Shown here: piece after piece, positions 1 to 64,000 of the stretch
How positions within the stretch are numbered: the stretch's first letter is position 1
Layout: every line of letters starts with the position of its first letter
Source of the DNA: Nemertoderma westbladi
Lineage: Eukaryota; Animalia; Xenacoelomorpha
NCBI GenBank assembly: GCA_032718475.1
Contig: JAUCBJ010007204.1
Location: 85,154 to 149,153, forward strand
DNA: 64,000 nucleotides
Direction: 5' to 3'
Program-made: the position numbers and the translations under genes
Notes under the pieces: model-generated
The model's input: the letters and a program-made list of their open reading frames with translations, nothing else
Told to the model about the DNA's origin: nothing
The model's database searches: none

Positions 1-39
1 CTATCTAACGGAGAGAAACTTAGGTTCCTCATCAAGTGC

Positions 40-3000
40 TTGGAAGGACCTCCCAAGTTAATGGCGTTAAAGTTTATTGGACATCCAGAAGGATTAAGAC
101 AAGTATGGGATACATTAAACATCAGGTATGGTAACAAGGATAACATAGCTAAGTATTTGTATGCAAAATTAGTAGCCCCCCGACACTTCCTTAGTAGCGG
201 GATTATAGAGTTTTCCGATGAGATTCAAGAGATCTGTAGACAATTGGAATTGTTAGGTAAGTCTCATGAATATCAGAGTTCAATGGTTATTGGAGCCGTA
301 GTCTCTACTTTACCAAAGGGTGGAGTATGTACACGCTGGGACAAGAAAGTGTTGTACATGAATGAACAACAACGACGAAGTCCTACCATGGCTGATCTCA
401 TGTCCTTTTTAGATGGTGAGGTAAAACTACAACTCATCAAGCAGTCCAGAGAGAAAACATCAGAAAATAAGGTAAGTGAGAAACCCGCTTCTAGGAGAAG
501 AATAACACCGGTGTGTTACACTGACGACGGCGAAAGCCAAGTTTCTCAAGAAGAGGACAGCGGGAAAGACACTGAGAGATCTTACTACGTTGATAAAACC
601 CCAAAAGATGTAAGTAAATATAAGGCTCGAAACAACGATAGGAGAGAACAGGTTGCCAAGACCCCCCCTCAGTCTCCTAACAGAATGCACCGAAGAAAAC
701 CCGAAGAAAAAACGAGAGTGCATCAAGTTACCCAAGGAAAAGTGAGTAAGATAAAACCTAACTGTGCGCTGTGCGACGGAACCCACCGTTTGAGTGCGTG
801 TGCTGAATTTCTAAAGAAGTCCCTTGTAGACAGACGTGCAGTCGTATGGGACAAGCGGTTATGCTATAATTGCCTCAGACCAGGACACCAACGGCGAACC
901 TGTTACTCCGACATAAAGTGTGCAAAGTGTGGCGCGAAACATCACATCTTGTTACACAGTGAGTTCGAACGAGACAAACAGAGTCAGGTAAGTGAGCCCG
1001 AACTACATGTCCAATTCAGTGATGTAAATGACACTGATCAGGAGTCTGAGATGGAAGGATTCTATACTGACGAATTCTCCGACGCCAACGAATCCTGTTA
1101 TCTAATCAATACCGCAGTGTATCGAGCACTTACTTATGAAAAGGACACCAACAATGAGTTTCCCCCAACTACTTTTGCCAAACAACCATCTTGGAAAGCT
1201 CCAACTTCCAACGTAGGAATCAGAGAATTTCCTGTAGTGCAGGTAAGAGTTCACGGTCTTAACAAAAGTTACATAGTGAACGCCCTCCTTGACTCCGGCA
1301 GCACAGGAACATTCATCGATCAAGAATTAGCCGAAGATATCTTTGCTGGACAACCCAAATTCCGGACTAAATTGAATATGTCAGGAATTATGCAGGTTTG
1401 GAAATCTACCTTAACGGCAGATTACTATGTAGGTGTGTTGTCCACCCCCCAGGATAAGTTAGGAGCACAAGGTATAAGGTCGGTAAAAATGGTGGCTATA
1501 AAGAACTTCGCTACCACTCAAGCAGACCTTTATAATTGGGACGAGGATGAGAGCATCCAACATCTTAAGATACCTCGATTCCAGACAGATTATCCTGGAG
1601 TGCAAATACTCATCGGCCAAAACACGCACGAGGCGCTCGAAACATTAGAGAAACGGCCTGCTCAACCGCAGCCACTGCAAACCTATGCGGTAAGAACTAG
1701 AGTAGGTTGGTACTTTACTGGCCCTTCCCGCAGGACTCTCGAAGAGAGAATGCCACAAGAACAAACATACCAAGTACACGATTGGGAAGTGGAGAGCAGT
1801 GAGGTGGACGAACTAACTGAGGGAACACCATACTCCTCAGATAATGACGACATCTACCAACTCTTCGATGAAGAGAACACCATCGACCTACTTACAGAAA
1901 ACCAAACTTGGAAAAGTCAGGTGAACCTATGTCAACTGATTCACCCATCGGAACCCATCGCTTACAATGATGAACTAAACGATGAGATAGAGCGCTACAA
2001 CGCTAGAACTCGGGACGAACTAGCCGTACGATTCTTTACTCAGGAACTGGTAGAGCCCAATTCATATGATAAGGCTCTATCGATAGAAGAAGAAAGAGCC
2101 AAGCAAATCCAGGAAACAACTACACGTTTTTTAAAGGACCAAGGTAGGTATGAAATCGGCCTACCATTTCGAAAACGAGAACCTAGATTTATAAATAACA
2201 GACCCTTGGCAGAAAAAAGAATCGCTCAATTATATCGACGCCTTACAGCTAATGCTTCAGCGAAAGAAATGTACCAAACTCAGCTGAAGAAATTTATAAC
2301 AAAGGGATACGCGGAGAGAGTACCGGAAGGAACACCAGTGACTGAGAGAACGTATTATTTAACACATCATTACGTTCCCAAACCCGGTAAACCCCATGAA
2401 GTACGAGTCGTATTTGATGGCTCTGCTCTATATATGGGCCAATCCCTCAATTCCGAGTTGTTACCAGGACCCAACTTACTCCAATCTTTGTTGGGAATAC
2501 TATTAAGATTAAGACAATATTCCATCGCGTTCGCCTCTGATATAGAAGGAATGTTCTTACAAGTCAAGGCGCTGGATAGAGATAGAGACAGCCTGAGATT
2601 TCTGTGGTGGCCTGAAGGAGACCTCAACCAGAAACCGGTAGAGTACTGGATGACCATCCAGGCTTTTGGGATCATATCAAGCCCTTCCAACGCCTGCTCC
2701 GTGGTGCGAACCACTGCGAATGACAACCGAGACTCCTTCTCCAAAGAAGTGATAGACAACATAAAACGCAATATATACATGGACGACAATTTAAGGTCCC
2801 TTCCATCAGTAGAAGAAGCCATAGCTGTCGCGAAAGGGACGGTAGAGTGTTTGAAAAGAGGTGGATTTCGACTGACGAAATTCACTAGCAACTCCCGTGA
2901 GTTTCTGGAAGCCATACCGGTAGAAGACCGAGGAACGAAAGACCTAGACTTAATAAAAGACGATCTTCCTGAAACCAAGACGCTAGGCTTGAAGTGGGAC

Positions 3001-5661
3001 ACTGAAAGAGACATCCTGTTTTTTCAGTTAAAACAGCGAGATAATCCAGTTCGGACCAAACGGATTTGTTTAAGCATCCTGAGCAATTATTTCGACCCAT
3101 TGGGATTTATTAGCCCAGTTATATTGATTGCTCGGAGTTTAGTACAACAGATGTGGCTTGAAAACCACTCATGGGACGATCCGCTTAAGGGAGAATTGTT
3201 AAAGAGATGGATGAAGTGGGAAGATTCTCTACCTGCCATCGAGAACTTTATAATTTCCCGTGCATATTTTGGCCATGTTCTTCCTACGTATTCCTATCAA
3301 CTCCATGTGTTTGGAGACGCCAGCGACATGGGAATAGGTATAGTAGCATATCTGCGAGTCGAAACTCCGGATGGAATCAAAGTCGCCTTGGTTACCTCTA
3401 AGGCATTGATTAACAACAAGCTAAAGGTTCCTCGAGCGGAGTTAAAGGCGGCTTTATACGCTACAGCCATCAGCCGGAACGTAACGGAACAAATCGACTA
3501 TCCACTGGAGAAAACGGTTTATTGGACCGACGCTTTACTCGTGTTGGAGTATCTCACCAATGAAGTCTGTCAGTTTAGCGTTTTTGTTACTAACCGAGTA
3601 GCTATTATTCTTAGTCGCACAAAGATAGATCAATGGAGACATTGCCCTGGTACGATTAATCCAGCCGATATCGCCTCCAGGGGAGCAACTCCACAGGAAC
3701 TGATAGATACTCCAGATTGGTTGGGTGGACCCGACTTCCTGAGCAAGGAAGAGGATGAATGGCCTCCTCACCTTACTACGGCAGAGATTAGACAAGCCAA
3801 GGGAGCGGAGACAGTCAAACCTAAAACCCGGGCGAGTAAATCGAAGTTATTTAAACCGACTATCGATCTATCTGTATTACATACTTCCGGGAATGATGCT
3901 TCGGATCCACAATCCCTCAACACAAATAAGTCTGTTGTGGAAATTAGAGATAAAGATTGGAAATCTGGAATACCAGACGTCTCGCAAGGAATCTCACCCA
4001 TGCTGCAGAGAGCAATGCATCATTACAGTTCCTGGAATCGGCTCTGTAAAGCCGTCACATATTTAAGACGATGTTTTCATCATCACTACTCCAGGACGAA
4101 GACCACTAGTGATCACGCTCCATTGACATCTGCACAAGTTCATGTTATTAAGAATTTACCCAAATATAAGATATCTGATCGTTTTCTAAAAGAGAAAATT
4201 AGTCACCAGGAGCATGAAGAAACAAATAAGCAGATACTGAGACTCCTGCAATGCTATGAGGATTCCGAAAAGTACTTCCTGTTGTTGAGAAATCCGCAGA
4301 TGCGCTTAAGGGATCGATTCTCGAGCACAATGATAGATGGGTTAATACGTGTTGGAGGAAGACTCACCAACGCGCCCTTATCCTTTGACACCAAATTCCC
4401 CATACTTATTAGAAATCTTGAAGTACAAATCAAGATGATTGTAGACGTTCACGGTAAACTTTATCATGCTGGTAGAGAACGAATTCTTAGCGAAATTCGA
4501 ACTCGCTATTATTTTGATAAACCCCGTAGAGCTCTGAACCAAGTTCTTAGGAACTGCATACCCTGTAGGAAAGCATTCAGTAGGCCTTTAACACAGCGAG
4601 AGGCAGAATTACCTAGGGAACGAGTAAGCTTCTATGAACCACCTTTTACTAATACTGGTGTAGATTTATTTGGCCCTATTGAAGTATATCGTGCGAGGAC
4701 TATAGTCAAGAGATGGTGTGTCATCTTCGTGTGCATGACCTGTAGAGCCATCCATCTCGATATGGTGAACGATCTATCTACTAACAGCTTCGTCTTAAGT
4801 TTACGACGACAGATCGCTCGCTTCGGGACGAGTAATACCATGAGATCGGATAAAGGAACGAACTTCATAGGTGCCAACAACGAGATACAGGCTTACGTGA
4901 AGGACTGGAACCAAAGACAGGTGGACGACCAGCTAAGGATAACAGCGTCTAGCTGGACCTTCAACGCTGCCGACGCCCCTTGGTGGGGAGGAAGTTGGGA
5001 GAGATTAATTCGAAGTGTCAAAACCGCATTTCACTTTATAGTGCCATGCCGCGCGTATCTCACCGAAGAACTTTTGCGGACGTTAATGGAGGAAATCGCT
5101 GCCTATCTCAACGAGAGACCGCTTATGCCAGTCTCATCGAGTCCCGATTCCCTGGAAGCGCTAACACCCGCGCACTTCCTACTGAAGAAACCTGTAGCCA
5201 TGCTCCCACGATCGGAGATTGCCGACGGAGACGAATACTGCCGTCGAACTTGGCAACTTATGCAGTTGCTATCCCGTCGTTTCGCTGACCATTTCGAGAA
5301 ACATTATCTGCCCACGCTACAACTTCGAACTAAGTGGTTTGCGCAGCAAGAAAACGTCAGCGCCGGAGATATGGTGCTTATTGTAGATCCAGACCTCCCA
5401 CGTAAACGGTGGCAGACAGGTCGTATCATCGAGACACACATTTCAGATGATGGTTTAGTACGCTCGGTAGAACTCATCGTCATGCGGCGTAACTTCAAGA
5501 AGCCAGGCATCATCTTTGAGACGCAACAACTCAATCGCCCAGTTGGTCGTTTATGTTTACTGGAAAGAGACAGAGAACTCTCCGGGAACTATGGAAGGCA
5601 AGACACTCTTCCCACGACCACCTCCCTAATTCCTCAAACATCTAGGGACTCCCTAACGTGA
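40..5661 (+). CDS. BEL/Pao Gag-Pol polyprotein (frame open from the window edge, N-terminus outside)
   Basis: Triple zinc knuckle (CALCDGTHRLSAC, CYNCLRPGHQRRTC, CAKCGAKHHILLH), protease LLDSGS, RT (RVVFDGS, YMDD), RNase H HVFGDAS, NPADIASRG, integrase HHCC plus GVDLFGP/SDKGTNF/WERLIR. All are typical BEL/Pao motifs. Confidence 0.95.
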   Translation: MEGPPKLMALKFIGHPEGLRQVWDTLNIRYGNKDNIAKYLYAKLVAPRHFLSSGIIEFSDEIQEICRQLELLGKSHEYQSSMVIGAVVSTLPKGGVCTRWDKKVLYMNEQQRRSPTMADLMSFLDGEVKLQLIKQSREKTSENKVSEKPASRRRITPVCYTDDGESQVSQEEDSGKDTERSYYVDKTPKDVSKYKARNNDRREQVAKTPPQSPNRMHRRKPEEKTRVHQVTQGKVSKIKPNCALCDGTHRLSACAEFLKKSLVDRRAVVWDKRLCYNCLRPGHQRRTCYSDIKCAKCGAKHHILLHSEFERDKQSQVSEPELHVQFSDVNDTDQESEMEGFYTDEFSDANESCYLINTAVYRALTYEKDTNNEFPPTTFAKQPSWKAPTSNVGIREFPVVQVRVHGLNKSYIVNALLDSGSTGTFIDQELAEDIFAGQPKFRTKLNMSGIMQVWKSTLTADYYVGVLSTPQDKLGAQGIRSVKMVAIKNFATTQADLYNWDEDESIQHLKIPRFQTDYPGVQILIGQNTHEALETLEKRPAQPQPLQTYAVRTRVGWYFTGPSRRTLEERMPQEQTYQVHDWEVESSEVDELTEGTPYSSDNDDIYQLFDEENTIDLLTENQTWKSQVNLCQLIHPSEPIAYNDELNDEIERYNARTRDELAVRFFTQELVEPNSYDKALSIEEERAKQIQETTTRFLKDQGRYEIGLPFRKREPRFINNRPLAEKRIAQLYRRLTANASAKEMYQTQLKKFITKGYAERVPEGTPVTERTYYLTHHYVPKPGKPHEVRVVFDGSALYMGQSLNSELLPGPNLLQSLLGILLRLRQYSIAFASDIEGMFLQVKALDRDRDSLRFLWWPEGDLNQKPVEYWMTIQAFGIISSPSNACSVVRTTANDNRDSFSKEVIDNIKRNIYMDDNLRSLPSVEEAIAVAKGTVECLKRGGFRLTKFTSNSREFLEAIPVEDRGTKDLDLIKDDLPETKTLGLKWDTERDILFFQLKQRDNPVRTKRICLSILSNYFDPLGFISPVILIARSLVQQMWLENHSWDDPLKGELLKRWMKWEDSLPAIENFIISRAYFGHVLPTYSYQLHVFGDASDMGIGIVAYLRVETPDGIKVALVTSKALINNKLKVPRAELKAALYATAISRNVTEQIDYPLEKTVYWTDALLVLEYLTNEVCQFSVFVTNRVAIILSRTKIDQWRHCPGTINPADIASRGATPQELIDTPDWLGGPDFLSKEEDEWPPHLTTAEIRQAKGAETVKPKTRASKSKLFKPTIDLSVLHTSGNDASDPQSLNTNKSVVEIRDKDWKSGIPDVSQGISPMLQRAMHHYSSWNRLCKAVTYLRRCFHHHYSRTKTTSDHAPLTSAQVHVIKNLPKYKISDRFLKEKISHQEHEETNKQILRLLQCYEDSEKYFLLLRNPQMRLRDRFSSTMIDGLIRVGGRLTNAPLSFDTKFPILIRNLEVQIKMIVDVHGKLYHAGRERILSEIRTRYYFDKPRRALNQVLRNCIPCRKAFSRPLTQREAELPRERVSFYEPPFTNTGVDLFGPIEVYRARTIVKRWCVIFVCMTCRAIHLDMVNDLSTNSFVLSLRRQIARFGTSNTMRSDKGTNFIGANNEIQAYVKDWNQRQVDDQLRITASSWTFNAADAPWWGGSWERLIRSVKTAFHFIVPCRAYLTEELLRTLMEEIAAYLNERPLMPVSSSPDSLEALTPAHFLLKKPVAMLPRSEIADGDEYCRRTWQLMQLLSRRFADHFEKHYLPTLQLRTKWFAQQENVSAGDMVLIVDPDLPRKRWQTGRIIETHISDDGLVRSVELIVMRRNFKKPGIIFETQQLNRPVGRLCLLERDRELSGNYGRQDTLPTTTSLIPQTSRDSLT

Positions 5662-6207
5662 TACGTCTGGAGTGGGTGTATGACTATATTGTTTTATCTA
5701 TTTTGTTATATTTTTATATGCGAACTTTATTATGTACTTTATTATAATCGTTTTTATTCAATTTTTATTTAGTAGAATGTTATTTTAGTGATTATTTAGT
5801 AGATTAGTGCAATATATTAGTGTTTATTACGTACGTAATTACTTATAATATATATTTAGTACGACGGCGAGAAATAATTTTTTCTCTTTCCTTACTGTCC
5901 GTATCATATTATAAATACGTGACTACAGTAAGATGAAATGTCCGTACTTCTTAAAGTACAATAAAGCCACTACTATATTCAAGTATTATTGGTAGGCAGA
6001 GTATTAGGAATGCAAAGTTCAGATCCTCGTGTCTCGGCTAAGCCAAGCTCTGGGTAGACCTTGGAAACGACTTGCCTCTTCACACTGACATTGCTTCGTG
6101 CGATATTGCTCTTCTACCTTATATTAAATAATACATATAGTAGCGTGATGTCCCTCTAGCAGTAGCGTAAAACGCAAATAAATCTGTTAAACCTTTTGAC
6201 CATCTGT

Positions 6208-6480
6208 AATTCTAGTCGATTAAGATATCGCGGCACCCACCGATATACTTGAAAGACAAATTCTAGAATCAATGGTTAACGTCCCCAGACAAGTTCTGGA
6301 ATAAATCGGTGCCCATCTTAAATATTAATTTAATATTTGTTAAAATCAGTAAAATTCAGATCTGTTAACAATTCTAGTCGATTAAGATATTGTAGCACTT
6401 CCCGATACTCTTAAAAGACAAATTTCATAGAATTAAGGATCCTATGTCCCCAGACCTGCTCTGGAATCAAATTGTGTCAA
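6208..6480 (+). repeat. Two-copy ~160 bp direct repeat in the pol-ORF2 spacer
   Basis: AATTCTAGTCGATTAAGATAT...GACAAATT...GTCCCCAGAC...CTGGAAT occurs at ~6208 and ~6370. The same pair is in copy D (~48361, ~48523) and copy C (~31980-32255, minus). Confidence 0.85.
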
Positions 6481-7287
6481 TTTTAACATCAAATAATAAA
6501 ATTCACGGGAATAAATTTAAATTCATATTTTTAAATGAATTTCATAAATTGTCATTTTGTACAATTTATAACATTCCCAAAATTCCATTAATTAATAGAT
6601 CATGGGAGCGGAGATTCATCCTGTTGAGTGTATTAGAGTGCGAGAATCTCCAACATATAGTCAATAGCCGATAAAATTAACAAAATCATGCATAAAGAGG
6701 ATATTGACAATTAAAGAATTATTATTAAATAGCATCCCAGATCTGTATGCATGAGAATTACCCTAATTCTACCGCTAGCATTCCATAATGTCACCATAGC
6801 AACACCCACGCTAGAATTAGAAGCAAGTTAAAAGAACAATAGAAAGCTTGTCCCATTGCCTAGCATAGAGAATACATAGCACACTGTTAGTATCCAAGGA
6901 TACACAGTAATAAAGTGACATTCTGGAAGGCACTGACTAACGGACAAATGGCCTGTATGTGTGCAGTTGTTGACAGTTGTGTGGAATTTGTGCGTTTATA
7001 GGTGAATGTTACTACTAAAGTATGTTTACAGTAGCTAGTCGCAATTGTAAAAATAGCCCAACTCTCCTATAGAAAGAACCTAAGTGGATCCAAGCCTTTG
7101 GGACGGACAGTGGAGTGACTTGTGCCGGTTATCGTTGTCGTGCTGTTGCTACATGTTGGCGTAAACACCGCGACGACGGTAGATCGGCGCTGAGAATCCC
7201 ACTGTCCGGGGGCAAAGAGAAGTAGGCAGCGACGCCCGCTCGCCTAAATACAAACTTATTTGATATTAATAAACTCAGATAGCAGAT

Positions 7288-10200
7288 ATGACGGAGTTGA
7301 TAGAAGATGATCTTGGTATTAGGGAGCGATATACTCTACCTTTACAAGCATTTGTGGATAGCTTAATACGCGGTGAAGCCGATCCAACCATTACGGAGGA
7401 CGATGGTCGTTATATCGAACCGCCGATGTCCCAAGAGCAACTTGCGCGTGAATTGGACTATCGAAAATTCACCACTCGCTATACGAATCGTAATGGTACG
7501 TATATGGACTTCCTAACGACCGGCCATCCTATCGATTTACATGATACGGACGATGTAGATACAGAAAGGGAAATGGTTCTATTTAAATATCATACCCAGC
7601 GGAATCGTAACGATAAACCGAGAATAGATCACGAAAATTCTATTCGTAATAGACTGGAAAGAGAAAACGTTGAAGAACCAGATAAACGCATCGACTTCAA
7701 CGAATACTTAGAATTTTTGAGAGAAACCTATCTCAACGTCGCTAGTCAGCAAGCAGAACTTAGAGACTCGATATCCTCAAGGTATCCATCACGACCCTGT
7801 GGTAGAACTCAAACGGCTCTATTTCACTATGATGTATCTTACCGCCGATCGTCCACTACCTGTTATCCCGGATAGTTTTGAACAAATGGAAGAATATTGC
7901 AAAACTGGAGAACGTTCACCTGCGTTTCCTCTACAGGACATACGTCTTTGGTATTATTGTGACGAATGCCCTAGACCCAACCAACAAACTGAAAGACACA
8001 AACATCCGCGGAGACATTGCGCTAAACATAGTTTTACGCGTTACACTTACGGGAGTTTCGAGCGAAACCTGTTCGACGTACCGCCCACGATCGCTCGTCT
8101 TAAACGATCACTGAATAAACCCATGATCAGAGTTCCGGAATACTCGGTCAGGCCTCCTCATTCCCTAGTGAGACCTCAAACTCTTGATCCTAACAGTATC
8201 ACTGATCCTCCCGAACTATATTCCCTGTTCAAAGACTTAGTGTTACCCGAACAACTAATCGGTGGTGCTCCGGTAGTGGGTTCGTTAGACATCCGCCCAT
8301 CCTACTTAGCCGGATTGGGACGCGGGCAACTAATATCGCCCTTTGATCCTTACAATCGTCCAGGATTAAACCCGATACAACCCGCCACGGAAGTCGAGGA
8401 GAGCGTTATAAGAAACGCTTTAGACGCCATTCGACAGAAAATCGGAAAGGGAACACAAGATTGTTTAGAGAAACGTAAATTACAACAACAAGTCCAATCG
8501 GTGAAGGAGTTAGCCTTGCCACAGTTCGATAGAGAAATCCAAAACCTCGAGGAAGACATCGAGCTTGGACGCACGTATTCTCTACAAGAATTTTTAGATG
8601 AACGCTTACAGAGACAAGCGGAAGAAAATCTAATCGAAGAGAAACACACGAAACTGGAAGAAAGAGAAGAAGCCGCTTTAGCCCAACCTGAAGCTCAAAT
8701 CCTCATGACGGACCTCTACTCTAAAACCGTTCGTCATCCCTCTATGATTCCACATTTCGGAGACAAGCTCTTCGCGACGATACAACCTCAACCGGTTGAT
8801 ATCAGTACAGGATCGCAAAACCTTATCGCTGACGCCCCTATGTTACAGCGTCCGCCGATCGAGGCCGCTCGTGTTGACGGTATACTAGTTGAACCTCCGG
8901 ACAATCGAGCGGATCTTGTCCGTCGTATGGTACACGATGTCAACATACGCGCTAGACCTTTACAGAACTCGTTTTACGGGATTAAAGACCACCCTTATTA
9001 CGTTAATCTGACTCAATATTATATGGTAAAACCAGAAGACCCGACACATGATTTAAAGTTTCTACCACTAATAAATCCTCTAGACATTGTCGAACTCGAA
9101 CAATTGCAGAAACATCTGGATCAGTTAGTAAAGGTAAACTCATTTAGAAAACCATATAACATTTCTCGAATCGAGAAAGATATAGAACCTCCTTATAACC
9201 TCGATGGATTTATTAAAACTCGATTAGTCCATTGGAATCTAGATGTATTATTTGAAGAAGAGAAAATACAAAGATATGGAACTGTGGAGACGTATACCAC
9301 TCGGCATATGAAGTATAGTGATCTATCTCCCTGACGCTAACCAATGCGCCACCTTGTGGCATCCAGTAGGGATGACCCTAGAGAACGCCACCAAGGAGTG
9401 GAATGAAACTCTTAATGTTATTGAGATGTATGGAGTTGTCACCTACGATAATGAAGGTAGCGTTCCGGTCGGAGAGCTAGGAACTACGCGCATGATCCAC
9501 ATCCGCGGATTAGCTGGTTCTACCCACGTGTTTACTCGAGCGTGTTCCGACTTGATTGATTATTCTTTTGAAACTCTCACCGAAACACAAAAGAATCTCC
9601 GACATGGACAATTCGAACTCGCGCAGCGTTACGTCATTGACACCGAACGCAAACCGGCCATGGGCATCGATGGATCGATGTTACCCCAGCCCGTACTCGA
9701 GATGTTGTTCAACGAAAGAATCCTTAAAATCGGCTCAGCTGTTTATGGAGATCTCCAAAACGACTTTCGGAATATGGAGGACATTCCATACCCTTTCGTT
9801 GATACTCAGCTGATTGCTCCCTGGGCAGAAGGTCGAGGTTTCTTCCGCACCATGTATGCTAATACCTCTAGCAACATTACCAAGGTGCAACGAACTTCCA
9901 TCGGACATCTTGCCTTTCAGGAATATGGATGGAATTTCAAAGTCGGAAATCCCATTAACTATCAACAGGTATACGGAGACCATTATTCTCGATTATACTT
10001 TGATGGACCATTGACCGCACCTGGCGCCGTGTATAGCTTCATGAGTGTTCCACTCCGTCCCTCCTTAGCTATATACACGATCTTTGAAAACACCGCACTT
10101 GCCGGTTGGCTAGCCGATGTGTGCAGTCGTACTATACGCGCCCATCCATTAATACTTGGGACCAAACTCGCTAAGCTAGATGAACATAATAAATTCATCC

Positions 10201-11549
10201 GTTTCGAATGTTTCCGGAGATTTTTAACCCCGTTCCGCAACGTGGATAGCCAATTTAAAGACCGCGCCTTGACCAAACTCAGCCTAAGAAACTCAGCTGC
10301 AGAGAAGTTGGATAGCGCTGGATTCGCCATTTTCAAAGAGATTTGTATATTGAACTTGCACTCCTCTGTTATACAAAGACCTCGAATCCCCACCGGTTAT
10401 TCTGTCATGGAAATTCAGACAATAGGTCCACCTGAAGAGACAGACGCGCCCACTTCAGCTATGCACTTGGAAGACGAACCAATATGTCTAGAATCCGAAG
10501 AGATTCAGCCTATCGCGCCCCGGAACAGTGATAACGATTACATCATAGAATGGTATCAAGGTCCACAGTGTCTCACTGCGTACGATTATCGACATGCCAA
10601 CTATGTTTCTAGGCAACGTTGTCGGTTATGCGCATCGAGAGACCACGATACGCCCATGGACACCAACGTCCGCTGTTCCTATTTCCAAGAACAACCGTCT
10701 ATGGAAATTTATTGCGCATATTGCAGACTCAATAACCTGCATATCTTTGCGGTTTGCCCTCAATTTATGACTCAATGTCACCATTGTCAACTAAAGGGAC
10801 ATGCTAGTTTCGACTGCCCTTTTAATCACGATTTGGAAAGCGTAGATGAAATGATCACACTGCGTTACATCAGAGCTTGAGAAGCGAACGCTGATTTACA
10901 TTGTGATTCGCGCCATCGCTATTATCCCGGACGCGCTTACGAAGGAGTTTATGCGTTCCATCCTTATCTATTCGCTTCTGTTGAACAGAAATCACGCATA
11001 TCAAGTTACGAGCTACTGAAGCGCGTCGGAGAATGTATTTCAACTAAATTCGTACGCAAATTTCTCAGGAGTGTTAATCCTAGCGACCTTCATTCCTATA
11101 ACTTAATCAATTATATCCGTCAGGATCCGGACTATGGAGACTTGTTTGTTAACTCACACCCCGAGTTGCAGGAAGTACATCGAAGGCCTTACGAATACCG
11201 AGCCCGCGAACGCGAGTTGGAAAGGACCATTAAACCCCGGAAGTTTCTAACTGCCTATGGTCCACCCACGGCCCTCGTTCAGACCACTCGTAAAGGACCC
11301 GTAAGAGCGGCTGTCTTGAAACGAGCTCTCAAAGCCGTTAGACCCCTCTCACCTGACGTTGATGTCAATCAACCCGGTACTTCGACTGGCGGATACACCG
11401 ACCATAATCCTACACCCTCTGATGCAATCATATTGCACCCTTCACCCAGGAGTTATAGCCCTCCTTGTAAAGTGGCTCGCCCCAAAGAGAAAAGGACTCT
11501 GGCTAGCTTTAAAAAACTGCGTAAACGCCGTCCGCGCAAGAAAGACTAA
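7288..11549 (+). pseudogene. Extra ORF2 of copy A (~1420 aa reconstructed): DEDDy-like 3'-5' exonuclease plus CCHC zinc fingers, disrupted
   Basis: ORFs 7799-9334, 9318-10880 and 11142-11549 are colinear with the continuous 27752-30853 frame of copy C, and 7288-7875 matches the N-terminal ORFs of C and D. Frameshifts near ~7800 and ~9325; TGA replaces TGG at 10878-10880. Confidence 0.85.
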
Positions 11550-11627
11550 CTGTTTAGAGTATTTACGTATATTAGAAACTGTGATTTTGTATATTTTATA
11601 GACTCAAATCCCATTTTCTGGGAGCGG

Positions 11628-12913
11628 TGTAAAAGCTTCTGTGGGATATAACTGGCCCTTTTGCTTCGCAATCCAGTTTCCCCCCAGGCGCTGGAATACT
11701 CTAAAAGGGTTCTCTAACTGTATATATATTCCCCTCGCCCGCAAGGTACCGTTACAGGTGTTTTAACGGACATAAAAGTCATTCTGCTATATACGTGTTT
11801 TAGCGGACATGGTAAGGCAAAAAACCTGCAATGCGACAAATACCTTTCACAGCTTAGCCGTGATGATTCATATTACGACATCTAACAGCTGGTTGCTGAC
11901 ATGGAAACAGCCATTGGACGCATGGTTCTTTGTTTGGCTTGAGCCAATCAGAGCGATTTTTCCTGTCGACGTGTAGCTTTTCGGTCGATCATAAGGAGAG
12001 TGTTCAGTCTTACTGTTTTTTCTTGATACTTTGTTATTGCTATCTAGGCCAGGAACAACGGCTCTAGAGTCAATTCGTTTCATACTTTTAGAAGAAACAT
12101 TAGTAGGCTTAAATTATAGAGCGTATGACTGTTATCAATGCACATCAATTCAATTCATATCATAAATTAACAATTCACTTATCTTATTATACTTTGTTTG
12201 ATACTTATCGGTTCAACATACATTATTATACTGCTATTCACTGTTGTGTTTTGGTTGAATATTATTTGGAGAACATATATAAAGAACCCAAATTTCCCAA
12301 TTTTCTTGATACACTACAGGTTAGAGAGACGGGTTATATATAGCGATTGCGACTTATATTATTGTGTATGTAGTGAATTTAATGCTATTTGATAAGCACT
12401 ACATTGGTCCGTTGCTGTTCGCTTTATATATGATAAAATTCATTGACGGTCGGCAAATTAGTGAGCAGTATTGTGTGTTACCGGTAGTGTGCATGATTGT
12501 GATTGATAACTAAGCATTTCCTAAAGAATGCGCCTCATACGTGAATCTTAAGCCTTACCGACTTACCGTTGTGATTAGTATAAGTCATATCTCTGTTTAT
12601 TTAGATAGAGCGCCACGTCCTAAAGGAACTGTTAATATTTCCCGAAAGTGAATAATATTAGTCAGAAATTAATTATTAACGATCAATCGAATAATACAGT
12701 ACAGTAAGCTTACACTGCAATAATAATCTAAGCCCTCAGAATCCAGTCTCCCGGGAATATCCAGCGGGTGAATGGACGCGCACTAGGCTGGCTTCTGCTA
12801 ATGTTGTGTTTATTGGTATTAAATATTTGTCATCTTCTAAAGTATATTTATAAACCAAAAGACATATAAATTTTGGCAGGTTAAACTGCTAAAGGTCTTC
12901 AAAAGCGCGTACA
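11628..12913 (+). repeat. 3' LTR of copy A (1286 bp)
   Basis: Begins TGTAAAAGC after TTCTGGGAGCGG and ends GCGCGTACA. Highly similar to 24376-25626 and 50969-52219. Confidence 0.93.
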
Positions 12914-13094
12914 CCATGGACCAATCGCAGGAGACATCTACAGTGCAATGTGGGCAGTGCTGAAAGGCTATGCAACCAATACAGAACCAAACTACTATGT
13001 TTGTATGTTGGATGGGCTAAATGTCTAGCATCAATAAGCTAAACTTGGAACCACCATTATACTATCAGCTGGCTATGATGCCACTACTGCTCAA

Positions 13095-13468
13095 ATTTTG
13101 GCGCCCCTTGGAAGGTGCCCCCCCCCCCCCCCTTCTGCACGCCACTGCACGTTTCGGAAACAAGCTACAGTTCGAAGAAGAAAACTTTGAAGAAAATTTC
13201 CCGATTTTTTCCCGAATTCCCAAAGTTCCAGAATTTTACAAAAATATCAGAGTGTTTTATAATGGATATCTCCGGGTAGTAACTAAATTTTGAAAAAAAA
13301 TAGAAGTCTTTTCCCAGAGAGGTCTGTTTTCGAGCAAGTCGGTACCCACTGGTACGGATTTACCACATTACCTTTCGCTAGGGAGGGGGCAAGCCCCCCC
13401 CCCCCCCCAAGATACCTGTGGAGGGGCAGATGCCCCCTTGCCCCCCCCCCCCCCTAGAACCGCCACTG
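13095..13468. mobile_element. Two right-end fragments of CAGTGGCG-type MITE/DNA-transposon TIRs
   Basis: Poly-C runs followed by ...CGCCACTG at ~13140-13148 and ~13461-13468. No matching left ends were found. Confidence 0.4.
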
Positions 13469-14882
13469 TCTACCGAGCATCACCATCCTGTCCCATAATA
13501 ACTTCGTAGCGGCTTTGTGTCGACGGTCGAAAAATGACCATACAGTAGTGCTTTTTTTCTGACCTTCGTCCTGGAACCCTACGCAGCCGGGTACTATATA
13601 GCTATACACCGGCTTTCATTGCAGTAAAGAAAAGTGTAGGCGCCGTATAACCGCGGTATAATCAGTTTTCAGATCTAGCTCCTCTACTAATTTATTATGC
13701 CCTATATTAATTAAATAAAACACCGCAAAGATAGGTGGAATATTCTGATATTCAATTAAAGGGATATTGCGTTAGAGAAACTGTGATAGGCAAAACAGAA
13801 GTAGGCCTAAGCAGCTAGGCTTGTACAGTCTGCAGTCTGACAGTTGTAGCTAGAATAATTGCTGAATTGCATCGGATCGGATCGGATCGGACGGCATCTG
13901 ACATATAATTCTACCTCGAATCCTGCAATCAGTCAATACTGCAATACTGGTCAGCCGGTACCATACACTGCAGACATGCCATATCATGTAATCTAATTAA
14001 ACATGGCCCCGGAACCCTTGCGGTGATTATAGTTTAGGCCTAATTAGCCCAGTACCGGCACCGGTAATAATAATATAATAGTTTAGATAGTTACCGCTAA
14101 TCATTCAGTCATTGGCACGGTACACCGTATTGCTGTACTGCCGTTGTAGTGCGCACCGTAGGTACCACCCATGGCCTACTACACACAGGCCATGACAAGG
14201 ACTTTGCTGTGAAATTAGCGTAGGCTGACTGTGCTGATTATGGTACTGTCAGACTGTGGTACCTAAGCTATATACTGTTAGGTATATTGCTGTATTGGGG
14301 TGGGGTTAGGAATAATCCATTTGTTTTAGCATTGAACTGTTGAATCCCCTATTTATTATAAAACCATTGGAAATATTCGCAAATGCCACTCCATTACTGT
14401 CTGAAACGCTCCCGACAGTCCGATGTATCTGGACCCGAGCAGCCGAGTTGCTTCAAGAGGTGATTAACGGGGGAATACTACGGAATTGCTTGTTTGTCAG
14501 TACGATTCTATTTGGGTATTTACTACACTCAGAAACTGGGAATACGGCGGTCGGTCAGATCGTAATGCGGGCCACTGCCAAGTTCCTCATGCCTCACTCC
14601 GGTCACCCACCTTGGAGTGCAGTGGGAAGAGTCCTACTTACTGACTGACGTCGACGACTGGACGAATCGACGAGGATTGTGATCTGGGTTTAGCGGCGGC
14701 CCGGATCCTGGGATCGCCTGGGGGAAATGGTTGAACGTTGGGCAGACGTTATCGCACTGGATTACGTTCTCTGTGACGCGAAAGTGTGAAGCGAATTGGT
14801 TGTCGAATTGGGTCGGAAGCTGCGGGAATTCTACTGTTCTACGGGAGTAAACCGCAGCGGTCCGGTGACTAAGGACGGATAC

Positions 14883-15429
14883 TGTGACGGGATCCGAGAG
14901 GATCCCGGTTTATCCGGTGTCGCTTATGTACGCGTCCCCGCCGTGTGAATGAAAAGAGCTGTTGTTCCAGTGTCGTTATTATGGACTGATATATATATAA
15001 TACAGAGTGATAGTAGATAGCACAGTTAACCGGTATACTGAATGATATGTGATTGGTGACGGCGGTGATGGTCTAAATTGTCACCATACTACCGTGACTG
15101 TAGTGACAGTCTGAGATAACTGAAGTGAATGGATAGCACGACCGGTAATATATTGCACGGTGGCCTTATTGCTACTCAATCGATGCCTTTCCCCCCTCTG
15201 ATTGGTTGGTATCCCTGTTGGCACCCTTTGGAGTGTTTCCCTTCGCTCCCTGTGTTCTCTCTCGGTTAGGGGTTTGGCCCCTGACCCCTATTGTGTGTGT
15301 CTCCTTTGGGGCCTATTGTCCCCGTTTACTGGGCTGACACGAGGTTGATTGGTAATCAAGCTCGTGCTCCCAATATTGCTTTATGGCTCACTCTATGGGT
15401 TTGTGTTAGCGGAATTGGATAAGCTAACA
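14883..15429 (-). repeat. 3' LTR of element B
   Basis: Direct repeat of 21149-21695; adjacent to the PPT (plus strand CTCCCCCCCAT). Confidence 0.93.
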
Positions 15430-15829
15430 CTCCCCCCCATGCTATCTTCCCGGTAAGAAGATAGCATCCAACTCAAGTGCGCTACAATTCCGCTGGATCC
15501 CGATCTAGCATCGGGTGTGGGGTGGGTCTATTTTTTCGGAGTCGGCTTTCCAGGCCGCTCCCTATGGGTATGATGTCACTACCCTCTGGCGTCTCGTGTC
15601 GGGCCGATCGTGCGCTTCTCTCACACAATTTTTGTTTCCCCAACACTCTCACCACTCTACTCCAACTCTCGCATACTCCCGGACCTCCTCGTCCCACACT
15701 CTTCCTCTCACTTCTCCTCCCCCACACTTGAATTGCGCCCACGCTCTCTTCGCACTCCGCACTATCACCTCTCCACTCTCTTGTCACTCCCTAAGGCTTT
15801 AATCTCTAATGCTACCCCTGTGCTATCAT

Positions 15830-17330
15830 ACTATCTACCTACTGCTTACTAACTCTAACTATCTAACTAACTCTGCTAACTACTAACTCTTACTACTTCT
15901 AGCTCTAACTGAGAGCCTCTAACTTTCTACTTCTACTAACTCTACTTGACTCCTCTGAGTTTACCAACTCTGCTAACTAGCTCTACTAACTCTACTCCAC
16001 TAGCTCTGCTAACTCTACTCCACTAGCTCTGCTAACTCTACTAACTAGCTCTACTAACTCTACTCCACTCTTCTAACTACGTGGCGCTTGCGGTGCCCAC
16101 AACCACTCTACTATATGGCACCCTATGTGCCCTCTCTGCTCTACTCTACTACCTGGCACCCTATGTGCCCTCTCTACTACACTACTACCTCTCTAACTCT
16201 ACTACCTGGCACCCTATGTGCCCTCTCTACTACTCTACTCTATCTCTAACTCTCTAACTCTACTACCTGGCACCCTACGTGCCCTCTCTACTCTTCTACT
16301 ACCTGGCACCCAATGTGCCCGTCTCTACTCCTCTACTCCCCCTTTACGTCTCATCGCCTACACGTGACGCTCTGAGTGCCGGCAGAGTGGGTACGTTAAT
16401 TATGTGAACTACTACTGACTCTACTAACTCTCTTCTAACTCTACTAACTCTTTTTGTGCCCGGCACCTCTTGTGCCCGGCACCTTCTAACTCTACTAACT
16501 CTTTTTGTGCCCGGCACCTCTTGTGCCCGGCACCTTCTAACTCTACTAACTCTCTACTAACTCAACTAACTCTACTACTAACTCAACTAACTCTACTACT
16601 AACTCTTTTTGTGCCCGGCACCTCTTGTGCCCGGCACCCACCCTAATTAACATACCCTGCTCTTACATCAAACATGTCATCACGCCCGTGCCCCACTAAG
16701 TTCAGCGCATTCCCTACTAACTCTAACTACGTGGCGCTTACGGTGCCCACAACCCTCTACTGCTACTACTAACACCCCTAACTAGCGGTACTACGTACCC
16801 TCTTACTACTCTAGCTCTCTCTACTAGCTAGCGGTACAACGTACCCTCTTACTACTCTAGCTCTCTCTACTAGCTAGCGGTACAACGTACCCTCTTACTA
16901 CTCTAGCTCTCTCTACTAGCTAGCGGTACAACGTACCCTCTTACTACTCTAACTCTAACTACCTAGCGGTACTTACGTACCCTCTAACTCTTACTCTAAC
17001 TAGCGGTACTTACGTACCCTCTAACTCTAACTAACTAGCGGTACTTACGTACCCTCTAACTCTAACTAACTAGCGGTACTTACGTACCCTCTAACTCTCT
17101 TCTACTAACGGTACTACACGTACCCTCCTACTAACTCTTCTACTAACGGTACTACACGTACCCTTCTACTAACTCTTCTAACTCTACTCTTACTAACGGT
17201 ACTGCGTACCCTCTAACTCTTACTCTAACACTAACTATCAGTGCTAACTGACTAACTAACTAACTCTGACTCTAGGTACTACGTACCTCCTAACTAACTC
17301 CTAACTACCTAACTTCTACCTACTCTATTA
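15830..17330 (-). repeat. Complex minisatellite/hairpin array in the 3' untranslated part of element B
   Basis: CTACTAACT-rich spacers separate repeated palindromic units (GGCACCCTATGTGCC, GTGCCCGGCAC, GGTAC-n-GTACC). Includes tandem ~42-bp units near 16790-16950. Confidence 0.9.
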
Positions 17331-17352
17331 TTTAATTATTTTCTTATTTTAA

Positions 17353-20300
17353 TTAAATAATTATTTTATATTTTGTGCGTGGGAAGGGCGTCTCGCCCTC
17401 ATTCCCACCCCCCTCAGTCCAAAACTTTGGACGACTAAAAACTCTCAGGTGCCCCTTCTTCCAGTAGGCACTCTCCTGCTGCCCTCCTATACGTCCTCTA
17501 ACTCTTCGCCACACTCTCTTCGGTGCCACCTTTGCTGGCCTCCCCCTTCGTATGTGCGCTGGCATTAGAGCCCTCGACGACCCCCGCTCGTCCCTCGGTA
17601 TACGCGGTGTCTGCCCGTGCAATGCCCCCTCGCACTGTGTCCGTCCTGCGTGTGTATGCAACACGCCTCCTCCTTCTTTCCCGACTCCCTTATGTTTGCT
17701 AATGGGCTTCTCTGCCCCTGGTTTAGTCCTTTCATATCCTTTCCCTTTCCAACACTCTCCGGATCTGTGTCCTTTTACCACGCATCGATGACATAGTCCG
17801 TTTGCGTCTGTGTAGGCTACACGATCTCGTTTGGGCAACGCTTGCCAGTACTTACAACTCCTGGTCTTATGGGTTCCGTCCCGATGTAATTGACATTGGA
17901 ATCCTGGATTATAGCGTTTCCTGTATAGTCCTTCACGTATCGCGCTTAGGTTTATATGTACCGATTTAATGTTTTGATTGTCTAGACTCGGCCTACTGGG
18001 TATATTGGGATTGTGTTTATTATATATGGTGTTATTTTCTTTCTGTCCCTGCCACGGTGTGGCCCTGCTACCAGCTAACTGTGGACTAGCAGTCCCCTGT
18101 ACGGCCGCGTGTGGTGGTGACTGTCCGCACGACCTGTTCTCGTCCAGGGAGTTCGATGTTCTTGCTCCTATCGGGGTATATTGTCGATATTGTGATGGGG
18201 GAATGTCACCCTGTCCCCCCCCCAGCCGGTATGTTTGGTACTGGGGTTGATGTTAATACATTGGGGCCCATACGTCTATCTCCAATAACTCCCCCCTCCC
18301 CTGGATATATGTTATGTCCCTGTGTATTATAGTCATGCTGCTGTACCGATATAGGCCTACCTACCTCTCGCCTACCTACCGGTATGTACTCCGCGACTTC
18401 CGGGTTTAATCCCGTCGTTCGCGCTACCCCATCGCCTACTCTATCTCTCCCAGCATGGCCTATAATAGTATGTGCAGTAAGGCCTACAGTATGTCCTGCA
18501 GTCTGCATGTGCCCTTCCGAACCGAAGTTTATTCTTCGCGAATCTCTAGTCTCCCCGCGACTACTGCACTCTCGATCGGCAGCTATATCCCGTCGGGAAG
18601 CTTCTCTTCGATCCCCTCTCCTGTTCTCGACTTTGTATTGGTACCTCCTGTACCCCTCTCTTGGCGTGCGGTGCGTTTCTCCGGGGCGACGGCAATCTCC
18701 CGAAGTTCGACCCCACTGGCTCCCTGACTCCATCTCTACTGTCGACGGTCCGTTATCCGTCCTCGCACTGCTATCGTTCGTGGCGACACTTCTTCTACTA
18801 TCTTCTCTTCTTCTCTTTTCTGTGTAGTATTCCGGCTCGTGAGATCTCTCGTCGACCTCCCGGTTAAACTCCACTGTTCTTCTTCTCTCTTCTGATCGGG
18901 CTCGACGCTTCGTCTGCCCTCTCGCGACGTCAACCTGCCTCTCTCTACTCGATCGCACGCCGCTGGGGATACTCGCAATCCCCCTATTACTCTCCGTCGC
19001 CGGGTGTTGCGGTTTACCTGATTCGGCCCGCGCATTATCCGCTGACGGCTGTGGGACACTCTCTGCCCCCCCTCTCTCTCTACTAACCTCTCGCGGTGGG
19101 GTGCCCGTAGCCCCCCCCCACCCGCCACTTCTAACTTCACTATCTCTTACTACAAGCATACCTCTGCGTCCCTCTTGTGGGGCATTCTCTGCCCCCCCTC
19201 TCTCGCCACTAATCTTATGTGGTGGGGCGCCGGTAGCCCCCCCCCCACCCGCCACATCTAACTTCACTATCTCTCACTTCGTCTCTACACCCCTCTCTAG
19301 TCGACGCACTGTCTCTACTACGGTTGGGTCTATTCACCCCCGCCTCTCTCTCTACTACTGCGTGGCCCATCAGGCCTACTTCGGGTTGGCTCAACCCCGC
19401 TACCCCCTGCCTACCAACTACGTGGCCTACCAGGCCGCCGTCGGGTTGGCTCAACCCTGCCACTTCCTGCCTACTAACTACGTGGCCTACCAGGCCACCG
19501 TCTGCCGGGTTATGTACGTCCGACACGCTCATATTAATAGCACCATTCCCAATATTATTTGTTAAATCAATTAAATTATTAGAATTTGAAACGGGATTAT
19601 TATTTAAATTATTTAAATTACTTAGATCACTACTATTCTCTAAACTTAAATTATTATTCGAATTATTTTGCGGGTTTGAATTGAAATTATTATTTAGAAT
19701 ATTTGTATTTAAATTTAAATTACTACTACCCGGTAAAATATTATTTCCTGTAATAAAGGGATTAGGGTTATCTACTACGGTACTATTAATATTAACATTT
19801 CCTAACGTACTACTATTACTCCCCCCGCCCGTACGGCTACACCAGTTCTGGTTCTCTCGCCCGGTGCCTGTAAGTGGGGTCTCACTCTCTGATATCTCCA
19901 ACCGCGCCAGTTCTAGTCGGCGCCGTTTAAGTTTGGCTTGATATTGCGCAAGCCTCCCTAGCATGGCATGCAAATCATCCCGCCTGCACTCACCCTCTAT
20001 CCCCGACTCTCGCGTATTCTGCCCGGCCAACTCTGCCTCTCTAGCAATCATCTCAAGCCGCCTCGCCGGCTCGCTCTCTACTCCCATCTCTCGCTCTCTA
20101 CACTCCTTGGCTCTCTCTCTAAACTTCTCGGCTTTCTCTCTATACTCCCTCTCCAACTCTCCTGCCTTCTCTGAGAATGCGGTTTCCTCTCTCAATTGCC
20201 ACTCTAACCATTCCTGCTTACTCGCAGCCGTTTCTAATTTATACTCTATGCGTTCACTCTGTCGCACCCGTCTTTCTTTTACGGAGGATGTAGCAGACTT

Positions 20301-21098
20301 ATCGGTTGCGACGGACTCCCGTCGCCCCTCCGTCCCACTAACTTTCCCCCTCTTCCCGGAACTTCCTCCGACCGACGAGACCGAATCCTCGGAATTAACC
20401 TCGGATTCGCCCTCCCCAGGTCTTCTAACTCTTACTTTCACTCCCCGGGCATCGACTAAGTATGGCCCTACGTACACTACGCTAGGTTCCATACCCCCAC
20501 ATTCCCATAGTTCAATCAGTTCGTTGACAACTCCCCTCGCCCTCTCCTCGGCTAGTTCTCTCTGCCCAAAACACACTAGGTGATCAAAGTATCTGTTCGA
20601 CTCACCTAGTCGTCTCCTCAGTCTCACCTCGTCTACCTTCGCCCCCTCCTTGGCCTCTCTCAGTTGCTCCCGGGTCGCGAGGTAGGCCCGTCGAAGTCGA
20701 TCAGAAACCCCGACGTCCTCGTCGCCGACCTCTCTTCCGTCTCTCCGGGTCCGACGTCGTACCGACGGCCCCACCGTCGCCGTTCCGGTGGACCGTTCGT
20801 CGTCCTCGGCCTGTGGCTGGCCGGTGACATCGGTATGTCGACCCTCGCTCCGCGTCGACTCGTCTTTCTCTTCTCCTCCCTTCTCGTCTCCTCTACTCGA
20901 CTCGCTCTCTCATGGTAGACGACCCCCCACATCTTGGTTCGCCGTGTTGCTCGTTATCGACGTAGCGTCAACCTGCGTCGACGTGGTCGGCGTAGCATCG
21001 ATCGGCGTCGTGGGTTCGTATCGTCTCGCCGTGGCCTCGCGGATCGTTAGATCGTCGTCCGGGGTCCGCGGCGGTGTAGTTTCTCCTCCTCTACTCAT
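17353..21098 (-). pseudogene. Gag-like ORF of element B (~1250 aa reconstructed), disrupted
   Basis: ATG at 21098, in-frame TGA at 20910-20912, frameshifts at G-homopolymers (~19240, ~18215). The C-terminal CQLHRDGTHKTRSC...LCHRCVVKGHRSGEC has BEL/Pao-type knuckle spacing. The rest is R/E-rich and N-rich low complexity. Confidence 0.7.
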
Positions 21099-21148
21099 CT
21101 TGTCTTTGGTGGCTGTCAGCTACAGTTCGGCAGGCCTAGAATTTAGAC

Positions 21149-21695
21149 TGTGACGGGATCCGAGAGGATCCCGGTTTATCCGGTGTCGCTTATGTACGCG
21201 TCCCCGCCGTGTGAATGAAAAGAGCTGTTGTTCCAGTGTCGTTATTATGGACTGATATATATATAATACAGAGTGATAGTAGATAGCACAGTTAACCGGT
21301 ATACTGAATGATATGTGATTGGTGACGGCGGTGATGGTCTAAATTGTCACCGTACTACCGTGACTGTAGTGACAGTCTGAGATAACTGAAGTGAATGGAT
21401 AGCACGACCGGTAATATATTGCACGGTGGCCTTATTGCTACTCAATCGATGCCTTTCCCCCCTCTGATTGGTTGGTATCCCTGTTGGCACCCTTTGGAGT
21501 GTTTCCCTTCGCTCCCTGTGTTCTCTCTCGGTTAGGGGTTTGGCCCCTGACCCCTATTGTGTGTGTCTCCTTTGGGGCCTATTGTCCCCGTTTACTGGGC
21601 TGACACGAGGTTGATTGGTAATCAACCTCGTGCTCCCAATATTGCTTTATGGCTCACTCTATGGGTTTGTGTTAGCGGAATTGGATAAGCTAACA
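21149..21695 (-). repeat. 5' LTR of element B
   Basis: Direct repeat of 14883-15429, flanked by TSD GATAC. Confidence 0.93.
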
Positions 21696-21936
21696 GATAC
21701 TACTGGGATAAGCAGGTATTTCGATCGAGTTTCTCGTATTCTCGATGCTCGAGGCGGATAGAGAGTTGGTTGTGTTGGGCGGTGTTGTTCAATTCTATCA
21801 AACATATTAAATAATTGGTAAAATAATAAAAACACACCAGATAAAGATACTGAGCTTATGGTAAAGAGATAGGCCGAACTTACAATTTCCAAATAGATTG
21901 TTCATATAATAAATATATTTTTGGTATTTGATTTCA

Positions 21937-22197
21937 AGATAGGGGGGGGGGGGGGGGGGGGAACTGGACGCAATAAAAATTCATCCCTCTCCAGGGGAAA
22001 TTGGACGCAAATAACAACAGCTGATTACTCTCAAAAATAAAACTGTAACCTGTTCTATTGTGTTTACTTTATTGTTTTGGTTAAAATAACGTGCCACTGT
22101 AACCTGCTCCTTTCCCAAAATTTAGAAATTAATATTGAGGCGGGATATTAATTCGCCAAGATGGGATTTGCGTCCAGTCCCACCCCCCTCCTATCTC
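21937..22197. mobile_element. MULE-like MITE
   Basis: Imperfect TIRs AGATAGG(G)n-ACTGGACGCAA / TTGCGTCCAGT-(C)n-CCTATCTC; 9-bp TSD TTGATTTCA at 21928-21936 and 22198-22206. Confidence 0.7.
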
Positions 22198-23077
22198 TTG
22201 ATTTCACTAAAAAATAGAATACATTGCATTTTACTGTTATAATTACTGTATTGAATAAAATAATTAATTTATTGTTTATTAAACCGTGCTAAGCACGTTG
22301 AACTGGAGCTCTAACAATTCCCCACTAGCGGCAGGCAGGAACTGTAAAAGTCTCTGTAGAATTTCTAATTAAGCAATGCTCTTAGGTAACTACTACTAAA
22401 TTTCAGATGAATCTGATCTTTGGTTCTATAATTACAGCTATTTTTACGTTTCTGTTAATTCGCCCCCTAGCGGCAGACCGGGGAACTGTAGAAGTCTGTC
22501 TGTGTGTAGAATTTCTAAATTTTTTATAGACTACATGTGCACCAAGTTTGGTTCCATTTCATCCATGATTGACCGACTTATTAGCTTTTCAAACATTCCT
22601 GCCACAAACATAGCCAGAGGCAGCCACAAACAAATAAAAGCTGCAGGAACTCGAGCGTTAATTAATTTATTAATTATTAAATACTGTTTCAATTAAATTC
22701 TTTACGAAAATCTAGTCATCTTCTTTTAAATATGGACCCTGCATTCATGGAAAATATAATATTTGATAATTCATCAGTCAGCCTACGCTAATTTCACAGC
22801 AAAGTCCTTGTCATGGCCTGTGTGTAGTAGGCCATGGTACCACCCTACTACCGGTACCGGCTGACCGCGTGACTGGTGGCAACTAGCACTTCAGCACTTG
22901 CACAGCAACAGCACTACCGGCGATACATAGGTTGAAATTTATGTAGAGTTTGCTCAACAGTACAGATATAAAATAGTTATCTAAATTATATATATTACTA
23001 TTGACAAGTATTGAAATATATACCGTTATTCGTGTTATCAGTATTTGCAACATCTGACATTGAAGAGGTGAGAGAAG

Positions 23078-23449
23078 ATGAATACTGGCACTCAACAAAA
23101 CCAACGCTTATCACATGTCGGTATGGTTACCTCGAAACCGGCGCGACTGTCCACTCGAATACAACTTCAAAACACAAACGCCAACCATAAACTGAAAGCA
23201 AATCGAACGTCTTCAGAAGAATCTGTCATTGGGACGAAGAAAAGGAAGCCGAAACCACGGGAATGGACCACAGCTAAGATTGAATGCTCCCATTGTCAGA
23301 GTTCCTGGACCGAAATTGAAACACCAATTGCCGATGTGCTTGATCTCTCAAACCAAAACTTCCTCTGCGGGGTTTGCGCGGCAGTAAAGATTGAAAGTCT
23401 GGAAGCTGGCATCCCTAGGTATTATTATTATAAATCAGCCTGCGTTTAA
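23078..23449 (+). pseudogene. Possible fragment of a CR1/L2-type ORF1 zinc-finger region
   Basis: CSHC...FLCGVC..KIESLE resembles the zinc finger plus coiled coil at the start of CR1-clade ORF1. It is short, and contiguity with the downstream RT fragment is not shown. Confidence 0.3.
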
Positions 23450-23801
23450 TAAATATATTTTAATACAAAACAGGTCGAACGCAAAGAGGCTTATAATGAA
23501 GACGAGTACTGCATTGATTATATTCCTATAAACCACCTGGCTTTGCATATTGAACGTGCGTTTGGAAATAAGTTCGTGCTACCCTTCCGTGGGTGGTAGA
23601 TGTCGCGGTTATGTATTGGTGGGTGGGGGGAGGGGGGGGGGGGGTGCAGATTAAAAGGGGTGAACACGTACTGTCCTCCCCCTTTCTTTGATTAATTGGT
23701 GGTGTGGGTTAATCTCTCATAACCTGATTTTGTGATACAGTCGCACAATTTTAATTTGTATCTCATAACTGGGCCTCGTGCTGCGCGAAGGCCCCACGAA
23801 C

Positions 23802-24375
23802 GTGTGGTGTACCGCAAGGTAGTATATTAGGTCCTCTGCTTTTTGTATGCTATGTAAATGATATGATAAGTAGTATAGATCCCGATTTTAAACTCATTTT
23901 ATATGCCGACGACAGTGCTCTTATTTTCTCTCATAAAGATCCTATCCATATTTCCCAAAAATTAAGTGCAGTTCTAGAATCCTGTAATGAGTGGTTGGTT
24001 GATAATAAGCTATCCATTCACTACGGTAAAACTGAAAGTATTTTGTTTGGTTCCAAAAGAAAGTTAAAGAAGGTAACTAAGTTTGAAGTCACTAGTAATG
24101 GACATAAGATTGAAAATAAAAAGGAAGTTAAATATTTAGGCGCCACATTGGATAACTGCTTATCAGGAGAAAGCATAGTGAAAAATATTTTCTCGAAAGT
24201 TAACAGTAGGCTTAGGTTTCTATACAGAAATAAAAATAGTTTGAACACCGACTCCCGCAAGTTACTTTGCTCTTCTTTAATACAGTGTCACATGGACTAT
24301 GCGTGCTCTTCTTGGTATGAAGGCTTAACCAAACAGCTTAAATGTAAATTACAAGTAGCTCAGAATAAAGTAGTA
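23802..24375 (+). pseudogene. 5'-truncated LINE (L2/CR1 group) RT, left part, interrupted by LTR element D
   Basis: CGVPQGSILGPLLF...ILYADD...KTESILFG...KYLG motifs. The frame breaks exactly at the TSD TAGTA. Confidence 0.9.
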
Positions 24376-25626
24376 TGTAAAAGCTTCTGTGGGATATAAC
24401 TGGCCCTTTTGCTTTGCAATCCAGTTTCCCCCCAGGCGCTGGAATACTCTAAAAAGCTCTCTAACTATATATATATCCCCCTCGCCCGCAAGGTACCGTT
24501 ATAGGTGTTTTAACGGACATAAAAGTCATTCTTCTATATACGTGCTTTGGAGGACATGGTAAGGCAAAAAACCCGCAATGCACCAAATACCCTTGCACAG
24601 CTTAGCCTTGATGATTCAGATTACGACATCTAACAGCTGGTTGCTGACATGGAAACGGCCATTGGACACATGGTTCTTTGTTTGCTTAACAGCCAATCAG
24701 AGCGATTTTTTCTGTCGATGTGGAGCTTTTGGCAGATCATGCTAGGAATGTCAGTCTTACTGTTTTTCTTGTTACTGTTGTGTTGTTTCTATCTAGGCCA
24801 GGAACACCGGCTCTAGAGTCAATTCGTTTTCATACTTTAGAAGAAACATTAGTAGGCTTAAATTATAGAGCGTATAACTGTTATCGGTGCAACTCCGTTC
24901 AGTCTTTCATTATCGGTTCAACATACATTGTTGTGCTGCTGTTTGCTGTTGTCATATTTTGTATCAGTTGGTTGAATATTATTTGGATAACATCTATAAA
25001 GAACCCAAATTTCCCAATTTTCTTGATACACTACAGTTTAGAGAGACGGGTTATATATAGCGATTGCGACTTATATTATTGTGGTTTGTAGTGAATTTAA
25101 TGCTATTTGATAAGCACTACATGAGTCCGTTGCTGTTCTCTTTATATATGATAAAATTCATTGACGGTCGGCAAATTAGTGAGCAGTATTGTGTGTTACC
25201 GGTAGTGTGCATGATTGTGGCTGATAACTAAGCATTTCCTAAAGAATGCGCCTCATACGTGAATCATAAGCCTTACCGACTTACCGTTGTGATTAGTATA
25301 AGTCATATCTCTGTTTACCTAGATAGAGCGCCACGTCCTAAAGGAACTGTTAATATTTCCCGAAAGTGAATAATATTAGTCAGAAATTATTTATTAACGA
25401 TCAATCGAATAATACAGTAAGCTTACACTGCAATAATAATCTAAGCCCTCAGAATCCAGTCTCCCGGGTATATCCAGCGGGTGAATGGACGCGCACTAGG
25501 CTGGCTTCTGCTAATGTTGTGTTTATTGGTATTAAATATTTGTCAACTTCTAAAGTCTATTTGTAAACCAAAAGACATATAAATTTTGGCAGGTTAAACT
25601 GCTAAAGGTCTTCAAAAGCGCGTACA
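24376..25626 (+). repeat. 5' LTR of copy D
   Basis: TGTAAAAGC...GCGCGTACA; direct repeat of 50969-52219. Confidence 0.95.
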
Positions 25627-25637
25627 ATAACAGTTAT
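25627..25637 (+). promoter_or_regulatory. Non-tRNA primer-binding site candidate of copy D (ATAACAGTTAT)
   Basis: Directly follows the 5' LTR, has no TGG, and is the exact reverse complement of ATAACTGTTAT at 24874-24884 in the LTR. Confidence 0.7.
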
Positions 25638-26029
25638 TGTCTTTATTGCAGTAAGCAATAAAGTTGAAAGTACCGGTAAACCTGAACCGGTACTTCTGTA
25701 GGTCAGTAGGCCCAACTGCCAGAACCGGTACCGCTGTAGGTCCGTAGGTCCAACTGCCAGAACCGGTACTTCTGTAGGTCCGTAGGCCCAACTGTCCTAA
25801 CCGGTACTTCCAGTATAAGTACATTAGTATTATTCGATTTTGATTATTGTATACTGGTAGGTCTTAGTATTTAATCAGGGACGGCCGCCCTGGTTTTTTA
25901 TTGAGATTTTACTTATTTCTGTCGGTTTTATTTACATGTAAGTTAATATTGAGCTGAAGACGTGTAAGTCTGCTCAGATTGTTCAGATAATTGTAGGCCG
26001 GACTGTTGTCGGATTGTTGTTGGGTTTGG

Positions 26030-26500
26030 AGAGATTACTGCGTGTGTAGAGTTTGTCCGATAGAGTGCCAGTTAGTAAGTTGGGGCAGCCATAGCTGTAA
26101 GGTCAATCCCCTCTTAAAGAATAAGTCGTACTACCGTGTTAGAACGCATACTAACTAACCATTTTGGAATCTGCACATACTGTAGTTTATTTAGGCTTGA
26201 CAGTATTCTGCCAGCGTTTTGGCCTGTGTTTGTTTGTGTAGTCTGTTCAGGTACCGTAATAGTTATTACTCAGATATTTTGTAGGCTGGATTGTTGTCTA
26301 GCTATTATTAGGTCTGAAGAGATTGCTGCGTGTGTAGAGTTTGTCTGATAAAGTGCCAGTTAGTAAGTTGGGGCAGCCATAGCTGTAAGGTCAATCCCCT
26401 CTTAAAGAATAAGTCGTACTACCGTGTTAGAACGCATACTAACTAACCGTTTCGGAATCTGCACATACTGTAGTTTATTTAGGCTTGGTGGTAGTCTGCC
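26030..26500 (+). repeat. ~288-bp-period direct repeat in the 5' leader of family 1
   Basis: GTTAGTAAGTTGGGGCAGCCATAGCTGTAAGG... at ~26071 and ~26359. The homologous pair in copy C is at ~40390-40500 and ~40680-40790. Confidence 0.85.
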
Positions 26501-26504
26501 AGCG

Positions 26505-27673
26505 TGTTTGCGCTTTTAAGACCTTTGACAGTTTAACCTGCCAAATTAGGATGTCTTTTAGATGATATATAGTCTTTAGCCTATGACGAGTATTTGATAC
26601 ATTACATTAGCCGAAGCCAGTCTATGCGCAATCATTCACCCGTTGGATATACCCGGGAGACTGAGTTCGGAGCTTAATGATTGATGGTGTAAGCCTACTG
26701 TATTATTCGACTGATCGTAATATATAATCTCTGACTAATATTATTCACTTTCGGGAAATATTAACAGTTCCTTTAGGACGTGGCGCTCTAAATATATAAA
26801 CAGAGTTATGGTTTAAACTAGACACAACGAAAAGGCTATAGATTTACGTATATGGCGCATTCTTTAGGAGATGCTTTGTTATCAGTTACGATCATACACA
26901 ATGCTGCACAATACTGCACACTAATCTGCCGACCTTCACTAAATTTGGTCACGTATAAAGAGAGCAACATACAATTTATGTTGGGCATATGAAATAGCAT
27001 TAGATTCACTTCAAACCACTTAACATAGGTCGCAATCGTTTATCTGTAACCGGTCTCTCTAACCTTTAGTATATCAAGAAGGTGGGGTGTCTGACTATTG
27101 ATCAGTATTCCGATATAATATTTCATCAACCAATATAATGAATAACCGACAGTAAAAGCAGTAATATCAAGGTATAAATGATTATTAAGTGAATGAGTTA
27201 ACTCGGTAACTCGCTTGTGCAAATCGTTTGATAACAGATATACGTTCTATAATTAAGCCTACTAATGTAAGACTAAAGACTGAAAACACGGAGGTGCCAA
27301 AAGCCGGTGTTCTTAGGCTCTGGGCAAAAACATAACACTGAACTACTGAGTTCTGTATCCACCTCCAACACAGAGTCAAAAAACGCTCTGATTGGTCAAC
27401 CGAACAACGAGAGAACAAAGAAACAAAGAAATGTCGACGTGGCAATATCAGCTGTTAGCCGTCGTCATGGTAGCGACACTGTTTTCAAGAGTATCTAGCT
27501 TATCGCGTCACGAGATTGCGGATTATGTCCTCTAAAGTACAAATACAGAAGAAATGACTTTTATGTCCTCTAAAACACCAGTACAGCAAGGACACGGCCT
27601 TTTTATGCCTGGTAAACCAACTACAGAGTACTTTAAGGGAAAATAACCGGTTAATGACGCAAAAGCTTTTACA
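26505..27673 (-). repeat. 3' LTR of copy C (1169 bp)
   Basis: Direct repeat of 41182-42357, which carries an extra 7-bp duplication. Confidence 0.95.
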
Positions 27674-27751
27674 CCGCTCCCAGAAAATGGGATTTAAGTC
27701 TATAAAATATAACAAATCACAGTTTCTAAAATATAAAAATACTCTAAACAG

Positions 27752-30700
27752 TTAGTCTTTCTTACGCGGACGGCGTTTACGCAGTTTTTTGAGGCTAGCA
27801 AGAGTCCTTTTCTCTTTGGGGCGAGCCACTTTACTAGGAGGGCTGTAACTCCTGGGTGAAGGGTGCAATACAATTGCATCAGAAGGTTTCGGATTGCGAT
27901 CGGTGTATCCGCCGGTCGAGGTACCTGGTTGATCGATATCAACTTCCGTGGAGCGAGGTCTAACAGCCTTTAGGGCGCGCCTCAGGACAGCAGCTCCTAC
28001 GGGTCCTTGACGGGTTGTCTGGGCAATGGCGGTAGGCGGACCGTGGGTGGTAAGAAACTTCCTTGGTTTAATAGTTCTTTCCAGCTCGCGTTCTCGGGCT
28101 CGATATTCGTAGGGCCGTCGAGATACTTCCTGCAACTCAGGGTGCGAGTTGATAAATAAGTCGCCATACTCAGGGTCTTGACGGATATAATTGATCAAAT
28201 GGTATGAAGTAATATCGTTAGGATTGACGTTCCTAAGGTATCTTCTAACAAATTTAGTGGAAATACACTCACCAACACGCTTCATTAGCTCGTAACTCGG
28301 TACGCGTGTTTTTTGTTCCACAGACGCTAATAAATAAGGATGGAACGCGTAAACTCCCTCGTAAGAGCGTCCAGGGTAGTATCGATGACGGGACTCACAA
28401 TGTAAATCCGCGTTCGCTTCCCAAGCTCGAATGTAGCGCAGGGTAATCATTTCATCTACGCTCTCTAAATCGTGATTAAAGGGGCAATTATAACTGGCAT
28501 GTCCTTTAAGTTGACAGTGGTGGCATTGAGTCATAAATTGGGGGCAGACTGCAAAAATATGAGAGTTATTAAGTCTGCAATACGCACAATATATCTCCAT
28601 CATTGGTTGTTCGTGGAAATAGGAACAGGGTACGTCTGAGTCCATAGGAGTGAAATGGTCTCTCGATGCGCATAATCGACAACGTTTTCGAGAAACATAG
28701 TTAGCGTGTCGATAATCGTATGCGGTGAGACATTGTGGACCTTGATACCACTCTAAGACGTAGTCGTTATCGCTGCTCCGGGGCGCTGTAGGCTGAATCG
28801 CTTCAGCTTCTAAGCATATTGGTTCGTCTTCCAATTGCATAGCTGAGGTAGGTGCGGCTGTCTCCGCAAGCGGACCCACTGTCTGAACTTCGACGACAGA
28901 ATAACCCGTGGGTATTCGGGGTCTTTGTATAACAGATGAGTGCAAGTTCTGTATACAAACGTCCTGAAAAAGGGCAAATCCCGCGCTGTTTAGCTTCTCC
29001 GCCGCTGAGTCTCTCAGGCTGAGTTTGGTCAGAGCGCGGTCCTTGAACTGACTATCAACGTTACGGAACGGAGTCAGAAAGCGCCTGAAACATTCAAAGC
29101 GGATGAATTTATTGTGTTCATCTAACTTGGCGAGTTTGGTTCCAAGTATTAAGGGATGGGCGCGTATGGTACGACTGCACACATCGGCTAGCCAACCGGC
29201 AAGTGCTGCGTTTTCAAAGATCGTGTATATAGCTAAGGAGGGACGAAGTGGAACACTCATAAAGCTATACACGGCGCCAGGTGCGGTCAATGGTCCATCA
29301 AAGTATAAACGAGAATAATGATCTCCGTATACTTGTTGGTAATTTATAGGATTTCCAACCTTGAAATTCCATCCGTATTCTTGAAAGGCAAGATGTCCGA
29401 TGGAGGTTCGTTGTACTTTAGTAATTCCGCTGGGTGTATTGGCATACGTAGTGCGGAAGAAACCTCGGCCTTCTGCCCAAGGAGCAATCAGCTGAGTATC
29501 AACGAAGGGGTATGGAATGTTCTCCATATTCCGAAAGTCGTTCTGTAGGTCTCCATAAACAGCTGAGCCGATTTTAAGGATTCCTTCGTTAAACAGCATC
29601 TCGAGCACGGGTTGGGGTAACATCGATCCATCGATACCCATGGCCGGCTTGCGCTCGGTGTCGGTGACGTAACGCTGCGCGAGTTCAAATTGTCCATGTC
29701 GGAGTTTCTTTTGTGTCTCAGTAAGAGTTTCAAAAGAATAATCAATAACGTCGGAACACGCTCGAGTAAATACGTGGGTAGAACCAGCGAGTCCTCGTAT
29801 GTGTATCATCCGCGTAGTTCCAAGTTCTCCAACCGGAACGCTACCTTCGTTATCGTAAGTGACAACTCCATACATCTCGATAACGTTAAGAGTTTCGTTC
29901 CACTCTTTAGTGGCGTTTTCGAGTGTCATTCCCACAGGATGCCACAAGGTAGCACATTCGCTAGCATTAGGCAGGTCTTTATACTTTAAATATTGTGTGG
30001 TATATGTTTCCACATCTCCATATCGTTGTATTCTTTCCTCCTCGAATAACACATCAAGATTCCAGTGCACTAAACGAGTTTTGATGAATCCATCAAGATT
30101 ATACGGAGGTATTGTTTCTTTCTCTATTCTGGAAACATTATATGGTTTTCGAAACGAGTTTACTTTAACTAACTGATCCAGATGTTTCTGCAGTTGTTCG
30201 AGTTCGACAAGATCGAGAGGATTTATTAACGGTAGAAACTTCAGACTATGTGTAGGATCTTCCGGTTTTACCATGTAATATTGTTTTAGATTGACGTAAT
30301 AAGGGTGATCTTTGATCCCATAAAACGAGTCCGGTAAAGGTCTAGCGCGTATGTTTACATCGTGTACCATGCGACGGACAAGATCTGCTCTATTGTCCGG
30401 AGGTTCAACGAGTATACCATCGACACGAGCGGGTTCGATGGGCGGACGCTGCAACAGAGGAGCGTCGGCGATAAGATCGCGAGATCTTAGGTTGATATCA
30501 ACCGGTTGGGGTTGTGCCGTCGCAAAAAGTTTGTCTCCGAAATGGGGAACCATCGAGGGATGAAGAATGGTTTTAGAGTAGAGATCCGTCATAAGGATTT
30601 GCGCTTCGGGTTGAGCTAAAGCCGCTTCTTCTCTCTCATCCAGTTCTATATGTCTCTCCTCGAGCTGATTCTCCTCCGCTTGTTGTTGTAGACGCTCATC

Positions 30701-31166
30701 TAGAAACTCTTGTAAAGAGTAGGTTCGTCCACGTTCGATGTCCTCCTCGAGATTTTGTATTTCTCTATCGAACTGGGGTAAAGCTAATTCCTTCACCGCT
30801 TGGACTTGTTGCTGCAATTTACGCTTCTCCAAACAATCGTACGTTCCCTTTCCGTTGGGTATGATATTTAAATAAAACCATTTCCCTTTCAGTATCCACA
30901 TCGTCCGTGTCGTGTAAATCGATAGGATGGCTGGTAGTTAAGAAGTCCATATACGTACCATTACGATGCGTATAGCGAGCGGTGAACTTTCTATAGTCCA
31001 ATTCACGCGTAAGTTGCTCCGGGGACATCGGCGGTTCGATATAACGACCATCATCCTCCGTAGTAGTTGGACCAGCGTCGCCGCGTATCAAGCTATCGAC
31101 AAACGCTTGTAAAGGTAGAGTATATCGCTCCCTGATGCCAAGATCATCTTCTATCAACTCAGTCAT
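27752..31166 (-). pseudogene. Extra ORF2 of copy C: DEDDy-like exonuclease plus CCHC fingers; C-terminal ~1030 aa uninterrupted, N-terminal deletion/frameshift
   Basis: ATG at 31166 (MTELIEDD). An ~845-bp deletion relative to copy A at ~30853 has CGGAA microhomology. Then an open frame with VVTYDNEG, LKIGSAVYGD, FVDTQ, PLRPSLAIYTIFE, CRLC/CAYC/CHHC fingers and a KKLRKRRPRKKD tail. Confidence 0.88.
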
Positions 31167-32809
31167 ATCTGCTATGAGTTTATCAATATTATAATGAGTC
31201 TATATATATTAGGCTAGCGGGCGTCGCTGCCTACCCCTCTTTTGCCCCCGGACAGTGTAAGATCCTCAGCGCCGATGTACCGTCGTCGCTGTGCTTTCGC
31301 CAACGATGTAGCTACACAACGACAACGATAACCGGCACAAGTCACTTAACTGTCCGTCCCAAAGGCTTAGATGTACTGCAGGTTCTTCTTGGAGAGTTAG
31401 GGTTACTTTCACAATTGCGACTCGCTACTGTAAACACACCTTAGTAGTAACATTCACCTACAAACGCACAAATTCAACACAACTGCAACAAACTGCACAC
31501 ATTCGGGCCATTTGTCCGTTAGTCAGTACCTTCCAGAATGTCACTGTATTTATTATGTATCCTTGGATACTAGCAGTGCGCTATTTATTCCCTATGCTAT
31601 TCAATGGGGCATGCTTTCTATTGTTCTTTTAACTCACTTCTAATTCTAGCGTGGTTGTTGCCATGGTGACATTATGGAAAGCTAGCGGTAGAATTAGGGT
31701 AATTCTCATGCATACAGATCTGGGATGCTATTTAATAGTAATTCTTTAATGGTCAATATCCCCTTTATACATGATTCTATGAATTTTATCGGCTATTGAC
31801 TATACATTGGAGATTCTCGCACACAAATACACTTAATAGAGTGAATCTCCGCTCCCATGATCTATTAATTAATGGAATTTTGGGAATGTTATAAATTGTA
31901 CAAAATGACAATTTATTAAATTCATTGAAATATCTGAATTTAAATTTATTCCCGTAAATTTTATTATTTAATGTTAAATAGACACAATTTTATTCCAGAA
32001 CGTGTCTGGGGACTGGGATCCTTGATTCTAGGAATTTTGTCCTTTTAAGAGTATCGGTAAGTGCTACGATATCTTAATCGACTAGAATTTTAAAGGATCT
32101 GATATTTGACAGATTTTGTAAATATTAATAATTAATATTTAGGATGGGCACCAGTTTATTCCAGAACTTGTCTGGGGACGTTAACCATTGATTCTAGAAA
32201 TTTGTCTTTCAAGTATATCGGTGGGTGCCGCGATATCTTAATCGACTAGAATTACAGATGGTCAAAGGGTTTAACAGATTTATTTTGCGTTATACGCTAC
32301 TGTTAAAGGGACATCACGCTACTATATGTATTATTTAATATACGGTATGAGAGCAATATCGCACGAAGCAATGTCAGTGTGAAGAGGCAAGTCGTTTCCA
32401 AGGTCTACCCAGAGCTTGGTTTAGCCGAGACACGAGGATCTGAACTTTGCATTCCTAATACTCTGCCTACCAATAATACTTAAATATAGTAGTGGCTTTA
32501 TTGTACTTTAATAAGTACGGATATTTCATCTTACTGTAGTCACGTATTTATAATATGATACGGACAGTAAGGAAAGAGAAAAATAATTATTTCTCGCCGT
32601 CGCACTAAATATATATTATAAGTAATTACGTACGTAATAAACACTAATATATTGCACTAATCTACTAAATGATCACTAAAATAACATGTTACTAAATAAA
32701 ATTAAATAAAACGATTAAAATAAAATTACATAATAATACATACATAAATATAAAAATAAAACAAATACAAATATAAAATAATATGGTCACACACCCACTC
32801 CAGCCGTTG

Positions 32810-35800
32810 TTAAGTTGGGGAGTCCCTAGATGTTTGTTGGATTAGGGAGGTGGTCGTGGGAAGAGTATCTTGTCTCCCATAGTTTCCGGAGAGTTCTCTG
32901 TCTCTTTCCAGTAAACATAAACGACCCACTGGGCGATTGAGCTGCTGCGTCTCGAAGACAATTCCCGGTTTCTTGAAGTTACGTCGCATGACGACGAGTT
33001 CTACCGATCGCACCAAACCGTCATCCGAGATGTGTGTCTCGATTATACGACCTGTCTGCCACCTCTTACGTGGAAGATCTACATCCACAATAAGAACCAT
33101 GTCTCCAGCGCTAACGTTTTCTTGCTGCGCAAACCACTTAGTTCGAAGTTGTAGCGTGGGCAGATAATGTTTTTCGAAATGGTCAGCGAAACGACGGGAT
33201 AACAACTGCATGAGTTGCCAAGTTTGTCGGCAGTATTCGTCTCCGTCTGTGATTTCCGATTGTGGGAGCATGGCTACAGGTTTCTTCAGTAGGAAGTGCG
33301 CGGGTGTTAGCGCCTCCAGGGAATCGGGACTCGATGAGACTGGCATAAGCGGTCTCTCGTTGAGATAGGCGGCGATTTCTTCCATTAACGTCCGCAAAAG
33401 TTCGTCGGTGAGATAAGCGCGGCAAGGCACTATAAAATGAAATGCCGTCTTCACACTTCTTATTAATCTCTCCCAACTTCCTCCCCACCAAGGGGCGTCG
33501 GCGGCGTTGAAGGTCCAACTAGACGCTGTTACTCGTAGTTGGTCGTCCACCTGTCTTTGGTTCCAATCTTTGACGTAAGCTTTGATTTCATTGTTGGCAC
33601 CAATGAAGTTTGTTCCCTTATCAGATCTCATCGTGTTACTAGTGCCAAAGCGAGCGATCTGTCGTCGTAAGCTTAATAGAAAGCTGTTGGTAGATAAATC
33701 GTTCACCATATCGAGATGGATGGCTCTACAAGTCATACAAACAAAGATTACACACCATCTCTTGACTATAGTCCTAGCACGATATACTTCAATAGGGCCA
33801 AATAAATCCACACCGGTATTAGTAAAGGGTGGTTCATAAAAGCTTACTCGTTCCCTAGGTAATTCTGCCTCTCTCTGTGTTAAAGGCCTACTGAATGCTT
33901 TCCTACAGGGTATACAGTTCCTAAGAACTTGGTTCAGAGCTCTACGGGCTTTATAAAAATAATAGCGAGTTCGAATTTCGCTAAGAACTCGTTCTCTACC
34001 AGCATGATAAAGTTTGCTGTGAACATCTACAATCATCTTGACTTGTATTTCAAGATTTCTAATGAGTATGGGGAACTTAGTATCAAAGGATAATGGGGCA
34101 TTCGTTAACCTTCCTCCAACACGTATCAACCCATCTATCATTGTGCTAGAGAAACGATCCCTTAAGCGCATCTGTGGATTTCTCAACAACAGGAAATACT
34201 TATCGGAATCTTCATAGCATTGTAAGAGTCTCAGCATCTGTTTGTTGGTTTCTTCATGCTCCTGATAACTGATCTTCTCCTTCAGAAACTTGTCGGGTAC
34301 CTTATATTTGGGAATGTCTTTAATAACATGGACCTGCACTGATGTGATTGGAGCGGTATCACCCTTTGTTTTCATCCCAGAGTAGTGATGGTGAAAACAT
34401 CTCTTTAAATATGTAACGGCCTTACAGAGTCGATTCCAGGAACTGTAGTGATGTATCGCTCTCTGCAGAAGTGGTGAGAGTCCTTGCGAGACGTCTGGTA
34501 TGCCAGATTTCCAATCTTTATCACGGATTTCCACAATGGGTTTATTTGTGGCTGTGGGTTTCTGATCCAAAGCGTCGTCTCCGGAAGTATGTAGTACAGA
34601 CAGATCTACTGTGGGTTTGAATAACTTCGATTTACTCGCCTGAGTTTTAGGTTTGACTTTCTCCGCTCCCTTGGCCTGTCTAATTTCTGCTGTAGTAAGA
34701 TGAGGAGGCCATTCTTCTTCTTCTTTGTAGAGGAAGTCGGGTCCACCTAACCAGTCTGGAGTATCTACCAGTTCTTGTGGAGTTGCTCCCCTGGAAGCGA
34801 TGTCCGCTGGATTAATCGTTCCGGGGCAATGTCTCCATTGATCCATCGTCGTGCGACTGAGTATAATAGCTACTCTGTTGGTAACGAAGACGCTGAACTG
34901 ACAGACTTCATTGGTTATATACTCCAACACGAGTAAAGCGTCGGTCCAATAGACAGTTTTCTCCAGGGGATAGTCGATCTGTTCTGTTACATTCCGGCCG
35001 ATGGCTGTAGCGTATAGAGCCGCTTTTAACTCCGCTTGAGGAACTTTCAACTTGTTGTTTATCAATGCCTTAGAGGTAACCAAGGCAACTTTGATTCTGT
35101 CCGGAGTTTCCACCCTTAGGTAGGCTACTATACCTATTCCCATATCGCTGGCGTCTCCAAACACATGGAGTTGATATGAATACGTAGGGAGAACATGACC
35201 AAAATATGAACGGGAAATTATGAAGTTTTCGATGGCTGGTAGAGAATCTTCCCATTTCATCCACTTCTTTAATAATTCTCCCTTAAGTGGATCGTCCCAT
35301 GAGTGGCTTTCAAGCCACATTTGTTGTACTAAACTCCGAGCAATCAATATAACTGGGCTAATAAATCCCAATGGATCGAAATAAGTGCTCAGGATACTTA
35401 AACAAATCCGTTTAGTCCGAACTGGATTATCTCGCTGTTTTAGTTGGAAAAACAGGATATCTCTTTCTGTGTCCCATTTCAAACCAAGGGTCTTAGTTTC
35501 TGGGAGATCATCCTTTATTAGATCTAGGTCTTTTGTTCCTCGATCTTCTACCGGGATCGACTCCAGAAACTCACGGGAGTTGCTGGTGAATTTAGTTAAT
35601 CGAAATCCACCTTTCTTTAAGCATTCTACCGTTCCTTTAGCGACCTCAATGGCTTCTTCTACTGATGGAAGGGACTTCAGATTATCGTCCATGTAGATGT
35701 CTCGTTTGATATTGTCGATCACTTCTTTAGAGAAGGCGTCTCGGTTGTCATCCGCAGTGGTGCGCACCACGGAACAGGCGTTTGAAGGGCTCGAGATTAT

Positions 35801-38800
35801 CCCAAAAGCTTGGATGGTCATCCAATACTCCACAGGTTTCTTATTGAGGTCTCCTTCAGGCCACCACAAAAATCGTAGGCTATCTCGATCCCTATCCAGC
35901 GCTTTGACTTGTAAGAACATGCCTTCTATATCTGAGGCGAAAGCAATGGAGTATTGTCTTAATCTTAGTAGTATTCCCAACAAGGATTGGAGTAAGTTGG
36001 GTCCGGGTAACAATTCAGAATGGGTCCGGGTAACAATTCAGAATTAAGAGATTGGCCCATATAAAGGGCGGAACCGTCAAACACCACTCGTACTTCATGG
36101 GGTTTACCGGGTTTGGGAACGTAATGGTGAGTTAAATAATACGTTCTCTCAGTTATGGGTGTTTCTTCCGGTACTAGCTCCGCATATCCCTTGCTAATAA
36201 ACTTCTTCAACTGTGTTTGATATATTTCTTTAGCTGAAGAATTTGCCGTAAGGCGTCGATGTAGTTGAGCAATTCTTTTCTCCGCCAAAGGTCTGTTGTT
36301 AATGAACTTTGGTTCTCGCTTTCGGAAAGGAAGTCCGATCTCATACCTACCTTGATCTTTAAGAAAACAAGTAGTTGTCGCTTGGATCTGCTTGGCTCTT
36401 TCTTCCTCCACCGATAGGGCCTTATCGTAGGAGTTGGGCTCTACGACCTCTTGAGTAAAGAATCTCACGGCGTGTTCATCCCGAGTCTTGGCATTATAAC
36501 GTTCAATGACGTCATTAAGCTCATCGTTATAGTCGTCTCGCTCAGATGGGAGAAGGAGTTGACATAAGTTCACTTGATTTTGCCAAGTCTCGCTTTCCTT
36601 AAGGAGATCGATGGCATTCTCCTCATCAAAAAGTTGATGTATATCGTCGTTGTCTGAGGAGTATGGAGTTCCCTCAGTTGGATCGTCGAACTCACTGTTC
36701 TCAACTTCCCATTCTCGCGCTTGATATACCTGATCTTTCGGTAATCTTTCCATGAGAGTTCTACGGGAAGGGCCAGTAAAGTACCAACCTACTCTAGTTC
36801 TTCCCGCATAAACTTGTAGAGGTTGCGGTTGAGCAGGTCGTTTCTCCAATGTCTCGAGCGCTTCATGCGCATTTTGACCGATGAGTATTTGCACTCCAGG
36901 ATAATCTGTCTGGAATCGAGGTATCTTAAGATGTTGGATGCTCTCATCCTCGTCCCAATTATAAAGGTCTGCTTGAGTATTAGCGAAGTTCTTTATAGCC
37001 ACCATTTTCACTGACCTTATGCTATGTTCTCCTAGTTCGTCCTGGGGGGTGGACAACGCACCTACATAATAATCCGCGGTTACTGTGGATTTCCAAACTT
37101 GCATAATTCCTGACATTTTTAGCTTAGTTCGGAACTTGGGTTGTCCAGCGAATATGTCTTCGGCTAGCTCTTTGTCGATGAATGTTCCTGTACTACCGGA
37201 GTCAAGGAGGGCGTTCACTACATAACTCCTTTTTGGTCCGTGGACCCTTACCTGTACCACAGGAAATTCTCTAATCCCTACATTGGAAGTTGGCGCTTTC
37301 CAAGATGGTTGTCGATCAGAAGTAGTTAGAGCGAGGTCAATGTCTGTATCTTTTTCATAAATGAGTGCTCGATACACTGTGGTATTTATCATGTAACAGG
37401 ATTCGTTTTCGTCGGAGAACTCGTCTGTATAGAATCCTTCCATCTCAGATTGATCAGTGTCGTTCACATCACTGAACTGGACATGTAGTTCGGAATCACT
37501 TACCTGACTCGGACTATTTCGCTCGAATTCAGTGTGCAACAAGATATGATGTTTCGCACCGCACTTGGCACATCTTGTGTCAGAGTAACAGGTTCGCCGT
37601 TGGTGTCCATGTCTGAGGCAATTATAACACAACCGCTTATCCCACATGACTTCACGTCTCTCAGTTAATGATTTCTTTAGAAATTCATCACACATATTCA
37701 AGCGATGGGTCCCATCACATAGCGCACATTTCGGTTTGATGTTACTCACCTTACTTTGCGTAACATTGTGCACACTTGCTTTTTCTTCGGGCTTTCTCAC
37801 CTGAATTCTCTTGGGAGACGTAGGAGGAGTTTTTCTTACCTGTTCTCTCTTGTCATTTGTTCGAGTCATAGTCACTATGAATATAATCAACTTACAATGA
37901 GTAAACTAATAACAACTATATATGGATAATATATGACCTATCTATACACGAATATATTTCGTACAGTTGTTCATCAAATTTAGCCTGGTTCGTAGCCCTC
38001 ATTTCCACATCGATGGCATCCAACACACGCTGGGCTCCTTCACTATTAGGGCTAAGCCCCTCTAACCTTCTCCTCAACTCTTCATCACCTAAAAAACGTT
38101 GATAGTCTGACAGATAGATGTCAATGGCATCCCTCTTATGCGGTTTCTCTGCCATCACTTCACTTTCCACTTGGGAAAAAGTAGCGTCTGTTGATTCTCC
38201 ATAGGTTGAGCGCTCCTCCAGCTGAGCTTTCCACTGAGCTGTTCCTTGAACCTGGCGACTCACCCGTTGAAACCAAGTCTTTACGGCAACTTGCAACGAC
38301 GTGTCTTGTCTTCTTTTAGAAGCCTCCTCAAAGGCAGATAAGATTAGTCTGATTCGCAGAATTCTTTCTCTAACTTGATAAAGCAGTTGTCCCTGCTCTT
38401 GAGGTCCTTGAGGTTGTTGAAACAGTTGTTTTTCTACTCTCTCCATAGAGCTGAAGAATCCCTGTGCGTATCCGGCTGCGGACCTCTTCCACACAGCTGG
38501 ATCGATGGTTTCCTTGGCTACTCCCATCCGGTGTATGTCTTCCCAGGCAGCTTCTGATAAAACAAACGGGAGTCCGGGTCCGGGGAAGTTCCATTGCGAC
38601 TCGACCATAGACTTCAGTTCTTCCCTTGTGTATCCCTCATAACTATCTTTAGTTGATCGCTTACTTCTCGCCCAATCGATCTGGTGTTCTTCCACCGCGA
38701 TCAATAACCTAGTGAGTACGGCTGCAGGAAGGATGAGAAGGGGATCCGAATAAACCGCATCCGTCGTCCTTGCTCCGCGCTCGGGTGTCAGCTCTACAGT

Positions 38801-39082
38801 ATCTTCACTACTGGAGCTGTCGGGCCGCTGAGAAATAAGTTCTTGGCTCGCGGGTTGTTGCTGTTCCGCTGCTTCTTGGTCCCGCTTGACCTGAGCTCGA
38901 GTGCCTATGATAGACCTACGACGTTGGACCAGCCTATGTTCTGTTATTACTACTGGAGGGATGACCTTCCTCACAGTGGGAGGTGAACTGAACTTAGGAC
39001 TAGATGGTTCTACACCTCTATCTGAGTCGCAGATAGTTACATCTAATAAACTGTCTGACAGGTTCTGCTTAGTATCAGACAT
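32810..39082 (-). pseudogene. Gag-Pol of copy C, disrupted
   Basis: Three ORF pieces (37916-39082, 35965-37890, 32810-36013). The gag core is replaced by ~100 bp of AT-rich filler near 37865-37970. A ~22-bp tandem duplication at ~35998-36042 shifts the frame. RT YMDD, RNase H and IN are intact in the last piece. Confidence 0.92.
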
Positions 39083-41170
39083 GTTTGTTTACACAGTTGA
39101 ATGTCCACTGCTATATTACAGTCTAAGCAAGTCTAGTAGTTCAGCACCAACTGCTAGCCTAATAATTAATCACCGATACTGCCACTCAGTGTAGCGTGAT
39201 ATATATATAATATTAGAATACCGGTATGCTTATGGTATATATAAGTATAATTATTAACTAGAATTAATTACAGAATACCGGTATGATTTCAGCTTAAGTT
39301 TATGAACATAAAGATAATAAGCCTATTGTAAATACCGGTATATCAATTATTTTAAATAACTGAATTTCTGAATTTTAAGGGTTACTTGGTTACTTTAACT
39401 TACTTTATTACCGTTATTTAAGCAGTGGTCCAACTGATATTGAGACCTAGTTGTTGTATGGCAGGCCTACTATTTATAAATCGTTTGAGTTGATTTATAA
39501 TATATATATACCCGTTTAATGGGTTTTGTCAATGTTTGAAATAAATGTTATTATTTCTGGGGGAGTCACTACACATAAGCTGTGCGCTCTCAGTGGAGTG
39601 CTACTTGTTAGACATTAAAACAAATAATTCTAATTTACCTAAGTTACTTAATACTACAAATTACGTACAATTCGGGTTGAGATTACAATCTCTAAATAAA
39701 CACAAAAATTTAATTACAAATACACAAATACAAATTTTTAGGGTAATTTTACAAGAAGTCTACTAACCAGCCTAACAAAGGGTTAGAATATCTGGTTATT
39801 ACAACGGACAGGTTACTACGGTATTTGAAAATAATAAGTAGTAGTAAATATACTGCGTTGTCCAGATAGGAAAATACCACCGTCTGACGACCTATAACCG
39901 TATCGCTATAGGTACTACGTTATGTATCACGGAGTGTCCCTACCTAGAAGTTAATTACCGCGGTCTACCAGAACCAACGTGCCTATTAACCACTTTACAA
40001 CACATATACACTGCCTACACACTAATTGCTTTCGGAAAGCACTGTACACTAAACCCTAAATTAGGTACAAGTACTTGTACAACAAATAATTAGTAGTTAA
40101 AAATACTTGAACAGCTAAAAGAACCACGGTATCTGCCGGAGTGACCAAAGCACAAAATCTCCAGTCTTTACCTACGCCGAGCAGCCCTGATGTAGTACCG
40201 GGGTTAGTTTAACTATAACGGTATGTATAACAAACACAATTACTGTAGGAATAAACTTGGGGATATGAATGTTGCGAATAATAGCATAAACTCTGAATAA
40301 TAAATATTACGCTACGCGTACAAACTACTCAAACAAAATGCAGACCAAATACTGACAGACTACTATCAAGCCTAAACAAACTACGGTATATGCAGACTCC
40401 GAAATGGTTAAGTAGTATGCGTTCTAACCCAGTAGTATGACTTATTCTTTAGATGGGGGTTTACCTTACAGCTATGGCTGCCCCTACTTCCTAACCGTTC
40501 TTTATCGGACAGATGCTTTACACACACCGAAATTTCCTCAAACCCAACAGCAGCCAGACAACTATCCAGCCTACAAATTATCTAAATAAAATTATACGCT
40601 ACCCGTACAGACTACACAAACAAAGTACAGACTAAACGATGGCAGACTACTATCAAGCCTAAATAAACCACAGGACATGCAGACTCCGAAATGGTTAAGT
40701 AGTATGCGTTCTAACCCAGTAGTACGACTTATTCTTTAGATGGGGGTTTACCTTACAGCTATGGCTGCCCCTACTTCCTAACCGTTCTTTATCGGACATA
40801 CACTCTACATGCACTGCAATCCGTTCAGACCTAATCAACAGTTAGCCAACAGTCAAGCCTACAAATTATCTGTACAATCTGAGCAGGCTTACACGCCTTC
40901 TGCTCAATACTGGCCTACAAATAAATAAAACTGACAGAAATAGGCCTAAGTAAAATCCCAATAAAAACCAGGCGTCCCCGATTAATTATTAAGACCTACC
41001 GGCATATAATAATCAAATCGAATAATACTGCTGTACCTGTACTGTTGTAGGTACCGGTCCGGATGATCAGGCAGTCAGGCCTACTGGTTACCGGTCGACC
41101 GGTACTTTCGACTAGATTGCTTACACTGCAATCCAGAAGCAATATCTGTTATTGTTTCTGGATTAGATCA

Positions 41171-41181
41171 ATATCTGTTAT
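41171..41181 (-). promoter_or_regulatory. Non-tRNA primer-binding site candidate of copy C (sense ATAACAGATAT)
   Basis: Directly follows the 5' LTR and is complementary to the sense ATATCTGTTAT at 41915-41925 in the same LTR. Confidence 0.7.
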
Positions 41182-42357
41182 TGTTTGCGCTTTTAAGACC
41201 TTTGACAGTTTAACCTGCCAAATTAGGATGTCTTTTAGATGATATATAGTCTTTAGCCTATGACGAGTATTTGATACATTACATTAGCCGAAGCCAGTCT
41301 ATGCGCAATCATTCACCCGTTGGATATACCCGGGAGACTGAGTTCGGAGCTTAATGATTGATGGTGTAAGCCTACTGTATTATTCGACTGATCGTAATAT
41401 ATAATCTCTGACTAATATTATTCACTTTCGGGAAATATTAACAGTTCCTTTAGGACGTGGCGCTCTAAATATATAAACAGAGTTATGGCTTAAACTAGAC
41501 ACAACGAAAAGGCTATAGATTTACGTATATGGCGCATTCTTTAGGAGATGCTTTGTTATCAGTTACGATCATACACAATGCTGCACAATACTGCACACTA
41601 ATCTGCCGACCTTCACTAAATTTGGTCACGTATAAAGAGAGCAACATACAATTTATGTTGGGCATATGAAATAGCATTAGATTCACTTCAAACCACTTAA
41701 CATAGGTCATAGGTCGCAATCGTTTATCTGTAACCGGTCTCTCTAACCTTTAGTATATCAAGAAGGTGGGATGTCTGACTATTGATCAGTATTCCGATAT
41801 AATATTTCATCAACCAATATAATGAATAACCGACAGTAAAAGCAGTAATATTAAGGTATAAATGATTATTAAGTGAATGAGTTAACTCGGTAACTCGCTT
41901 GTGCAAATCGTTTGATAACAGATATACGTTCTATAATTAAGCCTACTAATGTAAGACTAAAGACTGAAAACACGGAGGTGCCAAAAGCCGGTGTTCTTAG
42001 GCTCTGGGCAAAAACATAACACTGAACTACTGAGTTCTGTATCCACCTCCAACACAGAGTCAAAAAACGCTCTGATTGGTCAACCGAACAACGAGAGAAC
42101 AAAGAAACAAAGAAATGTCGACGTGGCAATATCAGCTGTTAGCCGTCGTCATGGTAGCGACACTGTTTTCAAGAGTATCTAGCTTATCGCGTCACGAGAT
42201 TGCGGATTATGTCCTCTAAAGTACAAATACAGAAGAAATGACTTTTATGTCCTCTAAAACACCAGCACAGCAAGGACACGGCCCTTCCATGCCTGGTAAA
42301 CCAACTACAGAGTACTTTAAGGGAAAATAACCGGTTAATGACGCAAAAGCTTTTACA
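41182..42357 (-). repeat. 5' LTR of copy C (1176 bp)
   Basis: TG...CA termini, flanked by TSD CAGCG. Confidence 0.95.
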
Positions 42358-43731
42358 CAGCGTTTGGTTTGTATTTTGTTTGAGAATTCTGTACGGGTAG
42401 CGTAATATTTATTATTCAGAGTTTATGCGATTATTCGCAACATTCATATCCCCAAGTTTATTCCTACAGTAATTGTGTTTGTTACACATACCATTATAGT
42501 TAAATTAACCCCGGTACTACACGGGCTGCTTGGCGTAGGAAAAGACTGGTGACTTTGTGCTTCGGTCACTCCAGCAGATGCCGTGGTTCTTTTAACTGTT
42601 CAAGTATATTTAACTACTGATTATTTGTTGTATCAGTACTTGTACCTAATTTAGGGTCTAGTGTACAGTGCTTTCCGAAGTAATGTGTAGGCAGTATATT
42701 TGTGTTGTAAAGTGGTTAATAGGCACGTTGGATCTGGTAGTCCTCGGTAATTAACTTCCAGGTAGGAACACTCCGTGATACATAACGTAGTACCTATAGC
42801 GATACGGCTATAGGTCGTCAGGCGGTGGTATTTTCCTATCTGGACAGTGCAATATATTTACTACTACTTATTATTTTCAAATACCGTAGTACCCTGTCCG
42901 TTGTAATAATCAGAATCCTAACCCTTTGTTAGGCTGGTTTGTAGACTTCCTGTGAAATTACCCTAAAAATTTCGTACGTAATCTTTTGTTGTGTTTAATT
43001 AGAGATTTAATCTCACCCGTATCGTAAGTAATTTGTAGTATTAAGTAACTTAGGTAAATTAGAATTATCTGTTTTAGTGTAGCAAGTTGTAGTGTTTAGT
43101 GGTAGCACTTCACTGAGAGCGTACAGCTTCTGTGTAGTGACTCCCCCAGACAGCCAGAAATAATAACATTTATTTCAAATGTTGACAAAACCCATTTTAA
43201 ACGGGTATATAAATATTATAAATCAACTCAAACGATTTATAAATAGTAGGCCTGCCATACAACAACTAGGTCTCAATATCAGTTGGACTACTGCTTAAAT
43301 AACGGTAATAAAGTAAGTTAAAGTAACCAAGTAACCCTAAAATATTCAGAAATTCAATTATTCTAAAATAATTGACATACCGGTATTTACCATAGGCTTA
43401 TTATATTTATTTCTATAAATTTGTGCTGAAATCATACCGGTATTCTGTAATTAATTCTAGTTCATAATTATACTTATATATACTATAAGTGTAAGCTGCA
43501 TACCGGTATTCACGATAGGCCTATTATATATATTTATATATATTTGTGCTAAAATTATATACCGGTACTCTGTGACAAACCTAGTTTACAATACTTATAT
43601 ATACTATAAGTGTATACCGGTATTCTAATATACTGTAATAAATTACCGGTACTAGGCCAACAGTGATACTGAATTGCTAGACTTGCTTTAGCTGTAATCA
43701 TAGCAGTAGGCATTCAACTGTACAAACAAAC

Positions 43732-46700
43732 ATGTCTGACACAACCCAATCACTGTCGGATAGTCTCTTAGAAAGTGTTAGAATGACTGTTAGACAGTGT
43801 CTTAAAAAGATCAGTGACCCAGATCCAAGTATAGAACATCCTAGATCCAAGTCTAAGTCACCTACTATTGTCAAAAAGGCCATCCCTACAGTAGTAGTGT
43901 CAGACCCTAGGCTAGTAGAACAACGTAGGTCTATCATCGGTACTCGGGCCCAAGTCAAGCGGGATCAAGAAGCAGCTGTCAAACAGCAGCAACATCCTAG
44001 CCTAGAACCTAGTTCTCAGCGGCCCGATAGCTCCAGTAGTTCGGATACTGCTGAGCGGACGCCCGAACGCGGAGCGAAGATGGCAGATACGGTTTATGAT
44101 GAGCGGCCAACCTATGAAAAATCAACCGACGCCACTTCTTCTCAAGTGGAAAGCGAGGTGGAAAGCGAAGTGGAAAGCGAATTAACAGCAGCAGAGAAGC
44201 CGCGAACTAGAGACGCGATTGACATCTATCTGTCAGACTATCAGCGATTCCTAGGAGACGAAGAGTTGAGGAGATGACTGTCTGGACTTCGCCCTAATAG
44301 TGAAGGAACCAAGCTTGTGTTGGACGCAATCGATGCGGAAATGTTAGCTGCAAACCAAGCTAAATTTGATGAAAAACTCCGCCTCGTTAGAGTCCAAGAA
44401 GAACAAGTAAAGAAAAAACGGATAGAGGACCGAAAGGCAGCGGCAATGGCAATGGCAGAAGTGGAAAGAAAGGCGGCAGCGGCAATGGCAATGGCGGCAA
44501 AGGCAGTGGCAGAAGCAGAACGGAGAGCGTCTGAGGAGACTACCCAACTGGAGTTGGAAAATCTGCAAGAGACGCAAGACTGCATAAATAAACAGTTAAC
44601 TGCTAGTCACATGCAGATGATGAGAAGATCTACTCCCAAACGCCAGGGATACACATCATCGGAGGAAAGCGAAACCACCGATCCTGAAGGCGGAGGAAAT
44701 AGATCTCGTCTAAGCAGGCGTAGAAAAACATCTCACCGTCACAAATTGCCTGATTTGCCCCCAGCGGTTAGAAGACAACTAGCTAGCACAGACTTAGGTA
44801 GTACAGAACACACAGAACAAATTATTCAGGTCAAAGGACTCCCTACAATAGTTGATGAGCCTGAAATAATTGGGCCTGTCGTTCCCAAAGCCACTCCTGT
44901 GCTAGAGACCCCTGTACTTCCAGAGCTTAACTCTAAATTCCCTTTACACAGTACTACACTGCCTGTACCCGGTAGAACAGTCCATGAGAATATCCCTGTC
45001 CTGGAAGCTGAGAGAGAAATCAAAGATTTGTCTCCCGTCGTCCCACGTCAGCCCGCTACAATGTTGGCGACTCCCGCTTCGGCGGTCGAGTGGGTAGAGG
45101 AGGGACGGCGGGGGATGAATCTCCTGCTCGGACAGATGCAGGAGACTGTCTACCAACTTAAGGGAACTGTAAGGGAAGGTAGGGCAGAATTGCAAGAAGT
45201 GCAGCAAAGTATAGCGCTGGAACGCGACAAATTAGTCAATATACAAAAGAGTATACCAATACCCCCTGTAACATTGTGTCAACCTGTTAGGTCTGAAGTA
45301 TTACATGCGCAAGGTGTGGAGCCTACACGCATCTATACTGCTAATGAAGTAGAAACTCCTATAGCAAACCCTATTAAGGGTGATTATAAACCTGTTGTTA
45401 ATGATATTCCCTATAGACCTGATAATAATCCGGGAAATTTATATACCGATAATTCGATATTAAATAACACTATGGCCCAAGAAAGCTTTACGCGTCAGAT
45501 GGCTAGAACAGAAGCCCGCCAAGCGGTTAAAGTGGGAGAGATCGTCAAATTCAACGGAGATGAGATGAAATGGTTACCTTTCAATGAATATTACAAAGAT
45601 AGTATACAGAACTCTGTACTATCTAACGGAGAGAAGCTTAGATTCCTCATCAAGTGTTTGGAAGGACCTCCCAAGTTAATGGCGTTAAAGTTTATTGGAC
45701 ATCCAGAAGGATTAAGACAAGTTTGGGATACATTAAACATCAGGTACGGTAACAAGGATAACATAGCTAAGTATTTGTATGCAAAATTAGTAGCCCCCCG
45801 AAACTTCCTTAGTAGCGGGATTATAGAGTTTTCCGATGAGATTCAGGAGATCTGTAGACAATTGGACTGGTTAGGTAAGTCTCATGAATATCAGAGTTCC
45901 ATGGTTATTGGAGCCGTAGTCTCTACTTTACCAAAGGGTGGAGTATGTACACGCTGGGACAAGAAAGTGTTGTATATGAATGAACAGCAACGACGAAGCC
46001 CTACCATGGCTGATCTCATGTCCTTCTTAGATGGTGAAGTAAAACTACAACTCATAAAGCAGTCCAGAGAGAAAACATCGGAAAATAAGGTAAGTGAGAA
46101 ACCCGTTTCTAGGAGAAGGATAATACCAGTGTGTTATACTGACGACGGCGAAAGCCAAGCTTCTCAAGAAGAGGACAGCGGGAAAGACACAGGAAAATCT
46201 TACTATGACAACAAGACCTATAAAGACGTAAGTAAATACAAGTCTCGAACCAGTGACAGGAGAGAACAGGTAACAACAACTCCTCCTACGTCTCCTAAGA
46301 GAATTCACGGAAGAAAGCCCGAAGAAAGAACGAGAGTGCATAACGTTACCCAAGGTAAGGTGAGTACCATCAAACCAAAATGTGCGCTGTGCGACGGGCC
46401 CCACCGTTTGAGTGCGTGTGCTGAATTTCTAAAGAAATCCCTTGTAGACAGACGTACAGTCCTGTGGAATAAGCGGTTATGCTATAATTGCCTCAGATCA
46501 GGACACCAACGGCGAACCTGTTACTCCGACGTAAAGTGTGCAAAGTGTGGCGCGAAACATCACATCTTGTTACACAGTGAGTTCGAACGAGACAACCCGA
46601 GTCAGGTAAGTGAGCCCGAACTACATGTCCAATTCAGTGATGTAAATGACACTGATCAAGAATCTGAGATGGAAGGATTCTATACGGACGAATTCTCCGA

Positions 46701-47814
46701 CGCCAACGAATCCTGTTACTTAATAAATACCGCAGTGTATCGAGCACTTACGCATGAAAAGGACACCGACAATGAGTTCCCCCCAACTACCTTTGACAGA
46801 CAACCATCTTGGAAAGCTCCAACTTCCAACGTAGGAATCAGAGAATTTCCTGTAGTGCAGGTAAGAGTTCACGGTCCTAACAAAAGTTACATAGTGAACG
46901 CCCTCCTTGACTCCGGCAGCACAGGAACATTCATCGATCAAGAACTAGCCGAAGATATCTTTGCTGGACAACCCAAATTCCGGACTAAATTGAACATGTC
47001 AGGAATTATGCAGGTTTGGAAATCTACCCTAACGGCAGATTACTATGTAGGTGTGTTGTCCACCCCCCAGGATAAATTAGGAGCACAAGGTATAAGGTCA
47101 GTAAAAATGGTGGCTATAAAGAACTTCGCTACTACTCAAGCAGACCTTTATAATTGGGACGAGGATGAGAGCATTCAACATCTTAAGATACCTCGATTCC
47201 AGACAGATTATCCTGGAGTGCAAATACTCATCGGCCAAAACGCGCATGAGGCGCTCGAGACATTGGAGAAACGGCCTGCTCAACCACAGCCACTACAAAC
47301 CTATGCGGTAAGAACTAGAGTAGGTTGGTACTTCACTGGCCCTTCCCGTAGAACTCTCAAAGAGAGATTACCTCAACAACAGGTATACCAAGTAAAGGAA
47401 TGGGAAATGGAGAGCAGTGAGGTGGACAAACTAGCTGAGGGAACACCATACTCCTCAGATAATGACGATATTAACTCCAATGTAGATCAATGGAGACATT
47501 GCCTTGGGACGATTAATCCAGCCGACATCGCTTCCAGAGGAGCAACTCCTCAAGAACTGATAGATACTCCAGACTGGTTAGGTGGATCCGACTTCTTAAG
47601 TAAAGAAGAAGAAGAATGGCCTCCTCATCTTACCACGGCGGAGGTTAGACAGGCCAAGGGAGCGGAGAAAGTAACACAACAACTCAATCGCCCAGCTGGT
47701 CGTTTATGTTTACTGGAAAGAGACCGAAAACTGTCCGGAAACTATGGAAGGCAAGATACTCTTCCTGCGACCACTTCCCTAATCCGACAAATATCTAGGG
47801 ACTCCATAACGTAA
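43732..47814 (+). pseudogene. Gag-protease of copy D with in-frame deletions of RT, RNase H and IN
   Basis: ATG 43732 (MSDT, as in copy C), internal stop at 44275-44277, FNGD..W..F gag core, zinc knuckles and LLDSGS. Junctions SDNDDI|NSNVDQWRHC (~47472) and GAEKV|TQQLNRP (~47673) skip most of pol. Confidence 0.9.
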
Positions 47815-49440
47815 TAACATATGGAGTGGGCGTGTGACTATATCATTTTATATTTGTTTTTATTTTATATTTATGTATATATTATTATGTAATTTTATTA
47901 TAATCGTTTCCTTTAATTTTATTTAGTAGAATGTTATTTTAGTGATTATTTAGTAGATTAGTGCAATATATTAGTGTTTATTACGTACGTAATTACTTAT
48001 AATATATTTAGTGCGACGGCGAGAAATAATTATTTTTTCTCTTTCCTTACTGTCCGTATCATATTATAAATACGTGACTACAGTAAGATGAAATGTCCGT
48101 ACTTATTAAAGTACAATAAAGCTCCTACTATACTTAAGTATTATTGGTAGGCAGAGTATTAGGAATGCAAAGTTCAGATCCTCGTGTCTCGGCTAAACCA
48201 AGCTCTGGGTAGACCTTGGAAACGACTTGCCTCTTCACACTGACATTGCTTCGTGCGATATTGCTCTCATACCATATATAATAATACATATAGTAGCGTG
48301 ATGTCCCTCTAACAGTAGCGTGAAACGCAAATAAATCTGTTAAACCTTTTGACCATCTGTAATTCTAGTCGATTAAGATATCGCGGCACCCACCGATATA
48401 CTTGAAAGACAAATTCTAGAATCAATGGTTAACGTCTCCAGACAAGTTCTGGAATAAATCGGTGCCCATCTTAAATATTAATTTAATATTTATTAAAATC
48501 TGTAAAATTCAGATCCTTTAAAATTTCTAGTCAATTAAGATATCGCAGCACTTACCGATACTCTTAAAAGACAATTTTATAGAATTAAGGATCCTCAGTC
48601 CCCAGACATGCTCTGGAATAAAAATTGTGTCAATTTTAACATCAAATAATAAAATTCACGGGAATAGATTTAAATTCATATTTTAAATGAATTTCATAAA
48701 TTGTAATTTTGTGCAATTTATAACATTCCCAAAATTCCATTAATTAATAGATCATGGGAGCGGAGATTCATCCTATTGAGTGTATTAGAGTGCGAGAATC
48801 TCCAACATATAGTCAATAGCCGATAAAATTAATAAAATCATGCATAAAGAGGATATTGACAATTAAAGAATTATTATTAAATAGCATTCCAGATCTGTAT
48901 GCATGAGAATTACCCTAATTCTACCGCTAGCTTTCCATAATGTCACCATAGCAACACCCACGCTAGAATTAGAAGCAAGTTAAGAGAACAATAGAAAGCT
49001 TGTCACATTGCATAGCATAGAGAATACATAGCACACTGTTAGTATCCAAGGATACACAGTAATAACGTGACATTCTGGAAGGCACTGACTAACGGACAAA
49101 TGGCCTGTATGTGTACAATTGGTGACAGTTGTGTGGAATTTGTGCGTTTGTAGGTGAATGTTACTGCTAAGGTGTGTTTACAGTAGCTAGTCGCAATTGT
49201 GAAAGTAGCCCAACTCTCCTATAGAAAGAACCTAAAGTGGATTCAAGCCTTTGGGAAGGACAGTGGAGTGACTTGTGCCGGTTATCGTTGTCGTGAGGTT
49301 GCTACATGTTGGCGTAAACATCGCGACGACGGTACATCGGCGCTGAGAATCCCACTGTCCGGGGCGAAGAGAGGTAGGCAGCGACGCCCGCTCGCCTAAA
49401 CATAAACTCATTACAATATTAATAAACTCAGATAGCAGAT

Positions 49441-50890
49441 ATGACGGAGTTGATAGAAGATGATCTTGGTATCAGGGAGCGATATACTCTACCTTTACAA
49501 GCATTTGTGGATAGCTTGATACGCGATGAAGCCGATCCAACCATTACGGAGGACGATGGTCGTTATATCGAACCGCCGATGTCCCAAGAGCAACTTACGC
49601 ATGAATTGGACTATCGAAAATTCACCGCTCGCTATACGCATCGTAATGGTACGTATATGGACTTCCTAACTACCGGCCATCCTATCGATTTACATGATAC
49701 GGACGATGTAGACACCGAAAGGGAAATGGTTCTATTTAAATATCATACCCAGCGGAGTCGTAACGATAAACCGAAAATAGATCATGAAAATTCTATTCGT
49801 AACAGACTGGGAAGACGAACCAATATGCCTAGAATCTGAGGAGATTCAGCCTATCGCGCCCGGAACAGCGACAACGATTACATCCTAGAATGGTATCAAG
49901 GTCCACAGTGTCTCACTGCGTACGATTATCGCCATGCCAACTATGTTTCTCGGCAACGTTGTCGGTTATGTGCATCTAGAGACCATGTTACGCCCATGGA
50001 CACAAACGTCTGCTGTTCCTATTTCCACGAACAACCGGCGATGGAAATTTATTGCGCGTATTGCAGACTCAATAACTTGCACATTTTTGCGGTTTGCCCT
50101 CAATTTATGACTCAATGGCACCATGGTCAACTAAAGGGACGCGCCAGTTTCGATTGCCCTTTTTAATCACGATTTGGAAAGCGTAGATGAAATGATCACA
50201 CTACGTTACATCAGAGCTTGGGAAGCGAACGCTGATTTACATTGTGATTCGCGCCATCGTTATTATCCTGGACGCGCTTACGAAGGAGTTTATGCGTTCC
50301 ATCCTTATCTATTCGCTTCTGTCGAACAGAAATCACGCATATCGAGTTACGAACTACTGATGCGCGTCGGAGAATGTATTTCAACCAAGTTCGTATGCAA
50401 ATTTCTCAGGAGTGTTAATCCTAGCGACCTTCATTCCTATAACTTAATCAATTATATCCGTCAGGATCCGGACTATGGAGACTTATTTGTTAACTCACAC
50501 CCCGAGTTACAGGAAGTATATCGACGGCCTTATGAATACCGAGCCTGCGAACACGAGTTGGAAAGAACCATTAAACCCCGGAGGTTTCTAACTGCCTATG
50601 GTCCACCCACGGCTCTCGTTCAGACCACTCATAAAGGACCCGTAAGAGCGGCTGTCTTAAAACGAGCTCTCAAAGCCGTTTGACCCCTCTCCCCCGACGT
50701 TGATGTCAATCAACCCGGTACTTCGACTGGCGGATACACCGACCATAATCCTACACCCTCTGATGCAATCATATTGCACCCTTCACCCAGGAGTTATAGC
50801 CCTCCTTGTAAAGTGGCTCGCCCCAAAGAGAAAAAGACTCTGGCTAGCTTTAAAAAACTGTGTAAACGCTGTCTGCGTAAGAAAGACTAA
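49441..50890 (+). pseudogene. Deleted remnant of ORF2 in copy D (N-terminus plus zinc-finger/C-terminal part, exonuclease domain deleted)
   Basis: MTELIEDD start; the junction at ~49810 joins A-equivalent ~7657 to ~10469; later frameshifts and stops. Confidence 0.88.
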
Positions 50891-50968
50891 CTGTTTAGAG
50901 TATTTACGTATATTAGAAACTGTGATTTTGTATATTTTATAGACTCAAATCCCATTTTCTGGGAGCGG

Positions 50969-52219
50969 TGTAAAAGCTTCTGTGGGATATAACTGGCCCT
51001 TTTGCTTTGCAATCCAGTTTCCCCCCAGGCGCTGGAATACTCTAAAAAGCTCTCTAACTATATATATATCCCCCTCGCCCGCAAGGTACCGTTATAGGTG
51101 TTTTAACGGACATAAAAGTCATTCTTCTATATACGTGCTTTGGAGGACATGGTAAGGCAAAAAACCCGCAATGCACCAAATACCCTTGCACAGCTTAGCC
51201 TTGATGATTCAGATTACGACATCTAACAGCTGGTTGCTCACATGGAAACGGCCATTGGACACATGGTTCTTTGTTTGCTTAACAGCCAATCAGAGCGATT
51301 TTTTCTGTCGATGTGGAGCTTTTGGCAGATCATGCTAGGAATGTCAGTCTTACTGTTTTTCTTGTTACTGTTGTGTTGTTTCTATCTAGGCCAGGAACAC
51401 CGGCTCTAGAGTCAATTCGTTTTCATACTTTAGAAGAAACATTAGTAGGCTTAAATTATAGAGCGTATAACTGTTATCGGTGCAACTCCGTTCAGTCTTT
51501 CATTATCGGTTCAACATACATTGTTGTGCTGCTGTTTGCTGTTGTCATATTTTGTATCAGTTGGTTGAATATTATTTGGATAACATCTATAAAGAACCCA
51601 AATTTCCCAATTTTCTTGATACACTACAGGTTAGAGAGACGGGTTATATATAGCGATTGCGACTTATATTATTGTGGTTTGTAGTGAATTTAATGCTATT
51701 TGATAAGAACTACATGAGTCCGTTGCTGTTCTCTTTATATATGATAAAATTCATTGACGGTCGGCAAATTAGTGAGCAGTATTGTGTGTTACCGGTAGTG
51801 TGCATGATTGTGGCTGATAACTAAGCATTTCCTAAAGAATGCGCCTCATACGTGAATCATAAGCCTTACCGACTTACCGTTGTGATTAGTATAAGTCATA
51901 TCTCTGTTTACCTAGATAGAGCGCCACGTCCTAAAGGAACTGTTAATATTTCCCGAAAGTGAATAATATTAGTCAGAAATTATTTATTAACGATCAATCG
52001 AATAATACAGTAAGCTTACACTGCAATAATAATCGAAGCCCTCAGAATCCAGTCTCCCGGGTATATCCAGCGGGTGAATGGACGCGCACTAGGCTGGCTT
52101 CTGCTAATGTTGTGTTTATTGGTATTAAACATTTGTCAACTTCTAAAGTCTATTTGTAAACCAAAAGACATATAAATTTTGGCAGGTTAAACTGCTAAAG
52201 GTCTTCAAAAGCGCGTACA
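50969..52219 (+). repeat. 3' LTR of copy D
   Basis: Follows TTCTGGGAGCGG; direct repeat of 24376-25626. Confidence 0.95.
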
Positions 52220-52948
52220 TAGTACGATTTATTAAAGACTACAAACCTAGGCACCACCTAACTCCAGATGACTTTTCTGAATCTGGACTACTTAACTTAG
52301 ATAGTAGAGTTAAGCAGCTACGCCTTAACCATGTGCATAAAGTGTATAATGGTAAATGTCCCAATTACCTAAAACAAAAATTCAACAGAGTACGCGATAC
52401 ACACTCTTACAGTACCAGAGCTAGTGCTTCAAACTTCTACCTCCCGAATTGTAAATCCTTTGAATCTGATACTTTCTTTTTTAACGGCATAAAAAATTGG
52501 AACGCTCTGCCTAATGAAATTAAAAACCTAAATAATCAACATTCTTTTAAATCTGCAGTTAAATCTCACCTCGGTGTGCAATGTAAAAATAGGTACAATA
52601 GTCCTACAGTAAGTTATTAGTTTATTAATTATTTACTATTTATACTGTAATTACGTTTTATAATAAATTGTTCTGTACATTACATCTTTATCGTTGAGTC
52701 GGGCATTGTCACGCTCTCGGTAAAGTTGTACATGTACATAGTGTAATTACGTTTTATATTGGTTTTAGGTTAGCGTAGTGTAATATTGTATTTGTAACCA
52801 AGTAACATAAAGGACCCCCTTGGAAATAAGCTGCAAAGCTTTAGGGGTAATCCTATATGTTATGTTGGACAATACCTTTATACCGGTACATTGTTTGGTG
52901 TATTTGTTATTGTTTTTACATAATGTATAAATAAATCTATCTATCTAT
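52220..52948 (+). pseudogene. LINE (L2/CR1 group) right part: RT C-terminus, 3' UTR and (TCTA)n tail
   Basis: The frame resumes QNKVV|RFIKDYKPRHHL...HSYSTR...WNALP..IK...FKSAVK, stopping at ~52619. AATAAA is followed by TCTATCTATCTA at ~52930-52948. Confidence 0.88.
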
Positions 52949-53490
52949 TCGCTTAGTTTTCTAATTAGAAGGTCGTGAGTTCGAACCCTAGAAGAGCATT
53001 ATTCTTTTTTCTAGCTCTAGGCTGACTCTAGTATACACTAGCTTTGACTCTCCCAGCTATAGTGATAGTATGCAACCTTGGGAGTTAATGTGCGGTCTTA
53101 TGAGTAAAGGACAATAGATTAGACTTCAGGTTGCCTCCATTGATTCACTCTTCTTAACTTTATAAAATAACTCAACCCTTATTTAAAGTTTTAAAATTAG
53201 GACTTAGTCGACTAATTTTCCAAAGTATATTATAAAAAACATATAATTTCTTGAATAAATAGACCTAATAGTAATAGATATTGTGGGTAAATACATTTAT
53301 AATACTAATATAATTATTATGGAAAATGCTCCTAATACTAATTGTTCGGTTGAACATAAATCAATAAAATAATATTATATTATTTAGGACAAAATGCTTT
53401 GAATATAATTCTCAATGGATAGCTTGACATATATGTGAGACAATCCACCACCATTAATTAATATTACTAAAAACCTTCAGCTGAGTGCAC

Positions 53491-53598
53491 TGTACAGAAT
53501 ACAAACATAGAACTAAACACATAGTAATATGTGGCGTTGTTTATGCACACATATAATGAAGGTCCATATTAGATATTGAGTATACATCCTACTGTACA
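53491..53598 (-). repeat. Candidate short 3' LTR of gypsy element F
   Basis: Inverted termini TGTACAG...CTGTACA, preceded on the sense strand by GGGGCGGCA. The second copy is not in the window. Confidence 0.45.
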
Positions 53599-53647
53599 TG
53601 CCGCCCCAGTCTATTGGTCGTATTTAAAGGAACAATATAGACGTTGA

Positions 53648-56600
53648 TTATTGAGTCAGTTTCGTTGCTTGGTAACGGATCGCTGGTCGTCTCTCCCGTG
53701 TGCCACGTCGTAATACATCCGGGTAATTATGTACAGGCATGGAAGGAGATTTAAGAGTTTTAGTGTCGTGAGTCGACATGGTAGATGAATCTGTCGAAAT
53801 GATAGGCATAGGTCGTAGAAATCGTCTGTTGCGCAGGAATACTCGTCCTGATGGAAGCAGCACGTAGTAAATGCGCCTATTGTTTTCTTCATTTCGCATG
53901 GATGTGATTTTGCCAAATCGATCCCACTTGCCAGTAACTGTGTCTTGGATATATACCATTGTTCCTATGTTCAAGATTGGTAGGGTATGGGCATGATTAT
54001 CATAACGTTGTTTGCTTGCAAACTCTTCACGTTTTCGACGGGCAGCCATTTTCTCAGCATTATCCAATCGATCACCCCAGTGAATATCCATTAGGCTACG
54101 GCTTGCGGGTAAACGCGTTCTTGTTAGTCGTCCATATAACATCTCTGAGGGTGCTGGGTGTTCTGAATTATGTGGGGTGTTCCTCCATTCGAGAAGACCT
54201 TCTATAAAGCTCAATTTGTCGAAATTGCCATTTGCTGAGGTGCTTTTCTTTGCAAGAGCTTTCATAGACTTTACTGCAGCTTCAGCGTGTCCGTTTGACT
54301 GGGGGTAATGGGCACTTCTGATAGCATGATTTATAGACCAGTCTTCACAAAATTGTTTAAATTCACGTGAAGTATATTGAGATCCCCCATCGGTTCTGAG
54401 TTTAATTGGCACTCCCGTGTCGCAAAACCATTCAGCCATCTTTGTTTTAACAGATGTAGTAGTGGGGACAGTCTTGCCAAAGAAGAATACATTTGGCCAC
54501 CCACTGTACCGATCGACATAAACCATGAAATAATTTCCTCCATAGCTAAATATGTCTGAGGAAACCCTTTCAAATGGCCGTTTTGGAAGTGATTCCTGTA
54601 TAAGGGGCTCTTGACATTGGCTTGCCTTGTGGACTTGGCACAGTTCACATGCTTCGATAGTGTTCCTAATAGCACTTCGAAAACCTGGCCAGTAATAAAG
54701 CTGGCGTGCCCGTTCGATAGTACGGCGCACTCCCTGGTGTGAGGCATGTAGACGGCGAAGTATTTCTCCCCTAGCTTGTATCGGCACTACTATACGGTTT
54801 CCTAAGACAATAAGACCATCTTGGATTGATAATTCTGGAAGTATATTTTTATAAGGAGTTAAAGTCGAGGGTAATTGGTTAGGTGAAGATAAACCATTAA
54901 TAATGATGTTACGAAGTATATCGTAATTTTCATCATTTTTAGCAGCATCATATAGAAGTTTGTATGCTGGATCTATTTCTTTGGTCAAAACAGACATGAC
55001 AGAACGAACATGTAAGGCAACATCTTCAGCGAAATCTGAGTCACCTGGTGTTGGTTTATCGACTGGAGAACGTGATAAAGTGTCAGCTATTATGTTATCT
55101 TTACCCGGAATCCACTCAGCTCTTATATTATAACCCATTAATTTCTCTTTCAGTCGCTGCAGTCGAACATTATCGATAGCATTGAGCAATTTGTCATTTA
55201 AAATGGAGCGTAATGGTTTGTGATCAGTCTTTATTATAATTCGTGGACATCCTAAAAGATATGTTCGACATTTCTTGACTGCCCATACAACTCCAAGAAG
55301 TTCGAGTTCGCAAACTGCCCAGTTCGATTCAGTCGTTGTGATAAACCTGCTCCCACATTGAACTATACGCCAACCTGCGTTATGTTTCTGCATGAGGACA
55401 AAGCCCAATCCATTTCTTGATGCATCTGTAAATAGTGCTGTTTCCAGGTTCATATCGAATGGTTTCAGAATAGGTAAAGAAATCATAGTAGCTTTGATAT
55501 CTTCAAAATTAGCAGTGTGTTCATCAGTCCAACGAAAAGTATTTTTTGAGCTTAATAATTCCTTCAGTGGTGCCGATGTTGGGGCAATTTTGTCTGAAAA
55601 CATGTTCAGCTGGTGAATAAGTCCTAGAAAAGAACGTAACTCCTTTAAGGTTTTTGGAACTGGGAATTCTTTAATTGCTCGTAATTTACTTGGGTCACCA
55701 CGAATCCCCTCACGTCCAATACGAAGGCCCACAAATTCGACTTCCGGTTGTCCGAATATAAACTTTTCTTTTGATAGAGTTATACGATATTCTCTGCACC
55801 GTTCTAGAATAGCCCGAACTGATTCTTTGTGTTCTTCAAATGATACAGTGTGAACTAATAGATCGTCGACTATTTTTTCTAGATTCTCTAAACCACTGAA
55901 AGCTTCGTCTCCCCAAATGCAGAACACATCCCCAGTAGAACTGAGACCCATTGGGGCACGTACAAACATATAGCATCCCCAGGGTGATATAAATGTCGTA
56001 AGTGGTTGACTAGACTCATCAAGAGGTATTTGCCAGTATCCTTTTACTGCGTCTGCTGTAGAGAAAAATTCTGCATTTGGTTTGATGCTGCTTACTATGT
56101 CAGCTGGGCATTTAAAAGGGTGTATTGGTCGTTCAACAAATTCATTGAGCTTTGTATAATCTATACAAATCCGGATTCCCCCTCTTGGTTTTTTAATTAC
56201 TACCATTGGTGCTATCCATTCTGGAGGAGGTTTTCCTGTATTCAGTTCTACTTTCTTAATGATACCAAGCCTTGTCATTTTTGCAAGTTCTGCTTTTGTT
56301 TCAGCCTCCAAATGTATTGGTATTTTTCGGGAGACTTTCAACTTATAAGGTATGGCTCCTGGTTTGAGATGTATTTCCATTGGAGGGATGTTCATGGGCA
56401 TGAATTTTGAATCATCGAAAACATCCTTAAATTCTTCTATTAATTCCTTACGAATAGAGTCAACATCATTTATTGCTTGTACTTGGCTTACTGTATGCTC
56501 TGGAATAGGGAATGATTCTGGTACTATGTTCAAAGATTTCAATGTGAACCAAGGTATAATAAAAGTTGAGCCAACCTTTGTGACAACTGCAAGGACTTTT

Positions 56601-57358
56601 ACATCAGTACCATAGTATTGAATATTGAGTGATATAATTCCACAAGCTTGAATTAATTGCTTATTAGCGGCGTATATTTTCGGTATTATATCGGTATTTA
56701 TTTCTGTTTCTAAGCCATTTTTCAAGAGGAGGTCATATGGAATAATTGGCGCATCAGCTCCTGTATCTGGCAGAGCATTGCATATAAAACTGTGATTATT
56801 TTGACCCTTTACCATGATCCTGATATGGGGTGCGCTCCGAGCAATCATTTCAAGTGTCGGTGTTTTAGATACATCATGAGATATATGAATTACAGATCCA
56901 ATAGGATTAATTGTATTATCTACTTTAGATTCGTGATCAATCCATGTATTAATAGTGTTTACAAAGAATTCCTCCCCAATGGTTGAGTATTCTTCGTCGG
57001 GTACATATACCTGATGGGTCTGGTTTTTATATTGCGGTTGGTTGACATTTTTCTGAATATGTCGATTGTTTGTTGATGATGAATGTTTCGGGATGAATAA
57101 ACAAACAGATTGGAAGTGACCATATTTATTGCACTTGGGACATTGGTGGTGGCTTGCTGGACATCTGGATCTGTTGATTCGGTGCATCATTCCAACATTT
57201 TCACCGCACCAACAGCAAGCTGAGTTTGATCTGCTTGTTGTATTATTGCTTGTAGACTTGTTTGGGTAAATTTTGTTGAACTTTGGAGGGAGGGATTGCA
57301 ATACTTGCAGTGCTTGAATAGAGTCATCATCTGACAATTTTGAGAGATGTGCCATCAT
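53648..57358 (-). CDS. Ty3/gypsy (Mag-like) Gag-Pol polyprotein of element F; gag 5' part interrupted
   Basis: CWCG..H..RCPA..QCPKCNKYGHFQSVC knuckles, protease LPDTGAD, RT RICIDY/KGYWQ/IVDD, RNase H TDAS, integrase HHCC plus D-D(TDGG)-E(NGHAE). The frame is open upstream to ~57495. Confidence 0.92.
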   Translation of the reverse strand: MMAHLSKLSDDDSIQALQVLQSLPPKFNKIYPNKSTSNNTTSRSNSACCWCGENVGMMHRINRSRCPASHHQCPKCNKYGHFQSVCLFIPKHSSSTNNRHIQKNVNQPQYKNQTHQVYVPDEEYSTIGEEFFVNTINTWIDHESKVDNTINPIGSVIHISHDVSKTPTLEMIARSAPHIRIMVKGQNNHSFICNALPDTGADAPIIPYDLLLKNGLETEINTDIIPKIYAANKQLIQACGIISLNIQYYGTDVKVLAVVTKVGSTFIIPWFTLKSLNIVPESFPIPEHTVSQVQAINDVDSIRKELIEEFKDVFDDSKFMPMNIPPMEIHLKPGAIPYKLKVSRKIPIHLEAETKAELAKMTRLGIIKKVELNTGKPPPEWIAPMVVIKKPRGGIRICIDYTKLNEFVERPIHPFKCPADIVSSIKPNAEFFSTADAVKGYWQIPLDESSQPLTTFISPWGCYMFVRAPMGLSSTGDVFCIWGDEAFSGLENLEKIVDDLLVHTVSFEEHKESVRAILERCREYRITLSKEKFIFGQPEVEFVGLRIGREGIRGDPSKLRAIKEFPVPKTLKELRSFLGLIHQLNMFSDKIAPTSAPLKELLSSKNTFRWTDEHTANFEDIKATMISLPILKPFDMNLETALFTDASRNGLGFVLMQKHNAGWRIVQCGSRFITTTESNWAVCELELLGVVWAVKKCRTYLLGCPRIIIKTDHKPLRSILNDKLLNAIDNVRLQRLKEKLMGYNIRAEWIPGKDNIIADTLSRSPVDKPTPGDSDFAEDVALHVRSVMSVLTKEIDPAYKLLYDAAKNDENYDILRNIIINGLSSPNQLPSTLTPYKNILPELSIQDGLIVLGNRIVVPIQARGEILRRLHASHQGVRRTIERARQLYYWPGFRSAIRNTIEACELCQVHKASQCQEPLIQESLPKRPFERVSSDIFSYGGNYFMVYVDRYSGWPNVFFFGKTVPTTTSVKTKMAEWFCDTGVPIKLRTDGGSQYTSREFKQFCEDWSINHAIRSAHYPQSNGHAEAAVKSMKALAKKSTSANGNFDKLSFIEGLLEWRNTPHNSEHPAPSEMLYGRLTRTRLPASRSLMDIHWGDRLDNAEKMAARRKREEFASKQRYDNHAHTLPILNIGTMVYIQDTVTGKWDRFGKITSMRNEENNRRIYYVLLPSGRVFLRNRRFLRPMPIISTDSSTMSTHDTKTLKSPSMPVHNYPDVLRRGTRERRPAIRYQATKLTQ

Positions 57359-57739
57359 GGAATAATGTGCTTGTTCATAATCAATTTCAGTCGTTGAAAC
57401 CTGCTGAGCAGAAGTGGAAATTGGGTTTGATAACGCACTAGTTGTTGCCGTTATCCCTACACCAGGGGGAAAAACGCTGATGCTGGAGACGTGACTTAAC
57501 AGACCACCGAGCCCCGGCCAGTCACCGGATATTGATTGTGGGGAGGGAATATTTTCTGAGATGCAAGTTTGCGGTTGATAAAAAGCTGCATTAGTTGGAT
57601 ATACTCTTTAATGTAACTTCCTATAGTTGAAACCTGATTAAGAATAATTTTGGGCTTCCCCAAATCAATATACACCAAATATTCACAATAATTATACACG
57701 ATAATATAAATCCCTACGGTATATTATTTAATAACCCAC

Positions 57740-59220
57740 TGTTCGCTCAGAATTTTAGCCTACCTAATGTTCCCCAGATTTTCCCTCGGTCCCAGTCTTA
57801 GTGCCGTAGTGTCGGTGTCGGTCGACCCTGTCGCGTGTCCGTTCCACCCCTCACGAACCCCGAAGGGAACGATCATCGAGAACCAGCACGGCTTGGCTAA
57901 GGGTCGGTCCAGTCGGTAGACTCTGTCGCGTATCCGTACCACCCCTCTCGAACCCCGAAGGGTTCGGTCATCGAGAACCAGTACGGCTTGGCTAGGAGTC
58001 TGTCGTGTCGGTGGACCCGTTCGCGTGTCCGTTCCACCCCTCACGAACCCCGAAGGGAACGATCATCGAGAACCAGCACGGCTTGGCTAAGGGTCGGTCC
58101 AGTCGGTAGACTCTGTCGCGTATCCGTACCACCCCTCTCGAACCCCGAAGGGTTCGGTCATCGAGAACCAGTACGGCTTGGCTAGGAGTCTGTCGTGTCG
58201 GTGGACCCGTTCGCGTGTCCGTTCCACCCCTCACGAACCCCGAAGGGTTCGATCATCGAGAACCAGAACGGCTTGGCTAGGGGTCCGTCGGTTCATCACA
58301 GAAACCCAACCACCTAGGCTTTCCGAGTCCGTTTCAGGCTCGTAGTCGCTTCGGCAGCCGAGAAACTGCTCCGAACAGTCGGTAGGCCAGTAGAGTCTAG
58401 TCGAGTCTAGTCCTTTGTCTTTCGACCCCATCGCGTGTCCGTTCCACCCCTCACGAACCCCGAAGGGAACGATCATCGAGAACCAGTACGGCTTGGCTAA
58501 GGGGTCTGTCGTCGGTTCCCGTCGCAAATCCCAGTACAAGCAGTCAGCGTTCCGAGTTCTTTTCAGTCTCGTAGTAGCTGCCGTTGACCAGAGACCGCTA
58601 AGGGCAGTTCTCGTCAAACCCGTCCTGTGGCCAGCCCTTTCGCATGTCCGTCCCACCCCTCACGAACCCCGAAGGGATCGGTCATCGAGAACCAGTACGG
58701 CTTAGGTCAGGGGGCAGTCGTTAGTTGACCACCCGTTCGCGTGTCCGCTCCACCCCTCACGAACCCCGGGGTTCGATCATCGAGAACCAGAACGGCTTGG
58801 CTACTAAGGGGCCGTCGGTGCCCGTCGCAAATCCCTGACACAAGCAGTCAGCGGTCCGAGTTCTTTTCAGTCTCGTAATGGCTGCTGTTGGCCAGGGACC
58901 GCTAAGGGCAGTCCTTGTCCTTTAGGCCTGGCGCATTACCAAATCCACCCCTACAGGCAGCAGGAAGTTGGCCAGGGCCTAATAGTACTCAGGCTAACCT
59001 GAATACTGCTTGCATTTTCCATCCCCCCTGGCCCTTATAACTATGAAATTATTCCCGTACCCTGTAAGTTGCCCCAAAGTTCGCCCATAAATCGCCCCCA
59101 GTTTATTGAATGTGCCCAAAACCCATGGTCCCGCACCCAGTAGTAATATCGGAATAATCAATTTTAATAAAATACAAAAATATTCAACTCGCGTTATGGA
59201 AAGTTGAAATACCGCGAACA
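57740..59220 (-). repeat. Putative 3' LTR of element E (~1481 bp) containing a repeat array
   Basis: Inverted termini TGTTCGC...GCGAACA, immediately after the G-run PPT on the sense strand. The partner LTR is outside the window. Confidence 0.72.
57830..58920 (-). repeat. Array of eight ~70-bp conserved units with variable spacers inside the E LTR
   Basis: CGCGTGTCCGTTCCACCCCTCACGAACCCCGAAGGG..CGATCATCGAGAACCAG.ACGGCTTGG at ~57832, 57927, 58022, 58117, 58212, 58432, 58641 and 58738. Confidence 0.9.
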
Positions 59221-59385
59221 GTCCCCCCCAATGACCTTCGTGAAGTCTGTCGGTCGATTGAGTTTGCGTAGGTCATTCCCAATATAAAAAACCCAAATTT
59301 AATATTGCATAGTTTTTAATTAATTTGGCCTAGAGTTTGTATAAAAATAAATGTTCGATAAATGTTCCTGGAATATCCCGATCCA

Positions 59386-61986
59386 CTATTTCTTTCTCTG
59401 ATACGCCTTTCGTCTCTTCGCCCGTCGACTCTCATCGATCGCTATAGCTGGTAGAGGAGCGTCAACATCCATCGTGAGTAACGCTTCGGCTTGTCTCCTG
59501 GCGGCTCTTCCTTTCGATGGCATAGGGATCATGTCGGTTCGTCTTTCCAACTCAGATTTGCGTGCCTCTAGGAACCATTCTCCGTCACCGAACTCCTCTT
59601 TATACGAGTATAATCGTCTAATGACTTCGAATGGGCCGAATAATCCAGCGCTCAGTAGCAGATCCACGTAATGGAAAGGTAGCGTGGCCGACGTGTGGAG
59701 GCGTTCCGGGAAGGAGAAATATCCGCACGCCATCTCCTGCGCGATATTCCGAGCGTTTCTCCGAAACTTGGTCTTTAAGTGGCTGTTTGCGTATGTCTCA
59801 AACATGACCATATTGCCCATAGCGGTTACGTCTTTGGTAGGACATTTGATATAGCAGCGGGGGCTAGCGGAATGTCCACGGAAACCGCACGTGGTGCAGA
59901 GGTTATAAAGGATCGGACAGACCGAAACGTCGTGGCCCGATATCGCGCAGTATGGGCAATAGAGTATCCCGAGGAGCTGGAGGCAAGAATCGGTAACCCG
60001 ATTCCTTCTGCCGCGTGGGCACTGCTCCGAGCCGCAGTCGCCGCATACCTCCAACTGCGTTTCTCGACCGGGGAATATCGGAATCGGGACGCCGACGTAG
60101 TATTCGAGTCGTCGGTTGCTCTTCGGAATATTCTCGGTGGTCGGTAGCCTGCGGAATGCTAGGCTTTTGCGTAGTATGTTCTCGCTCCGATAACCCTCTT
60201 TGTGTCCCGATGGTCTCAACTCGGACGACCGTTTCTGGCGGTGGATCCATTCAGTTTGCTCGGCGTACCAACGGGTTAGTCGCATAGGGTCCTGAGGAAC
60301 GGCGGGTGTAGTAGCCACCGCTGGTCGGCGAAGAGGTGCCGGGGTTTTCGACGGAGGGATACCGAGGAGATCGTCGGGGGTCGGCGCATCGCTGGGGCCC
60401 TCCTCGACCAGTATCGCTGAGCGGGTCCGTTGGTGGCTGGTACTCGGGATCCCCGACGACCAATCTTCGCCACCCGGGAAAGGATACGGGGATAACCGTT
60501 GGCATATGTCGCCGAAGTCGCTCAATGCAGCTGTAGTAGCTACCTCCCTCGCGGGGCTACCGGAGCCGCGTGGGGTGTAAACGCCTGCTCTCTTCATCGG
60601 TTCGGCCGAGGCAACCCGTTTGGCGGCCGGTCCATACGCGGCCTCCGGCTCGAGTTGTCGCTTCGGGGTGGAGAGTAGAACACCCTCGTTTAGCCATATC
60701 TCTTCCCCTTCCGAGGAGATCAGAGGCTCCTCCGCACCGAGAAGTTCGGTAATCGTAGGGATGTCGTAAGGTCCGCTCTCGTCCCAGGAATCGATAACGG
60801 CGGGTGTTTTCGATTCTCCCGGTGTAATGTTCTCGACCGCTTTAAACGCGTGGTTTATAACCTCGTTCCAGTCGTAGTCGACGAAGGAAAGGGGGACCGC
60901 CGTAATAAGGTTATCGAGAGTTCTACAGATAAACTTAGCGACGGTGTAGCACTCCATAACGACGTAGATATAGCTCCGTCGATCGGGATTCTCCCACCTT
61001 TGGTGTATCGTCCACTTCCGATCGACGTCCTTCCATCGACCCTCTCGCTCGCTCTTTATCTCTAATCCCGGGTATCCGCCGTATATTTTATTATAGTCCC
61101 GGTATTTCTGGGGTTTGAAGTCGATACCGCCGTTTAGCACAGCGAGGTAGCCGATCCCGGATTTCGTCGGTCTCACTTCTTGGAATCCTCGCATGAATTC
61201 GGCGAATCTTAACCAGGCTAGCAGCGTTTGAGTGTCGATGCAATGGCTAAGTGCGTTGAGGTCGTTTCGTCGGTTTCTTCCTGCGGGAGCGTTCGCGTAG
61301 TCGTTCCGGACGTCCGCCTTGATATCCGACCCGATTTTAATGACGTCGAAGTCGAAGAGGATCTTTTGGATTTCCGGAGGCAGCAACCAGATCGCTCCGG
61401 CTGCCTGCACTTCCTGTCTGGGTGTCGGGAATATTCGGCACACCAGTACCAAACCGTCCAGGGTTCCGAGGACGACGACTAAGGATCGACCATATTCTTT
61501 CGCCCCGTACTTTTCCTGGTAGTCGTCGCGGTTCTGGATAATCGATACGCGTTCCTCTCGAAGCGTCGCCGTACACTCCGACAGGTTTCCCCAGTGGGCG
61601 AGGTACGTACTCTTGTCGTCGACGAAACTTTGACATCTCGCCAACGTAATCGCTTTCGATGTGGGCGTCGCGTTTCCCTCGTTGTCGTAGATCAAACATC
61701 GGGATCTGTAGATGCTCTGCCGGAACGTTTCCCAAAACGACGAATCGTCCCCTCCGGTTGCCTTTGCGTTCCGAGTTCTTTTCAGTCTCGTACTAGCATC
61801 GGCTAACCGGAGGGCTCGTAGATTCTTAGAATCCGGTCCCTCTCGCCCGGTGAATTTAATGACTCGCACGTTCTCATTTAGCAGGGTGCTCCAATTTGTA
61901 TCAAAGTCAGGGGATCCGGGTTGCGAATATTCCAGTAGATCTATCGTGTTACGTAATTCGCCGATAATTTGGCGATTTGGGTCCAT
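59386..61986 (-). CDS. Intact 866-aa extra ORF of element E: DEDDy-like 3'-5' exonuclease plus CCHC zinc fingers and basic tail
   Basis: LIYDNEG, LFDFDVIKIGSDIKAD, CIDTQ, SGIGYLA, WENP...IYVVME, YCPYCAISGHDVSVCPILYNLCTTCGFRGH, RRAKRRK. These are colinear with family 1 ORF2 motifs. Confidence 0.85.
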   Translation of the reverse strand: MDPNRQIIGELRNTIDLLEYSQPGSPDFDTNWSTLLNENVRVIKFTGREGPDSKNLRALRLADASTRLKRTRNAKATGGDDSSFWETFRQSIYRSRCLIYDNEGNATPTSKAITLARCQSFVDDKSTYLAHWGNLSECTATLREERVSIIQNRDDYQEKYGAKEYGRSLVVVLGTLDGLVLVCRIFPTPRQEVQAAGAIWLLPPEIQKILFDFDVIKIGSDIKADVRNDYANAPAGRNRRNDLNALSHCIDTQTLLAWLRFAEFMRGFQEVRPTKSGIGYLAVLNGGIDFKPQKYRDYNKIYGGYPGLEIKSEREGRWKDVDRKWTIHQRWENPDRRSYIYVVMECYTVAKFICRTLDNLITAVPLSFVDYDWNEVINHAFKAVENITPGESKTPAVIDSWDESGPYDIPTITELLGAEEPLISSEGEEIWLNEGVLLSTPKRQLEPEAAYGPAAKRVASAEPMKRAGVYTPRGSGSPAREVATTAALSDFGDICQRLSPYPFPGGEDWSSGIPSTSHQRTRSAILVEEGPSDAPTPDDLLGIPPSKTPAPLRRPAVATTPAVPQDPMRLTRWYAEQTEWIHRQKRSSELRPSGHKEGYRSENILRKSLAFRRLPTTENIPKSNRRLEYYVGVPIPIFPGRETQLEVCGDCGSEQCPRGRRNRVTDSCLQLLGILYCPYCAISGHDVSVCPILYNLCTTCGFRGHSASPRCYIKCPTKDVTAMGNMVMFETYANSHLKTKFRRNARNIAQEMACGYFSFPERLHTSATLPFHYVDLLLSAGLFGPFEVIRRLYSYKEEFGDGEWFLEARKSELERRTDMIPMPSKGRAARRQAEALLTMDVDAPLPAIAIDESRRAKRRKAYQRKK

Positions 61987-62529
61987 ATTTACGATTATAT
62001 CCGTTACAAATTAGTTCAGTTAATTATAAGTCCAGAAAGTCTGAAACTATAGCGATAGCAGAATAATTCAGTTTTTTATTTAATTCAGTTTATTAAATAA
62101 CATTGCTATATAGGCATCTATCATCTTATTGCTAATACATTCAGCATTTACAGTTACTATAGCTATACATAATATCCAACCAGTTTTTTATGACTTTTTT
62201 GTCCTTTTTTTTCCAATTCTTTTCTTTGACCTCTTTTATACCTTTTTTTGTCTTTTTTCATTTCATTATTATTTCATCTCATTTCATTTATTTCCACATA
62301 TATTTCAACATTTAGTTCCACCATTTATTTCACATTTATTTATTTCCACATCATCATTGGGTTTATAGCCCCCCGGCTATCATCATTGGTTATAAGCGCA
62401 GCACCAGGGTGCGCATCATTTCATTTTCATCATTATACGCGTCATCATTCAGGTTTATAGCAGAGTTGTCTGATCCTTTTCATCGTTTCCAACTATATTC
62501 AATCATTTTCTTTGGTTAATCTTTGTCGT

Positions 62530-62960
62530 GGAAGGGGTGTTACGCGGCAATCTGGGATCTACAGCTGGACTCGTTACACCGCCTACGCCCCAAACTGCGC
62601 ACGTAACGGACAATGAAGACGCTAGGAGTGAAGTCACGTGGATGCACCAGGGACCCACCAGAATAACACTCCCAACAACATAAAGCTCAGTCGACGAAGT
62701 CATGTGGGATGGGGTTACGCAACATTCTGGGATCTACAGCTGGACTCGTTACACCGCCTACGCCCCAAAATCCACGTAACGGTCCCACCAGAATAACGTG
62801 ACTGAGAAACATAAAACCCTCTATCGTCGAAGTCATGTGGATGCACCATGGATCCACCAGAATAACGGGATAGAGGGGGTGTTGAGCGGCAATCCAGGAT
62901 CTACAGCTGGACTCGTTACACCGTCTACGCCCCGAACTGCGCACGCAACGGACAACATAA
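62530..62960 (-). repeat. Three-copy ~172-bp repeat in the IN-ORF2 spacer of element E
   Basis: GGATCTACAGCTGGACTCGTTACACCG.CTACGCCCC at ~62555, ~62730 and ~62897. Confidence 0.88.
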
Positions 62961-63227
62961 CATACTGCGATGAATACAATGAATTCCACTTCAAATCTTT
63001 TCCATTTCCAATAATCCAATATCGTAGGTCCTGATGACCAAAATCAGGGTAAACTAAACATAAACGACCCTGCGTCAGTCAAAACATCTGCAGGGTGACG
63101 CTGGACTCCACATAACACACGAGGAAACACAAATACCATTGCGTGGTTACAGTTGGTTTAAGGGGGGTCCATAATTCGTTGTCGATAAATCACAGTTTAA
63201 AAGAGTTTGTCAACATGATGAGAAGGG

Positions 63228-63983
63228 TTACACGCATTTGTAATTGTCACCAATGTCCACAGCAGGATCTTGAGTAGGGATCTTATCACCTCTCGTAGAG
63301 TCACCACTATCATTGCCTTCAAGAAGGCACAGCCTCTGGATAGGGCGTTGGTAGTGGCCCTTTGCCGTTCGTATCGTCACAGTCCTCGCAAGTCCGTCTT
63401 TGCTTGGGTGTATGGTCACGACCCGCGCCACAGGCCAGTGAACGCGGTCTTTGAGATCTTCTTTAACTAGTACCATGTCGCCAACTGCGACATTCCGGTA
63501 GGTGTTGTTCCATTTCCTCCTGGTCCGGAGGGTTATGAGGTACTCCTGGGCCCAAATTCTCCACCAATGCGCTGCTAACGCTTGGGCCTTTTTCCAGTTT
63601 GTATGTTTCGCGATCTCGTTGGGATCCGGGAACATGGTTTCCGGGAGGAGGTGGGTTTTGGGTCTCCCCAGTAAGTGGTTAGGAGTGAGGGGTTCCAGGT
63701 CTGTGGGGTCGTCGCGGATAGGAACAATGGGTTGGTTGTTCAGGGTAGCCGTGATCTCGCAGAATGTTGTGCGGAGGGTGTCATGGGTTACCCGGGTATC
63801 GCCTAGAGCGACGCGCATGGATCGTTTCACTAGGTCGATCAGTTTCTCCCATACCCCGCTCGTATGGGGTACTAAGGGGGTCTGGAAGTGCCACTGTATC
63901 TGGTGTTCCTTCCAGACTTGGGATGCAGTGTTATCGGTAAACCATCCCTCGATCGCCTCTCTAAGTTCTCTTTCTCCTCCCAC
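63228..63983 (-). CDS. BEL/Pao integrase C-terminal part (element E, truncated by window end)
   Basis: DNGTNF at the edge, SGVWEKLI, LNNQPI, PLTPNHLL, RRKW..VAVGDMVLV..HWPVARV..DGLARTV..RPIQRLCLL. Confidence 0.92.
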   Translation of the reverse strand: MGGERELREAIEGWFTDNTASQVWKEHQIQWHFQTPLVPHTSGVWEKLIDLVKRSMRVALGDTRVTHDTLRTTFCEITATLNNQPIVPIRDDPTDLEPLTPNHLLGRPKTHLLPETMFPDPNEIAKHTNWKKAQALAAHWWRIWAQEYLITLRTRRKWNNTYRNVAVGDMVLVKEDLKDRVHWPVARVVTIHPSKDGLARTVTIRTAKGHYQRPIQRLCLLEGNDSGDSTRGDKIPTQDPAVDIGDNYKCV

Positions 63984-64000
63984 AAAGTTTGTACCATTAT

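Follow-up and report, generated by a model that had tools for sequence, protein, structure and literature searches.

How does a BEL/Pao element start its minus strand when the position directly after its 5' LTR carries no tRNA-type primer-binding site? The window (the whole 64,000-nt stretch of DNA analysed here) raises this question through one family of LTR elements, family 1, present as copies A, C and D. A previous sequence-only reading had proposed that the family primes itself through a short LTR motif complementary to the post-LTR position. The evidence presented below makes self-priming, with all its variants taken together, quite probable. Among these variants we lean towards one in which family 1 would prime with the LTR-motif piece of its own unspliced RNA.

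Elements of the window and their class

The window is animal DNA dense in LTR elements, among which self-comparison and flanks delimit family 1 (Table 1). In the polyprotein of A, three Cys/His boxes, DSG and YMDD follow one another in that order, and its best homologues are BEL/Pao proteins (39-45% identity) that carry PF05380 and whose named hosts are cnidarians, echinoderms, molluscs, fish and other aquatic animals. Family 1 has the BEL/Pao domain order Gag-PR-RT-RH-IN and combines TG...CA LTRs with a target-site duplication and a purine tract; Ty3/gypsy chromovirus Pol was not found in it, the domains being those of BEL/Pao, with no chromodomain match. Its LTRs (1.17-1.29 kb) lie at or just over the 0.2-1.2 kb range of the Belpaoviridae, for which the ICTV profile also lists an 18-nt site pairing with the 3' end of tRNA-Arg or tRNA-Gly from the host (PMC8742986). 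This last trait is missing: as the earlier reading had noted, no TGG follows the LTR in D or C, which holds at both post-LTR positions. Because the tRNA site is a described trait and not a basis of classification, the elements stay in BEL/Pao by their proteins.

In copy D, RT, RNase H and integrase are for the most part missing, as is much of the extra ORF (45619-49815); it is a non-autonomous deletion copy with near-identical LTRs. Copy C is nested inside D, yet its LTR pair is less identical (98.7% versus 99.6%), for which hybrid LTRs, conversion or chance may account. Family 1 reaches a very high copy number in the host, with 12,715 contigs of one sequencing run aligning on 1.56 kb. Two further BEL-type families are held by the window, B (21695-14883) and E (3' part only), and the integrase of E is only 32% identical to that of family 1. 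The E 3' LTR is mostly filled by tandem GC-rich repeats (57808-58919), its end being inferred near 57612, and is followed on the same strand by a Ty3/gypsy pol (53648-57607, minus strand).

Table 1. Coordinates of elements and sequence features within the window.
Feature	Positions	Strand	Remarks
Copy A, family 1: 3' LTR	11628-12913	+	Motif at 12125-12135; element start outside window
A gag-pol	1-5661	+	BEL/Pao: DUF1759, Peptidase_A17, Integrase_H2C2, DUF5641
Extra ORF of A	7721-10880	+	Two pieces
Copy D, family 1	24376-52219	+	LTRs 1251 bp; target-site duplication TAGTA; large internal deletions
D 5' LTR	24376-25626	+	1251 bp; TG...CA; 5 differences from 3' LTR
CCAAT, candidate promoter element	24693-24697	+	Kept in A, C, D
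Initiator-like TCAGTC	24751-24756	+	123 nt before D motif; weaker candidate ~43 nt before
28-nt block shared with E	24845-24872	+	Just upstream of motif; donor-like GTAGGC at 24852
D LTR motif, predicted self-primer segment	24874-24884	+	ATAACTGTTAT
Splice-acceptor-like site	25013-25040	+	AG at 25035-25036, first by a rough score among the 38 AGs of D3 and A
~60 nt invariant between C and D	25324-25384	+	Within the D 5' LTR
U5-IR-like hairpin	25584-25607	+	19 nt before LTR end; overlaps acceptor-like CAG/GTTA
D primer-binding position	25627-25637	+	ATAACAGTTAT; no TGG; complement of motif
D 3' LTR	50969-52219	+	Purine tract just before; motif also at 51467-51477
Copy C, family 1	42357-26505	-	Target-site duplication CGCTG; nested in D's leader
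C 5' LTR	41182-42357	-	Self-comparison, flanks
C LTR motif	41925-41915	-	ATATCTGTTAT; A to T at motif position 4
C primer-binding position	41181-41171	-	ATAACAGATAT; T to A at site position 8
Second copy of C's site	41142-41152	-	In 18-nt duplication including last 5 nt of LTR
Extra ORF of C, after pol	27752-30937	-	3'-5' exonuclease-like region; Cys/His knuckles
C 3' LTR	26505-27673	-	Motif copy at 27241-27231
Element B	21695-14883	-	BEL-like gag knuckle; no pol found
B 5' LTR	21149-21695	-	547 bp; target-site duplication GTATC
B 9-nt LTR motif	21337-21345	-	Complement of 9 nt post-LTR (21148-21140)
Shared block in E 3' LTR	57744-57771	-	Then GTTAT at 57735-57731
Extra ORF of E	59386-62010	-	28% identity with family 1 across 111 aa

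Pairing between the LTR motif and the post-LTR position

In D, ATAACAGTTAT starts directly after the 5' LTR and is the exact reverse complement of ATAACTGTTAT; in C, ATAACAGATAT directly after the LTR is the complement of ATATCTGTTAT. Both pairings span 11 nt at offset 0 and use one homologous LTR motif, and crossing D with C drops the pairing to 7 nt. The sequence-only reading had thus placed both D segments correctly, and its further statements that the pairing is exactly 11 nt in both copies and that the two C sites changed together (the A to T at motif position 4 being matched by the T to A at site position 8) stand. Its remark that the motif of A still pairs also proved right: ATGACTGTTAT (12125-12135) reaches -10.2 kcal/mol with the site of D, compared with -10.1 for D:D, the site of A itself lying beyond the window. 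If self-priming is true, A-type copies are expected to carry ATAACAGT(T/C)AT at that site.

That this match is due to chance or to local duplication of a near-palindrome, without function, is very improbable. Among 20,000 dinucleotide shuffles, a complement at offset 0 arose 20 times for D and 28 times for C (64 and 66 times at any offset of 0-3), a chance of ~0.001 each that argues for self-priming, and such a complementary partner exists for 52 of the 62,739 positions of the window. The two sites of D are AT-rich near-palindromes and also a 10/11 direct repeat, as a duplication would leave them, so that only C can separate complement from duplication. The C sites show 3/11 differences as a direct repeat and none as a complement, and this matched change excludes simple duplication. 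It breaks one pair of a local hairpin while keeping the long-range motif:site pair and, given one change per site, would be matched by chance about 1 time in 33. D and C are one lineage and hence supply one matched change, not several, a point that counts against self-priming. The 40 matches listed from four sequencing runs, with 196 more beyond them, contained no variant of motif or site and carry no weight either way. A second copy of C's site lies within a long hairpin of the C leader (41181-41130, minus strand; fold z -3.2), and the D leader (25625-25730) is a row of hairpins, one of them over the site (z -4.5 for 25580-25700).

Against chance and duplication it also speaks that the pattern recurs in other letters, in element B and in distant relatives, and the recurrence in B, a separate BEL-like family, would favour self-priming as well. 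The LTRs of B are young (2 differences in 547), and no TGG follows them; the 9-nt complement stands at offset 0, as in 41 of 20,000 shuffles (109 for offsets 0-4), and its helix forms in the predicted fold. Initiator-like motifs of B lie at -126 and -44 from the pairing segment. A CCAATCAGAG motif is common to B and family 1.

Relatives were collected by a profile search that covered 17 of 64 parts and gave 80 metagenome loci of 515 confirmed. The LTR end was fixed by two copies in 12 loci; since L019 and L021 belong to a single family, 11 relatives remain. Seven of these show 10-15 nt of pairing to their own LTR, with letters different in each, and two carry a TGG site and reach only 4 nt of self-pairing, a division that would be expected under self-priming. 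The pairing is a contiguous 11-nt complement in one of the seven (L052), and in six (L009, L013, L017, L021, L022 and L059) a 10-15-nt complement arises only across a GTAAG...YAG LTR intron; the intron test permitted any GT or GC donor and any AG acceptor. Junction pairing was also found in L005, L007, L018 and L071. In the cross-pairing control, 3 of 154 combinations reached 11 nt and 7 of 154 reached 10 nt. Duplex energies are -10.1 and -10.5 kcal/mol in family 1 and range from -9.5 to -17.1 kcal/mol in the relatives. The LTR introns of the relatives measure 67-164 nt, and the pairing takes 4-9 nt from exon one and 4-7 nt from exon two.

Other comparisons count against self-priming. Two of the 11 relatives pair over 8 and 9 nt only, and among 17 further loci 13 have no junction match, the other four (one of them of the L017 family) being junction cases (cross control 5/272). 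In addition, both trees (FastTree, 68 and 63 rows; short-match loci excluded, in the RT tree including L017, L018, L071 and L077) place family 1 on a long branch, grouped with both TGG elements and L009.

A primer supplied by the host, i.e. a tRNA fragment or another small RNA, with the motif:site pairing acting as a regulatory switch or as a dimerisation or packaging contact, is unlikely. Seven site bases are common to C and D, and the site of D is almost self-complementary (-5.0 kcal/mol as a dimer), as such a reading would have it; the site of C, in contrast, does not self-pair (+0.8). Taken together, the upstream block and the motif also look like a tRNA D-arm with an Asn anticodon loop behind it, a likeness that we count for a host primer; E does not follow the anticodon-loop pattern. 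Neither Rfam nor ARAGORN returned a tRNA-like match, and Rfam gave nothing credible for 24300-26600 and 24800-24960. Host tRNA priming is what is stated for Belpaoviridae (ICTV, PMC8742986); against it, TGG is absent, the pairing in D, C and B coincides exactly with the priming position, and its letters vary by family, tracking the LTR of each.

Start, splicing and 3' end of the putative primer

Under the preferred reading, in which unspliced family 1 RNA primes itself, the motif must be placed within the transcript. The earlier reading implied a Tf1-like geometry, the motif being the first 11 nt of the RNA; this is unsupported, since promoter-like motifs lie upstream. CCAAT stands 154-181 nt upstream of the motif in A, C and D, and initiator-like motifs stand at -121/-123 in A and D and at -42 in C. 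Both were assigned by promoter consensus sequences and are candidate promoter elements. In the relatives, TATA is found at -31 in L009 and at -133 in L017 and L022, and in most of them there is none. It is therefore more likely, judging by these motifs, that the pairing segment lies ~40-120 nt inside the RNA, internal rather than at its 5' end, and it is 742 nt from the LTR end.

Secondary-structure prediction leans faintly the other way. The AU-rich motif:site helix is the minimum-energy fold only for an RNA that begins with the motif and stops shortly beyond the site, a weak hint at a motif at the RNA 5' end. When folded from the upstream initiator, the helix has a probability of 0-0.1 and lies 1.9 to 17 kcal/mol above the minimum, and in folds running past the site its probability is 0-0.07. 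That the duplex is not predicted in either setting speaks against self-priming, with the reservation that folding across 750 nt is weak evidence in either direction. The hairpin ahead of the LTR end, which is kept in C with different wobble pairs, would in turn favour it. Upstream of this hairpin, the first 18 nt of the invariant stretch at 25324-25384 weakly resemble a stretch close to the LTR start of E at a score of 24, reached in 94 of 300 shuffles and hence not significant.

The 28-nt block just upstream of the motif is the best whole-LTR local alignment of D or A with E (0 of 300 shuffles); default blastn missed it and full local alignment recovered it. In C it is not significant (389 of 5000 shuffles in a directed test). 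No blastn match to the block was obtained in any of the 80 relatives, its pattern had 0 matches in viral and metagenome contigs, and no relative was found in viral contigs. Shuffled sequences fold as well as the block region (z -0.25 to 0.27). With its donor-like GTAGGC and the acceptor-like sites downstream, which lie at 25036 and 25592 and each precede a GTTA in A, C and the D 3' LTR, the motif may lie within an intron and so be spliced out of the translated RNA. After the AG at 25035-25036, the D 5' LTR departs from this GTTA by a T at 25037.

These signals, and the junction pairing of the relatives, raise an alternative in which the self-primer belongs to the spliced RNA: an intron would open within the motif after ATAACT and close at a GTTA-flanked acceptor, giving a 10-nt primer at offset 1. 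We regard it as quite unlikely for family 1. It draws on the six of 11 relatives that pair only across an intron and on the four of 17 additional loci with junction pairing; furthermore, the acceptor that a rough score puts first in D3 and A has GTTA behind it and an indel-rich stretch ahead of it, and the junction yields 10 nt in both D and C. However, the donor GTTATC fits poorly with the consensus, and a better candidate is located 28 nt upstream; left unspliced, the motif gains one further base of pairing; and the nearer acceptor of C is AAG, outside the top five. Splice junctions in D or C never exceeded the 11 nt of the contiguous complement, and no joint fitting the candidate introns occurred among the 11 listed from the contigs of four runs. 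A motif cut mid-way by a weak donor and rebuilt at the joint appears less likely, from the sequence features, than one lying whole inside an intron.

An extra ORF could offer another route to a primer end. The ORFs of family 1 and E have YDNEG and a YxxxE motif in common, and comparison with the DEDDy 3'-5' exonuclease (PF01612) gave Atlas leads of 0.92-0.93 with 163 shared features in both families. Pfam returned no match at E 5 (homologue P0121 at E 0.2) and the PDB none, and the structural models (pLDDT 31-33) were too poor for a fold search. One homologue search found none, and another found two weak ones among 1.84 billion representatives. The ORF is absent from element B and from all 80 relatives. 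In a third alternative, which we consider improbable, the motif would be the RNA 3' end (the R/U5 border), perhaps trimmed by this exonuclease-like protein, and would fold back to prime. The GU-rich sequence after the motif fits such an end, as does the joint presence of block and exonuclease-like ORF in families 1 and E. On the other side, the 200 nt before the motif contain no AATAAA or ATTAAA in A, C, D or E; several relatives self-pair although none of the 80, nor B, has the ORF; and exonuclease catalysis is putative, the models being as poor as given above.

We therefore return to unspliced family 1 RNA as the source of its own primer, for which the following course can be envisaged. Transcription would start upstream of the motif, probably by 40-120 nt. 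In the particle, the motif would pair with the site across a ~740-nt loop, presumably assisted by nucleocapsid protein because a weak local hairpin competes. RNase H, as it does in Tf1, would cut directly behind the motif and leave a free 3'-OH that primes the minus strand, and during plus-strand synthesis the primer would then be copied into the daughter element's site, a step inferred from the standard LTR cycle. Since the primer would be copied back into the site, a change in the LTR would be carried over, and a matched change such as that of C could arise without selection. Either the cut or the point where copying stops may be marked by the upstream block, whose donor-like site may serve to remove the motif from translated RNA by splicing. 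A more general scheme is doubtful: that across a wide range of BEL/Pao the primer is an internal leader piece whose supply is set by splicing, the relatives excising an LTR intron and family 1 keeping the primer in an intron, such that only unspliced RNA primes, with the 28-nt block and the element's 3'-5' exonuclease defining the primer end.

Relation to known systems

Self-priming remains the best reading of this locus, backed by B and by the distant relatives, and of the earlier proposal it is the Tf1 geometry that falls away. We found no description of BEL/Pao self-priming in the available text of the literature searched (which includes few subscription papers or Repbase notes), and the accessible parts of PMC3601003, PMC5443660, PMC5445492, PMC3118150, PMC554778, PMC11662393 and PMC3286476 do not link the two. 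As in the Belpaoviridae (PMC8742986), family 1 has the domain content and order, TG...CA LTRs and a purine tract before the 3' LTR; their host tRNA site is absent from D, C and B. The system thus probably represents a known type of mechanism in a superfamily where no description was found, with a primer geometry unlike that of Tf1.

If true, this would add a third LTR superfamily that self-primes, and in animals, and an internal or splice-built primer would imply a 3'-end formation different from that of Tf1. LTR finders that demand a tRNA site would overlook many BEL/Pao elements, and such elements would evade tRNA-fragment control. A possible precedent inside BEL/Pao is the Cer7 type of BEL elements in C. 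elegans, some of which have reportedly been proposed to carry their own tRNA-like primer sequence together with an extra exonuclease-like ORF. The Cer7-type sequence, however, is reportedly an internal one of tRNA origin and no short motif of the LTR.

Among the systems with a short complement, self-priming has been predicted for plant Tcn1 (gypsy) and TAR (copia), where the available text of PMC6317226 asks for a complement of at least 10 bp located 0-5 bp after the LTR. By that measure D and C qualify and B, with 9 nt, does not; Tcn1 and TAR belong to other superfamilies and hosts than family 1. The closest likeness is to Tf1, Tj1 and sushi, for which self-priming is described in the accessible parts of PMC4600332 and PMC7175516, the latter stating that Tf1 primes with the first 11 bases of its RNA and that RNase H cuts between bases 11 and 12. 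To judge from these parts, D and C resemble Tf1/Tf2/Tj1 and the Tf1/sushi chromoviruses in the 11-nt LTR complement directly after the 5' LTR. They also have the site complementary to an LTR segment of 9-11 nt or more that marks the Tf1/sushi group, no tRNA site, and near the U5 end a hairpin (25584-25607 in D) that may correspond to the U5-IR stem-loop beside the duplex. In contrast, the Tf1/sushi elements belong to the Ty3/gypsy superfamily whereas family 1 has BEL/Pao domains; the motif of family 1 is probably internal to the RNA, 742 nt from the LTR end; BEL/Pao relatives appear to build the pairing across an intron; and family 1 has the extra exonuclease-like ORF.

Follow-up and report, generated by a model that had tools for sequence, protein, structure and literature searches.

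LTR retrotransposons of the BEL/Pao superfamily in Nemertoderma westbladi carry, in the position of an env gene, a third open reading frame (ORF3) which is predicted to encode a DnaQ-like domain of the RNase D/DEDDy type followed by CCHC zinc knuckles. This assignment is supported by several weak, convergent searches together with conserved predicted residues. Nuclease cargo on LTR retrotransposons, published mainly for rotifers and with its function not shown (PMC5408684), is now extended to BEL/Pao elements. The analysis covered one 64,000-nucleotide stretch of contig JAUCBJ010007204.1, hereafter called the window, and the positions given in Table 1 are those of the window.

The window contains three copies (A, B and C) of one BEL/Pao family, designated family 1. 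The domain order of this family is of the Pao type (DUF1759, a weakly matching aspartic protease, Peptidase_A17 with E=6.5e-36, Integrase_H2C2 and DUF5641), and the gag-PR-RT-RH-IN order of BEL/Pao is present. The structural hallmarks comprise TG...CA LTRs, a polypurine tract (PPT) and 5-bp target site duplications (TSDs), with the two LTR pairs being 99.4% and 99.6% identical. Copy B is nested in copy C, whose leader served as its insertion site, and copy C has lost most of pol and the entire nuclease segment of ORF3 through internal deletions.

Table 1. Coordinates of the elements, reading frames and predicted sites in the window.
Feature	Position	Strand	Details
Family 1 copy A	1..12913	+	5′ end outside window; gag-pol open 1-5661; 3′ LTR 11628-12913
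Copy A ORF3	7288..11549	+	1420.7 codons, ATG 7288 to stop 11549
Candidate primer site, copy A 3′ LTR	12125-12135	+
Family 1 copy C	24376..52219	+	LTRs 24376-25626 and 50969-52219, 1244/1249 identical; TSD TAGTA
Candidate self-primer, copy C 5′ LTR	24874..24884	+	LTR nt 499-509
Copy C PBS position	25627..25637	+	11 nt, exact complement of LTR site 24874-24884
Family 1 copy B, whole element	26505..42357	-	5-bp TSD CAGCG
Copy B LTRs	26505-27673, 41182-42357	-	1161/1168 aligned bases identical
Copy B ORF3, main open frame	27752..30937	-	1061 codons stop to stop; copy A homology from 30853 down
Basic C-terminal tail, copy B	27755..27790	-	found in both other lineages too
Three Cys/His knuckles, copy B	28484..28681	-	long variant, then C-x2-C-x5-H-x4-C and C-x2-C-x4-H-x4-C; zf-CCHC_3 E=0.0022
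DEDDy-like (D-E-D-E) exonuclease domain (predicted), copy B	29138..29929	-	predicted catalytic residues conserved
Predicted catalytic codon starts, copy B	29854, 29848, 29551, 29227, 29215	-	D362, E364, D463, Y571, E575, respectively
Copy B ORF3, start-proximal piece	30819..31199	-	separated from main frame by ~830-nt deletion relative to copy A
Copy B gag-pol, three frames	32810..39088	-	37916-39088, 35965-37905, 32810-36037; knuckles, protease, RT (YMDD), RNase H, integrase
Copy B PBS position	41171..41181	-	11 nt directly after 5′ LTR, no TGG; exact complement of LTR site 41915-41925
Candidate self-primer, copy B 5′ LTR	41915..41925	-	LTR nt 433-443; 3′ LTR counterpart 27231-27241
LTR motif common to both families, family 1 copies	12097, 24846, 27256, 41940, 51439
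LTR motif common to both families, family 2 (just upstream of candidate primer)	57757..57770	-
Family 2 3′ LTR (inferred)	57612..59220	-	PPT ahead; TG...CA ends
Family 2 ORF3	59386..62010	-	intact, 874 codons, ATG 61986; D-E-D-E domain, three knuckles, basic tail
Family 2 BEL/Pao integrase end	63228..63998	-	DUF5641 E=6.4e-30; 32% identical to family 1

In all three family 1 copies a third ORF lies between the integrase and the PPT. A non-coding stretch of 1.2-1.6 kb lies between pol and ORF3. In copy B ORF3 follows the Pao-type pol and ends about 80 nt before the PPT and the TG...CA LTR, so that the large ORF in the env position which had been proposed from the sequence at the outset was confirmed. 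The length of about 1420 aa given in this original prediction had to be revised, as the region concerned comprises 1033 codons in copy B and the larger figure is the span of the broken ORF3 of copy A. None of the family 1 copies in the window contains an intact ORF3. In copy A breaks near 7720-7875 and 9312-9334, together with a stop codon at 10878-10880, distribute it over four frames; the deletion in copy B removed an N-terminal part (copy A 7612-8443) and left the start-proximal piece out of frame with the rest. The comparison of copies A and B revealed strong purifying selection on ORF3, which is thereby shown to be a conserved coding gene: dN/dS is 0.081 across 1033 codons (341 synonymous versus 133 non-synonymous differences) and 0.04 in the nuclease segment (aa 331-625, 96.9% amino acid identity). 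The same comparison yielded 0.065 for RT-RH-IN, and selection thus keeps ORF3 as tightly as pol.

A second BEL/Pao family with a homologous ORF3, which had been overlooked previously, is located at the end of the window. As the integrases of the two families are only 32% identical, ORF3 is an old accessory gene. The ORF3 of family 2 also offers an intact natural copy for biochemistry. One further relative (P0001), with a layout as in ORF3, was found among 1.84 billion proteins (E=6.2e-7), and the ORF3 proteins of these three lineages are 25-29% identical. Word-indexed homolog searches with the ORF, P0001 and profile A1 revealed no additional members, P0001 matching only itself. Nothing relevant was obtained from metagenome contigs scanned with ORF3 and pol, from viral contigs scanned with profiles A1 and A8, P0001 and the LTR motif, or from plasmids and phages by tblastn, and none of six window proteins was present as an exact sequence in the protein collection.

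All motifs on which the exonuclease had been predicted are present (numbering of the 1061-codon frame): VVTYDNEG at aa 358, LFNEGILKIGSAVYGD at aa 448, FVDTQ at aa 478, SIGHLA at aa 512 and PLRPSLAIYTIFE at aa 563. The D-x-E, D and Y-x3-E elements are kept in all three lineages and represent a DEDE variant of the DEDDy site. The ExoI D-x-E is invariant and in 36 of 48 MAFFT settings coincides with the canonical columns, and D463 of ExoII is invariant and aligned in 48 of 48. At ExoIII all three lineages exhibit Y-x3-E instead of the canonical Y-x3-D, and the domain is therefore filed here as a putative DEDDy-derived variant and not as a canonical member. The placement of ExoIII depends on the alignment, with all sites being on canonical columns in 0/12 and 7/48 MAFFT settings. 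An alternative ExoIII site, QQVYGD, which was favoured by MAFFT, was rejected, since acidic residues are lacking from P0001 at this position and the canonical W-x2-P-L-x3-Q-L-x-Y spacing of P0001 is found further on, at the site adopted here. Across the three lineages 29 of 189 aligned columns are invariant. Among the 20 acidic columns of copy B six are invariant, including all four predicted metal ligands, and so is the ExoIII tyrosine. With Glu at the fourth acidic site in all three lineages activity is a matter of inference; the domain is probably active despite this residue, in which case the D-E-D-E site would widen the known DEDD chemistry.

Profile comparisons point in the same direction. 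HHalign against 69 bacterial PF01612 domains gave a probability of 91% and a score of 47.8 (maximum of 30 column shuffles: 18.4), and with four rows 89% and 45.8 (19.7 in 40 shuffles); the strong part of the match is limited to 48-59 columns around ExoII. When an RNase D profile was run against 638 frames, segments of the ORF3 family were the sole matches (three at E<1; best 1.1e-4). RNase D was also the top NCBIfam match (E=0.016) and the sole match of profile A1 in the PDB (E=1), and P0001 matched PF01612 clusters of the ESM Atlas with a score of 0.94. A mostly rotifer cluster, which ranked second in an ESM Atlas search (0.83), is regarded as a lead only. Several searches remained blank: neither family had a significant DEDD match in Pfam, family 2 had none in NCBIfam and was missed by all four profiles, and no curated cut-off was reached. 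Profile A9 gave 0 matches in the PDB, single sequences gave no DEDD among their PDB matches, no match came from the WRN-like and the short RNase D profile searches (1-17% probability), and PHROGs yielded only matches with E of at least 0.058, one of them labelled exonuclease. The DEDDy match, which had been called established, is supported by the weak but convergent searches and the conserved residues, yet this wording was too strong given the blank Pfam result, the poor unguided model and the Glu at the fourth site.

An unguided single-sequence AlphaFold model reached a pLDDT of only 30. A guided model had a mean pLDDT of 54 with core blocks at 77-88 and Z values of 12-13 versus the canonical DEDDy rows in its own alignment. 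As this alignment, which included canonical DEDDy rows, was picked from 48 trials by its fit to the motifs, the matches of the guided model are not independent proof. Overall, it appears highly likely that the predicted domain has a DEDDy fold.

Downstream of this domain the three anticipated Cys/His fingers (C-x2-C starting at aa 753, 784 and 805) and the basic tail (aa 1050-1061) were found. The claimed lack of a signal peptide and a transmembrane segment in family 1 also held, as the highest 19-residue hydropathy is only 1.19 in the copy B frame and at most 1.34 in the copy A pieces; a peak of 2.08 in family 2 coincides, in the alignment, with core strands of the predicted nuclease. The only furin-type motif of the family 1 ORF3 lies inside the basic tail. 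With no signal peptide, membrane anchor or internal furin site, family 1 ORF3 has none of the features sought for a viral fusion glycoprotein, the alternative raised together with the original prediction, and ORF3 is not an env.

The same elements exhibit a priming signature that had escaped the earlier description. In both copies with a primer binding site (PBS) inside the window (B and C), the 11 nt directly after the 5′ LTR are complementary to a site within the LTR (11/11; matched by 5 and 3 of 5000 shuffles, respectively). The two copies differ by a compensatory change, cross-pairing between them amounting to only 7, so that in each copy the PBS position is an exact match to its LTR partner and has changed together with it. 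LTR conservation stops directly after the candidate primer site, and shuffling matched the LTR motif common to both families in 13 of 1000 cases for block B and in none of 1000 for blocks A and C. No TGG as in a tRNA-type PBS occurs within 40 nt after the 5′ LTR of copies B and C. As ARAGORN found 0 tRNA genes in the window and Rfam one chance-level match, nothing indicates a tRNA-like primer encoded by the element. A splice-built primer is unnecessary for family 1: at offset 0 no match longer than 8 nt spanned the junction for any of the 4864 (B) or 4944 (C) candidate introns, and the one 11-nt match seen in B, at offset 5, has no counterpart in C. The published criterion for self-priming, as worded in the available text, is at least 10 nt complementary to the LTR, starting 0-5 nt after it (PMC6317226), and family 1 lies within these limits. 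Judged by its sequence, the signature of family 1 is that of Tf1-type self-priming in place of a tRNA PBS.

As the primer site of family 1 is complementary to its own LTR, the reading we tentatively prefer is that the enzyme shortens, from the 3′ end, the primer RNA which the element itself supplies. The product of the env slot would be an RNase D/DEDDy-type 3′-5′ exoribonuclease whose zinc knuckles bind RNA. The element RNA would fold back, or a second RNA copy would pair with it, and minus-strand synthesis is quite likely to be primed as in Tf1. Once the RNA has been cut 3′ of the primer site, the nuclease would degrade unpaired nucleotides from the 3′ end, with the knuckles gripping the RNA, and would come to a halt at the 11-bp duplex; the RT would then find a paired 3′-OH exactly at the LTR boundary. 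More doubtful is the wider reading that a whole clade of BEL/Pao elements no longer uses tRNA primers and starts from its own LTR RNA instead, with a D-E-D-E exoribonuclease bearing zinc knuckles dedicated to maturing this primer. Against trimming it counts that the only tie between enzyme and primer is their co-occurrence in one family, the PBS of family 2 being outside the window, and that Tf1, according to the accessible text, relies on RNase H of its own to form the primer end, so that an extra nuclease is unneeded (PMC7175516). Furthermore, the basic tail in all three lineages may point to action in the nucleus and not in the particle. The 11-bp primer duplex provides a candidate substrate from the same elements, which makes the role of the nuclease directly testable.

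The main rival to primer trimming is counter-silencing, in which an active ORF3 exoribonuclease would trim or destroy piRNAs, siRNAs or the precursors of either, with the nucleus as the probable place of action and no part in priming; we regard this as rather unlikely. It would fit with the basic tail in 3/3 lineages and with the 1.2-1.6 kb between ORF3 and pol, as a gene set apart from pol is probably expressed separately from the particle proteins. Small RNAs are what the cellular relatives Mut-7 and Nibbler work on, and Nibbler and Exd1 were among the fold matches of the guided model, qualified as above. Also in favour, DEDD domains recur on unrelated LTR and Penelope-like retroelements (PMC5408684), which suggests a role independent of the priming mode. 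Against counter-silencing, direct evidence is absent from the window, the strong purifying selection gives no sign of an arms race, two copies being too few to test this, and mature piRNAs are 2′-O-methylated at their 3′ end, which is usually protective. ORF3 could also have kept the DEDDy fold without cutting and carry or protect element RNA as an RNA-binding adaptor like Egalitarian or Exd1. The exchange of Asp for Glu at the ExoIII metal site, the large insertions inside the domain, the resemblance of the knuckles to retroviral nucleocapsid (P0001 versus HIV-1 NC, E=1e-4) and the inactive DEDD derivatives which work in piRNA pathways (PMC5408684) would agree with this, but the invariance of four acidic positions and the Tyr at 25-29% identity is unexpected for a dead site and makes such an adaptor unlikely.

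An enzyme acting on DNA, which would trim untemplated or mispaired cDNA 3′ ends before integration or proofread for the RT, appears improbable as well. DEDDy enzymes do include DNA exonucleases, and the WRN and Pol I exonuclease domains reached Z 12.7-13.2 with the guided model. The PBS and the PPT adjoin the LTR with no spacer, so that cDNA ends must be exact, and the basic tail could go with the integration complex. Yet the unguided sequence signals favour RNase D over WRN-like profiles, and CCHC knuckles, in the accessible part of the source, bind single-stranded nucleic acid and are typical of RNA enzymes (PMC7797062). Finally, the DEDDy resemblance could be superficial and conceal another fold or an unrecognisable env. 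The short extent of the strong profile match around ExoII, the curated cut-offs not reached and the poor unguided model are the points in favour of this; the convergence of four independent libraries on RNase D/PF01612, the invariant residues in the expected order and spacing and the missing membrane segment, signal peptide and internal furin-type site in family 1 render it very improbable.

Among the titles and abstract starts searched (excluding subscription journals, Repbase reports and supplements) no report of an exonuclease ORF3 or of self-priming in BEL/Pao was found. The words "exonuclease" and "PBS" have 0 occurrences in the available text of two BEL/Pao surveys (PMC3118150, PMC6238403), and "exonuclease" and "self-prim" have 0 in that of PMC13524379. 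The env-bearing BEL/Pao elements described in the consulted part of the latter, roo and mosquito elements with Chuviridae-like glycoproteins, have a third ORF in the same position within the same superfamily (PMC13524379); here this slot holds a soluble predicted enzyme with no glycoprotein features. The precedent named originally, DEDDy ORF3s of bdelloid rotifers, is in print for the LTR retrotransposons Juno and Vesta and for Athena/Terminon elements, and its authors propose a role in RNA 3′-end processing or silencing (PMC5408684). Like these, the ORF3 reported here is a non-env gene downstream of pol, with a predicted DnaQ-like 3′-5′ exonuclease and no transmembrane segment. Unlike these, going by the published description, it resides on BEL/Pao elements, has a DEDE instead of a DEED site and adds three CCHC knuckles and a basic tail (PMC5408684); family 1 furthermore has about 690 extra N-terminal residues, and purifying selection is shown here.

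The predicted succession of a DEDD-type domain and tandem CCHC fingers resembles RNase D of Trypanosoma brucei (TbRND; PDB 7c42), which trims small-RNA 3′ ends, whose C-terminal fingers grip the trimmed RNA and whose domain combination is termed very unusual in the part of the article available (PMC7797062). TbRND is, however, a cellular, mitochondrial enzyme with canonical D-E-D-D residues and four fingers (PMC7797062), whereas ORF3 is carried by a retrotransposon and has a longer linker, three knuckles and Glu at ExoIII. With a knuckle match of E=2.1 this is an architectural likeness, which does not establish common descent. Self-primed reverse transcription is described, in the accessible portions of the literature, for Tf1, Tf2 and Tj1 of the Tf1/sushi group of Ty3/gypsy and is predicted for the plant Tcn1 and TAR lineages (PMC7175516, PMC4600332, PMC5341516, PMC6317226). 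As in Tf1, so far as these portions describe it, the 11-nt PBS of family 1 directly follows the 5′ LTR and is complementary to the LTR and not to a tRNA end. In contrast to Tf1, the pairing site of family 1 lies 433-509 nt into a 1.2-kb LTR, with priming read from sequence alone, and in Tf1 the primer is cut by RNase H, an exonuclease ORF3 being absent by the same partial account (PMC7175516). As its pol is that of a BEL/Pao element, family 1 would work like Tf1 outside the Tf1/sushi group of Ty3/gypsy.

LTR retrotransposons nested in one another fill the window, and three of them are copies (A, B and C) of one BEL/Pao family, family 1, in which Pfam recovered the domain order of this clade (Peptidase_A17, E = 6e-36; DUF1759; Integrase_H2C2; DUF5641) and whose reverse transcriptase contains YMDD. 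As copies B and C have near-identical LTR pairs (1161/1168 and 1244/1249 identical positions, respectively) and 5-bp target-site duplications (TSDs), both are considered recent insertions. A second BEL/Pao element, family 2, enters at the right edge. Reverse transcriptase-like fragments of LINE type, judged by eye from translations, lie on both sides of copy C, which appears to have inserted within such a non-LTR element. The leaders of B and C contain tandem duplications of ~288 nt along with short repeats downstream of the position of the PBS (primer-binding site). The insertion of family 2 apparently interrupted the gag of a Ty3/gypsy element whose pol frame has 1319 codons. In the family 2 LTR, GC-rich repeats of 95 nt, each with inverted arms inside it, form an array.

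Features of the window and their positions
Feature	Position	Strand	Remarks
Family 1 copy A	starts before position 1, to 12913	+	gag-pol open, 1886 codons
Copy A pol-ORF3 spacer	5662-7287	+	non-coding, 1.6 kb; matching regions in B and C
Duplicated spacer unit (A, B, C)	6200-6495; 31962-32262; 48353-48650	+; -; +	~120-nt unit
Copy A ORF3	7288-11549		1420.7 codons
Cys/His cluster in ORF3 N-terminal region	7721-8050	+	C-x2-C ... H-x-H ... H-C-x2-H
Separate young LTR element	14883-21695	-	547-nt LTRs, 99.6% identical; TSD GATAC
LINE-type fragments	23755-24399; 52147-52620	-; +
Family 1 copy C	24376-52219	+	internal deletions
Leader duplications (B, C)	25979-26511; 40292-40871
Family 1 copy B	26505-42357	-	inserted in copy C leader
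Copy B ORF3 main frame	27752-30937	-	open, 1061 codons
Ty3/gypsy pol	53648-57607	-	open frame
Family 2 shared LTR motif	57730-57770	-
Family 2 LTR repeat array	57808-58919	-
Family 2 ORF3	59386-62010		intact, 874 codons, 1.2 kb downstream of integrase end
Family 2 integrase end	63228-63998		32% identical to family 1
Family 2 3′ end			PPT then 1609-nt LTR (inferred), downstream of ORF3

All motifs quoted in the original prediction were found within the copy B frame of ORF3, the third ORF, which occupies the env slot. The length of ~1420 aa given there is, however, that of the copy A span, which is split into four pieces in the assembled sequence; the copy B ORF3 is missing ~830 nt that copy A has, and the deletion junction shows 5 nt of microhomology, and copy C is devoid of the entire nuclease segment. 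The reported lack of a visible signal peptide or transmembrane segment held up in family 1, whose 19-residue hydropathy maximum is 1.34, so that the product is not an envelope protein. Neither the long N-terminal region, which occurs only in family 1, nor a further Cys/His cluster located in it matches any Pfam entry.

A HMMER search with aa 300-860 against 1.84 billion representatives yielded one match, P0001 (648 aa, E = 6.2e-7), a singleton on a 9.4-kb contig with the same layout of nuclease-like domain, linker, three CCHC knuckles and basic tail. In pairwise comparison, the family 2 ORF3 matches both that of family 1 (E = 2e-9) and P0001 (E = 4e-17). Identity among these three lineages is 25-29%, and the 29 invariant of 189 aligned columns include D362, E364, D463, D467, D480, Y571 and E575 (copy B numbering). 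Because Glu serves as the ExoIII acid in each of the three lineages, the site is read as a D-E-D-E variant. Across 1033 codons, the ORF3s of copies A and B differ by 341 synonymous and 133 non-synonymous changes (dN/dS 0.081), with values of 0.04 for aa 331-625 (96.9% identity), 0.054 for the knuckle segment and 0.065 for RT-RH-IN. These low values, close to that of pol, indicate that ORF3 was required as much as pol in the past replication of the element.

In the non-coding spacer between pol and ORF3, copies A and B are 86-97% identical per 250-nt window, despite 46% of the ORF3 synonymous sites differing between them, which points to strong constraint or to recombination between subfamilies. 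All three copies contain a duplicated spacer unit that folds into a long hairpin, possibly a packaging or regulatory signal; covariation is weak (3/31 pairs). Two AG dinucleotides immediately ahead of the ORF3 start codon may act as splice acceptors.

The assignment to the DEDDy exonucleases rests on several weak but concordant matches. The best NCBIfam match of the domain was RNase D (E = 0.016), the homologue profile A1 matched only E. coli RNase D in the PDB (E = 1), and P0001 matched Pfam DNA_pol_A_exo1 weakly (E = 0.2). In the ESM Atlas P0001 scored 0.94 to PF01612 clusters (25 of 30 matches), the window's own domain only 0.83. Reference profiles were built from 69 PF01612 domains of bacteria. 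Among 638 frames, the RNase D profile and the combined one matched A, B and P0001 only (best E = 1.1e-4); no frame was matched by either the WRN-like or the short RNase D profile, and the family 2 ORF3 was found by none of the four. In HHalign against PF01612 domains the probability was 91% with a score of 47.8, compared with 11.8 on reversal and no more than 18.4 in 30 shuffles; once family 2 was included it was 89%, both matches spanning 48-59 columns around ExoII. MAFFT placed ExoII on the canonical columns in 48 of 48 settings and ExoI in 36 of them; only seven of these settings, and none of another 12, brought all five sites into place at once. A model guided by one motif-fitting alignment had a confident core and resembled Pol I exo, RNase D, WRN, Nibbler, Rrp6 and Exd1 (Z 11.9-13.2), which indicates only compatibility with the fold. 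Overall, the domain very probably adopts a DEDDy exonuclease fold. That this call is wrong is highly improbable, even though no DEDD search reached a curated cut-off, profile A9 matched no PDB entry, the family 2 ORF3 alone found no DEDD protein in Pfam, NCBIfam or the PDB, and unguided AlphaFold gave no usable fold of the domain.

No TGG occurs within 40 nt after the 5′ LTR in copies B and C. Instead, the 11 nt following it can pair over their full length with a site within the LTR (nt 433-443 in B, 499-509 in C), being its perfect reverse complement, and the single position differing between B and C is changed on both sides, so that pairing is preserved. Dinucleotide-shuffled LTRs reached 11 nt in 5/5000 (B) and 3/5000 (C) cases, and cross-pairing of B with C gives 7. 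The candidate site of copy A, whose PBS lies outside the window, differs from that of C at a single base, a change that would still permit a G-U pair. The primer site ends a conserved block of the LTR alignment, directly after which similarity collapses; against the family 2 LTR this block beats 1000/1000 shuffles in the case of A and of C, and fails to beat 13/1000 in that of B. Its first 13 nt, a pattern chosen post hoc, have six occurrences in the window against 0 expected by chance, one per LTR, that of family 2 among them. By the criterion in a passage of PMC6317226 such pairing qualifies as a self-priming signature, and it resembles Tf1, where, according to the relevant passages of PMC7175516, RNase H releases the first 11 bases, which base-pair with the PBS. 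A candidate-intron check in B and C revealed that splicing is unnecessary to build the family 1 primer. The shared LTR motif of family 2 holds a donor-like AG/GT and, 8 nt before the presumed primer end, an acceptor-like AG; a splice-built primer is possible in this family, whose PBS is outside the window. The separate young LTR element has gag-like frames and a knuckle only (no pol frame of at least 150 codons). It lacks a TGG immediately following the 5′ LTR, and its 9 nt of complementarity to its own LTR fall under the 10-nt criterion.

Self-priming requires a 3′-OH exactly at the duplex edge, which for the candidate primer of family 1 lies right at the LTR boundary. Enzymes of the RNase D type trim structured RNAs of their 3′ tails (PMC5408684). 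The RNase D of T. brucei grips its substrate with C-terminal CCHC fingers, as described in part of PMC7797062. Because of these three points, maturation of the 3′ end of the element's own primer is tentatively favoured as the single likeliest job of the ORF3 enzyme, by a circumstantial link. Counting against this link, Tf1 needs no nuclease beyond RNase H for its primer, as far as the primer passages of PMC7175516 go. A counter-silencing factor is an unlikely but serious candidate. As the whole site is kept at 25% identity, the nuclease is probably catalytic, and a dead, non-cutting RNA-binding adaptor appears quite improbable; an enzyme trimming cDNA ends instead of the primer would likewise be an improbable reading.

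In the open literature, as far as its accessible portions extend, and in term counts of the BEL/Pao-relevant papers PMC3118150, PMC6238403 and PMC13524379, neither an exonuclease ORF3 nor self-priming was found to be described for BEL/Pao; env-type ORF3s are known from these elements (passages of PMC13524379). The exonuclease-knuckle ORF3 is a real, selected and apparently undescribed form of a known retroelement cargo with a predicted function, and this cargo occurs together with an unusual priming signature. Described carriers include the rotifer elements Juno, Vesta and Athena, whose DEDDy ORF3s have a putative function (PMC5408684; cited also in parts of PMC5718144 and PMC6338049) and exhibit a DEED site, whereas the BEL/Pao ORF3s described here have D-E-D-E.
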